Origin: Candidatus Bathyarchaeia archaeon | GTDB taxonomy: Archaea > Thermoproteota > CALKCG01 > B24 | Direction: 5' to 3' | Assembly: GCA_038870975.1 (NCBI GenBank) | Contig: JAVZJD010000001.1 | Span: 672,001 to 736,000, forward strand | DNA length: 64,000 nucleotides | The notes under the pieces: generated by a model | Database searches by the model: none | The model's input: the letters and a program-made list of their open reading frames with translations, nothing else | What the model was told of the DNA's origin: nothing | Shown here: piece after piece, positions 1 to 64,000 of the stretch | Position numbering within the stretch: position 1 is the stretch's first letter | Layout: every line of letters begins with the position of its first letter | Made by a program: the position numbers and the translations under genes

Positions 1-173
1 TATATTACACTCGGGGGTTTTTTCGTAGACTTTCGACATTTATGGATCACTTGTGTATAATAAAGAAACGCCATCCAAGTTGATAAACTTTACACCCTAA
101 TGTATGTCTCCATCTTCAGTCGGAGTCTTACAATCCTAGCCTGAGTTTAAGGCGGTCTTCAAGTGTTAAAAAA

Positions 174-710
174 TTATTTTTTGTCGAGTATTTTTTCTGC
201 AAATGAAAACAATGCTTCTTTACATTTTTCAAGATAAGATTCTGCTTCCTTCTTTGTAGGTATTCCCCATAGGTCTCTTTCCGTTACTTTCCTATACCAT
301 TTATTCAATGCTTCTAATTCTTCTTCTAATTCTTCATATTCTTCGTCGGTAAGATTATTCAAGTTTATATTCCTCTCTATTTCCTCTAAAAATTCTTTAC
401 ACTCTTCAACTATCTCCATATATTCTCTTTCTCTACTCTCTCTAAATTTTTGAAGAATGTTTTTCAAATCTTCGTCTCTTAATGGTTTTGATATGAAAAC
501 TGTAAACCCCACCTCTTTTAGTTCTTCTAGGGCTTTTAAAATTTCCTTGTTCAAAGTTTCATTAACAGGTATTATACATAGTGAAAGCTTGGGATAGATG
601 CCTCCAAGCATTTTAAGCCTCCTCCACACTTTAACTTTCAAACGTGATGGCTTTTCAGGGGCCTCATAGAGAAGTATGAAGAATCTATTTGGCTTGTCAA
701 CGTTTGACAT
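174..710 (-). CDS. ChrB N-terminal/PaaX-like domain protein, probable regulator
   Basis: LLYEAPEKPSRLKVKVWRRLKMLG N-terminus plus acidic helical C-terminus (EEYEELEEELEAL..W..KV..RD) resembles ChrB_N family proteins. Confidence 0.65.
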   Translation of the reverse strand: MSNVDKPNRFFILLYEAPEKPSRLKVKVWRRLKMLGGIYPKLSLCIIPVNETLNKEILKALEELKEVGFTVFISKPLRDEDLKNILQKFRESREREYMEIVEECKEFLEEIERNINLNNLTDEEYEELEEELEALNKWYRKVTERDLWGIPTKKEAESYLEKCKEALFSFAEKILDKK

Positions 711-786
711 TTCTGTTAAAATATTCCAGTAGAATTTCTATTTATGCATTTTTCTTTCTGTCTGGTTTAAAGAGATCAAAATCTTT

Positions 787-808
787 AAATGTAACCACTG
801 TTACATTT
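787..808. promoter_or_regulatory. Palindromic operator in divergent promoter region
   Basis: Perfect inverted repeat AAATGTAAC-CACT-GTTACATTT between the divergent ORFs 710(-) and 808(+). Confidence 0.6.
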
Positions 809-1518
809 TGATATGGAGCAAGTTGAAACTATTGGAAAGCGAACATATCAATGCTTTTTCATCCGCACTTACAGATTCACGGATCCTTCCTAGGGAAGGG
901 GGAATATACTCTTCGCCTTTGAATGTTCGCCCTAATGTAATTTACATAGAAGTTATGAGAAACGGTAGAGTAAACATTGGATGTTGCGAGGGAATAGTGA
1001 GAGAACATGAACGTTTAGCTTTCAACGATCTATCTAAGAAACTCAGTTATCACTTTAGAAACATCCCTAGGGAGTCTATAGAATGGATACAGATACCCTG
1101 TATGAAATTTATAAAAGAGAAGCAATTTCAAGGGATGCCGCCAGGTGTACTATCTGCTAGAGGAGAAGCATGGATTATGTATTATAGAACAGATAACGTG
1201 GTTTTTCCCTGCTATCGAAGTTTTTCGCTAGACTTCGATAAAGGTCGACGTATAACTGTTGTCAGTCCAAGAAATCTGATGAAAGACACCATTACAATAA
1301 GACACCCGGTTTATACAACTGAGATATATACTGGCATCGTATCCATAATAGAGGTTTCAATTCAAGGAATTCTAAAATATACTAAAGGCCATTTTGGTCT
1401 TGGGTCAATAGTCTCCCAATCCCAAGACACAGTTAGCTGTGTATATGTTCTCGGGGATGAAGACTTATCGTATATTTTAAAGACACTTAGTTTAACCACT
1501 ACTAACGAGGCCTTCTAA
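808..1518 (+). CDS. hypothetical protein
   Basis: 236 aa ORF ending 1 nt before the next gene; no motif recognised; start uncertain. Confidence 0.45.
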   Translation: MIWSKLKLLESEHINAFSSALTDSRILPREGGIYSSPLNVRPNVIYIEVMRNGRVNIGCCEGIVREHERLAFNDLSKKLSYHFRNIPRESIEWIQIPCMKFIKEKQFQGMPPGVLSARGEAWIMYYRTDNVVFPCYRSFSLDFDKGRRITVVSPRNLMKDTITIRHPVYTTEIYTGIVSIIEVSIQGILKYTKGHFGLGSIVSQSQDTVSCVYVLGDEDLSYILKTLSLTTTNEAF

Positions 1519-1519
1519 A

Positions 1520-2483
1520 ATGTGTAGAGCAATGAGTTTTCGTGACACGGTAAAATACGTGATAAGTAAACAGGGAATAGATGGTGGCTATCTAAGCTAC
1601 CAGTATATGGGTCTTTTTGAATCCAGCGTAGAAGATACGTACTACGCTCTCAGCGTGCTCAAATTTCTAGGAGTAAAGCCTCCTAATGTATTCAAGACCG
1701 TAAGGTTTCTTAAGGAAGTCCAATTGGCGGATGGTAGCTACCATAGCCTTCGTGTAGCCTTTTTTCGCCATTAAAGCTTTAACTTCTCTACATGAAAAAC
1801 CCAGAGATGTAAATGGAGCTATATCGTATCTTAAAAATTCTTTAAGACTGATGTTAATTGAAGAGGTTGATTCATTTAAACAGTCGATGGATTTTGAAAG
1901 AAAAAGCTATGTAAGTAGAAAAGTTGAAGAAAGTTCATTGGAATCTGTGGATTTACATAATCTATACATTGTAGAAATGCCTACCATGTTATGCAATATA
2001 AATATGGTTACATCCGCTTTTAATCTATTAGGCTACCAGCTAAATGAATTAGAAAGAGAAAATATAGTCAGACTTGTTTTAAAGTTTAAAAATAAAGATG
2101 GCGGTTTTGGATTAAATACTTCATGTATCGACGAAACTTTTCACGCGCTATCTATTTTAATAAACTTAAAGAGCTCTCTTAACGATCTAGATTTACAGAA
2201 TACTATAAAGTGGATATATGAATGTGAGAATCGCTCAGGAGGTTTTAAAATTAAACCAGATATCCCGCTTTCATATTCTCTAGAATATACTTACTATGGC
2301 CTCCAAGCGATGGATTTGCTGAACATTAAACCGGCATTTTCAGATATGCATATTAACTTTATCTACAGCTGCTATAATCCTAATGGTGGTTTCAGGAGGT
2401 CGACAAATCTTGGTATTTCAACGTTAGAAGATACGTTTTACGCAACTTCTTCGCTTAGTACATTGAACGCCATTCTATATTAA
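1520..2483 (+). pseudogene. Prenyltransferase/squalene-cyclase repeat (alpha-alpha toroid) protein, split by a frameshift
   Basis: Repeats of DGGF/Y..S.EDTYYAL..L in both ORFs (1520-1774, 1851-2483); removing one T from T6 at 1760-1765 fuses them in frame (VAFFAIKALTSLHEKP...LMLIEE). Confidence 0.75.
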
Positions 2484-2546
2484 CCATTGATCAACATCTG
2501 CCCACGTAGTTCAATTTAAATAGCGTGTTTAGTACTATAGTATTTC

Positions 2547-3425
2547 ATGTCTCGTATTTTGGAGACCAATGAAGATAGGCTTATTAAAGTTTCAGTTACC
2601 GGAGCCATTTCAAGCCCTACCATACATTATCCGTATCAAATATCTGCCTTCGGCGAGCCAATGGTTTTACCAAGTGTAGGAGGGATTCGATATAATTTAC
2701 GTGTTGGAGACTATGCAACTGGGTGGATGGCGGATCACGTTGAACCAGGTGTAAGCATTAAAAATGCAAATAGTGATGCCAATAGGGCTTTAAATACCCT
2801 ATCATGTATAGGGAATGAGGCCGTGGTGGTTTCAGGTGATGCTAAAGGTTCTAAAGGCACGGTTATCGGCAAACATGGGGGAATTGAACACATCATCGTC
2901 GACTTTCCACCTGAAATTCTAGATAAGCTCAACATAGGTGACAACGTCTTGATTAAAGCTTATGGTGTCGGCTTAAAAATACTGAATATTCCAAGTGTTA
3001 GAATTATGAATCTGGATCCTAAAGTATTGAATCTATTGAATTTGAAGTTTGAAGATGGCTGTTTAACGGTTCCAGTCACCCATTTAGTACCAGCATCGAT
3101 AATGGGTTCAGGCTTAGGAGATATACAGGTGTACAGTGGTGATTATGATATTCAGCTCTTCGATAGAGCTATTGTAAATGAATACCACTTGGAGGATCTT
3201 AGACTAGGAGATCTTGTGGCAATAATGAATGCAGACCATACGTATGGACGGATCTACCTCAGTGGGGCTATCTCCATAGGTATTGTTGTCCACACAGATT
3301 GCGTACTAGCAGGACATGGACCTGGAGTAACCACAATAATGACTTCAAGCGAAGGTAAAATAAAGCCTTTAATAGACTCAAATGCAAATATTGCGAACAT
3401 TCTGAAGTTGAGAAACGATTTTTAA
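2547..3425 (+). CDS. DUF4438 family protein (TM1086-like)
   Basis: PSVGGIRYNLRVGD, ADHVEPGVS, GKHGGIEH, MGSGLG, GDYDIQ and GHGPGVT motifs. Confidence 0.8.
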   Translation: MSRILETNEDRLIKVSVTGAISSPTIHYPYQISAFGEPMVLPSVGGIRYNLRVGDYATGWMADHVEPGVSIKNANSDANRALNTLSCIGNEAVVVSGDAKGSKGTVIGKHGGIEHIIVDFPPEILDKLNIGDNVLIKAYGVGLKILNIPSVRIMNLDPKVLNLLNLKFEDGCLTVPVTHLVPASIMGSGLGDIQVYSGDYDIQLFDRAIVNEYHLEDLRLGDLVAIMNADHTYGRIYLSGAISIGIVVHTDCVLAGHGPGVTTIMTSSEGKIKPLIDSNANIANILKLRNDF

Positions 3426-3456
3426 ATTCGGCAGAGTGCTCTTACCCACTCTATGC

Positions 3457-6096
3457 CTACTGCTTTTTGAATGGCATGAAGCTCCATAGTGACCTGCTGC
3501 CAGCCATACTCATAAGGTCTATGTCTAAAGCGTCGAGAACCTGTTCAAATGTACTCTCAAGGTATTCAATGTATTTGTCTGAATCTATCTCACTCGGGCT
3601 TCTTATAAGTTGGATTGGCTTAACACCTGGATCTGTCACTACTTTAACAAAAGATATTATATCCCCTGCCCGCACATCAACCCCTCTTTGTTTTAAAAGT
3701 AGTGCAGCTTTAACATGCTGGGGGGTCGTCTTCACATATCCTTCAGGAGGTCTACTGAGCATGATTTTGAATGCAAGTTTATCTATTGGCACATTTCCGC
3801 GTTTTATCTTATTATAGCTATCTTTGTAGAGTTCTATTATGTTCTCCTTAGCTTTTTCGAAGTCTTCAGGACTGTTAACCGAGCCGAGGATTTTCATCAT
3901 TTCCATGAATGCATCTTTAATGAACTCCGGAATATGGCGTTTCTTGCCAGTCAATCCTTTTACGTCTACCGTACCATCTTGGTAAACGCCAAGGTAGTTC
4001 TTTTTCCTAGAACTTAATACGACATATCTGTAGACTCTATCTATGTCAAGTTCCATACCGAGTTCCTTTTCAGCCCAGCTAATAAGTTCTTCAATCTGAT
4101 TCTTCGTCGGAGACTTTAAGAATAGTGAATCTGTATCTCCGTATATTACTTCAACTCCCAACGACTCTGCTTTTTCAACAGTCTTCATTATGACATACCT
4201 CCCTATGGATGTTATTGCTTCGGCAACTGTAGGACAATAAAGTGCGAAGTTTTCAGCCCCGAACACCCCGTAAGATGCATTTAAGATAACCTTTAAACTG
4301 CTTTGCACAACATTATACCATTCTCTAACTTCAGGGGGAAGGTTTTTATCTTTAGACCTAGGTTTATACCATTTAACTCTAACGTCTTTAAGGGACCCTA
4401 TGAGTAGACTTGTCATTCCTCTCTCTTTTATACAAATCCAGTGGGTTGTTCCCGGGACCGTCTTGGTTCTACATTCTGGGTGGTTGCAATTCAACGTTTC
4501 ATAACTTATATTATACTGTCGAACTATAGAAGGATACATGGATTGAAAGTCTAAAACAGCAACGTTAAAGTGGACACCTGGTTTAGGCGTTATGACTTCT
4601 CCACCTCTATACTTCTTTCCCTCTATGATGGCTTTCGTTGTTATTTTACCTTTAACTGCTAGGAGGTCTTCCTTTCTAGGGATCAGCCATCCTCGTACAC
4701 GGTGTTCGTAAAGCATCATGTTCCTTATCCAGTTCGATATGCCTTGTCTAGTTAGGTCTTCAACTGGAGTCGAGGTTATTCTTGCAAGAACCATTATGAG
4801 GTTCATTACTAAATCATTATTCATAGAGGTTAATCCGTAGACTATTTGTGAATCCCTAAGGCAGTATTTGGCAAGCTCCATGTACGTAAGTTCGCTAATT
4901 GGCACGTCGATCTCCACTTTTCCCATTCCAAGTAAAGCGTCACCTATTTCATCAAGTGTATTTTCACGGTATTTCTGACCAAAGGCGTATACCTGGATAG
5001 ACTTGTTGAAGAAAAACTTGTAAAGGTCTATGTGTATTCCATTTTTAATCAGTGTGGAATCTCTGCCTCTTTCTATAGGTATTTTATCAGCCTCTATACC
5101 GAGCTTCTTCGCCCTATAGTAGAGATATGGCAGGTCAAAATCGTCACCGTTAAAAGTTAAAATGAAAGGATACTTCTCAATATAATCGAAAACCTTTAAT
5201 ACAAGCTCTTTTTCACTATCGAAATACTCAATTTCCGCATCGACATCTGCTACTCCTTCTTCTACTCCCTCTCTCTTCAGCAACATGACTTTACGTAATC
5301 CATCAGATCCTATTAAGGAGACAGCGACAATTGGATCTTTCGCCTCCTTAGGATTAGGTACTCTTGTAGCCACCTCGCCCGCGACTTCTATGTCTATTGC
5401 CAATCTAGATATCTTTGGGACTCTCAACTCTAGCATGCTAAGCCATCTGAGAATATACTCCATGTACTCCTCTGGCTCATCTTTAAAGACTGTCTTAATA
5501 GTCTCCAGCTTTTCCTTCGGTAGTTCATGTTCAACTTGAATGAGTTTGCCATCTTCAACTTTATACAGCATACCAACTTTCAGCCTTCTATCGAAGATGT
5601 AATTTTCATGGAACTTTATATCTGCCTCCCAAGCCTTGGGAAGAATATCTCTTATGGAATTTCCCACCCTTCCACCTATTGAAAGTGGATCTTTAGCAAT
5701 GATCTTAGTCATGAGTTTTCTCTCGTAGTTTAATGGATCGTATTTTTCAACTATTTCTAACTGTTGAAATCCAGGGTGGGTCACAATTCCCGGGACTTCT
5801 TTCACTTTTTCAGGTGGTAAATCGCTTAAGCAATAGGGTTTGTAACCCGTATTATCATACCATAAGTATATTTTCTGCTCTCTCTCATTATACATTTTTA
5901 AGCATACAGCCCCCCTCTCACCGTCATAGGTTGCTGATACTAAATAGCTAGGAGGTATATCCTTTGCCTCCTCGCTTACAACGGGTTTGATTTTCAACAT
6001 TTGTTCCTCTTCAGTGGGGGCTTCGTCTATTGTTCTTTTCTCCGCATCTGTTTTCTTAGCTAGAAAGTCCATAAGGGTGTAGGTTTTAGAAGGCAT
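3457..6096 (-). CDS. polB1: Family B DNA polymerase (PolB1 type)
   Basis: Exonuclease DIEV and FNGDDFD; polymerase DFQSMYPS, KVILNASYG, YGDTDS; long N-terminal extension; no intein. Confidence 0.95.
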   Translation of the reverse strand: MPSKTYTLMDFLAKKTDAEKRTIDEAPTEEEQMLKIKPVVSEEAKDIPPSYLVSATYDGERGAVCLKMYNEREQKIYLWYDNTGYKPYCLSDLPPEKVKEVPGIVTHPGFQQLEIVEKYDPLNYERKLMTKIIAKDPLSIGGRVGNSIRDILPKAWEADIKFHENYIFDRRLKVGMLYKVEDGKLIQVEHELPKEKLETIKTVFKDEPEEYMEYILRWLSMLELRVPKISRLAIDIEVAGEVATRVPNPKEAKDPIVAVSLIGSDGLRKVMLLKREGVEEGVADVDAEIEYFDSEKELVLKVFDYIEKYPFILTFNGDDFDLPYLYYRAKKLGIEADKIPIERGRDSTLIKNGIHIDLYKFFFNKSIQVYAFGQKYRENTLDEIGDALLGMGKVEIDVPISELTYMELAKYCLRDSQIVYGLTSMNNDLVMNLIMVLARITSTPVEDLTRQGISNWIRNMMLYEHRVRGWLIPRKEDLLAVKGKITTKAIIEGKKYRGGEVITPKPGVHFNVAVLDFQSMYPSIVRQYNISYETLNCNHPECRTKTVPGTTHWICIKERGMTSLLIGSLKDVRVKWYKPRSKDKNLPPEVREWYNVVQSSLKVILNASYGVFGAENFALYCPTVAEAITSIGRYVIMKTVEKAESLGVEVIYGDTDSLFLKSPTKNQIEELISWAEKELGMELDIDRVYRYVVLSSRKKNYLGVYQDGTVDVKGLTGKKRHIPEFIKDAFMEMMKILGSVNSPEDFEKAKENIIELYKDSYNKIKRGNVPIDKLAFKIMLSRPPEGYVKTTPQHVKAALLLKQRGVDVRAGDIISFVKVVTDPGVKPIQLIRSPSEIDSDKYIEYLESTFEQVLDALDIDLMSMAGSRSLWSFMPFKKQ

Positions 6097-6239
6097 CTTC
6101 TTCTCAATAGAAACTATAAACGACCTCAGATATTTGTATTATTCTTCGCAGAACCGTTAATATAAAGGGGTCGGTTGTATTGCTAAATCAATATTTTTAA
6201 GCAGGTTTAAAATAAATGATTTCAAGTTGACTGCTGTTT

Positions 6240-7580
6240 ATGATTGTTGAAAGGGCTCTTAAACTCGCTTTTAAAGTCTTCCAACTTGAAGAAAGGGAGA
6301 ATATAGGGTTAAAGTCTGCCGCTAGTAGAGCTAGGGCCCTTCTATCCGAAGGAGACCGCCAGATTTTAGGGTTAGCACATCGTTTAGCATTTGAAACTAT
6401 AAAGTATAGACTGCTCATCGATTATATTCTTGGCGAATTCTACGGTGAGTCTTTAAAAAAGCTTTCAGAGTCTGCTAAATATGCTTCGCAAATTTTAACC
6501 TATGAATTTAAGATAAATGATACCCCGTCCATAAGAATCGACGCCTTCTTAAGAGCTTTGAAGAAAATCCTTAAAAGGGAGGAGTATGCTTCATGCATAC
6601 GTCTTTTCCATTGGCTTGAAGGGGTATCTTTAAATGAAATCCTCAAGGTGGAGGATCCATTAAAATACCTGTCGCTTTCATACTCAAGTCCGAAGTGGCT
6701 CGTAAAGTATTCCATTAGAAATTTCGGCCTTTTGAATGGTTTAAATCTTTTAAAAAGTTTAACTTCATCCCCTCCAACGTATTTCAGAGTTAATACTCTT
6801 AAAGCATCTGAAGACGATATTCTAAATCTACTTTCTGATGAAGGTTTTGAATTCGAGAAAGTTGAATGTTTAAATTATGTTTTCAAGGTTATTGAGTCTG
6901 AAAAACCTATAGTTGCATCTAAAGCCTATAAGGAGGGCTGGATATACATCCAGGATTTATCAAGCTGTTTGGCAGTAGAAGTGTCTGAGCCTAGACCTGG
7001 CTTTACAGTATTAGACGTATGTGCTGCCCCTGGCTCTAAAACTACTCATCTTGCTCAACTAATGGAAAATAGAGGCCGTATAATTTCAATCGAGCTTTCA
7101 AGAAGCCGTGTTAAAACATGGTTTAAAGAGGTCTCCAGAATGGGTGTTTCAATTGCACAAATGGTTTTAGCAGACGCCTCTAAAACCTATCCGCTGAAGC
7201 TTGAGGCAGACGTCGTCCTAATAGATCCACCTTGTTCAAATACTGGGGCTTTCCATAGAGATCCGTCATTAAAATGGAAGACATCACCTGAGCAAATTAG
7301 AAGATTTTCTGAGCTTCAATTATCCATGCTTCTCTCTTCTGTAGACCATGTTAAACCAAATGGGCACATTATATATACTACGTGTAGCATAATGGTCGAA
7401 GAAAATGAAATGGTTATTGAGAGGTTTCTTAATCTAAATTCCGACTTTGAACTGGAAAAAGTGAACTGTTCAATTGGAGATCCAGGTTTAAGAGGTTTTA
7501 AAGACTGTAAAAGGTTATATCCGTATAAACATAACTGTAACGGGTTTTTTATAGCTAAACTTGTAAAAAGAAACAGTTAA
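6240..7580 (+). CDS. RsmB/NOL1/NOP2/Sun family RNA m5C methyltransferase with NusB-like N-terminus
   Basis: IQDLSS, VLDVCAAPGSKT, DPPCS, YTTCS and GFFIAKL motifs. Confidence 0.93.
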   Translation: MIVERALKLAFKVFQLEERENIGLKSAASRARALLSEGDRQILGLAHRLAFETIKYRLLIDYILGEFYGESLKKLSESAKYASQILTYEFKINDTPSIRIDAFLRALKKILKREEYASCIRLFHWLEGVSLNEILKVEDPLKYLSLSYSSPKWLVKYSIRNFGLLNGLNLLKSLTSSPPTYFRVNTLKASEDDILNLLSDEGFEFEKVECLNYVFKVIESEKPIVASKAYKEGWIYIQDLSSCLAVEVSEPRPGFTVLDVCAAPGSKTTHLAQLMENRGRIISIELSRSRVKTWFKEVSRMGVSIAQMVLADASKTYPLKLEADVVLIDPPCSNTGAFHRDPSLKWKTSPEQIRRFSELQLSMLLSSVDHVKPNGHIIYTTCSIMVEENEMVIERFLNLNSDFELEKVNCSIGDPGLRGFKDCKRLYPYKHNCNGFFIAKLVKRNS

Positions 7581-7584
7581 ATCT
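7570..7584 (+). repeat. attL direct repeat GAAACAGTTAAATCT
   Basis: Identical to 20477-20491; includes the last codons and TAA of the methyltransferase gene; 22 bp from the integrase stop. Confidence 0.75.
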
Positions 7585-7606
7585 CTTTATTTTTTACTGA
7601 ATCTTA

Positions 7607-8875
7607 TTACTTCCGCTTTCTGAAGAGCATTATACCGTTGAAGGTTGTGACGTATTCAAAGCCTGCTTCGATGAGCTTTGAGGCCTCATCTATGGTTGAA
7701 GCCGTTTTACAGTAGAACTCGTCTTTAGGGGTTTGGAATAACGCTCTTTCTATGTTTATGTAGATCATCGTGTTCTGAATACTTTTATGACCGAGCAGCT
7801 CCTTGACGTAAACTATGTCTTTCGTCTTATGATACTCCATCGTTGCCTTCCAATGTCTAAAGGTGTGGAGCGTTATCCTCTTCAACCTCGGATTCTTAAG
7901 TTTTAGAGCGAGTGAATTCCTCTGACGCATAAAGCTGGATTCAATGGATTCACGCGTCATCGAAAAAACCCTTTCGCTGTCTCTTGGAAGGCTTTTCAGA
8001 ATTTCGACGAGTCTATCGCTTATCGGTAAGATCCGCCCCTTGCTCCTCTTCTCCGGCGTTATATTGACAATTTTACGCTCGAAGTCCACATCTGCCCACT
8101 TCACCATTAAAGCCTCTCCAACCCTTACTCCTGTCTCTTTTAGAAATTGAAGGAATGCAGCGGTCTTCCTTCCACATCTAGCTATCAGCATGTCTAACTC
8201 TTCTTCAGTCGGAATGAATGGGATCTTCTCAGTCTTCCCATATTTCGGCTTCTCCCAAGAGCCACTGTAGAATCTTACGAAATTGCCATATAGATTTGCA
8301 TAGTTCATTTTTGTGTCTTCAGATATATTCAGTTTGTTGATGAACTCTTTGACCGCTTCAGGATCATATATGTTCGCACCTTTTCTAATAAGCATTCTTA
8401 CGACTTCCACATTCTTTTTAACCGTTTCCTCTCTTCTCCCGTTCTTCAAAAGCCATAGAGCGAAGCCAGTTAGGACATCTTGGCTTACTGTGCCCCCCGC
8501 AGGCTTTTTTACTGTTTGAGGGGGCTTTTCCATCAGAGCCACGCATCCCATATCAGACCGGCTTAGGTCCTCATGTCCTTCATCTTTAACATAACCGTTG
8601 GGCCTATTTAAATCTGAGGTCTCATGGGTTTTCCCACGTCTCGAAGATGAAATTGTAAATCTATACCCGCAGTCCCTGCATAAGTAGCGTTGGATTTTAG
8701 AGCCGTCTACAAGCTTACGGAAGCCGTCTTTGAATAAACGTTTCGAGCCACATAATGGGCATTGAACCTCAGGTCCATTAGAGCCATAGGGTTTGCCCTG
8801 GACCGAGGCTGAGCAATCGTTTAAATCATCTCTATAGTCCTCCTGAGGTTCCGTAGAAGATGACAAGCATATCAC
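7607..8875 (-). CDS. Tyrosine recombinase/integrase with N-terminal Zn ribbon
   Basis: Catalytic set R(VGE), K, HTFRH, LLGH, Y all present; N-terminal CPLCGS...YLCRDCG; C-terminal LIEAGFEYV tail. Confidence 0.92.
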   Translation of the reverse strand: MICLSSSTEPQEDYRDDLNDCSASVQGKPYGSNGPEVQCPLCGSKRLFKDGFRKLVDGSKIQRYLCRDCGYRFTISSSRRGKTHETSDLNRPNGYVKDEGHEDLSRSDMGCVALMEKPPQTVKKPAGGTVSQDVLTGFALWLLKNGRREETVKKNVEVVRMLIRKGANIYDPEAVKEFINKLNISEDTKMNYANLYGNFVRFYSGSWEKPKYGKTEKIPFIPTEEELDMLIARCGRKTAAFLQFLKETGVRVGEALMVKWADVDFERKIVNITPEKRSKGRILPISDRLVEILKSLPRDSERVFSMTRESIESSFMRQRNSLALKLKNPRLKRITLHTFRHWKATMEYHKTKDIVYVKELLGHKSIQNTMIYINIERALFQTPKDEFYCKTASTIDEASKLIEAGFEYVTTFNGIMLFRKRK

Positions 8876-9234
8876 TTTCTCTTCTTGGAAAGCTCCAACT
8901 CTATTTCACGGATCAGCTCCTCATTCTCGAGCTTAGGAATAATGTCGAAAAGGGAGGCGATTACACCTCTACTACCATCACTAGTGTGGATCCAATACTC
9001 ATCGTTCCTAAGCATGGCAAGCAGAATCCTAGCCTGCGTCTCAAGGGCTTTCCTCTCAGCCTCCGAGCCTTTATCGAGCCTTGAGAGCGCTAAACTAGGG
9101 TCTCCGATCTCAACCACGGACTTCATAAAGTATTCTATCGCTTTAGATGGTTTAAAACTATGGCTTCTACAGGTTTCCTTGAACTTTTCCAAGAGGTATG
9201 GGTCGAACCTCCATCCAACCTGCTTCTGAGGCAT
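8872..9234 (-). CDS. Ribbon-helix-helix DNA-binding protein (possible excisionase/copy-control protein)
   Basis: N-terminal KQVGWRFDPYLLEKFKETC...PSKAIEYFM beta-helix-helix pattern; GGTGA SD; overlaps integrase start. Confidence 0.55.
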   Translation of the reverse strand: MPQKQVGWRFDPYLLEKFKETCRSHSFKPSKAIEYFMKSVVEIGDPSLALSRLDKGSEAERKALETQARILLAMLRNDEYWIHTSDGSRGVIASLFDIIPKLENEELIREIELELSKKRK

Positions 9235-9292
9235 AGATGATCACCTTGTTACCTTTCTGCTAACTTTTCTGATGACATAGTAGAGGGGGGAG

Positions 9293-9411
9293 GGGGTGGA
9301 AATCCACTCATCCTAGGGTCTCCCACCATAGAGGTCTTGGCTTTCACTATCTTCTTGGATGGGAAGACCTCACAACCTTCATATAGGTCGTGAGTCTTGG
9401 GCCCTAGGACG
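9293..9411 (-). ncRNA. Structured non-coding element (multi-stem RNA or ssDNA origin hairpin)
   Basis: Outer stem TCCTAGGG/CCCTAGGA enclosing two hairpins with a G-U pair favouring the minus strand; see finding. Confidence 0.45.
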
Positions 9412-9415
9412 CGAC

Positions 9416-10381
9416 TCATAGCTTCCCCCTCCCTTCGAGAAGTGCATTGAGCCGTGGTTTTGAGAAAGGCTTATAGCGTCTTTTTCTTGCGTGATCTATG
9501 TAGTATTGGGTCTTCCCCACGTTGTAATCCGGCTGGTTCATGAAGACCGCATGTATATCGTCATCTCCATAGCCAGCGTTAAGCATTTCGAATAGTATGG
9601 CAAGCCTTTCCTCATGTGATAGCTCTATCCCCTTTTTAGCCCGCTCTATGAGGAGCTGCACCTCTTTCCTAATACCTTTTGTTGGCTTAAATGAAGTGTG
9701 AGTTTGCCTTCGCCTCTCTTCTTCTCTGAAGATTTCCTCTATAATGGGTTTCAAAAGTGATGGATTCAATCCGTTCTTTTTATGAAAACTCAAGTCCACG
9801 TCTTCTGGACTTAATGCCTCCCCCCTCTCGTCGATTGGCTGGCAGGGTCTTTGTGTCTCTTCATGTATTGTATAAGGAAGGCGTGATATCCGCTTTACGT
9901 CGCCTAATGGATTCCGATCAACGGTCTTCAAATTCAGACCCATTAAGAGCTTTGACTGGAGGATCCTCATCGCTTCCTTGGCGTAATTTTCAAGTCCATT
10001 AATTGAAACGGGCTCACTGAAGAAGACGTAGACGTGGCATCCCTTGGAACCGCTCAGAGTTAGAAAGGGCTCTACGGAATAGAACTTCTTAAGGGTTCTT
10101 GCAAACCTCAACCCCTCCTCCACCGCTCTAGATGGATTTGTTGGGTCGTCAAAGTCGAAAAATAGCTTTTCCAAGTGGGATGGTGTATCGCGCCCTTTAA
10201 ACGGTTGAACGCTTAGAAAAACTGGAAGTCCGTTCTCTTCGTGTTCTTCAATGATGGGAGGCAGTTCGTCAAATTTAATGAAGCGCCTGTCCTTGAATGG
10301 GGAGAAGACCAAAACCTCCCTTCCGCTGAATCCTCCAAACCATTCACTCCAAAACTTCATCGGTCTATCCATCTTATCCAT
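9416..10381 (-). CDS. Archaeo-eukaryotic primase (PriS-like) fused to a PriL-CTD/PriX-like domain
   Basis: LFFDFD, SGSKGCHVY and RISRLPYTIH AEP motifs; C-terminal LSHEERLAIL...F..QPDYN..KTQYYIDH...YKP. Confidence 0.8.
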   Translation of the reverse strand: MDKMDRPMKFWSEWFGGFSGREVLVFSPFKDRRFIKFDELPPIIEEHEENGLPVFLSVQPFKGRDTPSHLEKLFFDFDDPTNPSRAVEEGLRFARTLKKFYSVEPFLTLSGSKGCHVYVFFSEPVSINGLENYAKEAMRILQSKLLMGLNLKTVDRNPLGDVKRISRLPYTIHEETQRPCQPIDERGEALSPEDVDLSFHKKNGLNPSLLKPIIEEIFREEERRRQTHTSFKPTKGIRKEVQLLIERAKKGIELSHEERLAILFEMLNAGYGDDDIHAVFMNQPDYNVGKTQYYIDHARKRRYKPFSKPRLNALLEGRGKL

Positions 10382-12765
10382 CCCTCCCTTGGTTCTATTA
10401 TGAAGCCCCGTTTCACTAGGAGGGTGAAGAACTCGTCAGCTGGACCGTTCAAAGCCTTGGATAATGTCTTCATGAACGGCTGTTTTTCACAGAAGCCGTC
10501 GTCTAGCTTCAATTCATCGTAAATTTTCTTCGCCATTTTAATCCTCTCTTCCATTGTAAGAGAAAAACCATCGTTCTTCTTTTTCTCCATTTCCTTTTTA
10601 ATCTTCGCATAGCAATTTTCACACATTAAAACTATTTTTCCATCCATATTCACCTTATTGTACGGAATCGCTTCATTTCCACATACTTCACACTCAGTCT
10701 TATCCTTCACAAATGCAAGTATTCTGAAGTCTTCACTCGGACGTAAGGATGAAAGCGTCATGTATGCTTCTGAAACCACTTCGAAGTCCAACTCAAACCT
10801 CAACCTTAACCTTCCATCTTTGTCGAATAGAGCCTTCATCCTACCCAACGGTTTGGAGGACTTCAGCAGAAAATCATAGTCCTTCTTCACTTCTTCCATA
10901 AGGGCTTTATTAGTTAAAATCTTAGAGGCCCACTCGTAAACCTCATCTGCATTGAATGACAGCTCCCTTCCACTCACGGACTTCTCCTTCAAAATTTTAA
11001 ACAACGCTAAACTGTAGGCTTCCCCATAGGGTTTAAGCTTCTCCACTATTTCGCTCAGTTTCTTAGAATTTTCCATGTAACCGGAAATAGGGGATTTTGT
11101 AACCGATGTAACATTGTAACCGATTTTTTGAGGTGTTTCAGTTGAAGTTTTCCATACTTCTTCAATGGAACTTAATGGAGAAATTTTCTCCTCTCCTTTT
11201 CTACTAAATGTTACATCGGTTACAGAGGTTACAAATGGAGAAGCCGCTAAGTTGAAGAAATACTTGTTATACATTTTCTCTATAACGGCGTTTTTAAACT
11301 TCCATGAACGCTTCACTTCACTGCCTTCCCGTTTTAACCCCCGTTCTCCTTTAAAAGCTTCCTTCAGCCTTCTACCAAGTTTCTGCCTAGAAACATCTTC
11401 ATCGAGAACATCTGAGATGATTTTACCGTCGTTGCTGACTTCACCGTTCACCACGCTAGTCAACTTCTCAAAGATTTCATCAAGCGTGAATTCCATAGAA
11501 TCACCAGATACTCCGTCCTTCTCTTCCTCCATCAGCTCATGAAGGGACTTGGCGATGTAGGCTTCAAGTGTTTCCAGTCTAGCCTTCCTCTGCGCTTGAA
11601 TGAAGTATCCTGCACATCTCCTGGCTTCTTCGATGCAACCTAGAACATTGGCTGCCTTCAAAAACGGATACCACAATTCCCGTTCTCTACCTATCAGGGG
11701 ATACTTATACTCTGAACCGTTTTCGCTGATGAGGACATATGGCTCTACATCGCTGAGACCTTCCTTGAACAGCTTCAACCTTAGCTTTAAAAGCGACAGC
11801 CTTATTTTTGAAGCCTCCATACGGTCGCTATCATCTAGGTCCTGCCTTTCAGGGATACCGTATACCATTGGAATTATGATGAACCGCTCTAGAAGCCCTT
11901 TCGCTTTAGAACCCATGGGAAGTTTCTCGGAAGCAGCCATTTTAAAGCAGAACGCGTTATAGTGGACCTGCCTCCTTTTACCCGTCTTTTCACTGATAAT
12001 GATTCGTGAAACTTTCGCCCCTCTTTGAAACCCAACCTTCCATATCCTACGCTTATCCTCCTTACTAATCAAGTCATCCGCCTCATCCTCCAATATGACG
12101 CCTTTAGTTGGCTTTTCTTCACTACCCAAGTATTCGTATAGATCTGCGGCCGGAAGGTCGACGGTCCACAGTGGTCTAAAGGCGATAAGATTAAGAACAC
12201 GGAGGGCCTTAGACTTGCCTGAGTTCGTGTCTCCTATGAGGAACACATAGTGGAGTGTCTCCATTAAGTCTTGGAGATATCCGAGGAACACATCGATTGC
12301 TAATAGTGTTAAGGCTTCAGGCTCCACCACGACCCTCTTAGCTATGAAGTCTTTGACGCTCCTATAAAGCCCCGCAGGATTCACATCCCCATCCCACTTC
12401 TCAGAGAGTCCGTATTGGATGTATGGTAGAGATTTTGGATTAATAGGGATGATCCTTACGGTCCTTCCACTCTCATCTTCTTCCATTATTTCTTTAACGA
12501 GTTGAAACTTTCCATCATACGTCAGAAATGCTGAAGCTCCACTTTTATCGATTACACTTTCATAAAGGGCTGCGTTGTGAATATAATTAACGGCTTCGAT
12601 GTTTTTCACTTTCTCTCCAATTTTCACTTCAGTTTCAATTTTTAGAATAGAGCCGCATTTTAAACAATGTAGGGCTTCAGAAGGATTAATCGCATAGCAT
12701 TTGGGACATTGGATTATTTCACTCCCTTGAGAAATACTTAAATTAGCCTTACTACTTTCATTCAT
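10357..12765 (-). CDS. Large P-loop ATPase/putative replicative helicase with Zn ribbons and C-terminal wHTH
   Basis: Walker A GDTNSGKS, Walker B VILEDE, LLERF arginine-finger-like motif; CxxC pairs at the N-terminus and near the C-terminus; overlaps the primase gene. Confidence 0.65.
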   Translation of the reverse strand: MNESSKANLSISQGSEIIQCPKCYAINPSEALHCLKCGSILKIETEVKIGEKVKNIEAVNYIHNAALYESVIDKSGASAFLTYDGKFQLVKEIMEEDESGRTVRIIPINPKSLPYIQYGLSEKWDGDVNPAGLYRSVKDFIAKRVVVEPEALTLLAIDVFLGYLQDLMETLHYVFLIGDTNSGKSKALRVLNLIAFRPLWTVDLPAADLYEYLGSEEKPTKGVILEDEADDLISKEDKRRIWKVGFQRGAKVSRIIISEKTGKRRQVHYNAFCFKMAASEKLPMGSKAKGLLERFIIIPMVYGIPERQDLDDSDRMEASKIRLSLLKLRLKLFKEGLSDVEPYVLISENGSEYKYPLIGRERELWYPFLKAANVLGCIEEARRCAGYFIQAQRKARLETLEAYIAKSLHELMEEEKDGVSGDSMEFTLDEIFEKLTSVVNGEVSNDGKIISDVLDEDVSRQKLGRRLKEAFKGERGLKREGSEVKRSWKFKNAVIEKMYNKYFFNLAASPFVTSVTDVTFSRKGEEKISPLSSIEEVWKTSTETPQKIGYNVTSVTKSPISGYMENSKKLSEIVEKLKPYGEAYSLALFKILKEKSVSGRELSFNADEVYEWASKILTNKALMEEVKKDYDFLLKSSKPLGRMKALFDKDGRLRLRFELDFEVVSEAYMTLSSLRPSEDFRILAFVKDKTECEVCGNEAIPYNKVNMDGKIVLMCENCYAKIKKEMEKKKNDGFSLTMEERIKMAKKIYDELKLDDGFCEKQPFMKTLSKALNGPADEFFTLLVKRGFIIEPREGWIRWIDR
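11098..11233. repeat. Two inverted arrays of three TGTAAC-core 8-9-mers (putative iterons/origin)
   Basis: TGTAACCGA TGTAACAT TGTAACCGA (11098-11123) and ATGTTACA TCGGTTACA GAGGTTACA (11208-11233); 18-bp perfect IR 11098-11115/11207-11224. Confidence 0.7.
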
Positions 12766-12793
12766 TTTAAGCGCCCCCTACTCTTTCTACGAA

Positions 12794-13006
12794 TTATGCC
12801 CCCTTCATTCTAAAAACACGCACGTATCCATACCTAGCCTCTTCCACAACACCTTCCTTCACGAGCCTCATTAAATGCTTCTTTGCCGTTATCGGCTGAA
12901 CCCTCGTTTTTTCGGCCACTTCCTTTAGGCTCAATCCTCGGACGCCAGCGGCCTTGATGGCGTCTATAATAGCCCTTCTCTTTTCTTCTAGAGGTTGCAA
13001 TCGCAT
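12794..13006 (-). CDS. Small winged HTH protein (Cro-like early regulator)
   Basis: LSLKEVAEKTRVQPITAKKHLMRLVKEGVV wHTH signature; GGTGA SD. Confidence 0.75.
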   Translation of the reverse strand: MRLQPLEEKRRAIIDAIKAAGVRGLSLKEVAEKTRVQPITAKKHLMRLVKEGVVEEARYGYVRVFRMKGA

Positions 13007-13093
13007 GTTCTCACCTTTTTTGAGGATGCATGACTATATATAAACTTTATTTGGTATATATTTTCTTCCGTAATTTTTCCATGCTTTTCTTTC

Positions 13094-13111
13094 CTTATCT
13101 TTTAAGATAAG
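13094..13111. promoter_or_regulatory. Palindromic operator between divergent regulators
   Basis: CTTATCTT-TT-AAGATAAG next to TATA-like TATATA boxes in the 13007-13144 spacer. Confidence 0.5.
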
Positions 13112-13144
13112 TATATATTCTGGTTTTTCTTACATAGAGAATAT

Positions 13145-14074
13145 ATGTCTTCGATTCCTGAGCTTTCAGAGCCAGAGGTCTCGCTCCTGATCTACCTATT
13201 CCTAAAGCCAAACTATCCATATGCGATTGCGAAGGACTTTAAGGAGGCACAGTTTAGGATTAAGAGCCTATGGCACCCAATGAAAATCTATCCCGTTATG
13301 GAGAGTTTAGCGGAAAAAGGCTTGGTAATATGGAAAGAAGGAGAAAGTGAGGGAAGACGGATGAGAATTTTCTATGTTAACATAGAGGCGATTTCGAAAA
13401 TTATTTCCAACATCGTTGAGAAGGTGACAGAAAAACATCAAGACTTTCCAAGCCCCCTTTTCGCAGAAAGAGGTCTTCTTTATCTTTACGACTTCTTAAG
13501 AGCAACTTCGCCCAACTGGGCAGAAAATCCCGTTCAAGTCCTCAAACGCTTCAAAAAGCTCGACTTCTTCACTTTTTTGCTCTTCATTGACATTCTCGCG
13601 AAAGAGATGATGACAGTCGCGGACCTCGCACAGCTACTCTTGGGGGACAACATCGTTTACATCCACGAAGGCTATAAAGGGCCCGTTGAGCCTTTAATAG
13701 AGCCAGAAGGAGAAGAGAGGGTTAAAAGTTATCTTTTTGGATGGGGTGCTGAGAACGTGGATTTAGAGCCCTATCTACGCCTTGTCAAAGAGTTCATAAA
13801 GTTTAAAATGACGAAAAAAATTAAGCCTGAACTCCTTGACTTTGAAGTTCTGAAGTCCAAGGTTGAAGAGACGTTTGTGCGAGCAATTGTAGGGGATGAG
13901 GGGGATAGGCCCCTTCTCTTAGGTTCAAAGCTACTTAAAAGCATAAAAATTAAGGAAGAGTTCAAAACGCCCGAAGAGTTCGAAATGGCGTTGAGGAGAA
14001 GAATGGTTGAAAATTTCATGCATTTTCGGAGAGAAAGGCATCTTCAAAAAAGAAACGAACAGAAAGAGGGCTAA
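13145..14074 (+). CDS. PadR-like wHTH transcriptional regulator with extended C-terminal domain
   Basis: PNYPYAIAK...KIYPVMESLAEKGLV...GRRMRIFYV wHTH pattern; divergent from the replication operon. Confidence 0.6.
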   Translation: MSSIPELSEPEVSLLIYLFLKPNYPYAIAKDFKEAQFRIKSLWHPMKIYPVMESLAEKGLVIWKEGESEGRRMRIFYVNIEAISKIISNIVEKVTEKHQDFPSPLFAERGLLYLYDFLRATSPNWAENPVQVLKRFKKLDFFTFLLFIDILAKEMMTVADLAQLLLGDNIVYIHEGYKGPVEPLIEPEGEERVKSYLFGWGAENVDLEPYLRLVKEFIKFKMTKKIKPELLDFEVLKSKVEETFVRAIVGDEGDRPLLLGSKLLKSIKIKEEFKTPEEFEMALRRRMVENFMHFRRERHLQKRNEQKEG

Positions 14075-14280
14075 TAGTATATTTTTGCTAATAAAAGTAT
14101 ATAATTTGAACAAGGTTTCTAAATCATTTTCTATGATGGGTTCGAAGGCCTGTTCTAGGCTAGCCCCTTCCTTAGTTTTTCATGATATATCGCTGATAGT
14201 AATGATCGCTTTGAACCCATGAACATAAGTAAGTTGAGCTTACATTATGTTGGAATGGAGGCGTATATGCGGACGTTTAA

Positions 14281-14553
14281 TTAATGGACGTTGCGTACGA
14301 TTTGCTTCGCTTCTTTTAACAGCCCCGCTACAAGTCTTCCCTTCTCGCTGAGCGAATAATATGTCCGTATGGGTTTTGATGCCACAACCCTGCGTTTGAT
14401 TAAGCCCTCTTCATCCAATTCTTTTAATATTATGGATAGTGTGCCTCTGCTTGGGATGAGTTTCAATAAGTCTGCATACCTAGCCTCGCCTCTATCGTAG
14501 AGGAACAATATGACTTTAACAGATGGAGTGTTTAACATGGATGAAATCTTCAA
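14281..14553 (-). CDS. HxlR-family wHTH regulator
   Basis: ARYADL..LIPSRGTLSIILKELDEEGLIKR...PIRTYYSLSEKG; real start may be ATG 14538. Confidence 0.8.
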   Translation of the reverse strand: MKISSMLNTPSVKVILFLYDRGEARYADLLKLIPSRGTLSIILKELDEEGLIKRRVVASKPIRTYYSLSEKGRLVAGLLKEAKQIVRNVH

Positions 14554-14616
14554 GTCCTTCTAAATTGAATGAACAACGTCTAACTCATAACATCATAACA
14601 CGGAAAATAGAGCATG

Positions 14617-14632
14617 GTTCATTAATATGAAC
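14617..14632. promoter_or_regulatory. Palindromic operator GTTCAT-TAAT-ATGAAC
   Basis: 6-bp IR between the divergent HxlR-like and nuclease genes; an extra ATGAAC half-site at ~14569. Confidence 0.4.
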
Positions 14633-14640
14633 TGTTAAAT

Positions 14641-15336
14641 ATGACTTCAAATTACTCTAAATTGAGTATGGTTGTTAAAGTCGTCAGCAAGTCTGAGGCG
14701 AAGTACGGTTTTATTCTTCTACCAAGGGAGGCTAGGCCCAGGACCCTTCCAACCAGAGTATCCGTGGTTGTTGGAGAAGTTAGACTCGGCGACGTACGGG
14801 TCGATAGGTATGCCCGCTTATGGCTTGGAAGATCAAAAATCTCTGAAACCCGTCTTAAAGAAGGCTTAAAGGTGGAGCTTGAGTGGACTTCACCTAGTGA
14901 GCTTAAGGTAACACTTTTAGAAGCCGTTACAACGCCATCTGAGAGCCCGGACCACAACGCTATTAGGGATATGCTCTACGAGATTGGAGAGTTGAAGGGT
15001 AAGTTAGCGTTGAAAGAGTATCCAATAGATAGCATGAGGATTGACATTGTATGGAAGAAGATAGAGAAAGCCAATCCATACGCAGTATTTGAAGTTCAAA
15101 TAGGTGGAAATTTCTTTGAAGCACTTACAAAACTCAAGCACGCTTGGGACCTTTGGAACGCTACACCTTTCCTAGTTACGACTGAGGAGTACGTGGATAG
15201 AGCCTTAAAACTAGTCGAGGGGTCGTTTCATGAGATAAAACACGTAATCAGAATATTGAACTGGGAGTCGGTGAGAGAATTATACAATATGTTGAAAAGA
15301 GTGAGAGAATTAGAGGCTGAAATGAGGCTACTGTGA
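14641..15336 (+). CDS. PD-(D/E)XK nuclease with N-terminal beta-barrel (B3/AbrB-like) domain; putative restriction/defence nuclease
   Basis: H..I..ML.EIG...EY....RIDIVW...AVFEVQ nuclease core; N-terminal VSKSEAKYGFILLP...RVDRYARLW beta-rich domain. Confidence 0.65.
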   Translation: MTSNYSKLSMVVKVVSKSEAKYGFILLPREARPRTLPTRVSVVVGEVRLGDVRVDRYARLWLGRSKISETRLKEGLKVELEWTSPSELKVTLLEAVTTPSESPDHNAIRDMLYEIGELKGKLALKEYPIDSMRIDIVWKKIEKANPYAVFEVQIGGNFFEALTKLKHAWDLWNATPFLVTTEEYVDRALKLVEGSFHEIKHVIRILNWESVRELYNMLKRVRELEAEMRLL

Positions 15337-15744
15337 TTTTTAATGAAAATGTCAAGCCTAATGAAATTGTGAAGAAAAATAGAATAAATCCACGGGAGCA
15401 CCAGTGATATGCCAATAATTTTATTTAGAGGAGAATCTAGAATACATTCTAGAGAGGGGCATGCCCATTAAATTTGCTGACGTTAGAGTGGATAATCAAT
15501 GAAATACGTGATGATTTATCAGCTCGAGCAGTCCACCTAGCTCCTTCAACTCCTTGAGCATCACGGTTGGTTGATATTGGCTTCCTTAAGCTCCCTCTAC
15601 TTCTCAAGAAGATTAGTAGTGGTTATAGGTGATTGGAGGAATGACCTTGAAAATTGGTGGAAATAACCTGTATAACATACCACGTAATTGATTCGACGGG
15701 CAAAAGTTAAAAAGGTCACCTGAATAAATATTAATAGTGATTCC

Positions 15745-16704
15745 ATGAGGCTTTTCTTTCCCCTAAATTTTAACATAGAAGTTCTGACTAAGGTCAAGCA
15801 TTTATATACGTGGGAGGACCATCAGAAAAATCCGATATTAGAGGTCACAGAAGCCAAAGATTGGGTTGCAGATCCAACAATAATAACTCCAGAGCAGAGC
15901 CCAGACGGATATTGGCATATGTTTTGCTGTGGAGGCTTAGGCTTGAAACATTACAGATCTACTGATGGATTAGAATGGAGTTTCTTGGAGATCCTAGACT
16001 TAGGTTACTCACCTTATGTCTTCGTAGAAGACAACAAATACTACCTATTTTACCAGAAGGGGTCTAAAAATGAGACTTACATAGTATGCCGTAAATCGGA
16101 AGACTTAAAAAATTGGAGCGACTTCAGCATTATACTCAGAGGGGATTTACTATGGGAGATGGGACTTAAAGGTGAACCATATGTTAGAAATCCATGCATT
16201 CTAAAACTATTCGATAAATACCTGCTCTACTACAGTGCGAGTTATACGCTTCTACCAGATACTGGTTACGATGAACCGTTATTCATAGGGTTGGCCGTAT
16301 CGACGGAAGGAATAACTGGTCCTTATATTAAAAATCCCGAGCCAATAGTTAAACCGGACTTTTTAGACCCGTGGAGGAATCTCGGAGCAGGAGCTATGAA
16401 GGTGTATTATGACTATAGGCTTAATCTACTACTGGGATTTGAAAATGGTATATACATAGGCTTAGATGGACATACACATTCGGCTTTACACCTATTAGCA
16501 TCGTTTGACGGGGTAAATTGGATGGACTCTCCATATAACCCCATTTTAAAGCCAGAAGGCTACGGGTGGAAGAGTGCATTTGTCTATCAATGTGACGTTA
16601 AAAGGGTTGAAGACAAGCTATACCTTTATTACAACGCTAGAGATGGATGGAAAGATGCTACCGAGAGAATAGGATTAGCCTTATGCAGAATTAAAGACGT
16701 CTGA
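15745..16704 (+). CDS. Five-bladed beta-propeller glycoside hydrolase (GH43/GH32/GH130-like clan)
   Basis: NPIL..WVADPTI, S.DGLEW and SEDLKNW Asp-boxes, RNPCI, LYYNA...ERIGLA. Confidence 0.8.
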   Translation: MRLFFPLNFNIEVLTKVKHLYTWEDHQKNPILEVTEAKDWVADPTIITPEQSPDGYWHMFCCGGLGLKHYRSTDGLEWSFLEILDLGYSPYVFVEDNKYYLFYQKGSKNETYIVCRKSEDLKNWSDFSIILRGDLLWEMGLKGEPYVRNPCILKLFDKYLLYYSASYTLLPDTGYDEPLFIGLAVSTEGITGPYIKNPEPIVKPDFLDPWRNLGAGAMKVYYDYRLNLLLGFENGIYIGLDGHTHSALHLLASFDGVNWMDSPYNPILKPEGYGWKSAFVYQCDVKRVEDKLYLYYNARDGWKDATERIGLALCRIKDV

Positions 16705-16786
16705 AAACTATTTTAAATTTTTTAGTTAGTTCTCTTATGGAATTGAGAAAGCTTTCTGATGAGGCTTTACTATAGAGGAAAGAAGT

Positions 16787-17917
16787 ATGGAGAAATCGAA
16801 ATTTCAAAGCATAACGAATTTGAGAGAACGCATTGGACTTAATTTTATTAGACCTGATGTTAACCGTCCGGGAAATCATGACTTTATAAATAGCGGAGTT
16901 TTTCTTGTGTCTCAATTTAAACAATTAGGAGTTAAGTGGAATAGACTTGCCTTCTCTTGGGTTTTAATACAACCGAAGAAAGGGGAATATAATTGGACAC
17001 CATATGATCAAATCGTTGACGTATGCAGAAAAGAAGGAATTAATATATTGGCTACAATAGGCGGTCATTTCGATAATCCTTCGGTTCCAACATGGGCAGG
17101 GAATTCTCTTGCAGAAGTTGTTAGAGTTAATCCGAAGGCATTAGAAGGCTTTGTTGAGTCCTTGGCTCAACGATATAGAAAGTATATCCATCATTGGGAA
17201 GTTTTTAACGAACCAGCAAGTTTTCATAAGGGCTTAACAGTGATGGAATATATAGAGAAAATCTTGAAGCCAAGCTATAATATCATTAAATCTATAGATT
17301 CCAAGTCAAAGGTTCTGCCATGCTCTTATCGACATTTACCGGCTATTGGCAACAAAGAAGACTTTTGGAATGTTGCAAGAGGATACTATGACATTCAAAA
17401 CATCCACATATACGTAGACTGGGGAAAATTCCGAAAACAATCTATTGCAGATAAAGAAATTGAAGAAGCCAAAAGATTCCGAGAACTGATGGTGAAGTAT
17501 GGTGAAGAAGATAAGAATTTTTGGATAACAGAAATAGGATGGTGGGGTACCGCCTCAATCACAGGCAGTATCTATGAATTCTATAAGGAGGACCCAATTT
17601 CTCACGTTGAACTTAAGCCCTTCTATACTGGAAGGGAGATTCTTGAACATCCAATAGTTAATCGAGAAGATAGTTTTCGTGCTGAATGGATGAAGGATCT
17701 GTTTCCACGCATATTATCCGTTCCAGGTTGTGAGAAAGTGTTTTTGTGGGCATCAATGGATGAGTTTGAAGGTGGTTATGATCCAAATACATTATACGGT
17801 AGAAGCATGGAAAACACAACTGTCCGTCAAGTCGATTTATGGGGTATTATAGCTGGAGATAGAACTTGGCGAAAAAGTGCTCTTGCTCTTTCCGTAATTC
17901 TAAAAAAATCTCCTTAG
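16787..17917 (+). CDS. Clan GH-A TIM-barrel glycoside hydrolase (GH39/GH5/GH42-like)
   Basis: LGVKWNRLAFSW..IQPKKGEYNW, WEVFNEP (acid/base), FWITEIGW (nucleophile). Confidence 0.8.
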   Translation: MEKSKFQSITNLRERIGLNFIRPDVNRPGNHDFINSGVFLVSQFKQLGVKWNRLAFSWVLIQPKKGEYNWTPYDQIVDVCRKEGINILATIGGHFDNPSVPTWAGNSLAEVVRVNPKALEGFVESLAQRYRKYIHHWEVFNEPASFHKGLTVMEYIEKILKPSYNIIKSIDSKSKVLPCSYRHLPAIGNKEDFWNVARGYYDIQNIHIYVDWGKFRKQSIADKEIEEAKRFRELMVKYGEEDKNFWITEIGWWGTASITGSIYEFYKEDPISHVELKPFYTGREILEHPIVNREDSFRAEWMKDLFPRILSVPGCEKVFLWASMDEFEGGYDPNTLYGRSMENTTVRQVDLWGIIAGDRTWRKSALALSVILKKSP

Positions 17918-18072
17918 AAATACAACCAAAAAATTTATATATTGGAGGGGAAAAGACGAAAATAGAGCGAAGGCTAGAATGAATTAGAACACTGCCTAAT
18001 GGTTTCAAAATACTCCTTGAGACTTTAAACTTACTCCTTAGGAGTATAGATGAAAAACTTTTAGAAAAAAGT

Positions 18073-20082
18073 TTAGCGTGGATATGCTATGAATGCTCCA
18101 AAACCAGCTATTAACGTGTTTAATGCTGTTCCGAGCATGAATCCGCCAGCAAATGGTACAGTCTTCTCCTCGTAGAGTTTGCTTCCTCCGATTCTTAATA
18201 TAAGCCATTTTATAATGCTACAGATGAGAGCCGCCATCCACATTCCCCCGATACTAGCTTCCCAAGCCCAAGAGATTATAAACACATACGGATCTGGTAT
18301 CCACAGGAATCTAGCACGTACGAGGCTTACAATGACCATGAGAATGAAACCACTACCTATCCACGGAGTGAGTTCAATAATAGGGCCTGGTGCAGGTTTA
18401 TTCCACATATCGTTAATTCTAGACTCAATATTACCTACCCAAATGCAACCAGTTACGCCTTTTCCATATACGCCTGGAAGTAGAATCATCATTATACATG
18501 CAACGAATATAGCGGTAATTAAGGATGTGAAAGTTATCTTAATTACGTTTTTAGGGTGTACATTCATTAATTTAGCCATCTTGTATGATCCAACAGTTGC
18601 ATAGACGCTACTACCCCAAGGGCTACTAAGAAGATGCGAAACCGGCTCATATATGAAGAATAGGGCTAGACTTGTATCTGCAGACGTGGCTGGTAGCATA
18701 TATTCTGTTGGCCAGAGAAGCGCCTTTGCAACGAATGGGCCCATGGTACCAGAGCCTCCAATTGTAGCTCCCACCCGGGCCCATGGTTGAATAATTGTAT
18801 ACCAGACTACAACGCCAGTAAGTGTAAGAACAAACGATGTCCAAGGACTTATACCAGTTAGTGTAAAGTGAACTACCATAAGGATAAATGACACGGTAAA
18901 TATCATCCAAGCTGATCTATAGGACATAGGTTCTTCAGCTTCAATCTTCGGATCTTTAACAGTTCCCAAAGCCATCTTCAACGTCATGACTATGTGGTGT
19001 CTTTCGTAGAAAATCGCCATGACAAATATTCCCAGCATAGAACCACTGACAAGAGTAAAAGCTGAAATCGGAGGCCCTGTAAACGGGGTATTCTCTCCGC
19101 ACCAGCTCTTTCCACAGAAGCCCAAGTCAATATATCCAGTATAATATCCTAAAGTACAAGCGATCGCTGTTGCAACTTGAAAAATTATACCCCAGAAAAC
19201 TACGCTGAACAGTGAGTGTAATGGTGCTAGGAGTAGTAGTGCATATAATGGTGTGAGCTTTGAAAGTCCATAGTTCCATGTTGTACCCGGGATTGTTATC
19301 CAGTGAGTAACTGAACCACCGCAAGTGTTTATACGTATTGAGTACACGTCTGGGAACCATGGGAAGAATAAAATGCCAGCTCTGATAAGCTCTAAGCCAA
19401 GCCCAGCTATGAAGCCTAAGATGAAGGCCCATCTTCCAGCCCACTTGGGATTACCAACTTCTCCCGCTCCTATGATTGCACTATATGCTACCGTTATATG
19501 AGGATACGGTAGCATTTCAACATCCATCCATTGGCGCCTAAAAATGCTGGCTAAACCTACGCTTATACCAGCGAAGAAGGCAAACATAAAAAACCACCAT
19601 ACCATAACTGGAATAAACTGACCCCAAGGTATGGCGGTCGCATTTCCAGCACCTCTAATTAGCACTTCCGCCGCTTCCTTCGGAGGTGATACAAACTCAG
19701 GTACATATGCCATGATAGATTCCGCTGTGCCCAAACGTGCTGTCATCAAAGCATATATTTCTCTCCAAGGTGAATTCGTACTTGCAAATGCTGATGCTGA
19801 TAAAGCAGTAGTGTATAAAAGGATAAGCATTCCTGACGTCAGATGTTTCCTGACAGAGGATATGCGCATAAGCAAAGCAATTATCAGAGACATTACAAAT
19901 GGCATACCTAGCAAATCAACTCCAAAAGTCGATATCAAAGTCCCTGCATTCATATTGCATGAGAATGGAAACGGCAGGAAGAAGATGAACAAGTTCCCCA
20001 GAACCGTTAGAATAGCTGTTATAATAACAGCCAACGTTATTGACAGCGCGGTTATTCTTAGTTCTTCATATCCACTAGCCGT
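18073..20082 (-). CDS. OPT-like/DUF6785 polytopic membrane transporter
   Basis: Many TM segments; FRRQWMDVEMLPYP, EEPMSYR, RIGGSKLYEEKTVPFAGG; frame extends from TTG 20034 up to an SD-preceded ACG at 20082. Confidence 0.7.
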   Translation of the reverse strand, partial: TASGYEELRITALSITLAVIITAILTVLGNLFIFFLPFPFSCNMNAGTLISTFGVDLLGMPFVMSLIIALLMRISSVRKHLTSGMLILLYTTALSASAFASTNSPWREIYALMTARLGTAESIMAYVPEFVSPPKEAAEVLIRGAGNATAIPWGQFIPVMVWWFFMFAFFAGISVGLASIFRRQWMDVEMLPYPHITVAYSAIIGAGEVGNPKWAGRWAFILGFIAGLGLELIRAGILFFPWFPDVYSIRINTCGGSVTHWITIPGTTWNYGLSKLTPLYALLLLAPLHSLFSVVFWGIIFQVATAIACTLGYYTGYIDLGFCGKSWCGENTPFTGPPISAFTLVSGSMLGIFVMAIFYERHHIVMTLKMALGTVKDPKIEAEEPMSYRSAWMIFTVSFILMVVHFTLTGISPWTSFVLTLTGVVVWYTIIQPWARVGATIGGSGTMGPFVAKALLWPTEYMLPATSADTSLALFFIYEPVSHLLSSPWGSSVYATVGSYKMAKLMNVHPKNVIKITFTSLITAIFVACIMMILLPGVYGKGVTGCIWVGNIESRINDMWNKPAPGPIIELTPWIGSGFILMVIVSLVRARFLWIPDPYVFIISWAWEASIGGMWMAALICSIIKWLILRIGGSKLYEEKTVPFAGGFMLGTALNTLIAGFGAFIAYPR

Positions 20083-20476
20083 TTTCCCACCGAATCTGAA
20101 TTTATGCTGTATATATATATGCTTTTCGCCTCTTTTTTCAAGTTGTCGTACTGTGACATGTCGGAGGCTGTTTTCATCGAATTGAGAAGTCTAGCCGAGG
20201 CTGTTCACATGATTTTCAACTCTTATATCGATCTAAGCCACGTCTCATCCAGAGAAGATCGTGAATGTTTCAGTCAAGGGTAGTTGCATTTAAGCTCTGT
20301 CAGTAGCCCCTCTATGCGTTTAAGCCTCTCCCTAAGCCCATCCTTCAAATACCTTCTAAACGTCATGTATCCTATCAAAACATACAATGGAAGTAAAACT
20401 TCAAAATAGATAGCTTCTAAAGAAGCTTGAAAAGAAAAAATAGGGGATTTTGCGGGGGAAGTCGCCAACTATTGGG

Positions 20477-20491
20477 GAAACAGTTAAATCT
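20477..20491 (+). repeat. attR direct repeat GAAACAGTTAAATCT
   Basis: Identical to 7570-7584; intergenic, 31 bp upstream of the ATG of the next backbone gene. Confidence 0.75.
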
Positions 20492-20522
20492 AATATCTGC
20501 TTTCAAAATACTTTTGACCTTT

Positions 20523-21623
20523 ATGGATAAGATTAAAGTCGGTATAATAGGATGCGGTGGTATTGCTTCAAGTACACATGTTCCAAATTATCTTAAACTG
20601 CCGGATGTATCCGTGGTTGCATGTGCTGACATCGATGTATCTAGAGCAAGAGATTTCGCGAAAAAGTTCAACATTCCGGCTTTCTATGGAGATTACAGAG
20701 ACATGCTTGATAAGGAAAGCCTAGATGCCGTAAGTGTGTGTACACCTAATGTAGCACATAAAGGACCTTCTATAGCGGCTATGAAAGCCGGAGCGCATGT
20801 ACTTGTTGAAAAGCCTATGGCTGCCTCACTGAAGGATGCCGTCGAAATGTGGGAGACCTCTAAAAAGACAAATCGAATACTCATAGTCGGTTTTCAAACG
20901 AGGTTCAGCCCGTCCATAGTAATGCTTAAGGATATCGTTGCATCTGGTGAATTAGGTTCTGTATACTACGCTAGGTCTCTACATTTAAGACGTTGGGGTA
21001 TTCCGCCAAGCCCTACTTTTATAGACGCAAAGTTATCTGGAGGAGGGGCTCTACTCGACATAGGATGTTACGCAGTAGATACCGCCATGTACGTATTAGG
21101 TTTCCCAGAGCCTAAAACAGTGACAGGTGTTACATATGCTAAATTCGGTAAGAATAAGAAGTATGCTGAAATGGGCTGCTGGGGTTCCAAGTGGAAGCCT
21201 GAGGATTTCCAAGTTGAAGATATGGCTATAGGCTTTATCAGATTTGAAAACGGGCTTTCTATGATCGTAGAGACCAGTTGGGCTAGCTATATAAGTAGCT
21301 CGGGGGTCTTTAATGTAGTACTTCTGGGCGATGAAGGAGGGGCTCAAATGGACCCGCCTGAGATCTACAGGGGTTTAGAGCTTGAAGAATTGAAGAAGAG
21401 AGCATATGGTCCTCTTAATTTAGCAGCTAAACCTATTGATCACTTTCCAAATGTGGACATATACTATATGCGCATAGCAAACTTCGTAGAGTCTATAAAA
21501 CTTGGGAAGCCTTTATTCTCACCGGCTGATGAGGGTATAATTGTTCAGGCAATCTTAGACGCAATATACAAGTCTGCAAACTTAGGCAGAGAAGTCGAAG
21601 TTGAAAAGCCGTGGAGGAGTTAA
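20523..21623 (+). CDS. Gfo/Idh/MocA family oxidoreductase
   Basis: KVGIIGCGGIA, HVLVEKPMA, GGGALLDIGCY; start moved to ATG 20523 (MDKIKVG). Confidence 0.92.
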   Translation: MDKIKVGIIGCGGIASSTHVPNYLKLPDVSVVACADIDVSRARDFAKKFNIPAFYGDYRDMLDKESLDAVSVCTPNVAHKGPSIAAMKAGAHVLVEKPMAASLKDAVEMWETSKKTNRILIVGFQTRFSPSIVMLKDIVASGELGSVYYARSLHLRRWGIPPSPTFIDAKLSGGGALLDIGCYAVDTAMYVLGFPEPKTVTGVTYAKFGKNKKYAEMGCWGSKWKPEDFQVEDMAIGFIRFENGLSMIVETSWASYISSSGVFNVVLLGDEGGAQMDPPEIYRGLELEELKKRAYGPLNLAAKPIDHFPNVDIYYMRIANFVESIKLGKPLFSPADEGIIVQAILDAIYKSANLGREVEVEKPWRS

Positions 21624-21641
21624 AAACGCATACATTTTCTT

Positions 21642-22577
21642 CTAATTTTTCTTTGAGAGTAAGGCTACCCTACTAGATCTAAAGAAATCTTTAATAGCAT
21701 ATCCTGTTTTATCAGCTAATTTCTCGGCAAATTCTAAAACGTCTTCATAACTTGGCATAGCCGTTTCTGGGAGTCTTTTTATTGATTCTCCTACCCTCAT
21801 ATAAGCTTTGGGCTCTATGTAGTCTGGCTCGGCTCTCTCTATGAGTTTAGCATACCCATCTACATTGTGCATATTGTATCCTTTAACCAAGGTTATCCTC
21901 ACCACTTTACGGCAGTTGAAGCTTCTCATAAGCTCCAGGCTCTTCATCTGTGCCTCCCACCCGTTTTGTTTAATGGGCACTTCAAGTCTGTTGAAGGTTT
22001 CTTCATCTGGTGCGCATACGCTTATGTACAGGTTTGTCGGTTCAACCCATAGTTTTTCAAGTCCTTCTGGATATGTGCCCTTCGTAACGAGGAAAGTCTT
22101 CATCCCCCGTTTTCTAGCTACTTCTATGAACTCCGGTAAATACGGATATAGAACACTTTCACCAATAAGGCTAATAGCGATATTCGTAGGATTTTGCGCT
22201 TCTTCCCATTTTCTCCGCTCAACTTTAATATTTCCCTTGTAGCCTGTCAGAAGAATCCGCTGTGCTTCCACTAAACCGTTTAGTAGCCATTCAGGCTCAT
22301 CGGGTTTTACGTCCATCTCAGCTCCAAGAAATATTTTGAAGCTCCTCCAACAGTAGAGACATCTATTAAGACACCAGAATAACGCTAAACTACACTGGAG
22401 ACATCTATGGCTTTCAATTCCATACCACTTCTGCTTATAACAATATCTTCCCTGCGTGAGGCTTTTCTTAGTCCATTCGCATATTTTAACACCACTGTGG
22501 CTTCCAACGATTCTATAGCCTTGCTTTAAAAGATTTCTCTTAAAGGATTCTAAGGTATTTTCTAGGCTTGTCATCAA
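21642..22577 (-). CDS. taw1: 4-demethylwyosine synthase, radical SAM
   Basis: HSGVKICEWTKKS, CYKQKWYGIESHRC, CLNRCLYCWR, ISLIGE, EPKAYM. Confidence 0.93.
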   Translation of the reverse strand: MMTSLENTLESFKRNLLKQGYRIVGSHSGVKICEWTKKSLTQGRYCYKQKWYGIESHRCLQCSLALFWCLNRCLYCWRSFKIFLGAEMDVKPDEPEWLLNGLVEAQRILLTGYKGNIKVERRKWEEAQNPTNIAISLIGESVLYPYLPEFIEVARKRGMKTFLVTKGTYPEGLEKLWVEPTNLYISVCAPDEETFNRLEVPIKQNGWEAQMKSLELMRSFNCRKVVRITLVKGYNMHNVDGYAKLIERAEPDYIEPKAYMRVGESIKRLPETAMPSYEDVLEFAEKLADKTGYAIKDFFRSSRVALLSKKN

Positions 22578-22694
22578 ATCATTATCGGTATTTTCAACAA
22601 AATAAAGTTACTTCAACATATGAAAGTAACTTTACGGTTTGTGTTTTTGCAATGGATTTAGTTTTCATAATGGGAAACGTTGGAGAGTTCTTTT

Positions 22695-23639
22695 TCAAAT
22701 TGTAGAATTAAGAGTTTCTAAAATGAATACAGCTAAAGCGAGTGTAAGCATAAGTAGACTCCAAGTTTTCGTGATTTTACCACTCCGCCTGTTCATTACG
22801 TATAGCATAAGCGTCATAAGAATCATGAAGGGTACAGTTGATAAAACCTCAAGTAGAGACACGTTGAAAGGTCTGAAAAGCCCAACGATCCCAAGAACAA
22901 GAGTCATGGTTATTATATTGTCGCCGATCACATTCCCTATCGATATCTCTTGTTCACCATGTAAGGCTGCAACTATCGACACAGCCACCTCTGGGATTAC
23001 ACAGCCAATTGCCACCATCGTAAATCCAACGTAGAACTCGTTCAAATTAAACATTTCACAGATGAATACAGCGCTATATACTAGGAGGAAGGCTCCACAT
23101 AGTAATACCAGACCACTAAGAAGCATGATTATCATCAGCTTTGCTAAGCTATCACTTGGTTTTCTATCTGTAGGGTTACTACCTCCATTTCCTTTACGGA
23201 TAGAGTTGTAAATGAACACGGGATATAGCAATAGAAAAATTAAGCCAACCCACCACGTTATCCCCCCAATTGTAATAGCTATAAGCATAAGTGTAACACT
23301 TAAACCGACCATAAAGAGGCATTCGTCGTTGATCGAATTTTCTTTAATCTTTAATCTCCTTACTAAGCCGCATATCCCTACGATTAAAGGGATGTTGTAT
23401 ATGTTTGAACCTATAATGTTTCCTAAAGCCATCTTAGATGTTCCGTAAAGCATGGCAATTGTAGAACTTAGCAATTCTGGCATTGATGTTATAGATGCTA
23501 CGAAAACAGTTCCCACAACAACTCTATGAAAGTTTAAACTAGCTGCTAGTTTAGACGCTGCTTGTACTATTTTCTCAGATCCTATGTAAAGGAATAGCAG
23601 ACTTACCGCAAATAATGCTGTATACAGTATTACTGTCAA
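22695..23639 (-). CDS. Ca2+/Na+ antiporter (YrbG/CaCA family)
   Basis: TSMPEL, GNIIGSNIYN alpha-1 repeat and CVIPEV/GNVIGDN alpha-2 repeat. Confidence 0.9.
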   Translation of the reverse strand: MTVILYTALFAVSLLFLYIGSEKIVQAASKLAASLNFHRVVVGTVFVASITSMPELLSSTIAMLYGTSKMALGNIIGSNIYNIPLIVGICGLVRRLKIKENSINDECLFMVGLSVTLMLIAITIGGITWWVGLIFLLLYPVFIYNSIRKGNGGSNPTDRKPSDSLAKLMIIMLLSGLVLLCGAFLLVYSAVFICEMFNLNEFYVGFTMVAIGCVIPEVAVSIVAALHGEQEISIGNVIGDNIITMTLVLGIVGLFRPFNVSLLEVLSTVPFMILMTLMLYVMNRRSGKITKTWSLLMLTLALAVFILETLNSTI

Positions 23640-23781
23640 GGTTTTTCCCAGACTTCTGGGTAGCTTTAGAAAAGCTAAATATAAACTTATCGATTTTTTG
23701 TAGATACATTTTAAAATTCTTGCGGTAAGAAGCTATAAGTTCATATTGCACCTTATGAGAGTACCTACATGGTGTAAATTT

Positions 23782-24426
23782 GTGAGTAAACTTGAGGAGA
23801 TTTTCGCAAAGCTTGAACATACATTGTCTGAGAAAGATTCTGTTCGCGACTCTATCCAGGAAACTGCTCGAAGCATTATAAGGCTTTCTAAAACAGTGTT
23901 GGGGCTGATCCATAGAGGGCTTCTCGAAGAAGCAAAGTTGGAAGCTGATAAGTTTTCAAGTCTTCTTGTAAATTTAGAAAAGCTCAGGTCTCTCCATGAG
24001 GAGTTCTATTTTTCAAATTTGATAGCTGATGCCTATCAAGAGTACTGTGAAGCTAGAGTCCTTCTGACTTATCTTTCTGAAAGTAGGATACCCAACTGGG
24101 AGGAGCTTCGCTCCCCACCAATATCGTATCTTCTAGGCTTGTTAGATATGGTTGGTGAGCTTAGACGTTTAACTTTAGACTGTATTCAACGGGGTGATAT
24201 AGACGCAGCTGAACGGTTTTTGAAAACCATGGATGACATTTACTATGAATCTATGAAGATAGACTCTCCCTACGCTCTCTCTGTTGGATTGAGACGTAAA
24301 CTCGACATAGCTAGAAAGATAATAGAAACCACAAGGGGAGACCTTATATTTGAAATCAGAAGGAGTAAACTAGAGCAGGCTTTAAGAAATCTAGAAGATG
24401 TTATTAGGAGGCATGAAGCCTCTTAG
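23782..24426 (+). CDS. Translin/TRAX family RNase (C3PO-like)
   Basis: AYQEYCEA, YLLGLLDMVGELRR, LRRKLD; likely GTG start at 23782. Confidence 0.85.
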   Translation: MSKLEEIFAKLEHTLSEKDSVRDSIQETARSIIRLSKTVLGLIHRGLLEEAKLEADKFSSLLVNLEKLRSLHEEFYFSNLIADAYQEYCEARVLLTYLSESRIPNWEELRSPPISYLLGLLDMVGELRRLTLDCIQRGDIDAAERFLKTMDDIYYESMKIDSPYALSVGLRRKLDIARKIIETTRGDLIFEIRRSKLEQALRNLEDVIRRHEAS

Positions 24427-25069
24427 CCTCATTGGCTGCTAAATGTGCTAATCTAATGGGCTCAGGCATTCGGTAGTATCCGAGGGATCTAATGGAAACT
24501 TCCAACGTCGTCTCTAAAGATATGAAACTTCCAGGTGAGACATATATTGGATTAGCTCGATTACTGGGTCTGATACAATAGCCTACAACTTGTCCATTTA
24601 ACACTATAGGCTTATACTCTAAAGGGTCTTTAGGCATGTCACATATGCAACCTGACAATAATTTACTTGAAACCCCGATAGAAGGTCTGTTAGACAGTAC
24701 TCCAACGTATGTGGCCAATCCACATTTAAAGGGATGCGCTATACCATGTCCTCCCACTATGAGCACTTGAAAGTCTTCTTTAACGTTTTTTAAAGCCCTG
24801 AGTATTAATGGCCCCTCTCTGAAGCAGAGTAGGCTTGGTATATAGGGCATAATCACCCTGCCTTTGTAGATAGTCTTTTCAACCATCCTAAAATCTGAAA
24901 GTTCCATCACAACGATAGCAACATATGCGTTTAAATCCTCATAGGCAACATCTACACCAGCAACCCTATTAATAGGTTTTTCAAAACGATCTTCTATGGC
25001 TGCCTTCGACGCTATGTACTCCTGTACTCTTCTAAGCCTTGAAATAAAATCCCCATCGACATTGAGCAT
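24404..25069 (-). CDS. nfi: Endonuclease V homologue (catalytic Asp replaced)
   Basis: AGVDVAY, PYIP..L.FREGP, HGIAHP..CGLA, PIYVSPG, RMPEPIRLAH. Confidence 0.88.
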   Translation of the reverse strand: MLNVDGDFISRLRRVQEYIASKAAIEDRFEKPINRVAGVDVAYEDLNAYVAIVVMELSDFRMVEKTIYKGRVIMPYIPSLLCFREGPLILRALKNVKEDFQVLIVGGHGIAHPFKCGLATYVGVLSNRPSIGVSSKLLSGCICDMPKDPLEYKPIVLNGQVVGYCIRPSNRANPIYVSPGSFISLETTLEVSIRSLGYYRMPEPIRLAHLAANEAKRLHAS

Positions 25070-25749
25070 TAAATATTCACCTTAACTTCAACTGAAATTC
25101 TATCCCCATTCTTAAGGTTGAACCTTTTTCTGAGGTTTTCAGGAGCTATAAGTTCAACTATATCAGGTCCATAGTGCGTCCTCTCGGGTACTACTATAGC
25201 GCCGTTTACTTCACCACCTATTAAAGCTGGGTAACACCTTACAGCACCGTAGGGTCTTCCGTTTTTACTGAATTTCTCTATTTTTAAGCCAGGTAGTCCT
25301 CTCACAATGGAGATTGCTTTCAAATCGTTTAAATCGACGATTTTAAGGTTTAAAGTGCCAGGGTATGGCTTAAACTTTAGAGTGTCTTCAAACTTGTCCA
25401 TATATACTCTCACGTAGTGTTCTCCATCTCCAAATCCACTTAATACTACTCCTGAAAACCTAAACGTTTTATGTTCTTCGAAGATGGGTATGAGCTTCTC
25501 ATAAGTAGACCTTAAAATACTCAGACAATTATCTGTCAATCTAACAGCAGTTTTTCTACCAGCTCGCTTCTTCTCAATAAATGCATTACTGTTTAACTCG
25601 TTTAAAACTCTTGAAATAGTCTGCTGAGGCAGTCCAACATCTGAAGCTAGGTCTATGGTAGACACATATATCCAATCCTTCCAGGCACCAAGCTCTATAA
25701 GTTTCAAAATGATTGGAACATTCCTCCAGAAAATTTTCTCTCCCCTCAA
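25069..25749 (-). CDS. ribK: CTP-dependent riboflavin kinase with N-terminal wHTH (RbkR-type)
   Basis: HTH (PQQTISR), SGFGDG, PYPGTLN, PERTHY..DIVELIAP..LR. Confidence 0.92.
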   Translation of the reverse strand: MRGEKIFWRNVPIILKLIELGAWKDWIYVSTIDLASDVGLPQQTISRVLNELNSNAFIEKKRAGRKTAVRLTDNCLSILRSTYEKLIPIFEEHKTFRFSGVVLSGFGDGEHYVRVYMDKFEDTLKFKPYPGTLNLKIVDLNDLKAISIVRGLPGLKIEKFSKNGRPYGAVRCYPALIGGEVNGAIVVPERTHYGPDIVELIAPENLRKRFNLKNGDRISVEVKVNI

Positions 25750-26198
25750 ACCCCTCTCTCCATAAAATACTCAACTATACGTTGTTTTATAAGCGAAGAA
25801 CTATTGGGCATATAGCCTTCAAATTTACCCATTTTAACAATTTCCACTCTAATTCCAATTCGTTTAATAGCCTTCTCCAACGTCTCTCTCAAGTAGTCTT
25901 GATCATAGCCTAAAACGACGATATCCGGTTTAACCGTAGCTAAAACCCCTTCAATAGATGGAGGTTGAAAACCCAGTATGGCTTCATCTACAGGCTTAAG
26001 GTTTTCAACTATAAATCTCCTAGCCTCCTCTGGAATTATAGGCGGCCTTCCCCTAGACTCTTCTACTGTCGAATCTCTAGCTACTAAAACAACAAGTCTA
26101 CCCCCTTCGCCAGCTAATGATTTTGCACGTTTAAGGAGCTCTATATGCCCTGGGTGGATTACGTCGAAGACGCCTCCAACGAGGACTGTTTTACCCAT
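25746..26198 (-). CDS. ribL: FAD synthase (cytidylyltransferase superfamily)
   Basis: GGVFDVIHPGH, VARDST, KPDIVVLGYDQ, SSSLIK; ATG overlaps the dph5 stop. Confidence 0.88.
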   Translation of the reverse strand: MGKTVLVGGVFDVIHPGHIELLKRAKSLAGEGGRLVVLVARDSTVEESRGRPPIIPEEARRFIVENLKPVDEAILGFQPPSIEGVLATVKPDIVVLGYDQDYLRETLEKAIKRIGIRVEIVKMGKFEGYMPNSSSLIKQRIVEYFMERGV

Positions 26199-27283
26199 TA
26201 ATACTCCCCCTCCCATTTAAAATCTACAAGCTTTAGAAGACGCAATCCTTCAAGTATGCCTTCACAGTAGGCAATTGCTACGAGACTGCTAACTAAATCA
26301 CCTTTACATCTAAAGGCTATTGAATCGTTATAATAGTTTCTAGCCCATTCCAATGCCAGATTGAGTTTTTCACTAAGCATTTCTCTAGTTTCTCCTAGAA
26401 TTTTCATCTCCCTAAAAACGTTTTTAACACCAAATATGTACTTATCCAGTATGTCGACTTCTACAAAGCCTCTAAAGCGTGGAATGCTCTCAACAAGACT
26501 TCTACTAACACCAGCCAGATACATAAGTGATTCAGCCTCAAGAAAGTGTAAAGCTCCTGGGACAATTATGCAGTGAGGCGGTTCACCGAATTCCTCACGA
26601 ATTAACTCACCTAGTTTTCCACCTTTAACCTTATAGTTTTCATAGCCCAATCTAGCCAGTCCAATTACAAGTCTATCTTCTGTAAAAACACCCATTTGTT
26701 TCTCTTCTTCAATTTCTCTAAGTAGCTTCAACCCCTCGTTAACAGTCATAGCTCTATTCTCAAAAGCTCTGTAGTCCAACAGAAGGAGGGTATGCAATCC
26801 ACGTGCGAGATTGTAGAATGTTGTCTCATAAGGCTTAGTTGAAATCGCACCTCCATTTGGAAAGCAAATAGTTGCTGTTTCACCAAACTTGTAGATTTGT
26901 AATCCAATGGCTCCAGCTGCACTTGTAATAATAGAGGATGAGCCTACAACTCTAGTTTTTATTCCACGTTTTTCGGCTTCAAGTCTTAAAGCTATATGCG
27001 TCGTAGCGGCGAATGGATCGCCAGGGGTTAACAAAACTACTTTAGATTTAATAGCTCTGTCTAAGATAGACTTTCCGTTCAAGTTTTCGAGGTCTTCTCT
27101 AGAGACTCTTCTAAAGTTTCTCCCTGAAATACTTTCAAGTTTTTTCACTACTTCTTCAGGGGTATAATTGGTGTATGTTTCGATGTATACTTCATCAGCA
27201 CTTTTGACTACTTCAAGCCCTCTAAGAGTTAATCCGTCTTCTCCTAAACCGAAACCTACAAACGTCAATTCTCCAGTTCTCAT
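26198..27283 (-). CDS. dph5: Diphthine synthase fused to a C-terminal DUF357-like domain
   Basis: YIETYT, PGDPFAATTH, GLQIYKFG, GLHTLLLLD, GEPPHCIIVPG; C-terminal A..Y..DS..F..KGD...L.AIAYCEG.LEG. Confidence 0.92.
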   Translation of the reverse strand: MRTGELTFVGFGLGEDGLTLRGLEVVKSADEVYIETYTNYTPEEVVKKLESISGRNFRRVSREDLENLNGKSILDRAIKSKVVLLTPGDPFAATTHIALRLEAEKRGIKTRVVGSSSIITSAAGAIGLQIYKFGETATICFPNGGAISTKPYETTFYNLARGLHTLLLLDYRAFENRAMTVNEGLKLLREIEEEKQMGVFTEDRLVIGLARLGYENYKVKGGKLGELIREEFGEPPHCIIVPGALHFLEAESLMYLAGVSRSLVESIPRFRGFVEVDILDKYIFGVKNVFREMKILGETREMLSEKLNLALEWARNYYNDSIAFRCKGDLVSSLVAIAYCEGILEGLRLLKLVDFKWEGEY

Positions 27284-27409
27284 CTAAAAAACTATCATCT
27301 GTGCTCCCTTTAATCCCTAACTTTACGCTTTCGTAGAATTTCTACGATCTTTCGAAGTACCATTAGAAAAGTCTTATCACTCAGAACAACCATAATTCCT
27401 TTGACCTCT

Positions 27410-28432
27410 ATGAGAAGGATTAAAGTTGGAATCGTAGGTTTAGGTATAATGGGTAGAGTGCACACAAAGGCATACAAAAGTCATCCGAATGTGGAAGTAA
27501 TAGCAGTATGCGATATAGATGAAGCCAAGGCTGAATCCTTTGCCAGAGAATTTTCAATTCCAAGGTTCTATACAGATTTTAGAGCTATGTCTGAAGATCC
27601 CGAACTTGAAGCAGTCTCTATAACTACTCCAGATTTTTCACATAAAGAACCCGTGATTACCTTTGCGAAAGCTGGCAAAGACATTCTATGTGAGAAACCC
27701 TTAGCTACTTCAACATCTGATGCCGAGGAAATGGTTAAAGCAGCAAGAAATAGTGGTGTTAAACTTATGGTCGCTTTTCACAATAGATGGAGTCCTCCAT
27801 ATGCTATTCTAAAGTCTAGAGTAATTTCAGGTGAATTAGGCGCCCCTGTATATGCATATACACGTCTCTGCGACACTATATACGTTCCAACAAAGATGAT
27901 AAGCTGGTCTTCTAAGACATCTGTCATCTGGTTCTTGGGAAGTCACGTGGTAGACCTTGTAAGGTGGATTTTTGAGAGAGAGGCTGAGAAGGTCTACTGC
28001 GTGAAGAGGGGTTACATCTTAAAAAGTATGAACATAGAGACTGAAGACTTCCTTCACTACATAGTTGAATTTCAAGATGGCGCTGTAGCACTGTTTGAAA
28101 ACAGCTGGGTTCTCCCAGAGACACTTCCATCAGTGGTGGATTTTGCAAGTAAGTTTGTCTTCACCAAGGGCTGTGTCTACGTAGACACTCACCATAGTCA
28201 GGCTATGAGAGTATTTACCTCCGCGAAGGCTGAAAATCCAGATTTATTCGGCGGCCCACTTGAAATACATGGACACTTAACTGGCTTCAACGTGAGAACG
28301 GTTTGGCACTTCGTCGAATGTCTTATTGAAGACAAAACGCCGTTATCTACAGGTGAAGATGGTTTGGCCGTGACGAAGATAATTGAAGCCGCTTTAAAAT
28401 CAGCCGCTGAAGGAAAACCTGTGAAAATTTAA
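27410..28432 (+). CDS. Gfo/Idh/MocA family oxidoreductase
   Basis: KVGIVGLGIMG, ILCEKPLA, LGSHVVD. Confidence 0.9.
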   Translation: MRRIKVGIVGLGIMGRVHTKAYKSHPNVEVIAVCDIDEAKAESFAREFSIPRFYTDFRAMSEDPELEAVSITTPDFSHKEPVITFAKAGKDILCEKPLATSTSDAEEMVKAARNSGVKLMVAFHNRWSPPYAILKSRVISGELGAPVYAYTRLCDTIYVPTKMISWSSKTSVIWFLGSHVVDLVRWIFEREAEKVYCVKRGYILKSMNIETEDFLHYIVEFQDGAVALFENSWVLPETLPSVVDFASKFVFTKGCVYVDTHHSQAMRVFTSAKAENPDLFGGPLEIHGHLTGFNVRTVWHFVECLIEDKTPLSTGEDGLAVTKIIEAALKSAAEGKPVKI

Positions 28433-28704
28433 ACGTTAAGAGCCTCTACATTTTTAATCCTATAAACTGCAAAGAAACCTATTGTACCGCTTAATCTAGT
28501 TGCCAACTCCCTCCTAAGCATTTTTACGTAATCTGGACTGCAATCTAGTATCATGATAAGCTCTACTGCGTCTAAATCCGGCCGATTAGGGAAGAGCCTA
28601 TCAATATTGTGCTTAACAATCTGACCGTTTTCAATACTATTTAATAGGTCGGAAATTTTATTCCAATCTCTAACGGGCGTACAAACCCTTAATAAATAGA
28701 ACAT
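28429..28704 (-). CDS. hypothetical protein (small alpha/beta fold)
   Basis: 91 aa ATG ORF with upstream AT-rich promoter-like region, convergent with the oxidoreductase. Confidence 0.6.
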   Translation of the reverse strand: MFYLLRVCTPVRDWNKISDLLNSIENGQIVKHNIDRLFPNRPDLDAVELIMILDCSPDYVKMLRRELATRLSGTIGFFAVYRIKNVEALNV

Positions 28705-29014
28705 TTTTCCACTTTCGCTTTCTAAAAATCTTAACTAGACTTTTTATATCTTTTCAATCTATTATACTCTCTTCATCATTTTATGGTGATTCTCTACACC
28801 CCGTCATAAGACTGACGTAATTTTCCATTATTTTTCTTCGTCCTTTTTCGGCCAATAACTTTTAACCACCAGAGTTTTCACTCCCATTTTATTGCTCAGT
28901 CCGTACGTCGTCTTAACGGTTTATGATATATCACAATTTTATAACCATAGCTAATTCAAAGTAGAAGGACATATGCTAGTGTTATGAATTATGCATCTGC
29001 ATCAGCCGCATCTA

Positions 29015-30826
29015 TTATTCGCTAACTTGCTCTAAGTTTTTAACTAGCAAATTTGAATATGCGTAAATTAAATGAGCAATCAAAGAAGCTATGAGTATGT
29101 ACATGCCATAACCCATAGCGACATCAAACGCTTTAAAGACACTGTTTTTTGCTAAGTTAAAGATTGCTAGAACTATCAGACAATTTATAAGAGCAGTTAT
29201 CCAGCATAATCTAGGTTTTATGAAAACAGTGGATAACTGAAAGACCAAGACTATCAATGTCACCACCGTCATCCATGGATTTAATCCAACGAGCAAACCA
29301 TATCTTTCCAGCAGATCCCACATTGTAAGTTCAGTTCTTCCAATAATCACGATGTGTGGACTTAGAAACCCTAAAAACGTCAAAACCCATCCAACTCCAG
29401 CTATAGCTCTGCCTAAAAAGACCTTCGTAGAAATTCTTTTAATCTGTTGTCGGTAGATTAAACTCGAGCAAACAACCGTTGCTATTAATAAAACCGGCAG
29501 ATACGGTGGATTTAGTCCTACTTCATATACCGGGCTTGTAGACAGTTGTACTCCATTAGATTCTAAAGCAACATAGAAGAATACTTTGCAAGGTATTACA
29601 GGCTCTATTTCAGCAATCCACCTGTTACCCATAAACTTCATGGTTTTCCTAATCCAGAGGCTACCTGGGATGCTACTCCTCCAAACAATAGACAGACTAT
29701 AGCCTTCAATAGATTCACTTTCAACTTCTACAGTCCATAGTTTAATCCTATAGTCTACTTTAGGACTTGAAATACTAGGTCCATCCTTAAACACACCATT
29801 TAACCATAGAATCGCTGTAGTTATCCAACTTGGATATGCTTTTGAATGGGTCCAATTTGGAGCTAAATTCATGACTTTATCTCGATAAGGTATTGCTGTG
29901 AAGGTATCGTTTATAGAGTGTAATGTGAAGAATTCATCGTTTGTAGATACCAGTACAAGTATCGGTTTATCTATCTTAGAAGCATAGAAGTACACGTCGA
30001 AATACTTAATCATAAGGTCGGCAAGTTCAGACTTTATGTTAAAGGTCTTCGGAACCATATGGTTTGCCAAACTACCGGACATTATTAAATCTCTATAGTT
30101 TCCAGACGCTACTATAGGTATGGCTGCTTTAACCCTTGGATCTACAGCTGCAACAATGTACGTCTCCACCCCTCCCATAGAAGCACCAGCTACTGCGATG
30201 CGCTCCTTATCTACATCTTCAATAGATGTTAGAAATGTCACAGCTCTTATGGCAGACCATGCCGCATGATAGTAATAAGCACCCCCAGGTCCACCGGATA
30301 TGTTAACTATGTTACTGGCTTTACACGCAGGTTCTCTAGAAGATTCACCGCATCCAGGTGCGTCAATACCCATGACGATATAGCCTTTTGAAGCAATGTA
30401 GACGGCGATACTTAAAAAGTCTCTAGAAGAACCGTTAGTTCCATGAAGCATTAAAATTGCTGGTAGAGGCTTAGTTTGATTTACTGGTTGAGCTATAAAC
30501 CCGTTTATCCTGACATTCCAACAACCGTAGTGCTCACTCGTATATTCCAACCATCGAATACTGACACTATAGTTATCTTCAACTCTATGCACAATTCCTT
30601 TGAATTCTATGTTTAAAGGCTCTTCAAAGGCTCTTGTTAAATTCCAGAAATCTATGCTTGGGCCACTCGGAGGATTGGAAAACCTTCTAGGAGTTTGAAT
30701 TGTAAGTCCAGTCGTCAGCAAAACGGAGGCTGTTGAAAATCCCACCACAAGTATTATTCTTAGAAAGCCAGAGGCTCCTCTAATTCTTACACGGCTCTGT
30801 TTGTTAAGATCACGTACTTCATCCAT
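29015..30826 (-). CDS. Membrane-anchored alpha/beta hydrolase (acetyl xylan esterase-like)
   Basis: PAILMLHG, IDAPGCGES, GASMGG nucleophile elbow, NDEFF, WTH; N-terminal signal/TM and several C-terminal TMs. Confidence 0.8.
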   Translation of the reverse strand: MDEVRDLNKQSRVRIRGASGFLRIILVVGFSTASVLLTTGLTIQTPRRFSNPPSGPSIDFWNLTRAFEEPLNIEFKGIVHRVEDNYSVSIRWLEYTSEHYGCWNVRINGFIAQPVNQTKPLPAILMLHGTNGSSRDFLSIAVYIASKGYIVMGIDAPGCGESSREPACKASNIVNISGGPGGAYYYHAAWSAIRAVTFLTSIEDVDKERIAVAGASMGGVETYIVAAVDPRVKAAIPIVASGNYRDLIMSGSLANHMVPKTFNIKSELADLMIKYFDVYFYASKIDKPILVLVSTNDEFFTLHSINDTFTAIPYRDKVMNLAPNWTHSKAYPSWITTAILWLNGVFKDGPSISSPKVDYRIKLWTVEVESESIEGYSLSIVWRSSIPGSLWIRKTMKFMGNRWIAEIEPVIPCKVFFYVALESNGVQLSTSPVYEVGLNPPYLPVLLIATVVCSSLIYRQQIKRISTKVFLGRAIAGVGWVLTFLGFLSPHIVIIGRTELTMWDLLERYGLLVGLNPWMTVVTLIVLVFQLSTVFIKPRLCWITALINCLIVLAIFNLAKNSVFKAFDVAMGYGMYILIASLIAHLIYAYSNLLVKNLEQVSE

Positions 30827-31274
30827 GGGAAATGCCTCAGATACCCCAGGTTAAACTCATCCATTTAACCAGGTCGTTCTTAGGTGACTTTCGTCATCGG
30901 CATTTAAAAATTTGCCTTTCGTAATAATTAAAGATTATCTTCATATATTACAAAATCGCTTATCTATTGTTTGACTAAAAATAGCACCTTATCTTTGACA
31001 GATGGCTTCTTCATATCTATTAGGGATTCCTGACTTAATTGGTTTGCAAATTTCAATACTAAACTCTCGCCGCTATTCACGTATTTTGCTCTTAAGTTCT
31101 CCACTATCTTTAATATGTCTCCAAACGAATCTAGTACTTACCAAGCTTCTTAGGAGGAAAAGCTAATAACAATTTTCCATAAAATATATGAAAACCCTTA
31201 AAAACCTGTAGGTTCTAAAGTTAGAGGCGCATCTACATGGGGAGTTAAGGCTTTGGAAAGTACTGAGGAATTTA

Positions 31275-32441
31275 ACGAACCTTGTCAAAGAGGAAGGGTT
31301 CAAAAGATTTAAAGAATCATTCCTAGCTTATTCGACAGACTTAGGTGGACTCATAGCTGGACTGATAATTTTTCTCCAGTTAGAATCCTTTCTAAGCGAA
31401 CCTTGGATTGTAATGCTATACCCCATTATGATGACGCTTAGAGGAAACGTAGGCGGGGTTTTTTCAGCCAGATTGTCTACAAGTTTAAACTTGGGTACAA
31501 TTAGACCATCCTTCAGAAGAAATACTCCACTCTTCGTGATACTTTTTTCAGCTATTAACTCTGTTTCTCTTCTCTTAAGCTTCTTCTCGGGATTGATGGT
31601 GTTCTTCGCGCAAGTGTTCATCGTGGGATTTAAACCGTGGCTCTTAGGAGTTATACTTTTAACCGCTATAAGTGTTCAGACGATTTCAATGTCTATTTCC
31701 ATCCCAATCACGTGTATCATGGGCTTTGCAAGCTTTAAACGCAATATAGACCCAGACGTCGTCATCTATCCGATGATGTCTACTGTTACAGATATCGTAG
31801 AGTCCTCCGCCTACATCATTGTCATCATCATGGTAAAAAGTTTAACCGGACTAATTACACTGTCATCTATATGTACACTATACTTATTAGTAATTTTCTT
31901 CTTCTTAAAGAAATGTAAAAGGGAGAAAGAATTCATAGAGTCTATAAAACAACCACTCGCCTCTCTACTCATCAGTTTGTCCTTCGGTTGGCTTTCGGGT
32001 TTAGCGTTATCGAATATTAAATCCAAGTTAGAAATGTATCCCAGTATTATGATTATCTATCCGGCGATTATAGATACACTCGGCGACTTCGGCGCATCTA
32101 TGGGCTCCATTTTTACAACAAGACTTTCTGAAGGATCCATTAGTCCCAGGCTCTCTCTAAGCCTCTTAGAATTTTACGAGACGATTCAAATGTGGCTTTC
32201 AGCTCTAGTATACTTCATGGTTTATGCCTGTATAGCTTTCGTAAATGGCTTTCAAGGCTTTCATGCGATAATGCTGTGTTTCATATTATCTTCTCCAGCA
32301 ATCTTGTTTATTTGTAGATTATCTGCTGTTGGGGTCTTCAAAAGGAATTTAGATCCAGATAACTTTGTAATACCGTTTGAAACAACACTTAGTGATTTTT
32401 TAGGTACAGTCCTCCTAAGCTTTTTCCTAGGGATCATTTAA
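31275..32441 (+). CDS. mgtE: MgtE/SLC41 divalent cation transporter (two-repeat archaeal type)
   Basis: RGNVGGVFSARLST, IDPDVV.YP, LDPDNFVIP; frame open upstream of ATG 31413 encoding ESFLAYSTDLGGLIAG; start uncertain (ACG 31275, CTG 31263 or frameshifted ATG 31237). Confidence 0.8.
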   Translation, partial: TNLVKEEGFKRFKESFLAYSTDLGGLIAGLIIFLQLESFLSEPWIVMLYPIMMTLRGNVGGVFSARLSTSLNLGTIRPSFRRNTPLFVILFSAINSVSLLLSFFSGLMVFFAQVFIVGFKPWLLGVILLTAISVQTISMSISIPITCIMGFASFKRNIDPDVVIYPMMSTVTDIVESSAYIIVIIMVKSLTGLITLSSICTLYLLVIFFFLKKCKREKEFIESIKQPLASLLISLSFGWLSGLALSNIKSKLEMYPSIMIIYPAIIDTLGDFGASMGSIFTTRLSEGSISPRLSLSLLEFYETIQMWLSALVYFMVYACIAFVNGFQGFHAIMLCFILSSPAILFICRLSAVGVFKRNLDPDNFVIPFETTLSDFLGTVLLSFFLGII

Positions 32442-32442
32442 A

Positions 32443-33021
32443 TTATTCAATATCCTCAGCCTCTTCTTCAGCCTCTTCCAGTATTTCTATACCTTCTCTA
32501 TAGCCCGATAAAAGCAATAAATCGCCTTTTTCCAATTGAACATCCTCATTGGGGTCGTAAATCCAAACATCCCTATGTCTGACGGCTAAAACCCTAACGC
32601 CTATTCTATCGTCAAACGATAAGTCGCCTATACGTTTCCCTAAAAATACAGAATCCTCATCTACTTTTACGATTAAGACTTGTTCGTTCGTTTCTTCTCC
32701 GGCAAGCTCTAAAACTGGATGCGTCTCTTCCCCTCTTAAAACAGTGAACGCTAAATCTTTAGCAAAATCACTGATCCTTTCCATAGATTCTACGAGAAGC
32801 ATAACCGCCATAGCTGTTTCAGCTCCAATTTTCTCTGCCTGCTCAATCAGAAGCCTTTGAAGTTCAACTCTAAGCTTATCGATTTCCTCCTCAAACTTTA
32901 AAACACCTTTAGCTAAAGACTTTGACTCGTATAGAATACTAGAGTATGCTAAGTACAATGCGATCTCGCTTTTATCTTTAATCTCTCTAAGTTTCTCACT
33001 TACCTCCTGGTATATGGACAA
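32443..33021 (-). CDS. PhoU-like + TrkA-C (RCK-C) domain protein
   Basis: KSEIALYLAYSSILY, MERISD; C-terminal S.FLGK.I.DL...GVRVLAVR...GDLLLLSG. Confidence 0.85.
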   Translation of the reverse strand: MSIYQEVSEKLREIKDKSEIALYLAYSSILYESKSLAKGVLKFEEEIDKLRVELQRLLIEQAEKIGAETAMAVMLLVESMERISDFAKDLAFTVLRGEETHPVLELAGEETNEQVLIVKVDEDSVFLGKRIGDLSFDDRIGVRVLAVRHRDVWIYDPNEDVQLEKGDLLLLSGYREGIEILEEAEEEAEDIE

Positions 33022-33621
33022 CTATATTCCTCCAGCATAAGTTTTTAAACAGGCTAAAGCATCCGTTGTACCTCTAACAACTAATATATCGCCTGACTTC
33101 AACTCGAATTTACTACTTGGATTTATCACCCATCTGTTATTCCTCTTGACACCTATGACGTCAAACCCCACACCGCTTGCTATCAAAGCGTTCTCAATGG
33201 TCAATCCCTCAAGACGACTTCCCTTCATAATTTGAATTACGCTGACGCTCTCATCAGCCTTCATAAATCCTTCTTTAATCTTATGGTGGATCCTCATCTT
33301 CTCCAGAACTATCTTAGCTATTTCAATGGCCTCATAAGCTACCATAGTGGCTACATCCGTAATCTTAAAAACCGATATTGCTTTTTCAGCACTGGCAAGG
33401 CTTCTAACAGCAAGGCTCATATGGATAATGATCGCCTTTTTCAAGTCGTTTACACTCTGTTCTAAATCTAGAACTTGCTTTGCGACCTCTTCATCATCAT
33501 ACATTATTGAGGCATAAGCTAAATCCAACATTAGACTTGAAAGATTTATAAGGTCTTTCAGCGAGTCTTTAACACCCCTCGGTTGAACAGCCTCCTCTAA
33601 CTGCTTCAATTTACGTTCCAA
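33022..33621 (-). CDS. PhoU-like + TrkA-C (RCK-C) domain protein (paralogue)
   Basis: SSLMLDLAYASI; C-terminal GSRLEG...DVIGVKR...GDILVVRG. Confidence 0.85.
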   Translation of the reverse strand: MERKLKQLEEAVQPRGVKDSLKDLINLSSLMLDLAYASIMYDDEEVAKQVLDLEQSVNDLKKAIIIHMSLAVRSLASAEKAISVFKITDVATMVAYEAIEIAKIVLEKMRIHHKIKEGFMKADESVSVIQIMKGSRLEGLTIENALIASGVGFDVIGVKRNNRWVINPSSKFELKSGDILVVRGTTDALACLKTYAGGI

Positions 33622-33740
33622 TTACAATAAATATAAGCAGTCCAGCTATTAAAAATTTCTAAGGCTACGTGGAAAATATAAGGCAAAGCCGTACTTAAAC
33701 GGTAGCTTTCCCATAAATCTCACTCAATCTTTTAAATTTT

Positions 33741-36536
33741 TCACCAGTAATCCCTCGTTTCAAGATATTCTTTCATAGCTTCTTGAAGGCTCTGCATGAA
33801 ACTTTTATGGTCCTTATGGGGTTTAGCTAGTATTTGATGGGCCGTTAGAGGCCCAATTCCCTTGACGGCTAAGGCTATGGCTGCCTTTTTTCCATATATC
33901 GATAATAGGTTTGAACTCATCTCGGCGCGAGCAATTAAATCTTCCTCCTCCTCGGTTAAACCCAATCCTTGCTTCAACTTTCTAATGGCCTTTAAGACTT
34001 CATCTATACGCCACTTTACTATTGTTATTCTTCTCGAGTTACACTTATTGCAATTTACATACTCTGGTAGTTCTTTGATAGTGGCTCTACGTGTATTTAA
34101 ACAATCGAGGCATAGAAGCGTTATCATCCTATTCATAACTCTATCTTCAAAATAGTCTAGGCTTTCTGTAACCGGTACTTCTCCAACTTCTACTATAGGC
34201 ATAGCCATCGGTGTAGGTTTTTCGCCTCTATAGATCGATATTTTAACGGCCCCGTTTTTAAGCTTGTTTAAAAGCTTGGAAAAATGTTTTACATCGTAGT
34301 GTGTAGATAATTGAAATCTAAAGGCCTCTTCATGTACAGGTGTATCTTTAAATAGCTCTGAAAGAGTCATTAAGAAACTTGCTGACTTGTAATAGAGGTT
34401 CTTAGGGATTGCGTCGAATTTAACGGCTACGTGTCTAATTACATAAGGGTCTGTATGTTCTTTAAGTATTTTTAAAGACTCATTAAAACTTAATTGTTTA
34501 AGCATGTCAGCGATCGACGATGGATCTATTGGGCTGGAGAGAATAAACAAAATTCTATACGCATCGCATCTTGTTATACATTCCTCTTTAAACTTCTGTT
34601 TGATTTTTTCCGTTAAAACCTTTGCTAAAATCTTGTTAACTCCATGGCCAAAACACGAATGAACTACTACATAACGGTCAAACCCCTCTACCAAGAGAGT
34701 GCTATCAGATGGTACTATGGCAACCCTAAGTTGTTCTTCAAAAACCTTTAAAACATCTAAAATGGGCGCTTTTTCTACGTTGAATTCCTCGGCAAGCTTA
34801 GTTGCTATTTCTTCAATCGTACTTACGCTGAGCAACTCAGCGATACGTCTTCTAAGTATGCCAACTGTTAACGCGACTTGATGACTTGTAGGTAGGACCT
34901 CACCTTCCCATCCAGGTATGGCTGCTATGAAATCGTCCGTAGGTTTAACATAAACCCTATCCCCTTCTATCGCCTTAATTATCCACGGTCTCCCCCTAAG
35001 GATGACTTTAACGCCTGGTTTTCCATACTCTGAGAAGAAGTCTTCCCCTAGATAAGCAATTTCCTCTCCATTCTCCAGGTTGTAAACTGGAAACTTAAGC
35101 TCCTCAGGTATTGTGGACAAATGTCTATAGTAGTAGGCTTTAGTTCTCCTACTTGAGACTACGCAATCATTCTGAAGCTTTAACAATCCCAGTCTATCCA
35201 TATATGTTAAAAGTTTTTCGAACAACTGCTTGCTTAAACCTCTATATGGGTAGCTTCGCCTTATGATTGCCAATGCTTCATCTTGCTTAATTCTACCTCC
35301 ATTTTCTAACACTATGCCTGCTACTTGATGCGCCAAAACATCTAAAGCCCCACTATGAATTTTAACTTCTTCAAGCCGCCGCCTAACTGCAAGCATTTGG
35401 ATCGCTAAGCTTTCCAACAGATCGTCTAAACCAGCTGAAATTATGATGCCTTTAGAAGTTCTCTCTAAACTATGACCACTCCTACCAGTCCTCTGTAGGA
35501 AAGATGTCACCTGCCTAGGAGAGAGATATTGAATAGTTAGATTTACGTATCCTACGTCTATTCCCAATTCTAAGCTACTCGTACATACCACGGCTGGTAT
35601 TAACCCCTGTTTAAGCAACGCCTCAGCATGTTCTCTAACAGTTTTAGAAAGTGAACTGTGATGTGTTGAAGTTTCAAGCCCCATAAGTCTAAATCTACTA
35701 CTCAAATATTCAGCATACTCTCGGCAGTTTGTAAAGACCAAGGTTGGTTTGTATTTTTCTATAAGCTTAGCCATAAGCCTAATTCTAGCGGCTGTTTCAG
35801 GCTTCGTTTGAAGCTTCATGGCTAGCTCAAAATCTTCAGACTTAGGTTTAGGTGCTTCAACTTTGAATTCGTAGGATTTAGGCGTTTCATCGATTACTAC
35901 TTTCATCTGTCTACTTGAACCCGCGAGAAACTTAGCTACGAGCTTAGGATTCTGAACAGTCGCAGAAAGTCCTATAATCTGCAGGTTATATGCAATATTC
36001 TTCAATCTTTCAAGACCTACTGTAAGCTGAACACCCCGTTTACTCTCTAGAAGGTTATGAACTTCATCCACTATAATCCAACGTACCCTGCTCAACCATC
36101 TTCTCATCCCGGAAGATACGAGAATTGCTTGTAGCGTTTCAGGCGTCGTTATAAGTACTTCAGGCGGTTCTTTACCTTGAATCCGTCTAATACTCCTTGG
36201 AGTATCTCCATGTCTGACGTCAACTGAAACTTCGACTTCACGGCAGAGCCTTATAAGTCTCTTGTAAATATCTCTATTAAGTGCCCTCAGCGGAGTAATA
36301 TAGATTATGTATATCCCACTAGAAACGTCGCTCTCTCTCAGCTTTAAATACATACTTAAAACTGGTAGAAAAGCAGCCTCCGTTTTACCAGAACCCGTAG
36401 GTGCTACTATGAGAAGGTTTTCACCACGTAAGATTAACGGTATACTCTGATTCTGAACAGCAGTATAGCTGTCAAATAGCTTCGGTATTGATGGATGCAA
36501 TTGGAAACTCAATAATACTTCTCCCCGACCTCTCAA
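33741..36536 (-). CDS. lhr: Lhr-like DEAD/DEAH-box helicase
   Basis: APTGSGKT, ITPLRALN, TTPETL, IVDEVH, GLSAT, TSSLELGIDVG, QRTGRSGH; C-terminal Zn finger. Confidence 0.92.
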   Translation of the reverse strand: MRGRGEVLLSFQLHPSIPKLFDSYTAVQNQSIPLILRGENLLIVAPTGSGKTEAAFLPVLSMYLKLRESDVSSGIYIIYITPLRALNRDIYKRLIRLCREVEVSVDVRHGDTPRSIRRIQGKEPPEVLITTPETLQAILVSSGMRRWLSRVRWIIVDEVHNLLESKRGVQLTVGLERLKNIAYNLQIIGLSATVQNPKLVAKFLAGSSRQMKVVIDETPKSYEFKVEAPKPKSEDFELAMKLQTKPETAARIRLMAKLIEKYKPTLVFTNCREYAEYLSSRFRLMGLETSTHHSSLSKTVREHAEALLKQGLIPAVVCTSSLELGIDVGYVNLTIQYLSPRQVTSFLQRTGRSGHSLERTSKGIIISAGLDDLLESLAIQMLAVRRRLEEVKIHSGALDVLAHQVAGIVLENGGRIKQDEALAIIRRSYPYRGLSKQLFEKLLTYMDRLGLLKLQNDCVVSSRRTKAYYYRHLSTIPEELKFPVYNLENGEEIAYLGEDFFSEYGKPGVKVILRGRPWIIKAIEGDRVYVKPTDDFIAAIPGWEGEVLPTSHQVALTVGILRRRIAELLSVSTIEEIATKLAEEFNVEKAPILDVLKVFEEQLRVAIVPSDSTLLVEGFDRYVVVHSCFGHGVNKILAKVLTEKIKQKFKEECITRCDAYRILFILSSPIDPSSIADMLKQLSFNESLKILKEHTDPYVIRHVAVKFDAIPKNLYYKSASFLMTLSELFKDTPVHEEAFRFQLSTHYDVKHFSKLLNKLKNGAVKISIYRGEKPTPMAMPIVEVGEVPVTESLDYFEDRVMNRMITLLCLDCLNTRRATIKELPEYVNCNKCNSRRITIVKWRIDEVLKAIRKLKQGLGLTEEEEDLIARAEMSSNLLSIYGKKAAIALAVKGIGPLTAHQILAKPHKDHKSFMQSLQEAMKEYLETRDYW

Positions 36537-36566
36537 GAAACTTAGAGAAAGCAGATAAAAACGTTT

Positions 36567-37643
36567 TTAAGCTTTTTCTCTAGTTTTCTCAGCTCTATCC
36601 CATTTCACTTTAGCTACTCTAATCAGACTTTTTAAGCCTTGTTCACTGATTTCCTCAGCTTGTATGGCCTTTAATTCTAAGGCCCTTCTAAAGATCTTCT
36701 CACCAGTGTCCGTTCTAATTATAACAGTTGAGAATCCAGGTTTAGACCCTATACCGCCAACCGATACATCCGCCAGTCTGGCTGTTAAATCTAAGCAACT
36801 TGCACATCCCTTTCTACTGTACTTATCTAGCTCTTTAACACTAACCGAGATGAGATTTTCACCGTTTTCACCATAAGCATTAAACTTTCCACCAGATATA
36901 TCGAACTTAAAAACAGCCTCTGGTTTAATCCCTCTACTAAGCAGAAACTCCGATATGAGGTTGTAATTGAAATTCTCCATACAAAATAAACCTATTATGA
37001 GCTTAGCAGCCTCTCCAAGTTTTCGATGTCCCATGCTCGTCAACTGCATCTTCCTCACACTTAAAACTTGACACGGTGTCCCTACAAAAGCTATCCTATT
37101 CCGCATGTATTCATAAAATGCTGAAGCTAAAGCCATAACCATAGGACAATACGTATACTTCGATCCAGCTGCCTCCAACACTTCTTGGAAAGTAAAAGCC
37201 ACTCTAGCTTCAGGCATCCAACCCTTTAACCTATCTGCCATAGCTACTGTAGCGCAATCAACCCACTTTTCTTCTAAGGCTATTTTAAGTAGAGTGGTAA
37301 CAACCCCTCCGTTTGCAGCTTTAGATTGTATCTTTTCATCGGTAGCTTTAACCGTATATATGGCTTTATAGAAACCTACTGGATTTACAATATCCCCCTC
37401 ATTTCTGTAGAACTCTTTTTCAAGCTCTTTTAAAGTCGGTCTGATTTTAGGACATTGATAGTAACATAGTTGACATAATATGCATCTACCAGTAAGTGCC
37501 GGCCATCCATCTTTTACACTTATCGCTTTAACCGGGCAAACAGACATACAAGCGCCACAGAATATACACTCCTCTTGTTTAATCACTTCTTTAACGAGTT
37601 GACTAAATACTTTAAGCGTCTTAGTTTCAGTTGGAAGAGTCAC
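36567..37643 (-). CDS. Coenzyme F420 hydrogenase/dehydrogenase beta subunit (FrhB/FpoF family) with 2x[4Fe-4S] N-terminus
   Basis: CIFCGACMSVCP, CILCQLCYYQCP, GGVVT, AAGSKY, VGTPCQ, IGLFCMENF, CASCLD, DVSVG. Confidence 0.9.
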   Translation of the reverse strand: MTLPTETKTLKVFSQLVKEVIKQEECIFCGACMSVCPVKAISVKDGWPALTGRCILCQLCYYQCPKIRPTLKELEKEFYRNEGDIVNPVGFYKAIYTVKATDEKIQSKAANGGVVTTLLKIALEEKWVDCATVAMADRLKGWMPEARVAFTFQEVLEAAGSKYTYCPMVMALASAFYEYMRNRIAFVGTPCQVLSVRKMQLTSMGHRKLGEAAKLIIGLFCMENFNYNLISEFLLSRGIKPEAVFKFDISGGKFNAYGENGENLISVSVKELDKYSRKGCASCLDLTARLADVSVGGIGSKPGFSTVIIRTDTGEKIFRRALELKAIQAEEISEQGLKSLIRVAKVKWDRAEKTREKA

Positions 37644-37740
37644 ATCTTTAAATCAAGAGAGTAAAGATTTAAAGATTAAGACACCCCCATTTAGAGAGAG
37701 GAAAAATCTTAAATTAAGAAACATTTTTTCTATATTTGTC

Positions 37741-38079
37741 ATGTCTATCAATGAACTCGTGACCAGCCCAGTAATAATATTCATGCTTTCACTTATAGTA
37801 GCTTGGATTTTGTACACCATAGGCGGTTCGGTAGCTGTTAAATCTAAGCGTAGTTTAAACAAGTCTAAACCGTATGCGTGTGGTCAGGATGTTCCAGCCG
37901 AAAGAACCCCAGTTGTCATATGGCTTTTTAAGTTTGCAACGGCTTTCTTAGTAATCGACATAGTAGCGTATTTGCTCATCTTAAGCATGGGGTCTCCCCT
38001 TGCGAGCCCGGTGAGAGAGTTGATTCTAGCCTATGGCATTGTAACGTTAATAGCTTTAATTACCATAATAAGAAGGTGA
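37741..38079 (+). CDS. nuoA: Complex I-like subunit A (NuoA/FpoA)
   Basis: 3 TMs with KSKPYACGQD loop and FLVIDI. Confidence 0.75.
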   Translation: MSINELVTSPVIIFMLSLIVAWILYTIGGSVAVKSKRSLNKSKPYACGQDVPAERTPVVIWLFKFATAFLVIDIVAYLLILSMGSPLASPVRELILAYGIVTLIALITIIRR

Positions 38080-38155
38080 TTTGTGTGAAAAGGGTCGTAG
38101 CAGTGACTTCGGTCGACGCCTGTACCTTAGAACTAGGAATAGCCATTGAGATAGG

Positions 38156-39127
38156 GTGTTTCACATGTTGTTTGAATACCTATTAAGCGTTTTTATATTT
38201 CCAGGCTTTCTATTCATAATCCTTATTGCCTTCATATGCGAGTGGATAGACCGTAAACTGTACGCCGCTTTTCAAAATAGAGTCGGACCATGGGTTACTG
38301 GTCCATCGGGTCTGCTCCAACCAATCGCAGACTTCATAAAACTCTTAACCAAGGAGGATATAATACCTGAGGGAGCAGATGCTCTTATTTTCCGTGCCGT
38401 GCCAGTATTCGCACTTGCTTTGGTATTCACATGTAGCCTATTCCTACCCATTTCTAATTTAATGGGCCTATTATCATTCGAGGGTGATTTGATAATCGCA
38501 ATAACGTTGATGACGCTGTTGTCCATAGTATTCTTCTACGCCGGGCTTTCATCATCCAGCCGTTTTTCCATACTTGGTGCTGAAAGGTCTATGTTACAGC
38601 TTCTAAGCTATGAAATACCCTTCATGTTTTCGATGACGAGTGTAGCCGTTTCCACTGGTTCACTGAGTATATTTGGAGTCGTAGAAGCTCAGAAAGATAG
38701 ATGGCTAATAATGGGACCCAACGTGCTAAGTTTCATAATTTTCCTCTTAGCAGCTCAAGCCGAACTTGAGCGTATACCATTTGATATACCTGAAGCTGAG
38801 ACCGAAATTGTAGCTGGATGGTTAACGGAGTTTTCAGGGCGTAAGCTAGCGTTGCTTCGCTTGACAAAAAACGTGGAGCTCTTCTACTTGTCTGGTTTAG
38901 CGTCTTCGCTCTTCTTAGGAGGCCCCTTAGGGCCTGTGATTCATGGCTTAGAATCGTTGCTTTACCCGGCTTATTTTATCGTTAAATCGCTCATAATATT
39001 GTTCTTCTTATCGACATTGAGGTCGATCTTTGCAAGGCTTAGAATAGATGAAGCAGTTAACTTTCTTTGGAAGTATGTAATTCCTCTATCCGTTTTACAG
39101 TTTCTACTCGTGAGGGTGGCTGTCTAG
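38156..39127 (+). CDS. nuoH: Complex I-like subunit H (NuoH/FpoH)
   Basis: DRKLYAAFQNRVGP, GLLQPIADFIKLLTKE, LSYE, RIPFDIPEAETEIVAG..TEFSG, RLRID. Confidence 0.93.
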   Translation: MFHMLFEYLLSVFIFPGFLFIILIAFICEWIDRKLYAAFQNRVGPWVTGPSGLLQPIADFIKLLTKEDIIPEGADALIFRAVPVFALALVFTCSLFLPISNLMGLLSFEGDLIIAITLMTLLSIVFFYAGLSSSSRFSILGAERSMLQLLSYEIPFMFSMTSVAVSTGSLSIFGVVEAQKDRWLIMGPNVLSFIIFLLAAQAELERIPFDIPEAETEIVAGWLTEFSGRKLALLRLTKNVELFYLSGLASSLFLGGPLGPVIHGLESLLYPAYFIVKSLIILFFLSTLRSIFARLRIDEAVNFLWKYVIPLSVLQFLLVRVAV

Positions 39128-39176
39128 TATGTGCTATATAGTAAGTGGAAGAATTGTTGGGTGGTGATTATAAGTT

Positions 39177-39434
39177 ATGGAGCCTTTAGTTGAGCCAGTT
39201 GCGGTACACGTGTTAGTAGTTGTAGTCGCAGTAATAGTTGCTCTAATAGCAGTTGAAGCTAAAGATATCCTGAGAGCGCTTATAGGTTTTGTGTTATTGA
39301 GCCTCTCGCTAAGCATAGCCTTCTACATGCTAGGTGCTCCTTACGTCTCTGTATTCCAACTTGCCATATATGCAGGAGCAATAGTTGTCCTATTCATAAC
39401 AGCTTTACATACGATGAGGAGGATGAAATTGTGA
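39177..39434 (+). CDS. NuoJ N-terminal half / DUF4040-like membrane subunit
   Basis: LGAPYVSVFQLAIYAGAIVVLF. Confidence 0.8.
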   Translation: MEPLVEPVAVHVLVVVVAVIVALIAVEAKDILRALIGFVLLSLSLSIAFYMLGAPYVSVFQLAIYAGAIVVLFITALHTMRRMKL

Positions 39435-39730
39435 ATTTTCAAGAAGCTAGATTTTTTGAGGTGTTTACAGCCCTTGCAGTTGTTTTATTAGTGTTCATAC
39501 TGGTGTTCTTTTCAATGAATTTGGCGGAATTTTTCTCCTCTATAGGGTACAGACCTTCACTAACGCTTGAGAAGTTTCCCTCCTTCATATGGACATATAG
39601 AGGTTTAGACATGTTAGCCCAAGTATTTACGCTCTTAGCAACAGCATTGGGAGTTGTAGCGCTCTTGAGAGAAGACGAAGGACCCGGTGTAGAAGAGGAA
39701 CCGGCAGTTGAAGTTGGAGAGGAGGGTTAA
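39431..39730 (+). CDS. NuoJ C-terminal half / MnhB-like membrane subunit
   Basis: IWTYRGLDMLAQVFTLL; GTG overlaps the previous stop. Confidence 0.7.
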   Translation: MNFQEARFFEVFTALAVVLLVFILVFFSMNLAEFFSSIGYRPSLTLEKFPSFIWTYRGLDMLAQVFTLLATALGVVALLREDEGPGVEEEPAVEVGEEG

Positions 39731-39733
39731 ACG

Positions 39734-40054
39734 ATGCAGAATGTATCTCAAATTCAATCGATCTACATGACTGCTGTAATTGTACTGATTGCCATAGGGT
39801 TGTACTGCATAATTTCTAAAAGAGAGCTTCTCAAAATAGTCATCGGGATAGAAATACTAACTTCTGCTGTAAACCTGAACATCATAATTATGGGTTTAGG
39901 TGACTCTGGGGTTGATGTTTTAGCGCAATCTATGGTGGTCATTTCAATGGGTATAGGTGCCTGTATAGCCGCCGTCGCATTAGTCCTTGTAGTTGATGTT
40001 TTCCGCCACTACCGTACGACGGATGTTAGAAAGCTTAGAAGATTGAGGTGGTAA
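39734..40054 (+). CDS. nuoK: NuoK/MnhC subunit
   Basis: IGLYCIISKRELLKIVIGIEIL..AVNL; C-terminal TTDVRKLRRLRW. Confidence 0.88.
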   Translation: MQNVSQIQSIYMTAVIVLIAIGLYCIISKRELLKIVIGIEILTSAVNLNIIIMGLGDSGVDVLAQSMVVISMGIGACIAAVALVLVVDVFRHYRTTDVRKLRRLRW

Positions 40055-41646
40055 AAGTGGTTCAACTAGTCATGTACCCAGTTATTGTCCTCCTAGCTTC
40101 AGCCGCCTCAATGCCTATAGTAAAGATTCTAGAAGAAAAGCTTAAGTTTAAGCGGCTAAAGGAAATGTTGGCAACGTTTTCCCTAGCACTATGCTTAATC
40201 CTCCTCTTAACGTTGCATGAGCAGGTTTTAAGAGAAGGACATCTTGAATCCTATTTACCTGGTTTTAGCCTTCCTTTTGGAGTGCAACTTTACGTTGACG
40301 AGCTCAGCATATATATGGCTATAATTTTCTGTGGAATAGGGTTATTAGCCGCTATATTCTCCTACCGTTACATGGAGGTTGATACTGGGCTCGACAAGTA
40401 CTATGGCCTACTCCTAACGCTTACTAGTGGTATGATCGGTGTAGCCTTTGCCGGGGATCTCTTTAACCTGTACGTGTTCTGGGAGCTCATGTGTATAAGC
40501 TCCTACTCTCTAGTCTCATTTAGGAAATACCGCTGGGAGGCTGTGGAAGCTGGCTTTAAATACCTAACCATGAGTACTATAGGCTCTTTAATTTCTCTTT
40601 ATGGGATATCATTAATCTACGGATGTTTTAAAACGTTAAATATGCGTGATATAGCGTTAAGGCTTTCATATGCTCAAAACATGTTTGAACGATCCAACGT
40701 ATTGCCTCTACACTTAGCCGTGGTCTTCATAATATGTGGTTTCGCCGTTACAGCTGCTCTTGTACCTTTTCATACGTGGCTTCCAGATGCACATCCAGCC
40801 GCTCCAGCATCTATAAGCGCAATGTTATCTGGCGTCGTTATAAAGACTGGTATTTACGCGATGAGCCGTATACTTTTCACATCGTTTAGCTTAGTACCAA
40901 TTGGAAGCGCCTCCAGTACCCATCCAGTTCCCATTATCGACTATGGGCTTGTACTTATCGTACTTGGGGTTTTAACGATAACGATTGCCAATATTATGGT
41001 TATTCAACAGAAGGATCTCAAAAGATTTCTAGCGTTCTCTAGCATAGTAAACATGGGGTATATTGCATTTGGTTTCGGTATAGCTGCCTATTTACTCTAC
41101 CATTATCCCGGGCAGTATCATGCCTTCAAGTTAGCAGCCACAGCAGCCTCTGGAGCAATTATGCATATTTTGAATCATGCAATTGGTAAGAGCCTCCTCT
41201 TCCTCTATTCAGGCTGTATTGTTCATGAAGCTAAAACGAGAGATATCTCTAAGATAGAAGGCATAGGTCGTAAAATGCCCATAACAGGTATATCGTCATC
41301 CATTGGTTTATTCCACTTAGCTGGGATCCCTCCACTCGCAGGTTTTTGGAGTAAGTTTCTCATAGTATGGGGTGGTTTAGGGTTCCTCGAAGACACCTTT
41401 CTCGTCGGGTCAACAGTAATCATAGTTTTGAATAGTGTCTACGCAGCTGGCTATTATGTGTGGTTGGTACAGAGAATAATGTTAAATAAGCCATCTACAG
41501 TGGTTGAAAAAGTCCATGAAGCACCTACTAACATGGTGATGCCGGTCGTAATACTCTCAACCGTATGCATTTGCCTAACCGTACTACTTCCATGGCTAAT
41601 TCCCATAATTGAGAAGGCAACTTTAGCCCTACTAATGGGTGGATAA
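40048..41646 (+). CDS. Antiporter-like proton-pumping subunit (NuoN/MrpD-like)
   Basis: DLFNLYVFWEL, EAGFKY, PFHTWLPDAHPAAP, KRFLAFSS, GIPPLAGFWSK. Confidence 0.88.
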   Translation: MVKVVQLVMYPVIVLLASAASMPIVKILEEKLKFKRLKEMLATFSLALCLILLLTLHEQVLREGHLESYLPGFSLPFGVQLYVDELSIYMAIIFCGIGLLAAIFSYRYMEVDTGLDKYYGLLLTLTSGMIGVAFAGDLFNLYVFWELMCISSYSLVSFRKYRWEAVEAGFKYLTMSTIGSLISLYGISLIYGCFKTLNMRDIALRLSYAQNMFERSNVLPLHLAVVFIICGFAVTAALVPFHTWLPDAHPAAPASISAMLSGVVIKTGIYAMSRILFTSFSLVPIGSASSTHPVPIIDYGLVLIVLGVLTITIANIMVIQQKDLKRFLAFSSIVNMGYIAFGFGIAAYLLYHYPGQYHAFKLAATAASGAIMHILNHAIGKSLLFLYSGCIVHEAKTRDISKIEGIGRKMPITGISSSIGLFHLAGIPPLAGFWSKFLIVWGGLGFLEDTFLVGSTVIIVLNSVYAAGYYVWLVQRIMLNKPSTVVEKVHEAPTNMVMPVVILSTVCICLTVLLPWLIPIIEKATLALLMGG

Positions 41647-41662
41647 TCGATGTTAACCAATA

Positions 41663-41756
41663 TATTGACTAAAGTAGTTAAAAGACCAGCTAACTCGTGG
41701 TGGTTTTGGTCGGAGTACACGACCAGCCATCAATTACTGGCTTGACTTTAACAATA
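41663..41756 (+). ncRNA. Long intergenic stem-loop (candidate sRNA or mRNA regulatory element)
   Basis: Nested stems TATTG/CAATA, TAAAGT/ACTTTA, CCAG/CTGG, TGGTGGT/GCCATCA, TGGTCG/CGACCA with G-U pairs on the + strand. Confidence 0.45.
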
Positions 41757-41817
41757 ATCTTAAATATCTTTCGTGGTAAATAAAGTGAATGTCAACTGGG
41801 CTCCAAGAGGTGGATAT

Positions 41818-43281
41818 ATGATAGTCTTACAATCGATTATAATACCCATGATCGCATCCATATTTACTTTAGTATTGGATGAACATTTTAAAGAGAAGGT
41901 AGGCTGGATAGCGTTCATAGCATCCCTTTCCTCAACCATATTGATATTAAATGTTGCTCTTGAGGGGGGATGCGTAGAGGTTTATCCATGGACGCCTACT
42001 ATTGGAGATTTTAAGCTTGTAGCCGACGGCATTAGCATACCTATAGCTATTACCATCTCCCTACTCTGTACGGTTATAGCTGTATATTCAATAAGCTATA
42101 TGAAGCATGAAGAAAAAATAGGGGCATACTTTACCCTGCTTCTTATCTACGAAGCCGGCATGATAGGTACAGTTTTCGTAGCAAATCTAGTCTTCTTCTT
42201 CTTATTCTATGAGCTTATGCTTCTCCCATCTTGGGCGTTGATTGCCATTTGGGGTACTGGAGCTAAGGAAAGAATAGCCCTTAAATACTTCATATTTACA
42301 GAAGCAGGGGCTCTATCCTTACTTGGAGGAATAGCCTCAACTAAAATCTTATCTGGGACTTTCGATATATTCGAAATAGCGAATGCTACTGCTACTCTCT
42401 CTCCGTATGTACTCGTTCCAATAGCTTCCGCTATGCTTCTCGGCTTTTTCGTCAAAATGGCTTTATTCCCATTACATACTTGGCTTCCAGACGCCCATGC
42501 TGAGGCCCCAACACCTATAAGTGCGCTCTTATCGCCAGCGATGATAGGATTGGGCGGCTATGCGTCTATAAGAGTGCTCTACACGTGTTTTCCGTCAATC
42601 TTAAACCTGTGGTGGTTCACAACGACTCTGACGGTTCTCGCTTTAATTACACTCATTTATGGAAGTTTAATGGTATACGTCCAAGATGATATTAAGAGGT
42701 TTCTAGCGTTCTCTAGCATAAGTCAGATGGGTTATATGTTTTTCGGGATATCAAGCCTTTCAACAACCGGGGTTTTAGGGGCAATCCTTATTTACATAAA
42801 TCACGGTTTATGTAAAGCCGTCCTCTTCATGGTTTCAGGTGTATTCAGCCATGAAGTTGGAACTAGACGTATAAGAGAACTCAGCGGTGTAGCTTCTAAA
42901 ATGCCCTATACTACGGTGGCTGCTGTAATCAGTTTTCTCGGGCTGGCTGGTGTTCCACCACTTGTAGGATTTTGGGCTGAACTTTACATATTCACTGGCT
43001 CCATCTACACGGCTTTAAAAGGCTCCCCTACCCTGGATATTACTAGGCTTGTACTGACGGTTGTTGCAATAATCTCAGCTATTCTGACAGCTGGTTATGG
43101 ACTATGGATTATACGTAGAGTTTTTGCTGGAAAACCAAGTAAAGCCGTTGAGAAATCGCATGAGCCATCTATGTTAATGTTAATGCCGCTGTTTATCTTA
43201 GCAATATTAGCCATAGTTTTAGGCGTATATCCATCACCCCTTATGGGCCTAATATCGTCTACTACTGGTGTTGGATTATGA
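41818..43281 (+). CDS. nuoM: Antiporter-like subunit NuoM
   Basis: FFLFYEL, WGTG..ERIALKYFIFT, VKMALFPLHTWLPDAHAEAP, GFWAE; ATG 41818 follows GGTGG SD. Confidence 0.88.
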   Translation: MIVLQSIIIPMIASIFTLVLDEHFKEKVGWIAFIASLSSTILILNVALEGGCVEVYPWTPTIGDFKLVADGISIPIAITISLLCTVIAVYSISYMKHEEKIGAYFTLLLIYEAGMIGTVFVANLVFFFLFYELMLLPSWALIAIWGTGAKERIALKYFIFTEAGALSLLGGIASTKILSGTFDIFEIANATATLSPYVLVPIASAMLLGFFVKMALFPLHTWLPDAHAEAPTPISALLSPAMIGLGGYASIRVLYTCFPSILNLWWFTTTLTVLALITLIYGSLMVYVQDDIKRFLAFSSISQMGYMFFGISSLSTTGVLGAILIYINHGLCKAVLFMVSGVFSHEVGTRRIRELSGVASKMPYTTVAAVISFLGLAGVPPLVGFWAELYIFTGSIYTALKGSPTLDITRLVLTVVAIISAILTAGYGLWIIRRVFAGKPSKAVEKSHEPSMLMLMPLFILAILAIVLGVYPSPLMGLISSTTGVGL

Positions 43282-43311
43282 ATTCTCCATGAATAATACT
43301 GGGGGTTACAT

Positions 43312-45195
43312 ATGTTACCCGTCGCAAATGCGAGCCGAATCATTGATATCCTCTTGGTTACGACAATCGCATCCTACATAGTTGGCCGCAAATTGAAGGA
43401 GTACACTGGTTTTATAACAGCTTCAGGGTTAATAATAACCACGTTAATCCTTCTCAAACTTATACCTGAAGTCTTAGAATCTGAGATTTACGAAGAATAT
43501 ACTTTTCTATCGGTTGTTCCTCTAGGATTTAGTTTTAGGATTGACGGGTTGAGTTTAACTTTAGCCTTAATCATAAGCTTTATTTCAACCCTCTCTTCCA
43601 TATACTCAATTCAATGGATAAAGGGCAAGGGTGCTCATGAAATTTACTTCAGCCTCATCTCTTTCTTATCACTTACGATGACGATAGTAGTCTTCACAAG
43701 CGATTTAATCATGCTATTCCTCTTCTGGGAGCTTACAGTTACCATTCCAGTCTTCTTAATAGCAAAATGGGGTTACGAAGGAAGCTTAACTACGGCCATT
43801 CGATTCTTCCTATTCTCTAGACTTGGCGGGGTGCTTCTTTTAGTCGGGCTAATCCTGGCCTACATATCCTTAGGATCATCGAATATGCACGTTCTAGCAG
43901 GTATTAGCCATGATTTGAAACCAGGAATCGCCACTCTAATAATTCTCCTAATGATTTTGGGATTCTCCGTTAAAATGGCGATTTGGCCATTCCATGGTTG
44001 GCTTCCGTCAACATACGTAGATGCACCAATACCTGTAACCGTATTGCTAAGCGGGGTTATGAGCAAACTAGGAGTCTATGGTGTGATTAGAGTCCTGCAA
44101 ATCTTCCACGGATTTGAATCTTTAGAAATTCAAAGTATTCTAACATCCTTAGCTTTAATCACCGCTTTATATGGTGGAATTATGGCTTTAAAAAGAGACG
44201 AACTAAGAGAAATCTTGGCATTTTCAAGTATGAGTCACATGGGCTATATACTCTTCGGTTTCTCTGCGCTTTCAACTCATGGACATGGCTTTTCAGGGGC
44301 TCTATTGCACATGGTAAACCATACGATAAGTAAAAGCATCCTATTCTTCTGTGCAGGATTCATGCTTCAAATCTTTGGGACAGCCAACGTTAAAGAGTTG
44401 AGAGGTAACTTTAGGCATCATCATCTAATACTCATATCCGCTATAATAGGTGCATTGGGGCTCATGGGTCTTCCACCAGCTATTGGATTCTGGAGCAAAG
44501 ACATGCTCCTAGGCTTCTCACTAGAACTCGGATATCCTGTTACAATTCTTATGTTTATTGTAGCTTTTCTATCAGTAGCTTACAACTTAAGATGGATTTT
44601 TTACGTTTTTACTGGGGTGAAATCTGACGGTGAAATCGGAAGACCTCCTCTCACTATGACCGTACCAGTGATACTACTCGCCGCTCTAGCAGTTACACCA
44701 TTAACTTACATGGATGTATTAACGCACCTTTTAAAAGTAGAGCATGTTACAATAGAATCCATCCCCCTCTTGATGACCATTATGGCTTCAGTCTGCGGCT
44801 TTCTATCCGTCTATCTAACAGCTTACAAGCATAGGCTTCAATTAGGCTGGCTTACTGGGATTTCAACTACGCTGTTAGATACGTTATCTCTCGAATGGCT
44901 CTACCTCGGTATTTTTGTGAATGGGTTGTTAAAGGCTGCGCATTGGATTTTCAATAACATCGAAACGTCTATTGATGCTCTCAACTATCTGACCGCGAAT
45001 AACCTACTTAAGTCTGCAAACTGGATTTTCAATAACATCGAAACGTCTATTGATGCTCTCAACTATCTACTTGCGAGAAGTGCGTTTCATCTTTCCCAGC
45101 AAGTGAGAAAGCTTCAGACTGGAATGCTATCCTACAATGTTCTAGCCATACTTTTAGCTATGATAATTCTATTGCTTCTTATACTACTAGTATAA
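43312..45195 (+). CDS. nuoL: Antiporter-like subunit NuoL/MrpA-like with lateral helix
   Basis: LFLFWEL, PFHGWLP, GFWSKD; C-terminal amphipathic helix and RKLQTG..Y terminal TM. Confidence 0.82.
   Translation: MLPVANASRIIDILLVTTIASYIVGRKLKEYTGFITASGLIITTLILLKLIPEVLESEIYEEYTFLSVVPLGFSFRIDGLSLTLALIISFISTLSSIYSIQWIKGKGAHEIYFSLISFLSLTMTIVVFTSDLIMLFLFWELTVTIPVFLIAKWGYEGSLTTAIRFFLFSRLGGVLLLVGLILAYISLGSSNMHVLAGISHDLKPGIATLIILLMILGFSVKMAIWPFHGWLPSTYVDAPIPVTVLLSGVMSKLGVYGVIRVLQIFHGFESLEIQSILTSLALITALYGGIMALKRDELREILAFSSMSHMGYILFGFSALSTHGHGFSGALLHMVNHTISKSILFFCAGFMLQIFGTANVKELRGNFRHHHLILISAIIGALGLMGLPPAIGFWSKDMLLGFSLELGYPVTILMFIVAFLSVAYNLRWIFYVFTGVKSDGEIGRPPLTMTVPVILLAALAVTPLTYMDVLTHLLKVEHVTIESIPLLMTIMASVCGFLSVYLTAYKHRLQLGWLTGISTTLLDTLSLEWLYLGIFVNGLLKAAHWIFNNIETSIDALNYLTANNLLKSANWIFNNIETSIDALNYLLARSAFHLSQQVRKLQTGMLSYNVLAILLAMIILLLLILLV
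44944..45068 (+). repeat. In-frame 78-bp-period tandem duplication (47 bp identical) in nuoL
   Basis: TGGATTTTCAATAACATCGAAACGTCTATTGATGCTCTCAACTATCT at 44944-44990 and 45022-45068. Confidence 0.95.
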
Positions 45196-46233
45196 TATGA
45201 GGGCCTTTCTTATATCTTCTTCAGGTATCTCTCTAATTTTTCCGTTTATGATTGTTATTAAATCATTGACTTCATAGAATTTGAGATTTAAGAAACCGAT
45301 TAAAATTCCTACATGGAATCTATCTCCTTGAAAAACTTTAGCACTTTCTTTTGCTATATGTCGTTTAAGTGATACTTCTACCTCAAATAATGTTTTCTCC
45401 CTACTTAGCAAAATGACTTTTCCATAATAGCTTTCCATTAAAATATCCACGGCTTTAGAAATAGACGGTGCAACATACATTTTAATAAGTGTATCATTCG
45501 TTATCTTGTAATATGCAGGAATTATAAGTTCTCCTATATTTCTAATATCTACTCCAATGTTTTTAATTCTTAAAACAGTCATAATATTCATAGCATCTGT
45601 TTCCACTCCTATTAGATGTTCTGCTATTTTTCTATCATATCCTTTTAACTTCTCTATCTCATTCCATATACGGCTCATAACATATCTATCCATGCTCATC
45701 TCTAATGGTATGGTTGAACCGATTTTTTTGGAAAAAGTCGTGTAAAAGTATGGGAATATGGATTCTTTTAATCTATCATCTAAGAAATCTACTATTTTTG
45801 ATAGATCTCTCGTGTCTAAAATTATTTTACAAACGTCTGCATTATATCTGCCAACTGGAACAATTATTTTAAATGCCTCTTCAGGACCCACATTTTGCGC
45901 TAAAAGTCTAATAAGTGTTTTTAAACAAGTCACCTCATGCCTCTCAAGTATTGCATTTAAAAGAGGCTTAACATAAGAAGGTGTTGCTGTTAAAATTTTG
46001 CGAAATGTGTCATAGTAGTGAATAAGAAGAGCTCTCTCTATATTCTCAATATTAAGCGTTTTATCAAGCACCTCAGATACCGCCTGTTTGTAAACAGTCT
46101 CCTCAAGCATCGTTAAGACTTTATGAGGGTCTCTTATTCTCAGTATTGTCTCATATTGAGACGGTGTTAAAATGAACGATTTTAGAGCGCCCGTAAGTGC
46201 CACGGCTGAAGCATAACGGCCAGTCTCTCTCAT
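45187..46233 (-). CDS. atpC: A/V-type ATP synthase subunit C (d)
   Basis: YASA...ALKS..LT..QYE.I, L.ETVY, E.D..NI..VLR, LNLKFYEV.DL..I..GK. Confidence 0.85.
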   Translation of the reverse strand: MRETGRYASAVALTGALKSFILTPSQYETILRIRDPHKVLTMLEETVYKQAVSEVLDKTLNIENIERALLIHYYDTFRKILTATPSYVKPLLNAILERHEVTCLKTLIRLLAQNVGPEEAFKIIVPVGRYNADVCKIILDTRDLSKIVDFLDDRLKESIFPYFYTTFSKKIGSTIPLEMSMDRYVMSRIWNEIEKLKGYDRKIAEHLIGVETDAMNIMTVLRIKNIGVDIRNIGELIIPAYYKITNDTLIKMYVAPSISKAVDILMESYYGKVILLSREKTLFEVEVSLKRHIAKESAKVFQGDRFHVGILIGFLNLKFYEVNDLITIINGKIREIPEEDIRKALILY

Positions 46234-46413
46234 ACCGATAAAAACTTAATATATTCTACCTTATCTATTTTGCTACTTTTTAGTAATTCTGGTAAGAGAA
46301 TAGATTACGAGATAATTCTTCAAGGATATTTTTGAAGAAGGCTCAGTTGCTCGACATGTAAGTAGGTTTCATCAAGGGGGATTCAAGTTGATAAGATGAG
46401 TTGACCATTTAAC

Positions 46414-46644
46414 TTATTTTTTCGTTGGCTTTGTTAGAATAATATTTTTAGTCATCCAGAGTATAATTAAGCTGCCTAGGATAAAACCCAGTGTTCCTCC
46501 GATAAATGGTAGCAGTCTTCGAAGCGGCTCATCGAATTCATTTCTTATCATCCAACCTATATAAAAGCCTATCAACGCCGGTATAGGAATAAAAAGTATT
46601 ACTGAAATGTAAACACGGTAGAGTTTTTCGCGAATAAACTTCAC
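46414..46644 (-). CDS. Small 2-TM protein, AtpZ/AtpI (ATPase gene1)-like
   Basis: PALIGFYIGW.I...F....LPFIGGTLGFILG; overlaps the subunit I stop. Confidence 0.55.
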   Translation of the reverse strand: MKFIREKLYRVYISVILFIPIPALIGFYIGWMIRNEFDEPLRRLLPFIGGTLGFILGSLIILWMTKNIILTKPTKK

Positions 46645-48182
46645 CCTCTAGAAATTCCTAGTGAAAAGGGTTTATACTCTACATCCGTACCTGTATAGAA
46701 CTTTGAAAACCACTCTACCCAGTGTAGCCTTAATGTATGGAGAAATGCAAGAAATTGCTCAAGACCAAGTATGAGGAATAACGTCCCAAGTACGAATGCT
46801 ATAAAACCAACTGGACTAGCTGGTAGGATGAGTTTGCTAAGAAGTCCATGAGCCATATTTAAGGCAACAATCCGCAAATAGGACACCGTATGGGATATTG
46901 ACGATAGGAATTGCTCCATGGATTCTGCTACACCCTCCGTACCATGAAGCACGATGTTGGAAACAGCCATGGCTCCAAGCGGTAAGAAGACAAAGGGGAT
47001 GATGATTTCAAGATTTAGAATCATTTTGAAAACCCCCCAACCATATGTAAATACTAGGTAACTACCGCTCCAGTACAACCAGATCCATAACAGGGGGCTT
47101 AAAGCCTCCTTGTACTCTCTGTTTAAGAGTTTATTAACGAGGTTTATAATCAATCCTAAGCTTATATGAAACGTCCCGATTAAAATAGCGTATTTAATCA
47201 TCATCATTGGGTGTTCTAAAGGTGAAAACCACAGTGGTTCGTGTAGTCCGGTGAGGGTAGCAAACCATTCATGGGACCCAAAAAGTTCCCCATATAAGAA
47301 ACCAAAGATTATCGATGTAATTGCACATGCGATTAATAGAGGAGCTCCTTTTAAAACATATCCTACAATTCCACCAGGTTCTTTAGGCATTCGGCGTCTT
47401 ATCCAGCTGAAGAGGATACCGAATAGAAGTATAAGGAGACCGTGGCCGACATCTCCAAACATCATACCAAAGATTAGGGGGAAGGTAAATGCAAAAATTA
47501 TCGTAGGGTCGATTTCCCTGCCATTTAACGGTTTATAAGCACTTATCAGCTTGTGAAAAGCCTCTAAAGCTTTTGGGTAAGTCGCAACAGCTGGTATACT
47601 TTCTCCAGTTTCGGGGAGGATTTTAATGTATCCCATGTGTCTCTCAATACAGGCAGAAACTTCTTTTACCTTTTCCTCTGGTACATATCCTTCAAACACA
47701 TATACGGTTTTTATTTTAGCCATAGATCCCTTCGCTTCCTCCATGGTTTTAACCGTGGTCAATGTGTTAAACATGGAAGATAGAATTTTCTCCTTTTCTT
47801 CGGCTATCTTGGCAAACTCTCTTTCATAGTCTTTACGTTCTAACTCTGTTCTCTCACCTCGAATATGCATTATGTAACTTTCTATTCTCTCCACTTCCTT
47901 CTCTACCTCATTTAAATACGCATTTAAATCTCCAGTGGGAATACTAACATCTTCATCTTTTACCTTTATTTTCAGAAATGTTATGATGGAGTTTAGTCGT
48001 GAAATTAAATTGTTTATTCTAAATAATGTATCTTTTGTTTCAACGTATTGTACGTCCTTAAGTGTTTTACGGGCGTCTGAAAAATGAAAGCATTTAAGCC
48101 TCCCCAATTCATAAAGAAGTTCATTCAGTTTATCGCCATAAACGTATACTCTTACAGCAACCATCTTCGTCGGTAGGAGCAT
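46641..48182 (-). CDS. atpI: A/V-type ATP synthase subunit I (a), short form
   Basis: EIDPT...FPLIFGMMFGDVGHG, YGELFG, SHTVSYLRIVAL (essential Arg), LRLHWVEWFSKFY. Confidence 0.93.
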   Translation of the reverse strand: MLLPTKMVAVRVYVYGDKLNELLYELGRLKCFHFSDARKTLKDVQYVETKDTLFRINNLISRLNSIITFLKIKVKDEDVSIPTGDLNAYLNEVEKEVERIESYIMHIRGERTELERKDYEREFAKIAEEKEKILSSMFNTLTTVKTMEEAKGSMAKIKTVYVFEGYVPEEKVKEVSACIERHMGYIKILPETGESIPAVATYPKALEAFHKLISAYKPLNGREIDPTIIFAFTFPLIFGMMFGDVGHGLLILLFGILFSWIRRRMPKEPGGIVGYVLKGAPLLIACAITSIIFGFLYGELFGSHEWFATLTGLHEPLWFSPLEHPMMMIKYAILIGTFHISLGLIINLVNKLLNREYKEALSPLLWIWLYWSGSYLVFTYGWGVFKMILNLEIIIPFVFLPLGAMAVSNIVLHGTEGVAESMEQFLSSISHTVSYLRIVALNMAHGLLSKLILPASPVGFIAFVLGTLFLILGLEQFLAFLHTLRLHWVEWFSKFYTGTDVEYKPFSLGISRG

Positions 48183-48183
48183 A

Positions 48184-48852
48184 CTATCCACCTTTGGGGG
48201 AAGGCCTTTCTCTATCTTGGAAGAGAATACGCGATACCTCTCTTATAAGGTCTTTCTTCATCCTTTTAATTCTCCCCTCAAAGGTATTGTCAAAAATAAC
48301 TGATTCATCTTTATTCGTAACCAAGGCTCCTCCTATAAAACTCATAGGTTTTAGAATAGTCTCAAACTTCGTCTTAACTCCAGTCTTCTCCTCTACCACT
48401 TTCGCTAGATTTTCAAAGTCAAGTTGACATGGCTTTGACAAAATCACCTTTAATTCCCCCCCTCCAATGGCTACGGCCGCCTCTAAAATCAATTTTTCCA
48501 AGATTTTCTCATACTCTGCTGAAGGTACCACCTTTTCCTTCAAAAACTCCATTACATTTTCAAAAACAGCTTCAATCAGTTTATTCTTCTCTTGAAGAAT
48601 CCTTAACCTATACGTAAGACGAGCTTTAGTTTCAGCTATACGTTTCATCATAATACTTTTGCTTTCAGCTTCTTGAACAATTCTTTCAGCTTCCTTTAAT
48701 GCTTTTATACGGGCCTCTTCTTTTGCAGCTTCAATTATTTTCATAGCCTCTTCTTCCGCTTTTTTAAGGATTTCCTGCGCCTCTTCCTCTCTCCGCATCC
48801 GTATTCTTTTTATGAAGTCTTCAAGTATAGTATCTTCATGTATAGTCTCCAT
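48184..48852 (-). CDS. atpE: A/V-type ATP synthase subunit E
   Basis: N-terminal coiled coil; IGGALV...FDNTFEGRI...SRILF. Confidence 0.9.
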   Translation of the reverse strand: METIHEDTILEDFIKRIRMRREEEAQEILKKAEEEAMKIIEAAKEEARIKALKEAERIVQEAESKSIMMKRIAETKARLTYRLRILQEKNKLIEAVFENVMEFLKEKVVPSAEYEKILEKLILEAAVAIGGGELKVILSKPCQLDFENLAKVVEEKTGVKTKFETILKPMSFIGGALVTNKDESVIFDNTFEGRIKRMKKDLIREVSRILFQDRERPSPKGG

Positions 48853-48856
48853 AAAA

Positions 48857-49174
48857 CTATTCAACCTCCAAAACTCTCTTAACTATAAAGCTTACTGCTT
48901 CCTGGGTTTTCGCTCTAGCGGTCTTCCTCAGCTTCTCAGCTTCCTCTTCAACAGTCCCCCTCATAATTCTTTCAGCCTCTTTCTCAGCCATTGCCAATAT
49001 TTCCCTTGCTTTCCTTTCAGCCTCCTCTAGGATACTTTTTCGAAGAGCATCAGCCTCCTTATCAGCTCTTAGAGAAGCTTCAGCAATCACAAGCTGAGCT
49101 TTCTTCTTTGCATCCTCAACAATTCTTTCCGCCTCCTCTTCAGCCTTCCGTATAATGTCAAATTCCTCATCCAC
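48857..49174 (-). CDS. atpH: A/V-type ATP synthase subunit H/G (peripheral stalk)
   Basis: IRKAEEEAERIVEDAKKKA A/E/K-rich coiled coil ending AVSFIVKRVL; upstream of atpE. Confidence 0.8.
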   Translation of the reverse strand: MDEEFDIIRKAEEEAERIVEDAKKKAQLVIAEASLRADKEADALRKSILEEAERKAREILAMAEKEAERIMRGTVEEEAEKLRKTARAKTQEAVSFIVKRVLEVE

Positions 49175-49428
49175 TTATGGTCAACCGATTTATTTTTCTT
49201 AAAAATCTTTTAAAGTTTTTGTTCGGTCTTTCGACTTTTAAAGTCATTCCGCAGTAACGTCTCTCTATTGGATTCTGTGAGTTTAAAGTTGCATTGTGTA
49301 GAAGTTATTTTAGTAGCCGTCCTTACGTTTTCGCCATCTTTTCATGTACAGATTTGAACATTTGTTGCATCAGCGTGAAGTTAAGCCTATATACGACTAG
49401 TCACTCATATTTACGCTGACGTGATGGT

Positions 49429-51204
49429 ATGCCAGTAAGAGGCACGATATCTAGAATAGTCGGGCCTTTCGTTATGGCTAAAAATACTACAGGATTACAT
49501 ATGTACGAGCTTGTAAGAGTTGGAGAGGAAGGGGTCATAGGTGAAGTCATAGGACTCAGTGGAAACAATGCGTTTATACAGGTTTATGAAGAGACTATTG
49601 GCTTAAGACCGGGGGAGCCAGTCGAGGGAACGGGGAAACCGCTCTCCGTAGAACTAGGCCCAGGTTTAATTGGACATATATTCGATGGTATTCAAAGGCC
49701 TCTACACGTCATCCAAGACATGGTAGGCTTCTTCATAAGAAGGGGATTAACTCCTAATGCACTTGATAGAAGCAGAAAGTGGTTTTTCCAACCCGTTGCC
49801 AAGGTTGGGTCCAAGATTCCAGAGAGTATACTCGGGTTAATAGATGAAACCCCTGCTTGTAAACATAAGGTCCTCGCACCACCGAGTATTGAAGGCACTA
49901 TAGAATATATAGCTTCTGAAGGCGAGTATACAGTTGAAGATACTATAGCTGAGGTCAGAGCCGGGGGAGAGAAAATAGGTTTAAAGCTTATGCATACATG
50001 GCCAGTGAGAAAACCTAGACCATATAAGTCCAAACTTCCTCCCAACATACCTTTAACAACTGGGCAAAGAGTTATAGACGCTTTCTTCCCTATGGCTAAA
50101 GGTGGAACCGCTGCAGTTCCAGGAGGTTTCGGAACTGGGAAAACCGTGTTACAACACACTCTAGCTAAGTATGCCGATGCCGACATAGCTATATTCGTCG
50201 GCTGTGGTGAAAGAGGAAATGAAATGGCTGGGCTTATCGATGAAATATCTAAATTGAAGATTCCTGGGACGGACTACCCACTATTGGACAGAACGATACT
50301 GATAGTTAACACATCTAACATGCCTATTGCCGCTAGAGAAGCAAGTATTTACACTGGAATAACGATAGCTGAGTATTATAGAGATATGGGGTATGATGTA
50401 ATACTGATGGCCGACTCCACCTCCAGATGGGCTGAAGCTTTAAGAGAAATATGCGGTAGGCTTGAAGAGATGCCCGGTGAAGAAGGGTATCCTGCCTACT
50501 TAACTACGAGGCTTGCCGAGTTCTACTCTAGAGCTGGTAGAGTAGTGACTTTAACCGAAGAAGAAGGGTCTGTAGCAGTAGTTGGAGCGGTGTCACCTCC
50601 AGGAGCGGATTTCTCAGAGCCTGTAACTCAGAGCACACTTAGACTTACTAAGGTTTTTTGGGCTTTAGATTTTAACTTGGCGCATAGAAGACATTTCCCT
50701 GCTATAAATTGGTTAACAAGCTATTCTATGTATTTTGATTCGATGAGAGACTGGTATGAGAAAAATGTAGCTCAAGACTGGTCTCTTATCCGTACCGAGG
50801 CTATGAACCTCTTAAGGGAAGAGGAAGAGCTTAGAGAACTTGTCGCCTTACTAGGTCCGGAAGTTTTAACGGAAACTCAGCGTTTAACGCTTGAGATTGC
50901 TAGAATAATTAAGGAAAGCTTCCTTAGACAGAGTGCCTTTCACCCGATAGATGTATACTGCCCATTAGATAAAACATATCAAATGCTTAACTTAATATTT
51001 AAGTTGAGAGATAAAATGAGAGATGCAATTAATAAGGGTATTCCCTTGGCAGAACTGCTATCGTTACCCGTTGTGGAGATTATTTCAAGGATGAAAATAG
51101 TCGACTATGAAGAGTTTAGGAAAACAATTCCAACTATAAACCGAAGTATAGATGAACAAATAGATAAGCTTATTGAAAAATCCGCAAAAGGCGGGGGTTC
51201 TTAA
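49429..51204 (+). CDS. atpA: A/V-type ATP synthase catalytic subunit A
   Basis: GGFGTGKT, GCGERGNEM, MADSTSRWAEALRE, EEGYPAYL, VSPPGADFSEPVT; no intein. Confidence 0.97.
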   Translation: MPVRGTISRIVGPFVMAKNTTGLHMYELVRVGEEGVIGEVIGLSGNNAFIQVYEETIGLRPGEPVEGTGKPLSVELGPGLIGHIFDGIQRPLHVIQDMVGFFIRRGLTPNALDRSRKWFFQPVAKVGSKIPESILGLIDETPACKHKVLAPPSIEGTIEYIASEGEYTVEDTIAEVRAGGEKIGLKLMHTWPVRKPRPYKSKLPPNIPLTTGQRVIDAFFPMAKGGTAAVPGGFGTGKTVLQHTLAKYADADIAIFVGCGERGNEMAGLIDEISKLKIPGTDYPLLDRTILIVNTSNMPIAAREASIYTGITIAEYYRDMGYDVILMADSTSRWAEALREICGRLEEMPGEEGYPAYLTTRLAEFYSRAGRVVTLTEEEGSVAVVGAVSPPGADFSEPVTQSTLRLTKVFWALDFNLAHRRHFPAINWLTSYSMYFDSMRDWYEKNVAQDWSLIRTEAMNLLREEEELRELVALLGPEVLTETQRLTLEIARIIKESFLRQSAFHPIDVYCPLDKTYQMLNLIFKLRDKMRDAINKGIPLAELLSLPVVEIISRMKIVDYEEFRKTIPTINRSIDEQIDKLIEKSAKGGGS

Positions 51205-52605
51205 TTGGCTTTCAAATTTGTCCATAGTGGGTTAATTCTTTCAACAGTTAAGGAAATTAAAGGTCCACTTCTATTCGTCGAAGCCAAGAACGTGAGTTAC
51301 GGTGAGCTTGTAGAAATTACAACTCATACTGGTGAAGAGAGGCTTGGTCAAGTAATCGAAGTAGCAGAAAATATAGCTATTATTCAAGTCTTCGAAGGAA
51401 CATCCGACCTAGAAATTCGGAAGACAAAAACTAGATTCACAGGTGAACCGATTAAACTTGGTGTTTCAATGGACTTATTGGGTAGGATTTTCAACGGTAG
51501 AGGTGAAGCCATAGACGGTGGACCCAATCCTATACCTGAGTATGAATTAGATGTTCATGGTATACCAATAAATCCATTTTCAAGAGCCCATCCATCTGAA
51601 TTCATTCAGACAGGAATATCTGTTATAGATGGTATGAACACGCTCGTCAGAGGCCAGAAGCTTCCAATATTTTCGGGTGCTGGCCTTCCTCACATGCTCT
51701 TGGTTTCTCAGATAGTAAGACAAGCCAAGGTTCGGGGTGAAGAAGAAGAGTTTATAGTGGTCTTTGGAGCCATGGGTGTGACGGCTGATGAAGCTAGATG
51801 GTTTAGGGAAGATTTTGAAAATATGGGTGTTATGGATCGAACCATAATGTTCATAAACCTAGCTGAAGACCCAGCTATTGAAAGGCTCTTAACGCCTAGG
51901 CTTGCTCTTACAGCAGCTGAGTATTTTGCTTTCGAACATGATATGCATGTGCTGGTTGTGCTTAGCGATATGACATACTACGCTGAGGCGTTGAGAGAAG
52001 TTTCAGCAGCTAGGGAAGAAGTTCCAGGTAGAAGAGGGTATCCCGGATACATGTATACGGATCTGGCATCCATATATGAAAGAGCTGGTAGAATCCGAGG
52101 TCGTAAGGGCTCTGTAACTCAGATACCCGTTTTAACGATGCCGGAAGACGATATAACACATCCAGTACCAGACTTAACAGGTTATATTACTGAAGGGCAG
52201 TTAATCATGGATAGAGACATGTACCGGCGTGGAATATATCCACCAGTAAATCCTCTTCCATCCCTCTCGAGACTTATGGACGCGGGCATAGGTTCAGGTA
52301 AGACTAGAAAAGACCACAAGCAGCTCTCAGATCAACTTTACTACTGTTACGCCGAAGGTAGAGCTATGAGAGAGGCCGCCATGATTTCAGGTGAAGCTGG
52401 TTTATCTGAAAGAGATAAACTATACTACACTTTCGCAGAGGAGTTTGAAAGGAAGTTTATAAACCAAGGTGTTTACGAAGACAGAGACATTGAGAAGACG
52501 TTGGATATTGGTTGGGAGCTTCTTTCAATATTTCCTGAATCGGAGCTCGTTAGAATAGACCCGTCCATTATAAAGGAGTATCATCCAAAGTACAGGAGGA
52601 GTTAA
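51205..52605 (+). CDS. atpB: A/V-type ATP synthase subunit B
   Basis: [49 protein letters not shown]. Confidence 0.97.
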
Positions 52606-52606
52606 A

Positions 52607-53278
52607 ACGTCTGTTGAACTAGCATCTGTTCCAATAACTAGGGAAGGGCTTTTAACGCTTCATAGGAGAAAGAGTTTAGCATTAGCTGTATTGGATTTAT
52701 TGAATAGAGATTTAGAAGTTTTGGTGAAGGAGTTCTTTCGTTTAATCAAAGAAGTGGAAGCTGCCAGATGGAGGTTGTACGAAAACCTACGTGAAACCTA
52801 TAGGCGTTATGCTGAGGCTGAAATGGTTTTAGGTGCTAGAAGAGTAAGGCTATTGGCCTTAACAAATGTAGAAGAAGATGTGTTAAAAATTAAGGTGAGG
52901 GAAAAAAGGATGGTTGGAGTTCGTCTTCTCAATGTTTTAATACCGTCTGTAGAGTCTGTAGAGAAACCAACAGCTCTACTAAATTACAATCTATTAGATA
53001 CGTCTGCTGTGGTGGAGGATATGGTAAATCAAGTAAGAGAATCTCTTAGAATCATTGTCAGAGTTATTGAAGCCGAAGCGACTCTTGATGCAATAGCACA
53101 AGCCATGGGGATTACTAAGAGGAGAATTAACATCATACAGTATAGGATCATACCCAGTATAGATAGAATGATACGGTATATAGAATCTATTTTAGAAGAG
53201 AGGGCTAGGGAAGACGCTATAAGAATAAGGATTTTACAGAGAAAAAGGAAAGTTCGCTCGGCTGTTACAGCATCGTAA
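52607..53278 (+). CDS. atpD: A/V-type ATP synthase subunit D
   Basis: TKRRINII...IP, LEERARED..R; the conserved N-terminus (P.TREGLL.L.RR..LA...DLL) lies upstream of TTG 52691, starting at SD-preceded ACG 52607. Confidence 0.9.
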   Translation, partial: TSVELASVPITREGLLTLHRRKSLALAVLDLLNRDLEVLVKEFFRLIKEVEAARWRLYENLRETYRRYAEAEMVLGARRVRLLALTNVEEDVLKIKVREKRMVGVRLLNVLIPSVESVEKPTALLNYNLLDTSAVVEDMVNQVRESLRIIVRVIEAEATLDAIAQAMGITKRRINIIQYRIIPSIDRMIRYIESILEERAREDAIRIRILQRKRKVRSAVTAS

Positions 53279-53606
53279 GCATCATGAGGGCTATTATTAA
53301 GGCGTATATGGCAATAGCTTCTATGAATACGATGTAGATAAGTGTAGAAGAGGCTATTTCTGGTTTTTCTGCCACGGCACCTATGGCTGCTGATGCTGCA
53401 CGTGAGAGGGCCATTGCGACAAGACTAAGCACTACGGCGACCATTATACTTATGACAAGAAAAGCCACATTTCTTTCGCTAAATACCTTGTCAAGTACAT
53501 CGCCAATTGTAGAGTCATTTGTCTCAGCTCCCATAGTTGCAACTGGTAGAATCACCATTATGAGTACTGCAATTGCTAAAACCGTTTTCTTAGCCAGGGA
53601 TGTCAT
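53265..53606 (-). CDS. atpK: A/V-type ATP synthase proteolipid subunit K (c) with signal-like N-terminus
   Basis: AAIGAVAEKPE loop and FIEAIAIYALII with conserved Glu. Confidence 0.9.
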   Translation of the reverse strand: MTSLAKKTVLAIAVLIMVILPVATMGAETNDSTIGDVLDKVFSERNVAFLVISIMVAVVLSLVAMALSRAASAAIGAVAEKPEIASSTLIYIVFIEAIAIYALIIALMMLTML

Positions 53607-53855
53607 AGTGAATAATTTTTCAAGTCGTTGCTTATATAAATTTCTTTCTCCACGTCCTTTTAATTACGGGTTCTACTGTTATGATGACTACTTCTAACAG
53701 CACTCGAGGCTCATGGATTTATTATTTGGTTAGAAATTTTATTGAATTGTAAAGTGCCTTGTTGACGGGTGCTCTTCTAAAACTCTATCTAGATTTTTAT
53801 GATGTTTTTAACGACGGAAACTTTATAATCTAGCTTAATATCTCTATCAGCCTAG

Positions 53856-54182
53856 TTGAGCAGTATAGCTGTTATTGCAGATAAGGATACTGCCTCTCTC
53901 TTTAAACTTGCAGGGTTGAAGTTCAGCTTAACCGCTAACTCTCCTGATGAAGCCGAAAAAGCTTTAAAAATGCTTATGGAAAAAGGTTTTAAAGCAGTAG
54001 TTATTACAAAGAATTTAGCTCAACAAATGCAACAAACGATATTCAGCCTTAAGAGAGGACGGAAATACCCGATTATAATAACCATACCTGGTGTAGGTGA
54101 GCCGATAGAGAAAGAAGTGGTTACAATACATGAATATTTGAAGAGGTCTCTAGGTATCGAATTAAAAACAGAAGAGCGTTAA
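53856..54182 (+). CDS. atpF: A/V-type ATP synthase subunit F
   Basis: IAVIADKDT..LFKLAG, PIIITIP, LKRSLGIEL. Confidence 0.9.
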   Translation: MSSIAVIADKDTASLFKLAGLKFSLTANSPDEAEKALKMLMEKGFKAVVITKNLAQQMQQTIFSLKRGRKYPIIITIPGVGEPIEKEVVTIHEYLKRSLGIELKTEER

Positions 54183-54513
54183 GATATTGAGTTGAGTAAG
54201 CATACGTGATTTCCTCCATTAACCTTCCCTCTCACCATTTCATGGAGAGATTTCGAAGCGTGGCCATGCCTTTTACATATAGAGGTTTTAACGTATATAA
54301 CGCAGTAACCATTATCGTAAAATCACGCTTTCACGCGCTATCAGCCTGTCTTCGTATCTTCGTAGGATGGTGCACTTCTTAAGTATATAAATCTTTGAAA
54401 ATTTCAACGTTTTCTTTTGCCATTGAGCATTGTGTCCTCCCCTTCAATAGATTCGATGAAGCATAAATGCAACATATAAATAGGCTCTGTTAATTATCTA
54501 TTGATGATCCCTA

Positions 54514-55530
54514 TTGAAAGCCGCTTTTATAGATAAGCCACGTAGTTTAAATATTGTAGATAGGGATATTCCGTCGGTCAAGCCTAGAGAAGCCATCGTA
54601 AAGGTTCATGCATGTGGTGTCTGCGGTACGGATATTCACATTTATGAAGGTGTTATGCCTTGGGCTAGGCTTCCATTAATTCCAGGTCATGAGTTTTCCG
54701 GTGTTGTCGTAGATGTTGGTGAAAACGTAGATATTATATCCATCGGCGACGTTGTTGCAGTAGATCCAAATATTACGTGTGGTTTATGTCGCTATTGTAG
54801 GAGTGGTAGACGAAACCTATGTTCTAAGGTTGAGTCTATAGGAGTTACTAGAGACGGCGGCTTTGCCGAGTATGTAGTAGCTCCAGTATCGCAATTGTAC
54901 AAAATTCCGAGTGGATTAAGTCTAGATGAAGCTGCTTTTACAGAACCTGTGGCCTGTTGCTTACATGGTATTTCGAGACTATCAATTAAACCAGGTGAAG
55001 ACGTTTTAATAGTTGGAGCAGGCCCAATAGGTCTCATACATCTTCAATTGGCTAAGAGAGCTGGAGCTAGGAGCGTAATAGTTGTTGAAGTTAACGATAT
55101 GAGGCTTAAACTTGCGGGAAAACTTGGAGCTGATTTAACGGTAAATCCGTCTAAAGAGGACGTTGTAAAAGCCGTCAACGGCTTTCTTAGGGGTAAAGCT
55201 GTTGAAGCAGCTATAGATGCTGCTGGTGGCTCTACGCCACTTACATTAGCTTTGAAATGTTTAGAACCTGGTGGGCGTTTACTGGTCTTCGGCGTAGCTT
55301 CTGAAGACGACATATGGCCTATCAAGCCATATGAAATCTATAAGTTTGAGCTTACAATCGTAGGGAGCTTCATCAACCCATATGAAATGGAAGCTGCGTT
55401 AAACCTATTGGCATCAGGCGCTGTGAACGTTAAACCCTTGATAAGCCACATAATAAGCCTGAGAGACCTTGAGAAGGCCCTTAAACGCGAAATACCGAAT
55501 ACAATAAAGGTTTTGGTTAAGCCTCAGTAG
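54514..55530 (+). CDS. Zn-dependent alcohol/polyol dehydrogenase (MDR family)
   Basis: CGVCGTD, GHEFSG, CGLCRYC...C, GAGPIG. Confidence 0.92.
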   Translation: MKAAFIDKPRSLNIVDRDIPSVKPREAIVKVHACGVCGTDIHIYEGVMPWARLPLIPGHEFSGVVVDVGENVDIISIGDVVAVDPNITCGLCRYCRSGRRNLCSKVESIGVTRDGGFAEYVVAPVSQLYKIPSGLSLDEAAFTEPVACCLHGISRLSIKPGEDVLIVGAGPIGLIHLQLAKRAGARSVIVVEVNDMRLKLAGKLGADLTVNPSKEDVVKAVNGFLRGKAVEAAIDAAGGSTPLTLALKCLEPGGRLLVFGVASEDDIWPIKPYEIYKFELTIVGSFINPYEMEAALNLLASGAVNVKPLISHIISLRDLEKALKREIPNTIKVLVKPQ

Positions 55531-55542
55531 TCCTGCCTCATA

Positions 55543-56007
55543 TCATAACTCTCTATTGCTCTCTTCTTCGACCTTTATTTTCCTCACAACTTTTATGTCT
55601 ACTATCCTTGTGGAAGGATATTGTCCATGTTCATCTTTCTCAAACTGTTTACACATGTCGAAAACAGTGAGTAGTGCTGTTGTAACACCTACGAGTGCCT
55701 CAAGTTCAACCCCAGTTTTAGCTATAGCTTTAACGGTTACTGACGCTTCAACTCCTCCCTCAACTATGTTTAGTTTAACGTCTATCGACGTTATTGGAGC
55801 TATTTGGTGAGCTAACAATATTAAATCTGGCGTCTTCTTAACAGCGTTGATGGCTGCGAGTTGAGCAACTGTTATCACATCTCCCTTCGGTATCTTCCCA
55901 TCTTTAATAGCTGCTATGGTTTCGGGTCTAAGCATGATCAGCCCCCGTGCCTCAGCCTCTCTATAGACCTCTTTTTTACCAGTTATATCCACCATTTCAA
56001 CGCCCAT
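55543..56007 (-). CDS. moaC: Cyclic pyranopterin monophosphate synthase
   Basis: MVDITGK...REA, KGDV..VA.LA.I.AVKKT.DLI.LAH, KTGVELEAL, DMCK. Confidence 0.93.
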   Translation of the reverse strand: MGVEMVDITGKKEVYREAEARGLIMLRPETIAAIKDGKIPKGDVITVAQLAAINAVKKTPDLILLAHQIAPITSIDVKLNIVEGGVEASVTVKAIAKTGVELEALVGVTTALLTVFDMCKQFEKDEHGQYPSTRIVDIKVVRKIKVEEESNREL

Positions 56008-56048
56008 GCTATTAACTCTAAACTTAAAACCGTCTAATTTATATTTAC

Positions 56049-57179
56049 TTGCCTAGAAAGCTATTCATGACCTTTATGAGAGATTTTTCCGAAAAACTTT
56101 CTAAGTTTAAAGGCTTTATAACAGGTCCTCAGGTCGACGAGTTTTTCAGAGAATTCGACATTAAATTCGGCGCTGGTGTTTGGGCTGCAGGAGATTTCTC
56201 AGATAGATTCAATAGAACCGGCTATTTTCCAGAAATTCCATCCGATTTGAAATCCAAGCTCAAACGTATCCGTGAAGCTGGTATAGAAGGCGTAGCATTA
56301 ATAAATTCCCAATTCGTAAAACCCGATTATTCAATCGACTGGGATCTCGTGAATGAGACCGAGGAATATCTAAGCGAATTCGAGTTGAAGCCTGCTGGTT
56401 TAGCGTTAGATTTATCTGGCTTTCCAAAGTGGAAACTTGGGACCTTAACAAACCCAGATGCACGGCTTAGGGAGGATGCGTTGAATATAATCCTTGAAAG
56501 CTTGGAAATAGCGAAACAGTTGAAAACAGATGTCGCTTCTCTATGGCCTGGTCAGGATGGTTGGGATTACAGTCTAGAAGTTAATTATGGTAAAAGGCTT
56601 GATTGGCTTTATGAAGGATGCTTGACAGTAGCTGAACAAGCTAAACGGCTTGGTTTGACTTTTTCAATAGAGGCTAAGGTTAAAGAGCCTAAAGAGGGAA
56701 ATATGATAATTCCTACTTCTCAATTTGCACTCCTCTTAGCAAAGAGTATAAACGAAAAACTTTGTTGCAAAGCGATGGGTATAACTATAGATTATGGTCA
56801 CGAATTGATGTACGCCGTAGAACCAGCCTTTACAGTTTATGCGGCAAAGAAGTTTGAAGTACCACTGGCAGCTTTCCATATAAACACCGCTAAAACACAC
56901 AGTAATGATGAAGACCGCGTCGTAGGCACGGGAGACTTTTGGACGTTTATAGACTTCCTCTACGCCTCTATAGATATTGGATATAAAGGCTGGATGGTGC
57001 TTGACCAATTCTCGTACAGAATGGATCCTGTTGAAGCTCTAAGGCTTTCCAAGGAGTTCTTCGCGAACTTCTATAAGAAAGCTTTAACCATTTACAATTT
57101 AAAAGATGAATTTGAGAAAGTCCGAGATACTGGCGATCAGGCTAAGATACTGCATTATGTTAAAGGCCTCTTAAATTAA
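56049..57179 (+). CDS. Xylose isomerase-like / L-rhamnose isomerase-like sugar isomerase
   Basis: GAGVW...FSDRF, GTLTNPD..LR, WPGQDGWDY, IEAKVKEP, IDYGH, HIN; start may be ATG 56085. Confidence 0.82.
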   Translation: MPRKLFMTFMRDFSEKLSKFKGFITGPQVDEFFREFDIKFGAGVWAAGDFSDRFNRTGYFPEIPSDLKSKLKRIREAGIEGVALINSQFVKPDYSIDWDLVNETEEYLSEFELKPAGLALDLSGFPKWKLGTLTNPDARLREDALNIILESLEIAKQLKTDVASLWPGQDGWDYSLEVNYGKRLDWLYEGCLTVAEQAKRLGLTFSIEAKVKEPKEGNMIIPTSQFALLLAKSINEKLCCKAMGITIDYGHELMYAVEPAFTVYAAKKFEVPLAAFHINTAKTHSNDEDRVVGTGDFWTFIDFLYASIDIGYKGWMVLDQFSYRMDPVEALRLSKEFFANFYKKALTIYNLKDEFEKVRDTGDQAKILHYVKGLLN

Positions 57180-57369
57180 CGATCCCCTTTCTTTTTTGGT
57201 GATGCATAAAGCTATGTTATACAAAGGGTTTAATTATAATTTCATAGGTTTAGGTCTCCAAAATCCAACATCAAGTTTAGAGAAATACAACTTTATCGTT
57301 TTCATACGCAAAGACTACTGTTATAAAGATCTTTAATGACATCTATTCTAGGTTAGAGCTGATAGAATA

Positions 57370-58215
57370 TTGGTGAGGTCGATTCCAGATATGAAGGAAA
57401 CAATAATAGCTGCTTCAACCCATAACATTAAAAAGCCCTATGCTAATTGGCTTCGAGACATACATTCTCTAGGGTTTCGTTACATTGACGTTGAATTTTT
57501 CAAAATCGTTGATGAGCCATATACTATTGGAGACAGCATAAGTAGGCTAAAATCGATAGAAAGCGATGCGGTACAAGAACTTAAAAACTGGGTTGAAAGT
57601 AGCATGTTGAGAGTTGTTTCATTCGAAGCAGGGGCGCTTTTTGTAGACGATGATAAAAGGCTTAGAAAATCCATTGCCAGAATTCGTGAAGTCATTTCTG
57701 CAGCATTGTCCTTTAAATGCTCGATGGTTACTGTTACCCCTTCATCGTTTAAAGAGGTTGTCTCAAGAGAAGATATCGTCAAGGGTTGTAGAGTTTTAAT
57801 AGATGAATGTGAAAGTTACAACGTTAAACTCGTACTCGAAAACGGTGAAGTAGGCTCGATTAAAATCCTCAGGAAGCCCGAAGACATTAGCTACGTAATC
57901 GAGAGAGTGGATTCGCCGATTCTGGGTGTTTGTGTAGACGTTGCAGCAGCCGCTACCATAGACTTCAACATCGTTTCTTACGTGTCGCGTTTTATAGATC
58001 ATATTGACATAATCCATATAAACGATGTGACAAGAGACCTTAAGTTTAAAAACCTCATAGTAGGGCTAGGCGATCTAAAGTTTGATCCCTTCGTAAGGCT
58101 CGTTAAAAAATACGGCATCCCAATGGTTATAGAAATATACTCTGGTTATGGGCCTGTAGACTTATACCTATGTAAAAGACAGATAGAGAAAATCATCCGA
58201 CAGGTAGACTACTAA
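57370..58215 (+). CDS. Sugar phosphate isomerase/epimerase (AP-endonuclease-2 TIM barrel)
   Basis: VKLVLEN, GVCVDV, IHIND, GLGDLKF, MVIEI; start may be ATG 57391. Confidence 0.78.
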   Translation: MVRSIPDMKETIIAASTHNIKKPYANWLRDIHSLGFRYIDVEFFKIVDEPYTIGDSISRLKSIESDAVQELKNWVESSMLRVVSFEAGALFVDDDKRLRKSIARIREVISAALSFKCSMVTVTPSSFKEVVSREDIVKGCRVLIDECESYNVKLVLENGEVGSIKILRKPEDISYVIERVDSPILGVCVDVAAAATIDFNIVSYVSRFIDHIDIIHINDVTRDLKFKNLIVGLGDLKFDPFVRLVKKYGIPMVIEIYSGYGPVDLYLCKRQIEKIIRQVDY

Positions 58216-58328
58216 GTTAAAATGGACAAAAACCGTTTAGATAATCCCCGTTATTTCTTAAAGAATTAAGTTAGGTTGATGGTATAGGAGACGTAAAAAT
58301 TCTACCTAGCAAACGGACTTTTAATAAG

Positions 58329-58403
58329 TGCGGCTGGCGGGATTTGAACCCGCGATCTGGGGCTTGGGGGGCCCCAATCCTAACCAGACTAGACCACAGC
58401 CGC
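58329..58403 (-). tRNA. tRNA-Gly(CCC), intronless, CCA not encoded
   Basis: GCGGCTG acceptor stem pairing CAGCCGC+A, D arm, GGGGC/GCCCC anticodon stem with loop CCCCCAA, GGTTCAAATCC T arm. Confidence 0.93.
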
Positions 58404-58448
58404 ACAGCCTCTAAAAACTCAAAAATTACTAGAGGGGTTTATTAATTT

Positions 58449-59156
58449 TTAAGAGTTATGGTTCATCAGGTTTCCCGCGTTAGAATCTAGCTTCGTTTGC
58501 CTTCCTTCTTCAATACTTCGCATATAATTGCTATTTATAAGTCGGTATATGGCTTCAGCTTTTGTCTGATTTAATCCTTTAATCTTCATCAGCTCTGCTA
58601 CTGATGCGTTAAAAACTCTCCTGAGGTTTCCAAACTTCTCCAATGCTCTCTCAGCTAATATCGGTCCCATGCCAGGTAGTGATGTTAAAACTTTAATCCT
58701 TTCATCTATTCTTCCGCCAGCCTTTGGAACTGTTATTGGCTGTTTTGACTCTCCTCTTCTAAGCAGTCTCAATGCCACAATGTATATGTGCTCAGCACTC
58801 TGCGTTTTATCATATGCGTATAGAATTGGCACTTCAAAGCCTAGGGATATTGCTGACATGGCTCCTAATACGGCTTTAGTCTTCGTCGTAAACTCGCTTA
58901 TTTTAGCCACGTCCCCCTCTAGCAGTAGAACTGGTTTTTCATAGTGTTCCTTGAGTAATTTAACCTGTTTGAAAAGCCGCCCGTCGAATATAGATGCTAT
59001 AAAGTCTGGCAGAGTCTTACGTTCAAAGGCTACTCTACTCGAAAGTACGTAGTCTCCGACTTCCAAAAGCTCATATACTATTCTAACACCTTTATCCTTT
59101 AATATCGATGGAACTCCTGAATCCCTCTCCCTCTCGTCGACAATTATCCTCATCAT
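58449..59156 (-). CDS. xpf: Short Xpf/ERCC4 structure-specific nuclease with HhH2
   Basis: IIVDERE, LEVGDY, ERKT..DF..SI.DGRLF.Q, LPGMGP HhH. Confidence 0.93.
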   Translation of the reverse strand: MMRIIVDERERDSGVPSILKDKGVRIVYELLEVGDYVLSSRVAFERKTLPDFIASIFDGRLFKQVKLLKEHYEKPVLLLEGDVAKISEFTTKTKAVLGAMSAISLGFEVPILYAYDKTQSAEHIYIVALRLLRRGESKQPITVPKAGGRIDERIKVLTSLPGMGPILAERALEKFGNLRRVFNASVAELMKIKGLNQTKAEAIYRLINSNYMRSIEEGRQTKLDSNAGNLMNHNS

Positions 59157-59192
59157 CGTTATACTATTATTGTAGTCTGATATCTTTTAGGT

Positions 59193-59924
59193 TTATGACC
59201 TTTCTACTCTATTTTTAGTATTTAATCCAAGGTAGAGTCTTCCTAAATCTTCATTTTTAATTATTTCTTCTGAACGTCCAGAGGCTATACATCTACCGGA
59301 GACAAGCACATAGGCTTTATCAGATATCTCTAAGGCCTTTAGAACATTCTGTTCGGCTATTAAAACGGGTATTCCCATGTTCTTTATCTCGCGTATTTTA
59401 GATAAGACAATCGCGACGTTTTTAGGGGAGAGACTGGCTGTAGGTTCGTCTAGCAATAAAAGCTTAGGAGTGCCCATGAGAGCTCTAGCAATCGCTAAAA
59501 GTTGCCTCTCTCCTCCGCTTAAACTATCCGCCTTCCTATTCAATAGGGCTTTAAACTCGGGGAAAACCTCCAAAACCTCGTTAATATGCTTATTTAAGTT
59601 GTTTTTCCGGTTATAAGCACCGATCTCAAGGTTCTCCTTTACAGTTAAACTTCTAAAGACATTGTTGACTTGAGGCACATAGCCTATACCCATCCTCGCT
59701 AGTTTAGTTGCAGAGGCTCCTGTTATGTCGACTCCATTGTAGACTATGCTTCCTTTAAAGACTCTTGTAAACCCCATTATACTTTTGAGAACAGTAGACT
59801 TCCCACTTCCATTTGGTCCGAGTAGAGCGGCTACAGTTCCTCTATCTACTTCTATGCATATATCTTCTACGATAGGCATCCTCCAGTATCCTGCTGTTAG
59901 ATTTGAAACTTCTAAAACCCTCAT
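59193..59924 (-). CDS. livF: Branched-chain amino acid-type ABC transporter ATPase (LivF-like)
   Basis: GPNGSGKST, LSGGERQ, LLDEPT. Confidence 0.9.
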   Translation of the reverse strand: MRVLEVSNLTAGYWRMPIVEDICIEVDRGTVAALLGPNGSGKSTVLKSIMGFTRVFKGSIVYNGVDITGASATKLARMGIGYVPQVNNVFRSLTVKENLEIGAYNRKNNLNKHINEVLEVFPEFKALLNRKADSLSGGERQLLAIARALMGTPKLLLLDEPTASLSPKNVAIVLSKIREIKNMGIPVLIAEQNVLKALEISDKAYVLVSGRCIASGRSEEIIKNEDLGRLYLGLNTKNRVERS

Positions 59925-60685
59925 ATAGATCCCAGGTAAACCTTGATCACGTCCTCATTGTTTATAACGTCGGCGGGTTTTCCCTCGGCTATTATTTTCC
60001 CCTGGTGCATAACATGTACTTTGTCAACATGCTCCATTAGAAGTTCTATTCTATGCTCTACTATGAAAAATGTGACGCCGATTTTTCTCTTAATCTCTCT
60101 AAGTTTCATGTAGATGTCGTTGGCAAGTACCGGATTGACGCCTGCAGTAGGCTCGTCTAGAAGTATCATACTAGGTTGCGACATAAGTGCTCTCGCTATT
60201 TCGAGAAGCTTCATTTGACCTCCGGAAAGTTCAATAGCAGGTGTATAACAGTGTTCTTCCAACCCTAGGAACCCCAATATTTCTAAAGCCCTATCTTTAA
60301 TGTCTTTCTCAAATTTCAACCAATTTCTACGTTTAAACAGCGCTGGAAGAAAACCTTCTCCGGGATTTTTAACGCTTATGAGTAGGTTGTCTAGTACAGT
60401 CATTTTTTGAAGTATCCTAGGTATTTGAAAAGTCCTTACAAGTCCCCTATGGTATATTTGATGTGGCTGTAAGCCGTCTATACGCTCACCATTAAAAATA
60501 ACTTTACCAGAGTCAGGTTTATACACGCCAGTTAAAATGTTGAATAGAGTTGTTTTTCCACTTCCATTAGGACCTATGAGACCAACCATACCCCCCTTTT
60601 CAATGATTAGAGTAACGCCATTGACAGCTATTAAACCTCCAAAATGTTTAACCAAATTGTCGGTGGTTAAGAGCGGCGTATCCAA
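59921..60685 (-). CDS. livG: ABC transporter ATPase (LivG-like)
   Basis: FGGLIAV, GPNGSGKTT, GLVRTFQ, LLDEPTAGVNP, VEH. Confidence 0.92.
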   Translation of the reverse strand: MDTPLLTTDNLVKHFGGLIAVNGVTLIIEKGGMVGLIGPNGSGKTTLFNILTGVYKPDSGKVIFNGERIDGLQPHQIYHRGLVRTFQIPRILQKMTVLDNLLISVKNPGEGFLPALFKRRNWLKFEKDIKDRALEILGFLGLEEHCYTPAIELSGGQMKLLEIARALMSQPSMILLDEPTAGVNPVLANDIYMKLREIKRKIGVTFFIVEHRIELLMEHVDKVHVMHQGKIIAEGKPADVINNEDVIKVYLGSI

Positions 60686-61629
60686 TTTTCCACCTCTATA
60701 AACTTAGACTTTACCATTTTACATAATGGCTTTCGATCAGGCTTAATCTTCTCCCTCAGTAACCCTTGAGGCCTATAGAATACAACTGTTATGACTAGAA
60801 TAGCTGTAAGCATAACCTGTAGGTTCACCGGGTCTAGAGGGAGGTTTAAATAGTCTTTAATTAGCCTAGAAGACCTCTGAAACCCCTCAACCATGAATGC
60901 GCCTAAAATAGCTCCTAGATTGTTAGCTGGACCTCCCAGGATCACCATCATCCATATTGAAAACGTCACTGTCGGCTCAAACATGTATGGGCTTACTGTG
61001 CCGATATACTGGGCGAAAAGGCTCCCGGCTAACCCAGATATAGCTGATCCTAGTGCGAAAACCTGCACTTTGTACTTGAAGACGTTCTTCCCATACGTGG
61101 ATGCTATGAGCTCATCCTCCCTTATGGTTTTCAATACTCTACCATATGGCGATTTAACAATAAGCTCACACAGTAGATAGCATAGTGTGAGAACAGTGTA
61201 TATCAAGACTATCTGGACGATAAGTCTCTCTCTAAACGTTATACCTGGGATTACTACTGCTGGAGGTATTCCGGAAATGCCCCAGACACCTCCAGTGAGC
61301 CACTCTTCATTCTTAACTATAAGCTTCATAACCTCGCCCAAAGTTATCATGGTTATGGCTAGGAAATCCTCCTTAAGCCTTAAAGCGGGAAGAGACGTTA
61401 AAACACCTATTACGCTGGCGGTCAATATGGCTAGTAAGCTGTTAACTATAAACGGATATTTCAGCCCACTCATAATAGCTGTTACATAAGCACCTACCAT
61501 GAAGAAGGCCACTTTTCCAAAGTTGGCTAAATTAGTATAGCCGTATTCTAGGTTTAAGCTTATAGATACTATTCCAAATATACCCGCATATGCGACTGCA
61601 TCCAGTAGATACATGAGTGGATCGGCCAT
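60667..61629 (-). CDS. livM: ABC transporter permease (LivM-like)
   Basis: SLNLEYGYT, DFLAITMI, SPYGRVLKTIREDE, YRPQGL. Confidence 0.9.
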   Translation of the reverse strand: MADPLMYLLDAVAYAGIFGIVSISLNLEYGYTNLANFGKVAFFMVGAYVTAIMSGLKYPFIVNSLLAILTASVIGVLTSLPALRLKEDFLAITMITLGEVMKLIVKNEEWLTGGVWGISGIPPAVVIPGITFRERLIVQIVLIYTVLTLCYLLCELIVKSPYGRVLKTIREDELIASTYGKNVFKYKVQVFALGSAISGLAGSLFAQYIGTVSPYMFEPTVTFSIWMMVILGGPANNLGAILGAFMVEGFQRSSRLIKDYLNLPLDPVNLQVMLTAILVITVVFYRPQGLLREKIKPDRKPLCKMVKSKFIEVENWIRRS

Positions 61630-61630
61630 G

Positions 61631-62530
61631 CTATGCCCTCCTCCTAGCGACAGCTATAAGCCCTTCAGGCTTTAAAATGAGCGTGGCAACAAGTACTATA
61701 AAAGCTACAGCCGACCTATAATCTGCTGAAAGCCCAAGCCAGGTTAAAATCACAACTCCAACGTTTTCAGAGAGTCCTAAGATAAACGATGCTATTAAAA
61801 CGCCGTAGAAACTCCCCACTCCACCTAGAAGTGTTATAGCAAATGTTTGAAGAAGAACCTTCCAGCCTAACAGAGGAACCAGGCTACTTCTCATCGCTAA
61901 GAATATTCCCGAAAAGCCTGCCAAGGCTGCACCTAGACACCAAGTGAATAAACTGACTTTATCCAGGTCTATTCCGGATGCCGCCGCAAGCTCGGGATTG
62001 TCAGCAACGGCTCTAATAGCCTTACCCAACTTAGTCTTTGTAAGCATCATGTGAAGCATAAAAGCTACGACCAGTGCAACTATTAAAATGGCTAAAAGTA
62101 GAGGCGTAGTTACAATGGGGCCTATGGTTATGGTAGGCCACACTATTTTAAAAGATTGTATTCCACCCCCAAAAACCTGCATGAGAAAGTGTCTTATTAG
62201 GAAACCCAACCCTATTGATGACACCATTAGATGGACTAGTGAAGCTCCTCTAGACTTCAGAGGTTTAAATAGTAGAAGGTAGCTTAAACCTCCCATAAGG
62301 GCAGATAAGACTACGGCTAAGCATACAGCCAAATAAATGTCCAGGTGAAATATGATTAGGAATAGAAAGGCCATATATGCTCCAAAAGTGATATACTCAG
62401 CATGTGCAAAATTCGGGAAACGAGATAAACCATATGATAGAGATAAACCTACCGTAGCCAACATGTACATACAACCCCATATAATGGAGTTCATCAAAAC
62501 CTGAAGCCAATTTATCATCATCACCACCAA
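61631..62530 (-). CDS. livH: ABC transporter permease (LivH-like)
   Basis: GLSLSYG..RFPNFAH, TKLGKAIRAVADN.ELA..SGI, LLGGVGS, KPEGL. Confidence 0.9.
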   Translation of the reverse strand: MVVMMINWLQVLMNSIIWGCMYMLATVGLSLSYGLSRFPNFAHAEYITFGAYMAFLFLIIFHLDIYLAVCLAVVLSALMGGLSYLLLFKPLKSRGASLVHLMVSSIGLGFLIRHFLMQVFGGGIQSFKIVWPTITIGPIVTTPLLLAILIVALVVAFMLHMMLTKTKLGKAIRAVADNPELAAASGIDLDKVSLFTWCLGAALAGFSGIFLAMRSSLVPLLGWKVLLQTFAITLLGGVGSFYGVLIASFILGLSENVGVVILTWLGLSADYRSAVAFIVLVATLILKPEGLIAVARRRA

Positions 62531-62547
62531 AAAATAAAGGAGGACGC

Positions 62548-63822
62548 TTAAGGCCAGTAGCCTATGGCTTCAAACTTGTATTCCCCGTCTCTTTTAACCA
62601 CATCCCATATCTCGTACACTTGATATAGCTGGTCACCGTTTTCATCGAAAAGCTTGTAGCCGCTCGCCCCCATGAACGTTTGGCTTACATCTTTAAGAGC
62701 ATCACGTATTTTAGCACCGTCATATTCTCCGGCTTTCGCTATAGCCAATATAGCCATCATGGTAGCGTCGTACGCCGTATCAGCATACATAGAGGGATCT
62801 TCCCCAAATTTCTCTTTGAATTTGCTCTTGAAGACCTCAAAACTTTCAAGTCCAACTGGAGCCGACGGCCTAGTGCCTATACATGCCCTGCTCATGAACT
62901 CTGCTGCCGCTGGGTCTTCAAACATTGGATCACCGTAGATCCCTTCGGCGCAAACCCAAAGTATATTGTCTAAACCCATTTCCAATGCCTGTCTAAACAT
63001 TATTTTTCCATCCTCATAGTAGCCGACGTATAGAACTCCATCTGGCTTCAAATCCTTAACCATCTGTAGTTCGGTTGTAAAATCTAACTTAGCAGGATCA
63101 TACGTTATTGTCTTAATCACCCTCGTTCCCAGTACCTTTCCTGCCTCCTGCATTACTCCAACACCGTATGGATTATTCATAACTAATACTACTATTCTAG
63201 AGGCTCCCTTCTCTACTAGAAGCTCTCCTAATGCCTTACCCTGTAATGTATCGCTTCCAACAGTTCTGAAGATGTAATCGTCTGGAAACTCCGTGGTTAT
63301 ATAGGGTGCTGTGGCAGTTGGAGATATTAAGACAACCTTATGCTCATTGGCATAGCTGCCCATGGCTCTTAGAACACCGCTGGCCATAGGTCCTATAACG
63401 ATTTGACATCCATCCACCTCGACGAGTTTTTTCAAAGCTTCTAAGCCTCTTGTTGCATCAGTGGCGTCGTCTTCAACTATGAGAACTATTCTCCTGCCGG
63501 CTATTCCACCTCTTGAATTGACCTCATCCACGGCTAGTTGAACACCTTTAACTATATTAGCACCCATAGGGCCTAGAAGACCCGTTAAAGACATTATACA
63601 TCCTATTTTAATCTCCCTAGGCAGGACTGGAGAAACTTCTTGAAGGGCTTGCTGTCGCCCCTCAGCTAGCCCGGCTTGCCGCCCCTCATTGTAACCTCTT
63701 TGATAAGCCTCTGAAGTGGCTGCCTGTCCTGCGTAGTAGCCTGCCGCACCAGCTATTATAGCGATGACTACTATGGCAATTAGGGCTATGGATGTGGATA
63801 TTGCTTTACTTTTTCCATTCAT
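62548..63822 (-). CDS. ABC transporter substrate-binding protein (LivK/LivJ-like), N-terminally anchored
   Basis: KAIST class III-like signal plus TM; IKIG..SLTG.L...G, GGIAGR, YIFRT..SD..QG, AYDA. Confidence 0.9.
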   Translation of the reverse strand: MNGKSKAISTSIALIAIVVIAIIAGAAGYYAGQAATSEAYQRGYNEGRQAGLAEGRQQALQEVSPVLPREIKIGCIMSLTGLLGPMGANIVKGVQLAVDEVNSRGGIAGRRIVLIVEDDATDATRGLEALKKLVEVDGCQIVIGPMASGVLRAMGSYANEHKVVLISPTATAPYITTEFPDDYIFRTVGSDTLQGKALGELLVEKGASRIVVLVMNNPYGVGVMQEAGKVLGTRVIKTITYDPAKLDFTTELQMVKDLKPDGVLYVGYYEDGKIMFRQALEMGLDNILWVCAEGIYGDPMFEDPAAAEFMSRACIGTRPSAPVGLESFEVFKSKFKEKFGEDPSMYADTAYDATMMAILAIAKAGEYDGAKIRDALKDVSQTFMGASGYKLFDENGDQLYQVYEIWDVVKRDGEYKFEAIGYWP

Positions 63823-64000
63823 GCGTATATCACCTCTAAAAAAGACCGTAAAAGATTACTTAAAACTCATTTAAATTCTTTACTGTACTTTTAAGTGCTT
63901 TATGGTCTCTTAAAAACTTTTCATAACGATTTCAAGTCAATATTTAGAAACTTTTAATTATTACAACTATCAAAATGAATATGATTGAGAAAGTTATTAA

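Follow-up and report, generated by a model that had tools for sequence, protein, structure and literature searches.

A discrete insertion of 12,907 bp (12.9 kb), bracketed by a 15-bp direct repeat, was found in the 64,000-nucleotide stretch of Bathyarchaeia DNA analysed here (the window). We conclude with good confidence that it is a plasmid-like ("cryptic") integrated element of this hot-spring archaeon, which encodes its own tyrosine integrase and has the end of an rsmB-like gene as its attB. Both this kind of element and this kind of target are already known in archaea. Presence or absence of the element is polymorphic within one species. The features of the element and its flanks are presented in Table 1.

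Table 1. Features of the integrated element and flanking host genes (window coordinates)
Feature	Position	Strand	Basis or remark
RsmB/NOP2-type RNA m5C methyltransferase, 446 aa, target gene	6240..7580	+	PF01189, 183.6 bits
attL core, 15 bp	7570..7584		exact repeat; joint of empty-site contigs lies within these 15 bases
Degenerate repeat of the core's 3' part	7596..7604		11 nt past core, just before integrase stop
Tyrosine integrase, ~420 aa, N-terminal zinc ribbon	7607..8875	-	PF00589 78 bits; NF040815; zinc-ribbon domain
120-aa protein abutting integrase start	8872..9234	-	no family match
56-aa ORF	9249..9419	-	called as gene in public annotation; no family match
Archaeo-eukaryotic primase-polymerase (predicted), PriL-CTD-like tail	9416..10381	-	NF040561 1.2e-10; PriL models ~1e-8; PF21686 1.8e-4
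802-aa zinc-ribbon / P-loop NTPase / second zinc ribbon (predicted)	10357..12765	-	motifs, Atlas neighbours
Winged-helix DNA-binding protein, 70 aa	12794..13006	-	PF13412 25.6 bits; ArsR-type match
309-aa protein, weak N-terminal PadR-like winged helix	13145..14074	+	PF03551 1.1e-3, below cut-off; otherwise Atlas leads only
HxlR-type winged-helix regulator, 90 aa	14281..14553	-	PF01638 45.8 bits
231-aa protein	14641..15336	+	no family match (Pfam, NCBIfam, PHROGs, PADLOC)
GH43-like five-bladed-propeller glycoside hydrolase	15745..16704	+	PF04616 34.1 bits
TIM-barrel (clan GH-A-like) glycoside hydrolase	16787..17917	+	PF02449, PF00331, PF00232, PF00150, all above cut-offs
DUF6785/DUF6784 polytopic membrane protein	18073..20034	-	PF20581 93 bits; PF20580 38.7 bits
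Right arm, incl. 64-aa ORF (20274-20468, minus strand)	20073..20460		88% identical copy ends another element
attR core, 15 bp	20477..20491		exact repeat; empty-site contigs
Gfo/Idh/MocA-family oxidoreductase, downstream host gene	20523..21623	+	profile match

Ends of the insertion and empty sites

The window has two exact copies of the 15-mer GAAACAGTTAAATCT, the left one containing the rsmB stop codon (7578-7580) with the integrase stop (7607-9) 22 nt beyond it, and the right copy lying in an intergenic region with the ATG of the Gfo/Idh/MocA gene (20523) 31 nt further on. No other exact copy was found in the 1.85-Mb genome, and two copies with one mismatch occur elsewhere. This arrangement had been described in an earlier note on this DNA and was confirmed in each detail, as was its caution that a 15-mer may match by chance and that position carries the argument. 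The repeat alone is little proof because exact 15-mer repeats are not rare, a second exact pair being present within the same 16 kb (11085 and 20438), and it is the independent empty sites which place the att repeat beyond chance.

In two independent studies of hot springs, conspecific contigs had position 7569 joined to 20477, with 12,907 bases skipped, 15 bases common at the joint and flanks approximately 99.7% identical to the window. In material from a third study, flank contigs with a depth of about 51 ended or started at the core, the loose end read the attB continuation, and pieces of the element were present at a depth of about 6, roughly one-eighth of the chromosomal depth; in this other spring the empty site predominates and the element is infrequent. 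Two congeneric species (genomes G002 and G005) had rsmB followed by one identical copy of the core, with the Gfo gene 34-38 nt beyond. The empty-site contigs are unlikely to be assembly artefacts because the two studies and the two further species agree. The conspecific contigs and both congeneric genomes bore out the prediction that excision would leave the methyltransferase intact about 35 bp before the oxidoreductase gene, one core remaining between the predicted attB flanks. The cargo genes at 15.7-20 kb, whose retention by relatives lacking the integrase would have spoken against an element, are missing from the empty sites.

The same contigs bear on whether the repeat could be fortuitous, a target-site duplication left by a transposon or casposon, or a product of homologous recombination. 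Exact 15-mers do recur in this region and casposons yield duplications of about this length (PMC6563490), but in the empty-site contigs the missing segment begins and ends precisely at the repeat, and a single core pre-exists in the empty sites of other species, which argues for att recombination and not for staggered-cut duplication of arbitrary sequence. Moreover, no terminal inverted repeats pairing the two element ends were observed and neither Cas1 nor a transposase was found, so that we give these explanations almost no credence. The insertion, flanked by direct repeats where the empty site has one copy, has the form of an att-flanked tyrosine-recombinase element. A division of the island into two elements at internal att-like sites was rejected, since no core copy with three or fewer mismatches was found within 7585-20476. 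The GC content of the core module was 0.429 vs 0.38-0.40 in the flanks, and the copy of the right arm listed in Table 1 terminates another, decayed element of the same genome.

The target gene is a member of the RsmB/NOP2/Sun group, in which an RsmB/F catalytic domain is joined to ferredoxin-like and NusB-like N-terminal parts, with a match to PF22458 (34.8 bits) in addition to PF01189 and a weak NusB match, and its RNA m5C activity is predicted. Orthologues were 77-81% identical in four congeneric genomes, and those of the Gfo/Idh/MocA gene (88-91% identity) followed immediately after rsmB in G002, G005 and G003. The last eight bases of the core (TTAAATCT) were located about 35 nt upstream of the Gfo/Idh/MocA ATG in G001 and G003 too, despite rsmB ending elsewhere in these genomes. 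We propose that the element's own integrase would recombine a 15-bp core on attP with the identical 15 bp of the chromosome (attB), which cover the last three rsmB codons and the stop, 35 nt upstream of the oxidoreductase gene. Since both partners carry the same core, attL would restore the rsmB end unchanged, and attR would keep the native 31 nt together with a TATA-like part of the core ahead of the downstream gene, so that neither host gene should be damaged. Some bacterial prophages and islands, for instance the lambdoid phage 21 and e14 at icd, similarly integrate at a protein-coding 3' end and rebuild the gene. There too attP copies the gene end and the product is unchanged after integration, although those elements are viruses of another domain of life with an unrelated integrase lineage. 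Resemblance of the core to a tRNA T-loop was also considered; it was weak, the motif repeated in relatives being the acceptor 3' end and not the T-loop, and this candidate was dropped.

Gene content and class of the element

The integrase gene is intact in a single open frame which can be aligned end to end with its relatives, and residues R251, K276, H337xxR340, H363 and Y372 were invariant in 17 family members. The element therefore encodes a recombinase with the complete R-K-HxxR-H/W-Y catalytic set adjoining one att site, which lies outside the gene and does not split it on integration. Archaeal tyrosine integrases which are not partitioned in this way are termed pNOB8-type, as distinct from SSV1-type. 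By layout alone the present integrase resembles the pNOB8-type, the gene being intact with att just past its 3' end and a short core being common to the 3' end of a host gene. It differs from classical pNOB8-type examples in its N-terminal zinc ribbon and in having a 15-bp att in a protein-coding gene, whereas those use tRNA genes with att of 29-69 bp (PMC6563490, where the split of the SSV1-type integrase gene is also mentioned).

The degenerate repeat between core and integrase stop is a candidate second integrase-binding site, and tRNA-targeting relatives likewise have the target end followed, after about 11 nt, by a degenerate copy of it. A homologue of the 120-aa protein (58% identical) was found in the same position beside the closest congeneric integrase; this tightly packed partner may be a directionality factor or regulator and would form the integration module together with the integrase.

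A replication module would consist of the AEP primase-polymerase, which also matched the PADLOC PrimPol model (2.8e-8), and the overlapping SF3-like zinc-ribbon NTPase, with several winged-helix regulators beside them. In the 802-aa NTPase, Walker A is located at residue 178 and Walker B at 223 with SF3-like spacing, its Atlas neighbours were DUF3631 and primase-helicase clusters of phages and plasmids, and relatives were linked to integrase or primase relatives at five loci (L072, L110, L103, L070, L149). Searches of PDB sequences gave no match and Pfam domains were limited to the zinc ribbons; its assignment as a putative replicative helicase-initiator hence draws on the motifs and Atlas neighbours. 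For both replication proteins the weak profile matches and motifs point to an activity that is predicted from sequence. Excision would give a circular intermediate, which might then replicate autonomously. A single-sequence AlphaFold model of the 231-aa ORF had a mean pLDDT of 35 and was unusable.

Two glycoside hydrolases and the DUF6785 membrane protein make up a separable cargo, which is absent from congeners. For the GH43-like hydrolase, a search of five congeneric genomes gave no counterpart, and a 44% identity match was present in the sister genus. The DUF6785 protein has about 12 hydrophobic segments and is possibly a sugar transporter. The 1.85-Mb genome contains 21 DUF6785 paralogues, several of them adjoining integrase remnants.

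When all ORFs were searched against Pfam, NCBIfam, PHROGs and PADLOC, no capsid, packaging, conjugation, Cas1 or transposase gene accompanied the integrase, which places the insertion among cryptic integrated elements. The earlier proposal of a non-viral element with no recognisable capsid or conjugation gene was upheld in the Pfam, NCBIfam and PHROG scans. No match to a VirB4/VirD4-type ATPase or a mating apparatus was obtained, and DUF6785 is the sole polytopic membrane protein, so the element is not of the integrative-conjugative class. Capsid proteins of small archaeal viruses often escape profile searches. An ORF without assignment might accordingly encode an archaeal virion protein, or the element might be a satellite packaged by a helper virus. 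Five ORFs (120, 56, 309, 231 and 64 aa) had no assignment in Pfam, NCBIfam or PHROGs, IMG/VR contigs encode distant relatives of the primase (26-29% identity), and there are no conjugation genes to account for transfer. However, neither a major capsid protein nor a packaging enzyme was found, no element ORF matched a capsid, portal, terminase or packaging ATPase in PHROG, Pfam or NCBIfam, and there were no close relatives on viral contigs. In addition, no contig of the viral collection encoded a relative of the large NTPase, and membrane proteins were limited to the cellular-type DUF6785 protein and the 64-aa ORF. We consider a provirus or virus satellite unlikely and favour a plasmid-like element.

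Cryptic integrated elements (CIE) of Thaumarchaeota are mostly smaller than 20 kb, have att of 8-25 bp, and include AEP primase and SF3 helicase among their replication modules (PMC6563490). The element described here is similarly integrase-bearing and att-flanked without virion or conjugation genes, it carries winged-helix regulators (CIE also have RHH regulators) and auxiliary metabolic cargo, and its protein-coding 3'-end target was, as in that study, verified through the empty sites of relatives. Unlike CIE, its host belongs to a different class, its cargo is carbohydrate-active and not nitrogen- or copper-related, and its primase and NTPase are separate, overlapping genes. An rsmB-type methyltransferase is absent from the target list of PMC6563490 as consulted here.

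Mobility and choice of target

A coverage step across the element, which the earlier note had suggested looking for, was not seen in the run of the probable source sample, where the element had a depth of 19.6 vs 20-21 for the flanks (crude values, one figure per contig). Because element and flank depth are equal, nearly all cells of that sample would carry the integrated element. No attP or circular joint was present among the contigs of four runs, the exact 26-mer of the predicted attP junction was absent from public metagenome contigs, and blastn and tblastn showed none of the 25 matches to a looser 19-mer to be related to the element. Since rare variants are lost from contigs, this absence has no bearing on activity.

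An immobile relic, that is, one old insertion segregating among strains, would be in keeping with the missing attP joint and the 1:1 depth, and decayed integrase fragments of the same family are indeed abundant across this genome, which has no other intact integrase of the family. Against this, the att repeats show no mismatch, the integrase retains its full length and every catalytic residue, and the element occurs at low frequency next to a dominant empty site in another spring. Furthermore, occupied and empty alleles share flanks of about 99.7% identity, which points to a recent event. Such a relic is in our judgement very unlikely, and an element with an intact integrase remains the preferred reading.

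Integrases of this family, which has roughly 400 members, are very common among Bathyarchaeia and are found mostly at tRNA 3' ends; about 40 of the 80 best relatives have a convergent tRNA gene whose 3' end is 25-60 nt from the integrase stop. The present element, with its stop close to the core at the 3' end of the convergent rsmB, fits this geometry, and its integrase falls in a branch located at protein-coding genes instead of tRNA. In a sister clade the target is the 3' end of UPF0147, where two tandem identical elements match through the UPF0147 stop and last codons and then diverge. Comparison across the integrase tree shows target choice apparently following clades, with at least one branch having left tRNA genes for the ends of protein-coding genes. 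There was no convincing motif common to the window core and the regions beside the closest integrases (G005:C39, G001:C5 and L084). Behind the tRNA of a tRNA-Gly-associated relative (L067) there is an RsmB/F-like gene, which we take as coincidence.

The earlier note had asked whether close integrase homologues sit at rsmB 3' ends, and none of the 80 best relatives does. Its claim of a protein-coding attB in place of a tRNA gene holds for the target itself, given the empty sites, but the novelty was overstated because protein-coding 3' ends are documented archaeal targets (14 of 68 integrated elements of Thaumarchaeota lie in the 3'-distal part of a protein-coding gene; Krupovic et al. 2019, PMC6563490) and recur within the same integrase family.

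Implications for Bathyarchaeia

Bathyarchaeia are abundant and mostly uncultured, and we found no survey of their non-viral mobile elements in the literature that could be searched. These findings overturn nothing in current understanding; they provide a clearly bounded example whose ends are known to the base, with strains that naturally carry or lack the element in several hot springs. The intact integrase with its 15-bp target is suited to in vitro testing, and the compact primase and NTPase replicon might seed a vector. Because target choice follows clades and at least one branch appears to have left tRNA genes, the integrase family is a good system for the study of how tyrosine integrases change specificity.

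A more far-reaching reading would give the core a double role, as rsmB stop region and as BRE/TATA element ahead of the oxidoreductase gene, the non-tRNA integrase branch having moved from tRNA ends to stop/promoter junctions, and the family acting as a main vehicle of strain-level gain of genes for carbohydrate uptake and degradation, including the DUF6785 expansion. We regard this as doubtful. By moving between strains with its glycoside hydrolases and membrane protein, the element bears on differences in polymer use among these archaea.

Empty sites define a 12,907-bp insertion at the end of rsmB

The 15-mer GAAACAGTTAAATCT is present in two exact copies in the window, and the 1.85-Mb genome (two contigs) contains no other. 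The arrangement described in the earlier note was borne out. The stop codon of the rsmB-type RNA m5C methyltransferase gene lies inside the left copy (attL), the end of which is 22 nt from the stop of a convergent tyrosine-integrase gene, while the right copy (attR) is intergenic and 31 nt upstream of the start codon of a Gfo/Idh/MocA-family oxidoreductase gene (Gfo). Similarity between the two copies is confined to the 15 bases and includes neither flank. A second exact 15-mer pair exists within the same 16 kb, so a repeat of this length is by itself not unusual, as the earlier note had cautioned, and the case for an element must rest on independent evidence.

The rsmB methyltransferase was searched for in 40 related genomes and approximately 18 kb downstream of each close orthologue was extracted. 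In two other genomes of the genus (G002 and G005) the Gfo gene (90-91% identical) begins 34-38 nt after rsmB (80-81% identical), with none of the genes of 7.6-20.5 kb present at the junction. Both junctions contain a single identical 15-mer followed by the sequence found after the right copy in the window, which is the predicted empty site (attB).

Window positions 5000-23000 were then compared with Logan contigs from hot-spring metagenomes, drawn from four different studies. Two studies provided one long contig each (39.4 kb at depth 26 and 24.8 kb at depth 54), with flanks carrying 7-11 differences from the window in approximately 2.5 kb, in which 7569 is joined to 20477, skipping 12,907 bases, and 15 bases at the joint can be assigned to either flank. 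In a third study flank contigs (depth ~51) end at 7584 and begin at 20477, a loose end past 7584 continues into the attB sequence, and the element is represented by pieces at depth ~6. In the probable source run element and flanks are of equal depth, without the coverage step which had been suggested as a check. As empty sites occur both between and within species, the empty site is the ancestral state and the inserted DNA forms a discrete unit of 12,907 bp, polymorphic within one species. The unit includes the genes of 15.7-20 kb, as had been proposed; the empty sites neither keep these genes nor have a different junction.

The element, its primase identical, is found again in a second public assembly, GCA_038882875.1 (JAVZNJ010000002.1:70311-91276, locus L152), in the same place and order beside rsmB and a PolB gene. 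This assembly may come from the same sampling series and hence was not counted as independent.

The rsmB-Gfo junction is altered in two further genomes of the genus. G001 (L045:2040-4535) has a 2.5-kb insert with GNAT-like and nucleoside-phosphorylase-like genes and no integrase, perhaps bounded by the 10-nt repeat CAGAATGTTT, and G003 (L047:17475-17575) has approximately 57 extra bases. In both, rsmB uses a different stop and a diverged core retains its last eight bases; these junctions may represent the scar left by an older insertion into this site. The 3' eight bases of the core, TTAAATCT, precede the Gfo ATG by approximately 35 nt in every one of the five genomes of the genus, even in G001 and G003 where rsmB stops earlier and extra DNA intervenes. 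This constant spacing would fit a BRE/TATA element of the Gfo gene, and the constancy of the target may thus be owed to a promoter as much as to the gene end.

Gene content and cargo

Features of the element and its borders, in order from the rsmB side (window positions)
Feature	Position	Strand	Remarks
Left core copy (attL)	7570-7584		15 bp
rsmB-type methyltransferase, 446 aa	stop 7578-7580		PF01189, 183.6 bits
Tyrosine integrase	7607-8875	minus	zinc ribbon at ~residues 39-72
120-aa protein	packed against integrase start		no family match
56-aa ORF	next after 120-aa protein
AEP primase-polymerase			PriL-CTD-like tail
802-aa protein (NTPase)	overlaps primase gene		N-terminal zinc ribbon, Walker A at 178, Walker B at 223, second zinc ribbon
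18-bp perfect inverted repeat	11098-11115 / 11207-11224		91 nt between arms, within 802-aa NTPase gene
Three winged-helix proteins			70 aa; 309 aa (weak match); 90 aa, HxlR type
231-aa protein	after winged-helix genes		without assignment
Cargo block	last genes		GH43-like hydrolase; TIM-barrel hydrolase; DUF6785/DUF6784 protein with ~12 hydrophobic segments
Terminal arm	terminal 0.4 kb		non-coding or small-ORF
Right core copy (attR)	20477-20491		15 bp
Gfo gene	ATG at 20523

The active site of the integrase is intact, with residues R251, K276, H337xxR340, H363 and Y372 invariant across 17 relatives. The closest congeneric integrase has, at the corresponding position, a homologue (58% identical) of the adjoining 120-aa protein. 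Atlas neighbours of the 802-aa protein were DUF3631 and primase-helicase clusters of phages and plasmids. Among IMG/VR contigs no relatives of this NTPase were found and the primase relatives there were only 26-29% identical. No capsid, portal, terminase, packaging ATPase, conjugation ATPase, Cas1 or transposase was recognised with Pfam, NCBIfam, PHROGs or PADLOC, in agreement with the earlier view of a non-viral element, and no inverted repeats pairing both element ends were found. The GC content of the core module is 0.429, compared with 0.38-0.40 for the flanks. A 3-kb contig of G002 (C29, L149) carries a primase (51% identity) and NTPase (42-47% identity) together, as expected for a related element which was not assembled into the chromosome.

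Cargo and backbone appear to be separable. Two runs contained relatives of 8.0-15.4 kb at low depth and no trace of 15.8-20.0 kb, and in a third run (X2) cargo pieces (16165-20118) were >99% identical to the window while replication-gene pieces (8760-12279) were only 93-95% identical. The latter suggests that the same cargo is here combined with a diverged backbone, as would result from an exchange of modules among related elements. The GH43-like gene was not found on searching five congeneric genomes (completeness 72-92%), and its counterpart in the sister genus is only 44% identical.

An integrase family with tRNA and protein-coding targets

The integrase family is very common in Bathyarchaeia, with 401 relatives when one genome per species was searched. 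At approximately 40 of the best 80 loci a convergent tRNA gene (Cys, Leu, Ala, Arg and others) is found, and 25-60 nt separate its 3' end from the integrase stop; three more loci are tRNA-adjacent once tRNA introns are allowed. None of the 80 is at the 3' end of an rsmB gene, a placement which the earlier note had suggested checking for close homologues. The geometry in the window is that of the tRNA loci with rsmB replacing the tRNA. The tRNA loci have a degenerate copy of the tRNA 3' end approximately 11 nt past the tRNA and ahead of the integrase stop, and the window is laid out alike, with the core, 11 nt and then ACTGAATCT at 7596-7604; this copy is a candidate conserved arm or second binding site.

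Other protein-coding neighbours were found. The gene for UPF0147, a small conserved protein, is tail to tail with the integrase in five scanned loci (stops 17-20 nt apart), L071 being a possible sixth with a like-sized ORF, an RtcB gene is so placed in one locus, and a GNAT acetyltransferase gene adjoins the closest full-length congeneric integrase (59% identity). On JAAKEZ010000014.1 two integrase copies (L057 and L058) lie 17.5 kb apart. Identity runs from the integrase to 34 nt past its stop, covering the UPF0147 stop and last codons, beyond which the UPF0147 gene continues in one copy only; this is therefore a tandem insertion of two related elements at a protein-coding att, the UPF0147 3' end. 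The two share an identical 5.2-kb integrase-proximal part.

Target type follows clades in a quickly built maximum-likelihood tree of 76 integrases, for which SH-aLRT was the only support measure. The window integrase pairs with L050 (support 97), then with the GNAT-associated integrase (90) and then L084 (85), and this branch stands beside the UPF0147 clade (100). This part of the tree comprises 13 integrases, of which not one adjoins a tRNA, the support uniting all 13 being weak (63).

The window's own genome also contains 13 fragments of the family, nearly all C-terminal ends, so that the surviving part is the att-proximal 3' end of the gene. Some are beside tRNA-Ala and tRNA-Pro genes, and one (C1:738443-738637, L135) is 2.4 kb past the window end. 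G002 and G005 have 18-20 family matches each. An 88% identical copy of the right arm (window 20073-20460) is located at C1:522862-523251 (L131:1501-1890), preceded, as in the window, by a homologue of a 64-aa ORF (81% identity) and a DUF6785 paralogue (27% identity); its similarity ends approximately 17 nt short of the expected core position. With integrase fragments nearby at 489.7, 499.6 and 506.8 kb, C1:487-523 kb looks like a graveyard of related elements. DUF6785 is expanded in this genome (21 paralogues in 1.85 Mb). Four or five paralogues are within a few kb of integrase remnants or the arm copy (loci including L134, L139, L143 and L144), by a rough count more than the ~1 expected by chance; at C2:742.8-745.4 kb, for example, a tRNA-Ala gene is followed by an integrase remnant and then DUF6785.

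Proposed mechanism and comparison with known elements

Integration would most likely proceed by recombination, catalysed by the element's integrase, between two identical 15-bp cores, one on a circular copy and one on the chromosome. With the rsmB end contained in the core, the gene would be rebuilt unchanged at attL, and attR would retain the core and the native 31 nt ahead of the Gfo gene. Following excision the putative circle could be replicated autonomously by the primase-polymerase and SF3-like NTPase, and the 120-aa integrase partner is a candidate directionality factor or regulator. With its gene intact and att outside the gene, the integrase behaves as a non-partitioning (pNOB8-type) enzyme.

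The closest described kind are the 'cryptic integrated elements' of Thaumarchaeota. These encode an integrase together with replication proteins of various types, AEP and SF3 helicase among them, as well as wHTH/RHH regulators and a metabolic cargo; their median size is 17 kb and the shortest att sites measure 8-13 bp (PMC6563490). Empty sites in relatives served as verification there as here. Of 68 elements 39 target tRNA genes, as the earlier note held of archaeal integrase elements in general, 15 are intergenic and 14 target the 3'-distal region of protein-coding genes (PMC6563490). Given these 14 and the earlier reports of non-tRNA targets in archaea cited in the same survey, the protein-coding attB is confirmed for this element but is no new category. 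In the literature searched viruses and proviruses of Bathyarchaeia are described, and no survey of plasmid-like integrated elements in this class was found.

The original observation is confirmed and its first reading supported. To these are added exact empty sites within and between species, cargo shown to be part of the mobile unit, a family context of mostly tRNA targets with a branch at protein-coding gene ends, and a second, tandem-verified protein-coding target. The element is not a surprise but a clean and testable case from a little-explored class of hosts.

Follow-up and report, generated by a model that had tools for sequence, protein, structure and literature searches.

The DNA studied here belongs to the genome of a Candidatus Bathyarchaeia archaeon (G000; 1.85 Mb in 2 contigs, 41% GC), and the window, i.e., the whole stretch of 64,000 nucleotides that was analysed, corresponds to G000:C1:672001-736000. 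The runs containing the stretch are hot-spring metagenomes of several studies. At the locus of interest, atpA and atpB lie directly upstream of atpD in an atpA-atpB-atpD operon, and the atpB/atpD junction bears the following features:

51205..52605, forward strand: atpB, subunit B of the A-type ATPase (open reading frame list; Pfam ATP-synt_ab and flanking domains)
52594..52599, forward strand: Shine-Dalgarno (SD) sequence AGGAGG, within the end of atpB and 7 nt ahead of the atpD ACG
52603-52605, forward strand: atpB stop codon TAA, followed by A 52606
52607..52609, forward strand: ACG at the atpD start position, 1 nt past the atpB stop, in the homologous start column
52607..53278, forward strand: atpD coding sequence, subunit D of the A/V-type ATPase, 223 codons plus stop
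52691..52693, forward strand: TTG, the first canonical in-frame codon of atpD, 28 codons past the ACG; not the real start

The start region at the junction reads ...ACAGGAGGAGTTAAAACGTCTGTT... or, in the longer reading, ...AAGTACAGGAGGAGTTAAAACGTCTGTTGAA..., and the atpB product is 87% identical in amino acids to its orthologue in G003, a congener of G000. In the atpD frame, a TAA is found 11 codons upstream of the ACG with no ATG, GTG or TTG in between, and none of these codons appears for 28 codons after the ACG, the first being TTG 52691. The AtpD product matches the Pfam profile PF01813 (ATP-synt_D) with E=4.3e-34, its residues 15-211 corresponding to profile positions 2-195 of 196. Since profile position 2 is already reached at residue 15 counted from the ACG, TTG 52691 falls inside the Pfam domain and would cut it. 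A preceding sequence-only reading of this DNA had described an SD-preceded ACG located 1 nt after the atpB stop and followed by 28 codons devoid of ATG, GTG and TTG, and both the sequence and the Pfam match agree with that description. Public gene calls place the atpD start at TTG 52691, thereby yielding a truncated product of 195 amino acids.

Next to the studied genome, we compared relatives (G001, G003, G004 and others), among them members of the families f1-f4. The closest public relative is G004, a sister-species MAG (JAWCKO01) from a hot spring, whose AtpD is 91% identical to that of G000 and whose locus is 83% identical in nucleotides; it bears the same atpD ACG. The ATG start codons of G009 and G012 fall in the same column as this ACG (MSVERLAV... 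vs TSVELASV...), and the TTG start of G001-G003 and G015 is situated one codon ahead of it. The alignments confirm the ACG as the homologous start position of atpD, in line with that part of the sequence-only reading which had proposed a non-canonical initiation: the ACG is aligned with the starts of orthologues, and such codons recur in conserved genes (see below). As far as the compared genomes tell, the ACG in atpD is recent, being present only in the G000 species and its sister.

It could be supposed that translation of AtpD begins at another codon and gives a protein with a shorter N-terminus, for example at TTG 52691, chosen by the gene callers, or at the ATA of codon 10, which is also near-cognate, or else that the gene is decaying. 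We regard this as very unlikely. Not only does TTG 52691 lie within the Pfam domain, but its counterpart in G004 is TTA; the ATA encodes the conserved Ile of the PITR motif, which is also present in relatives with upstream canonical starts, and no SD precedes it. Moreover, the changes between G000 and G003 in the 27 codons ahead of the TTG are distributed over the three codon positions as 6/5/18, and this third-position bias indicates that these 27 codons are coding. Read from the ACG, the N-terminal peptides predicted for the ATP synthase subunit D are MSVELASVPITR, SVELASVPITR and TSVELASVPITR. We also considered an AtpB-AtpD fusion arising by a +1 frameshift at AGT-TAA-A and dropped it: no slippery re-pairing is available there, and the relatives possess separate genes with their own starts.

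A sequencing or assembly error, or a private mutation, might be suspected in a two-contig assembly such as that of G000, and it had been suggested that DNA reads could show T instead of C at position 52608. This check has been carried out: C at 52608 is also found in G004 and in the Logan contigs of SRR5468568 and SRR27170999 (both fetched), all three reading identically as AAAACGTCT. The agreement of G004 and two independent short-read assemblies excludes an assembly error, and with the downstream AtpD product identical in 15 public contigs, we give an error or a private mutation next to no credence. The contigs of the DNA runs X2 and X7 bridge the site, with no difference at 52608 among the matches listed. 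The metatranscriptome contigs X15 and X18, placed on 39001-59000, have zero depth over 52341-53007; elsewhere they contain mixed transitions (A>G, G>A, C>T, T>C), which look like strain differences.

The 16S rRNA of G000 ends at its 3′ side with ...GGATCACCTCCT. Throughout the genome, SD 5-mers before start codons show a spacing peak at 7-10 nt, so that the atpD SD with its 7-nt spacer is within the genome optimum. It forms a duplex of -10.0 kcal/mol; about 13% of the first-canonical start candidates attain this strength. Because the segment 52512-52639 is 100% identical to that of G004, the atpD start was tested for an RNA structure; the fold of 52512-52660 gave z=-0.87 and thus no support for a structure around the start.

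In addition to atpD, three further genes of G000 have an ACG at the homologous start position, namely the genes for r-protein eL21, an ABC ATPase and a DUF6785 protein, which makes four in all. The eL21 gene (C1:257346, outside the window) has GGGGGG, a 7-nt spacer and an ACG at the Met column of the MPxSKGxR motif. Ten genomes from two families share this ACG (five belong to the genus, the others to the sister genus and family f2), with the next codon varying synonymously, and in the families f3 and f4 an ATG stands in the same column. In the ABC ATPase gene (C2:85979, minus strand), the ACG is found in all 6 of 6 genomes of the genus (6-7 in all), each time with an SD, and in G006 an in-frame TAG immediately precedes it. 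The DUF6785 gene and the second ACG proposed earlier within the window are located as follows:

18073..20082, reverse strand: DUF6785/DUF6784 membrane protein with an ACG start at 20082-20080 (Pfam; alignment of orthologues)
31212..32441, forward strand: open reading frame of an MgtE-domain transporter, candidate starts ACG 31275-31277 and CTG 31263-31265
31237-31248: mini-ORF ATG GGG AGT TAA near mgtE, out of frame

The gene at 18073..20082 had been presented as an OPT gene headed by ACG. The ACG start has stood: the minus strand reads GGTGGGAAA-ACG at 20082-20080 with GGTGGG just upstream, the ACG shares its column with the ATG of a G000 paralogue and of the orthologues from G001, G004, G006 and G007, and the G003 orthologue also has an ACG. 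The OPT identity has not, for the Pfam assignment is DUF6785/DUF6784. As to mgtE, for which a start at ACG 31275 had been put forward as a possibility, this codon is AGA in G003, which makes it unconvincing as a start, and no start in the sister genus aligns with it; we consider the claim doubtful. The CTG four codons upstream of the ACG is more consistent across the genus: among six genomes, four have CTG in this column and the others TTG (G005) or TCG; G001 and G004 carry a GTG one codon earlier. The SD and ATGGGGAG near mgtE are kept in 8/8 genomes of the family, as is the out-of-frame mini-ORF SD-ATG-GGG-AGT-TAA, and the Pfam MgtE domain begins at residue 71 of the ORF.

ACG is not the only unusual codon at conserved start columns. 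In a screen for G000 genes with a conserved coding sequence ahead of the first canonical start, performed against half of the G003 genome, about 11 such genes were found among 697 reciprocal best pairs (median amino acid identity 82%). In the aIF1A gene (C1:164435), a CTG occupies the position of the Met of MGKRK in the families f1, f2 and f3, with ATG, GTG or TTG elsewhere. A CTG start is also conserved in the genes for a GPN GTPase and an IDH/IPMDH, and in gene a657; aroA has CTG in G000 and ATG in G003, and a hydrogenase-like gene shows the reverse. In the MBF1 gene (C1:348094), ATC is found in 8/8 genomes of family f1 and TTG or ATG elsewhere, and the gene for uL11 (C2:532210) has TTA in the genus, TTG in the sister genus and ATG in f2 and f3. 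When G000 and G003 were compared for genes in which one genome's first canonical start is displaced downstream relative to the other's, the numbers were symmetric (88 vs 92 genes), indicating that the near-cognate trait belongs to the lineage and that G000 is not special within its genus.

Could such sites have arisen by chance? Among the codons ahead of the first canonical start, ACG accounts for about 1% (80/7145), and that four genes carry it precisely in the homologous Met column, combined with conservation across species, is far beyond chance. An SD duplex of -9 kcal/mol or stronger precedes 11 of the 12 near-cognate sites vs 19% of the first-canonical start candidates, a comparison that is only partly independent, given that several of the 12 sites came from an SD screen. 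Using the genome only, a simple SD 5-mer test gave no significant result for ACG (4/80 vs a background of 2.5%); a crude energy-based test, likewise confined to the genome, revealed a significant SD enrichment solely for CTG (p=0.007; p=0.15 for ACG), CTG being the most SD-enriched codon upstream of the first canonical start.

The sequence-only reading had united the ACG starts and a C33 in tRNA-Gly into one C-for-T pattern, with C-to-U editing as a possible basis. Indeed, if C-to-U editing of the mRNA turned ACG into AUG and CUG into UUG ahead of translation, it would render the two commonest odd starts, ACG and CTG, canonical, and relatives do carry T at the positions of the odd-start C. Editing, however, cannot repair the ATC of MBF1 or the TTA of uL11, both at conserved start columns. 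In the eL21 genes, the 30-40 nt ahead of the ACG vary across genomes except for the G-rich SD, so that the SD is the only upstream element common to the 10 genomes and nothing resembling a cis-element for a site-specific factor can be seen. The cytidine deaminase repertoire was inspected, as had been advised: the genome has one gene of the CDA fold, with ComEB/dCMP deaminase as its best match, and a genome search for CDA-fold and THUMP proteins found no CDAT8-like CDA-THUMP fusion, the THUMP domains residing on separate proteins. The tRNA evidence points the same way. The gene in question is

58328..58403, reverse strand: tRNA-Gly(CCC) with C33 at 58369 (ARAGORN)

and C33 is indeed there, just as noted before; however, it also occurs in tRNA-Gly(UCC) and in more than 20 related genomes of several families, and the relatives share the anticodon loop CC[CCC]AA. 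C33 has been noted as a lineage trait in tRNA-Cys of Sulfolobales (PMC7668247). Judging from the genes, C33 of tRNA-Gly is a conserved, gene-encoded trait of many lineages and not a sporadic C-for-T change; being conserved in the genes, it provides no evidence for editing. Editing is thus disfavoured by the unrepairable ATC and TTA starts, the absence of an upstream element, the dCMP-like deaminase and the separate THUMP domains, and we hold it to be improbable; the unifying C-for-T interpretation finds no support in the comparison.

A further explanation dispenses with the identity of the start codon. Ribosomes that have just ended atpB, or that are anchored by the SD, might restart on whichever codon is suitably spaced, and an elongator tRNA might serve in this, which would leave an N-terminal Thr on AtpD. 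An upstream stop is indeed only 0-3 nt away in atpD (TAA-A-ACG), in the IDH gene (TAA-C-CTG) and in the uL11 gene (TAA-CT-TTA), strong SDs are present in all these stop-adjacent cases, and Met-tRNAi would read UUA with difficulty. Nevertheless, the odd starts mostly differ from AUG by one mismatch (CTG, ACG, ATC) and keep their identity even between distant genomes, which is not expected if the codon identity were irrelevant. In addition, the upstream in-frame stop is not conserved in the aIF1A, MBF1 and eL21 genes, so that in many genomes no terminating ORF is needed. A codon-independent restart is therefore unlikely, in our estimation.

We consider it probable that atpD is translated from ACG 52607 by SD-guided initiation at a near-cognate codon, and that this ability is a trait of the lineage. 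The AGGAGG at the end of atpB, 7 nt upstream, would place the ribosome on the atpD ACG; coupling to atpB translation, suggested by the atpB stop one base upstream, probably helps; and the initiator Met-tRNA would then accept the near-cognate ACG. Initiation at the ACG itself and the role of Met-tRNAi as its decoder are what we infer from the position, homology and conservation described above, from the SD and its spacing, and from the missing canonical starts and the independent DNA. The lineage appears to tolerate and conserve near-cognate starts (ACG, CUG, AUC and, apparently, UUA) behind strong SDs. Since UUA pairs poorly with a CAU anticodon, the uL11 case may need another mechanism. As for a benefit in atpD, a weak start tuning the subunit stoichiometry would suit a subunit needed once per A3B3 head (D to A/B 1:3).

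The search for a molecular cause of the relaxed stringency covered aIF1 and the initiator tRNA, whose inspection had also been recommended; both proved ordinary, and the cause was not found in either. A loss of aIF1 can be rejected: 40 of 41 genomes possess the factor (SUI1), and its gene begins with an ordinary, SD-preceded ATG. An altered initiator, or one with a CGU anticodon, is rejected as well: the initiator tRNA is canonical, with the same anticodon arm as in relatives that have ATG at these genes, and tRNA-Thr(CGU) is an ordinary elongator.

In eukaryotes, near-cognate initiation employs Met-tRNAi and eIF2 at CUG or ACG and is policed by eIF1 and eIF1A. The likeness to the present case lies in the same preferred codons, CUG and ACG followed by the AUC type. 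Eukaryotes, however, use scanning and the Kozak context, and the products are extra isoforms or uORFs; in the Bathyarchaeia studied here, SD pairing would take the place of scanning, and the near-cognate codons would be the sole starts of essential genes. The eukaryotic factors have archaeal homologues in aIF2, aIF1 and aIF1A (PMC4705826). Reviews of archaeal initiation mention only AUG, GUG and UUG, and in Sulfolobus aIF1 rejects AUU (PMC4705826, PMC7531240). In Haloferax volcanii, about 30% of the putative alternative initiation sites detected by Ribo-seq are near-cognate (PMC7261190); these are minor sites, set aside by the authors as possible false positives (PMC7261190), so they give a hint of near-cognate archaeal starts, whereas the sites described here would be the sole and conserved starts of core genes. 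In the literature searched, we came across no account of ACG, CUG or AUC being conserved as starts, be it in Bathyarchaeia or in archaea at large.

Two well-known cases of C-to-U editing invite comparison. In plant organelles, editing turns ACG into AUG starts, and the resemblance is evident in that the genome has ACG where Met is conserved and relatives have T; what differs here is the lack of a conserved cis-element and, in the search for CDA-fold and THUMP proteins, of a CDA-THUMP fusion, and the presence of ATC and TTA starts that such editing cannot repair. CDAT8 of Methanopyrus kandleri, a fusion of CDA and THUMP, edits C8 to U8 in tRNA and is an archaeal precedent for C-to-U editing at tRNA position 8; the fusion is absent in G000, and C33 is kept as C in the genes of many lineages.

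Near-cognate initiation is known in eukaryotes and, at trace level, in bacteria. The bacterial infC gene, encoding IF3, is autoregulated via its AUU start. The aIF1A gene resembles infC in that a gene of the initiation machinery bears a non-canonical start, CUG in three families. The differences are that aIF1A is a homologue of IF1/eIF1A and not a proven archaeal fidelity factor, and that atpD is outside the machinery. A stringency feedback loop acting through the CUG of aIF1A would be pure inference by analogy. More broadly, one may tentatively picture an order-level clade with a widened set of starts (ACG, CUG, AUC, perhaps UUA), fixed with a preference for expression-machinery genes (aIF1A, eL21, uL11, MBF1, perhaps RpoK), which would form a stringency feedback circuit like those of IF3-AUU and eIF1/eIF5, with atpD as a recent recruit serving the 1:3 tuning; we regard this picture as conceivable, with the odds somewhat against it.

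Teaching and annotation of archaeal translation recognize only AUG, GUG and UUG. As read from the alignments, essential genes of these archaea keep an ACG, CTG, ATC or TTA start over long evolutionary times, with the consequence that standard gene callers truncate such genes: the public AtpD of 195 amino acids is devoid of the N-terminal helix, and other genes of this kind in Bathyarchaeia MAGs may be missed entirely. The list of odd-start sites makes the choice between editing and initiation directly testable. At least two to three families within one order of hot-spring Bathyarchaeia make up this lineage, and the pattern seen across it suggests a relaxed start-codon rule so far undescribed in archaea. 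It raises the question of whether aIF1A, with its CUG, autoregulates via its own weak start, and would provide a natural system for studying how an eIF2/eIF1-type apparatus combined with SD pairing sets the stringency of start-codon selection.

Over the end of atpB and the start of atpD, 128 nt (window positions 52512-52639) are 100% identical to the sister-species MAG, G004, and the flanks of this stretch share 87-96% identity with it. Since the RNA fold of 52512-52660 is not significant (z=-0.87), its full identity to G004 may be due to chance.

AtpD itself (52607-53278) shares only 53-55% identity with its counterparts in the congeners G001-G003; the corresponding figures for AtpB are 85-87%, and the genome median between the source genome G000 and G003 is 82%. 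The atp operon of G015, a genome of another family (locus L003), is as close as those of the congeners (AtpB 85%, AtpD 56%), and AtpD in the remaining genomes of G015's family is only about 30% identical. The congener-like operon of G015, set against the roughly 30% AtpD identity within its own family, hints at a transfer of the atp operon.

Out-of-frame starts were found at the following places, the latter two outside the window:

31237-31248: mini-ORF ATG GGG AGT TAA behind an SD, upstream of the MgtE-domain gene; conserved, also at the compared loci L177-L183
G000 C2:365360: conserved MEMO-like gene, GAGGTGATG with out-of-frame ATG
G000 C1:530548: second conserved gene, GAGGTGATG with out-of-frame ATG

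Upstream of the MgtE-domain gene, the SD TTAGAGGCG followed after 9-10 nt by ATGGGGAG is kept in all eight of the family genomes, and within the genus this arrangement yields the mini-ORF, which is out of frame with the gene. It may act as a regulatory uORF or mark a site of programmed frameshifting. Slippage by -1 on the GGGG run would lead from the mini-ORF into the main MgtE frame, as would a single additional G in the RNA.

In GAGGTGATG of both other genes, the ATG lies one base off the frame of the long ORF, which offers no in-frame canonical start over about 60 codons. Assembly indels are excluded because G003 has like arrangements, identical for the MEMO-like gene and with an out-of-frame GTG in place of the ATG for the gene at C1:530548. 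Both genes are candidates for a +1 frameshift (TTT-C or A5) or for an odd start codon (TTA).

Two further genes outside the window are interrupted or cut short, and both arrangements are also present in G003:

G000 C2:281655: cbf5, short insert after GHGGTL-D
G000 C1:642273: translational GTPase, N-terminus severed beside the palindrome GGCTTAAGG...CCTTAAGCC

The cbf5 insert resembles the known cbf5 mRNA intron of crenarchaea, and the GTPase break may represent another mRNA intron.

Two tRNA genes and one membrane-protein gene complete the list:

58328-58403, minus strand: tRNA-Gly(CCC), C33
G000 C1:295190: tRNA-Gly(UCC), C33
18073-20190, minus strand: DUF6785/DUF6784 membrane-protein gene, with paralogues

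Both tRNAs have the anticodon loop CC-NCC-AA, and tRNA-Gly(GCC) has U33; their C33 is kept in several families of the phylum. The DUF6785/DUF6784 family is greatly expanded: the genome search matched it 24 times in G000 and as many as 41 times in G002, vs. 0-7 in the other searched families.

Public gene calls (contigs L306 and L307) take TTG 52691 as the atpD start, so that the annotated protein has 195 aa and is 28 residues short at its N-terminus. The MAG annotations of this clade can be expected to shorten eL21, aIF1A, MBF1 and uL11 in the same way.
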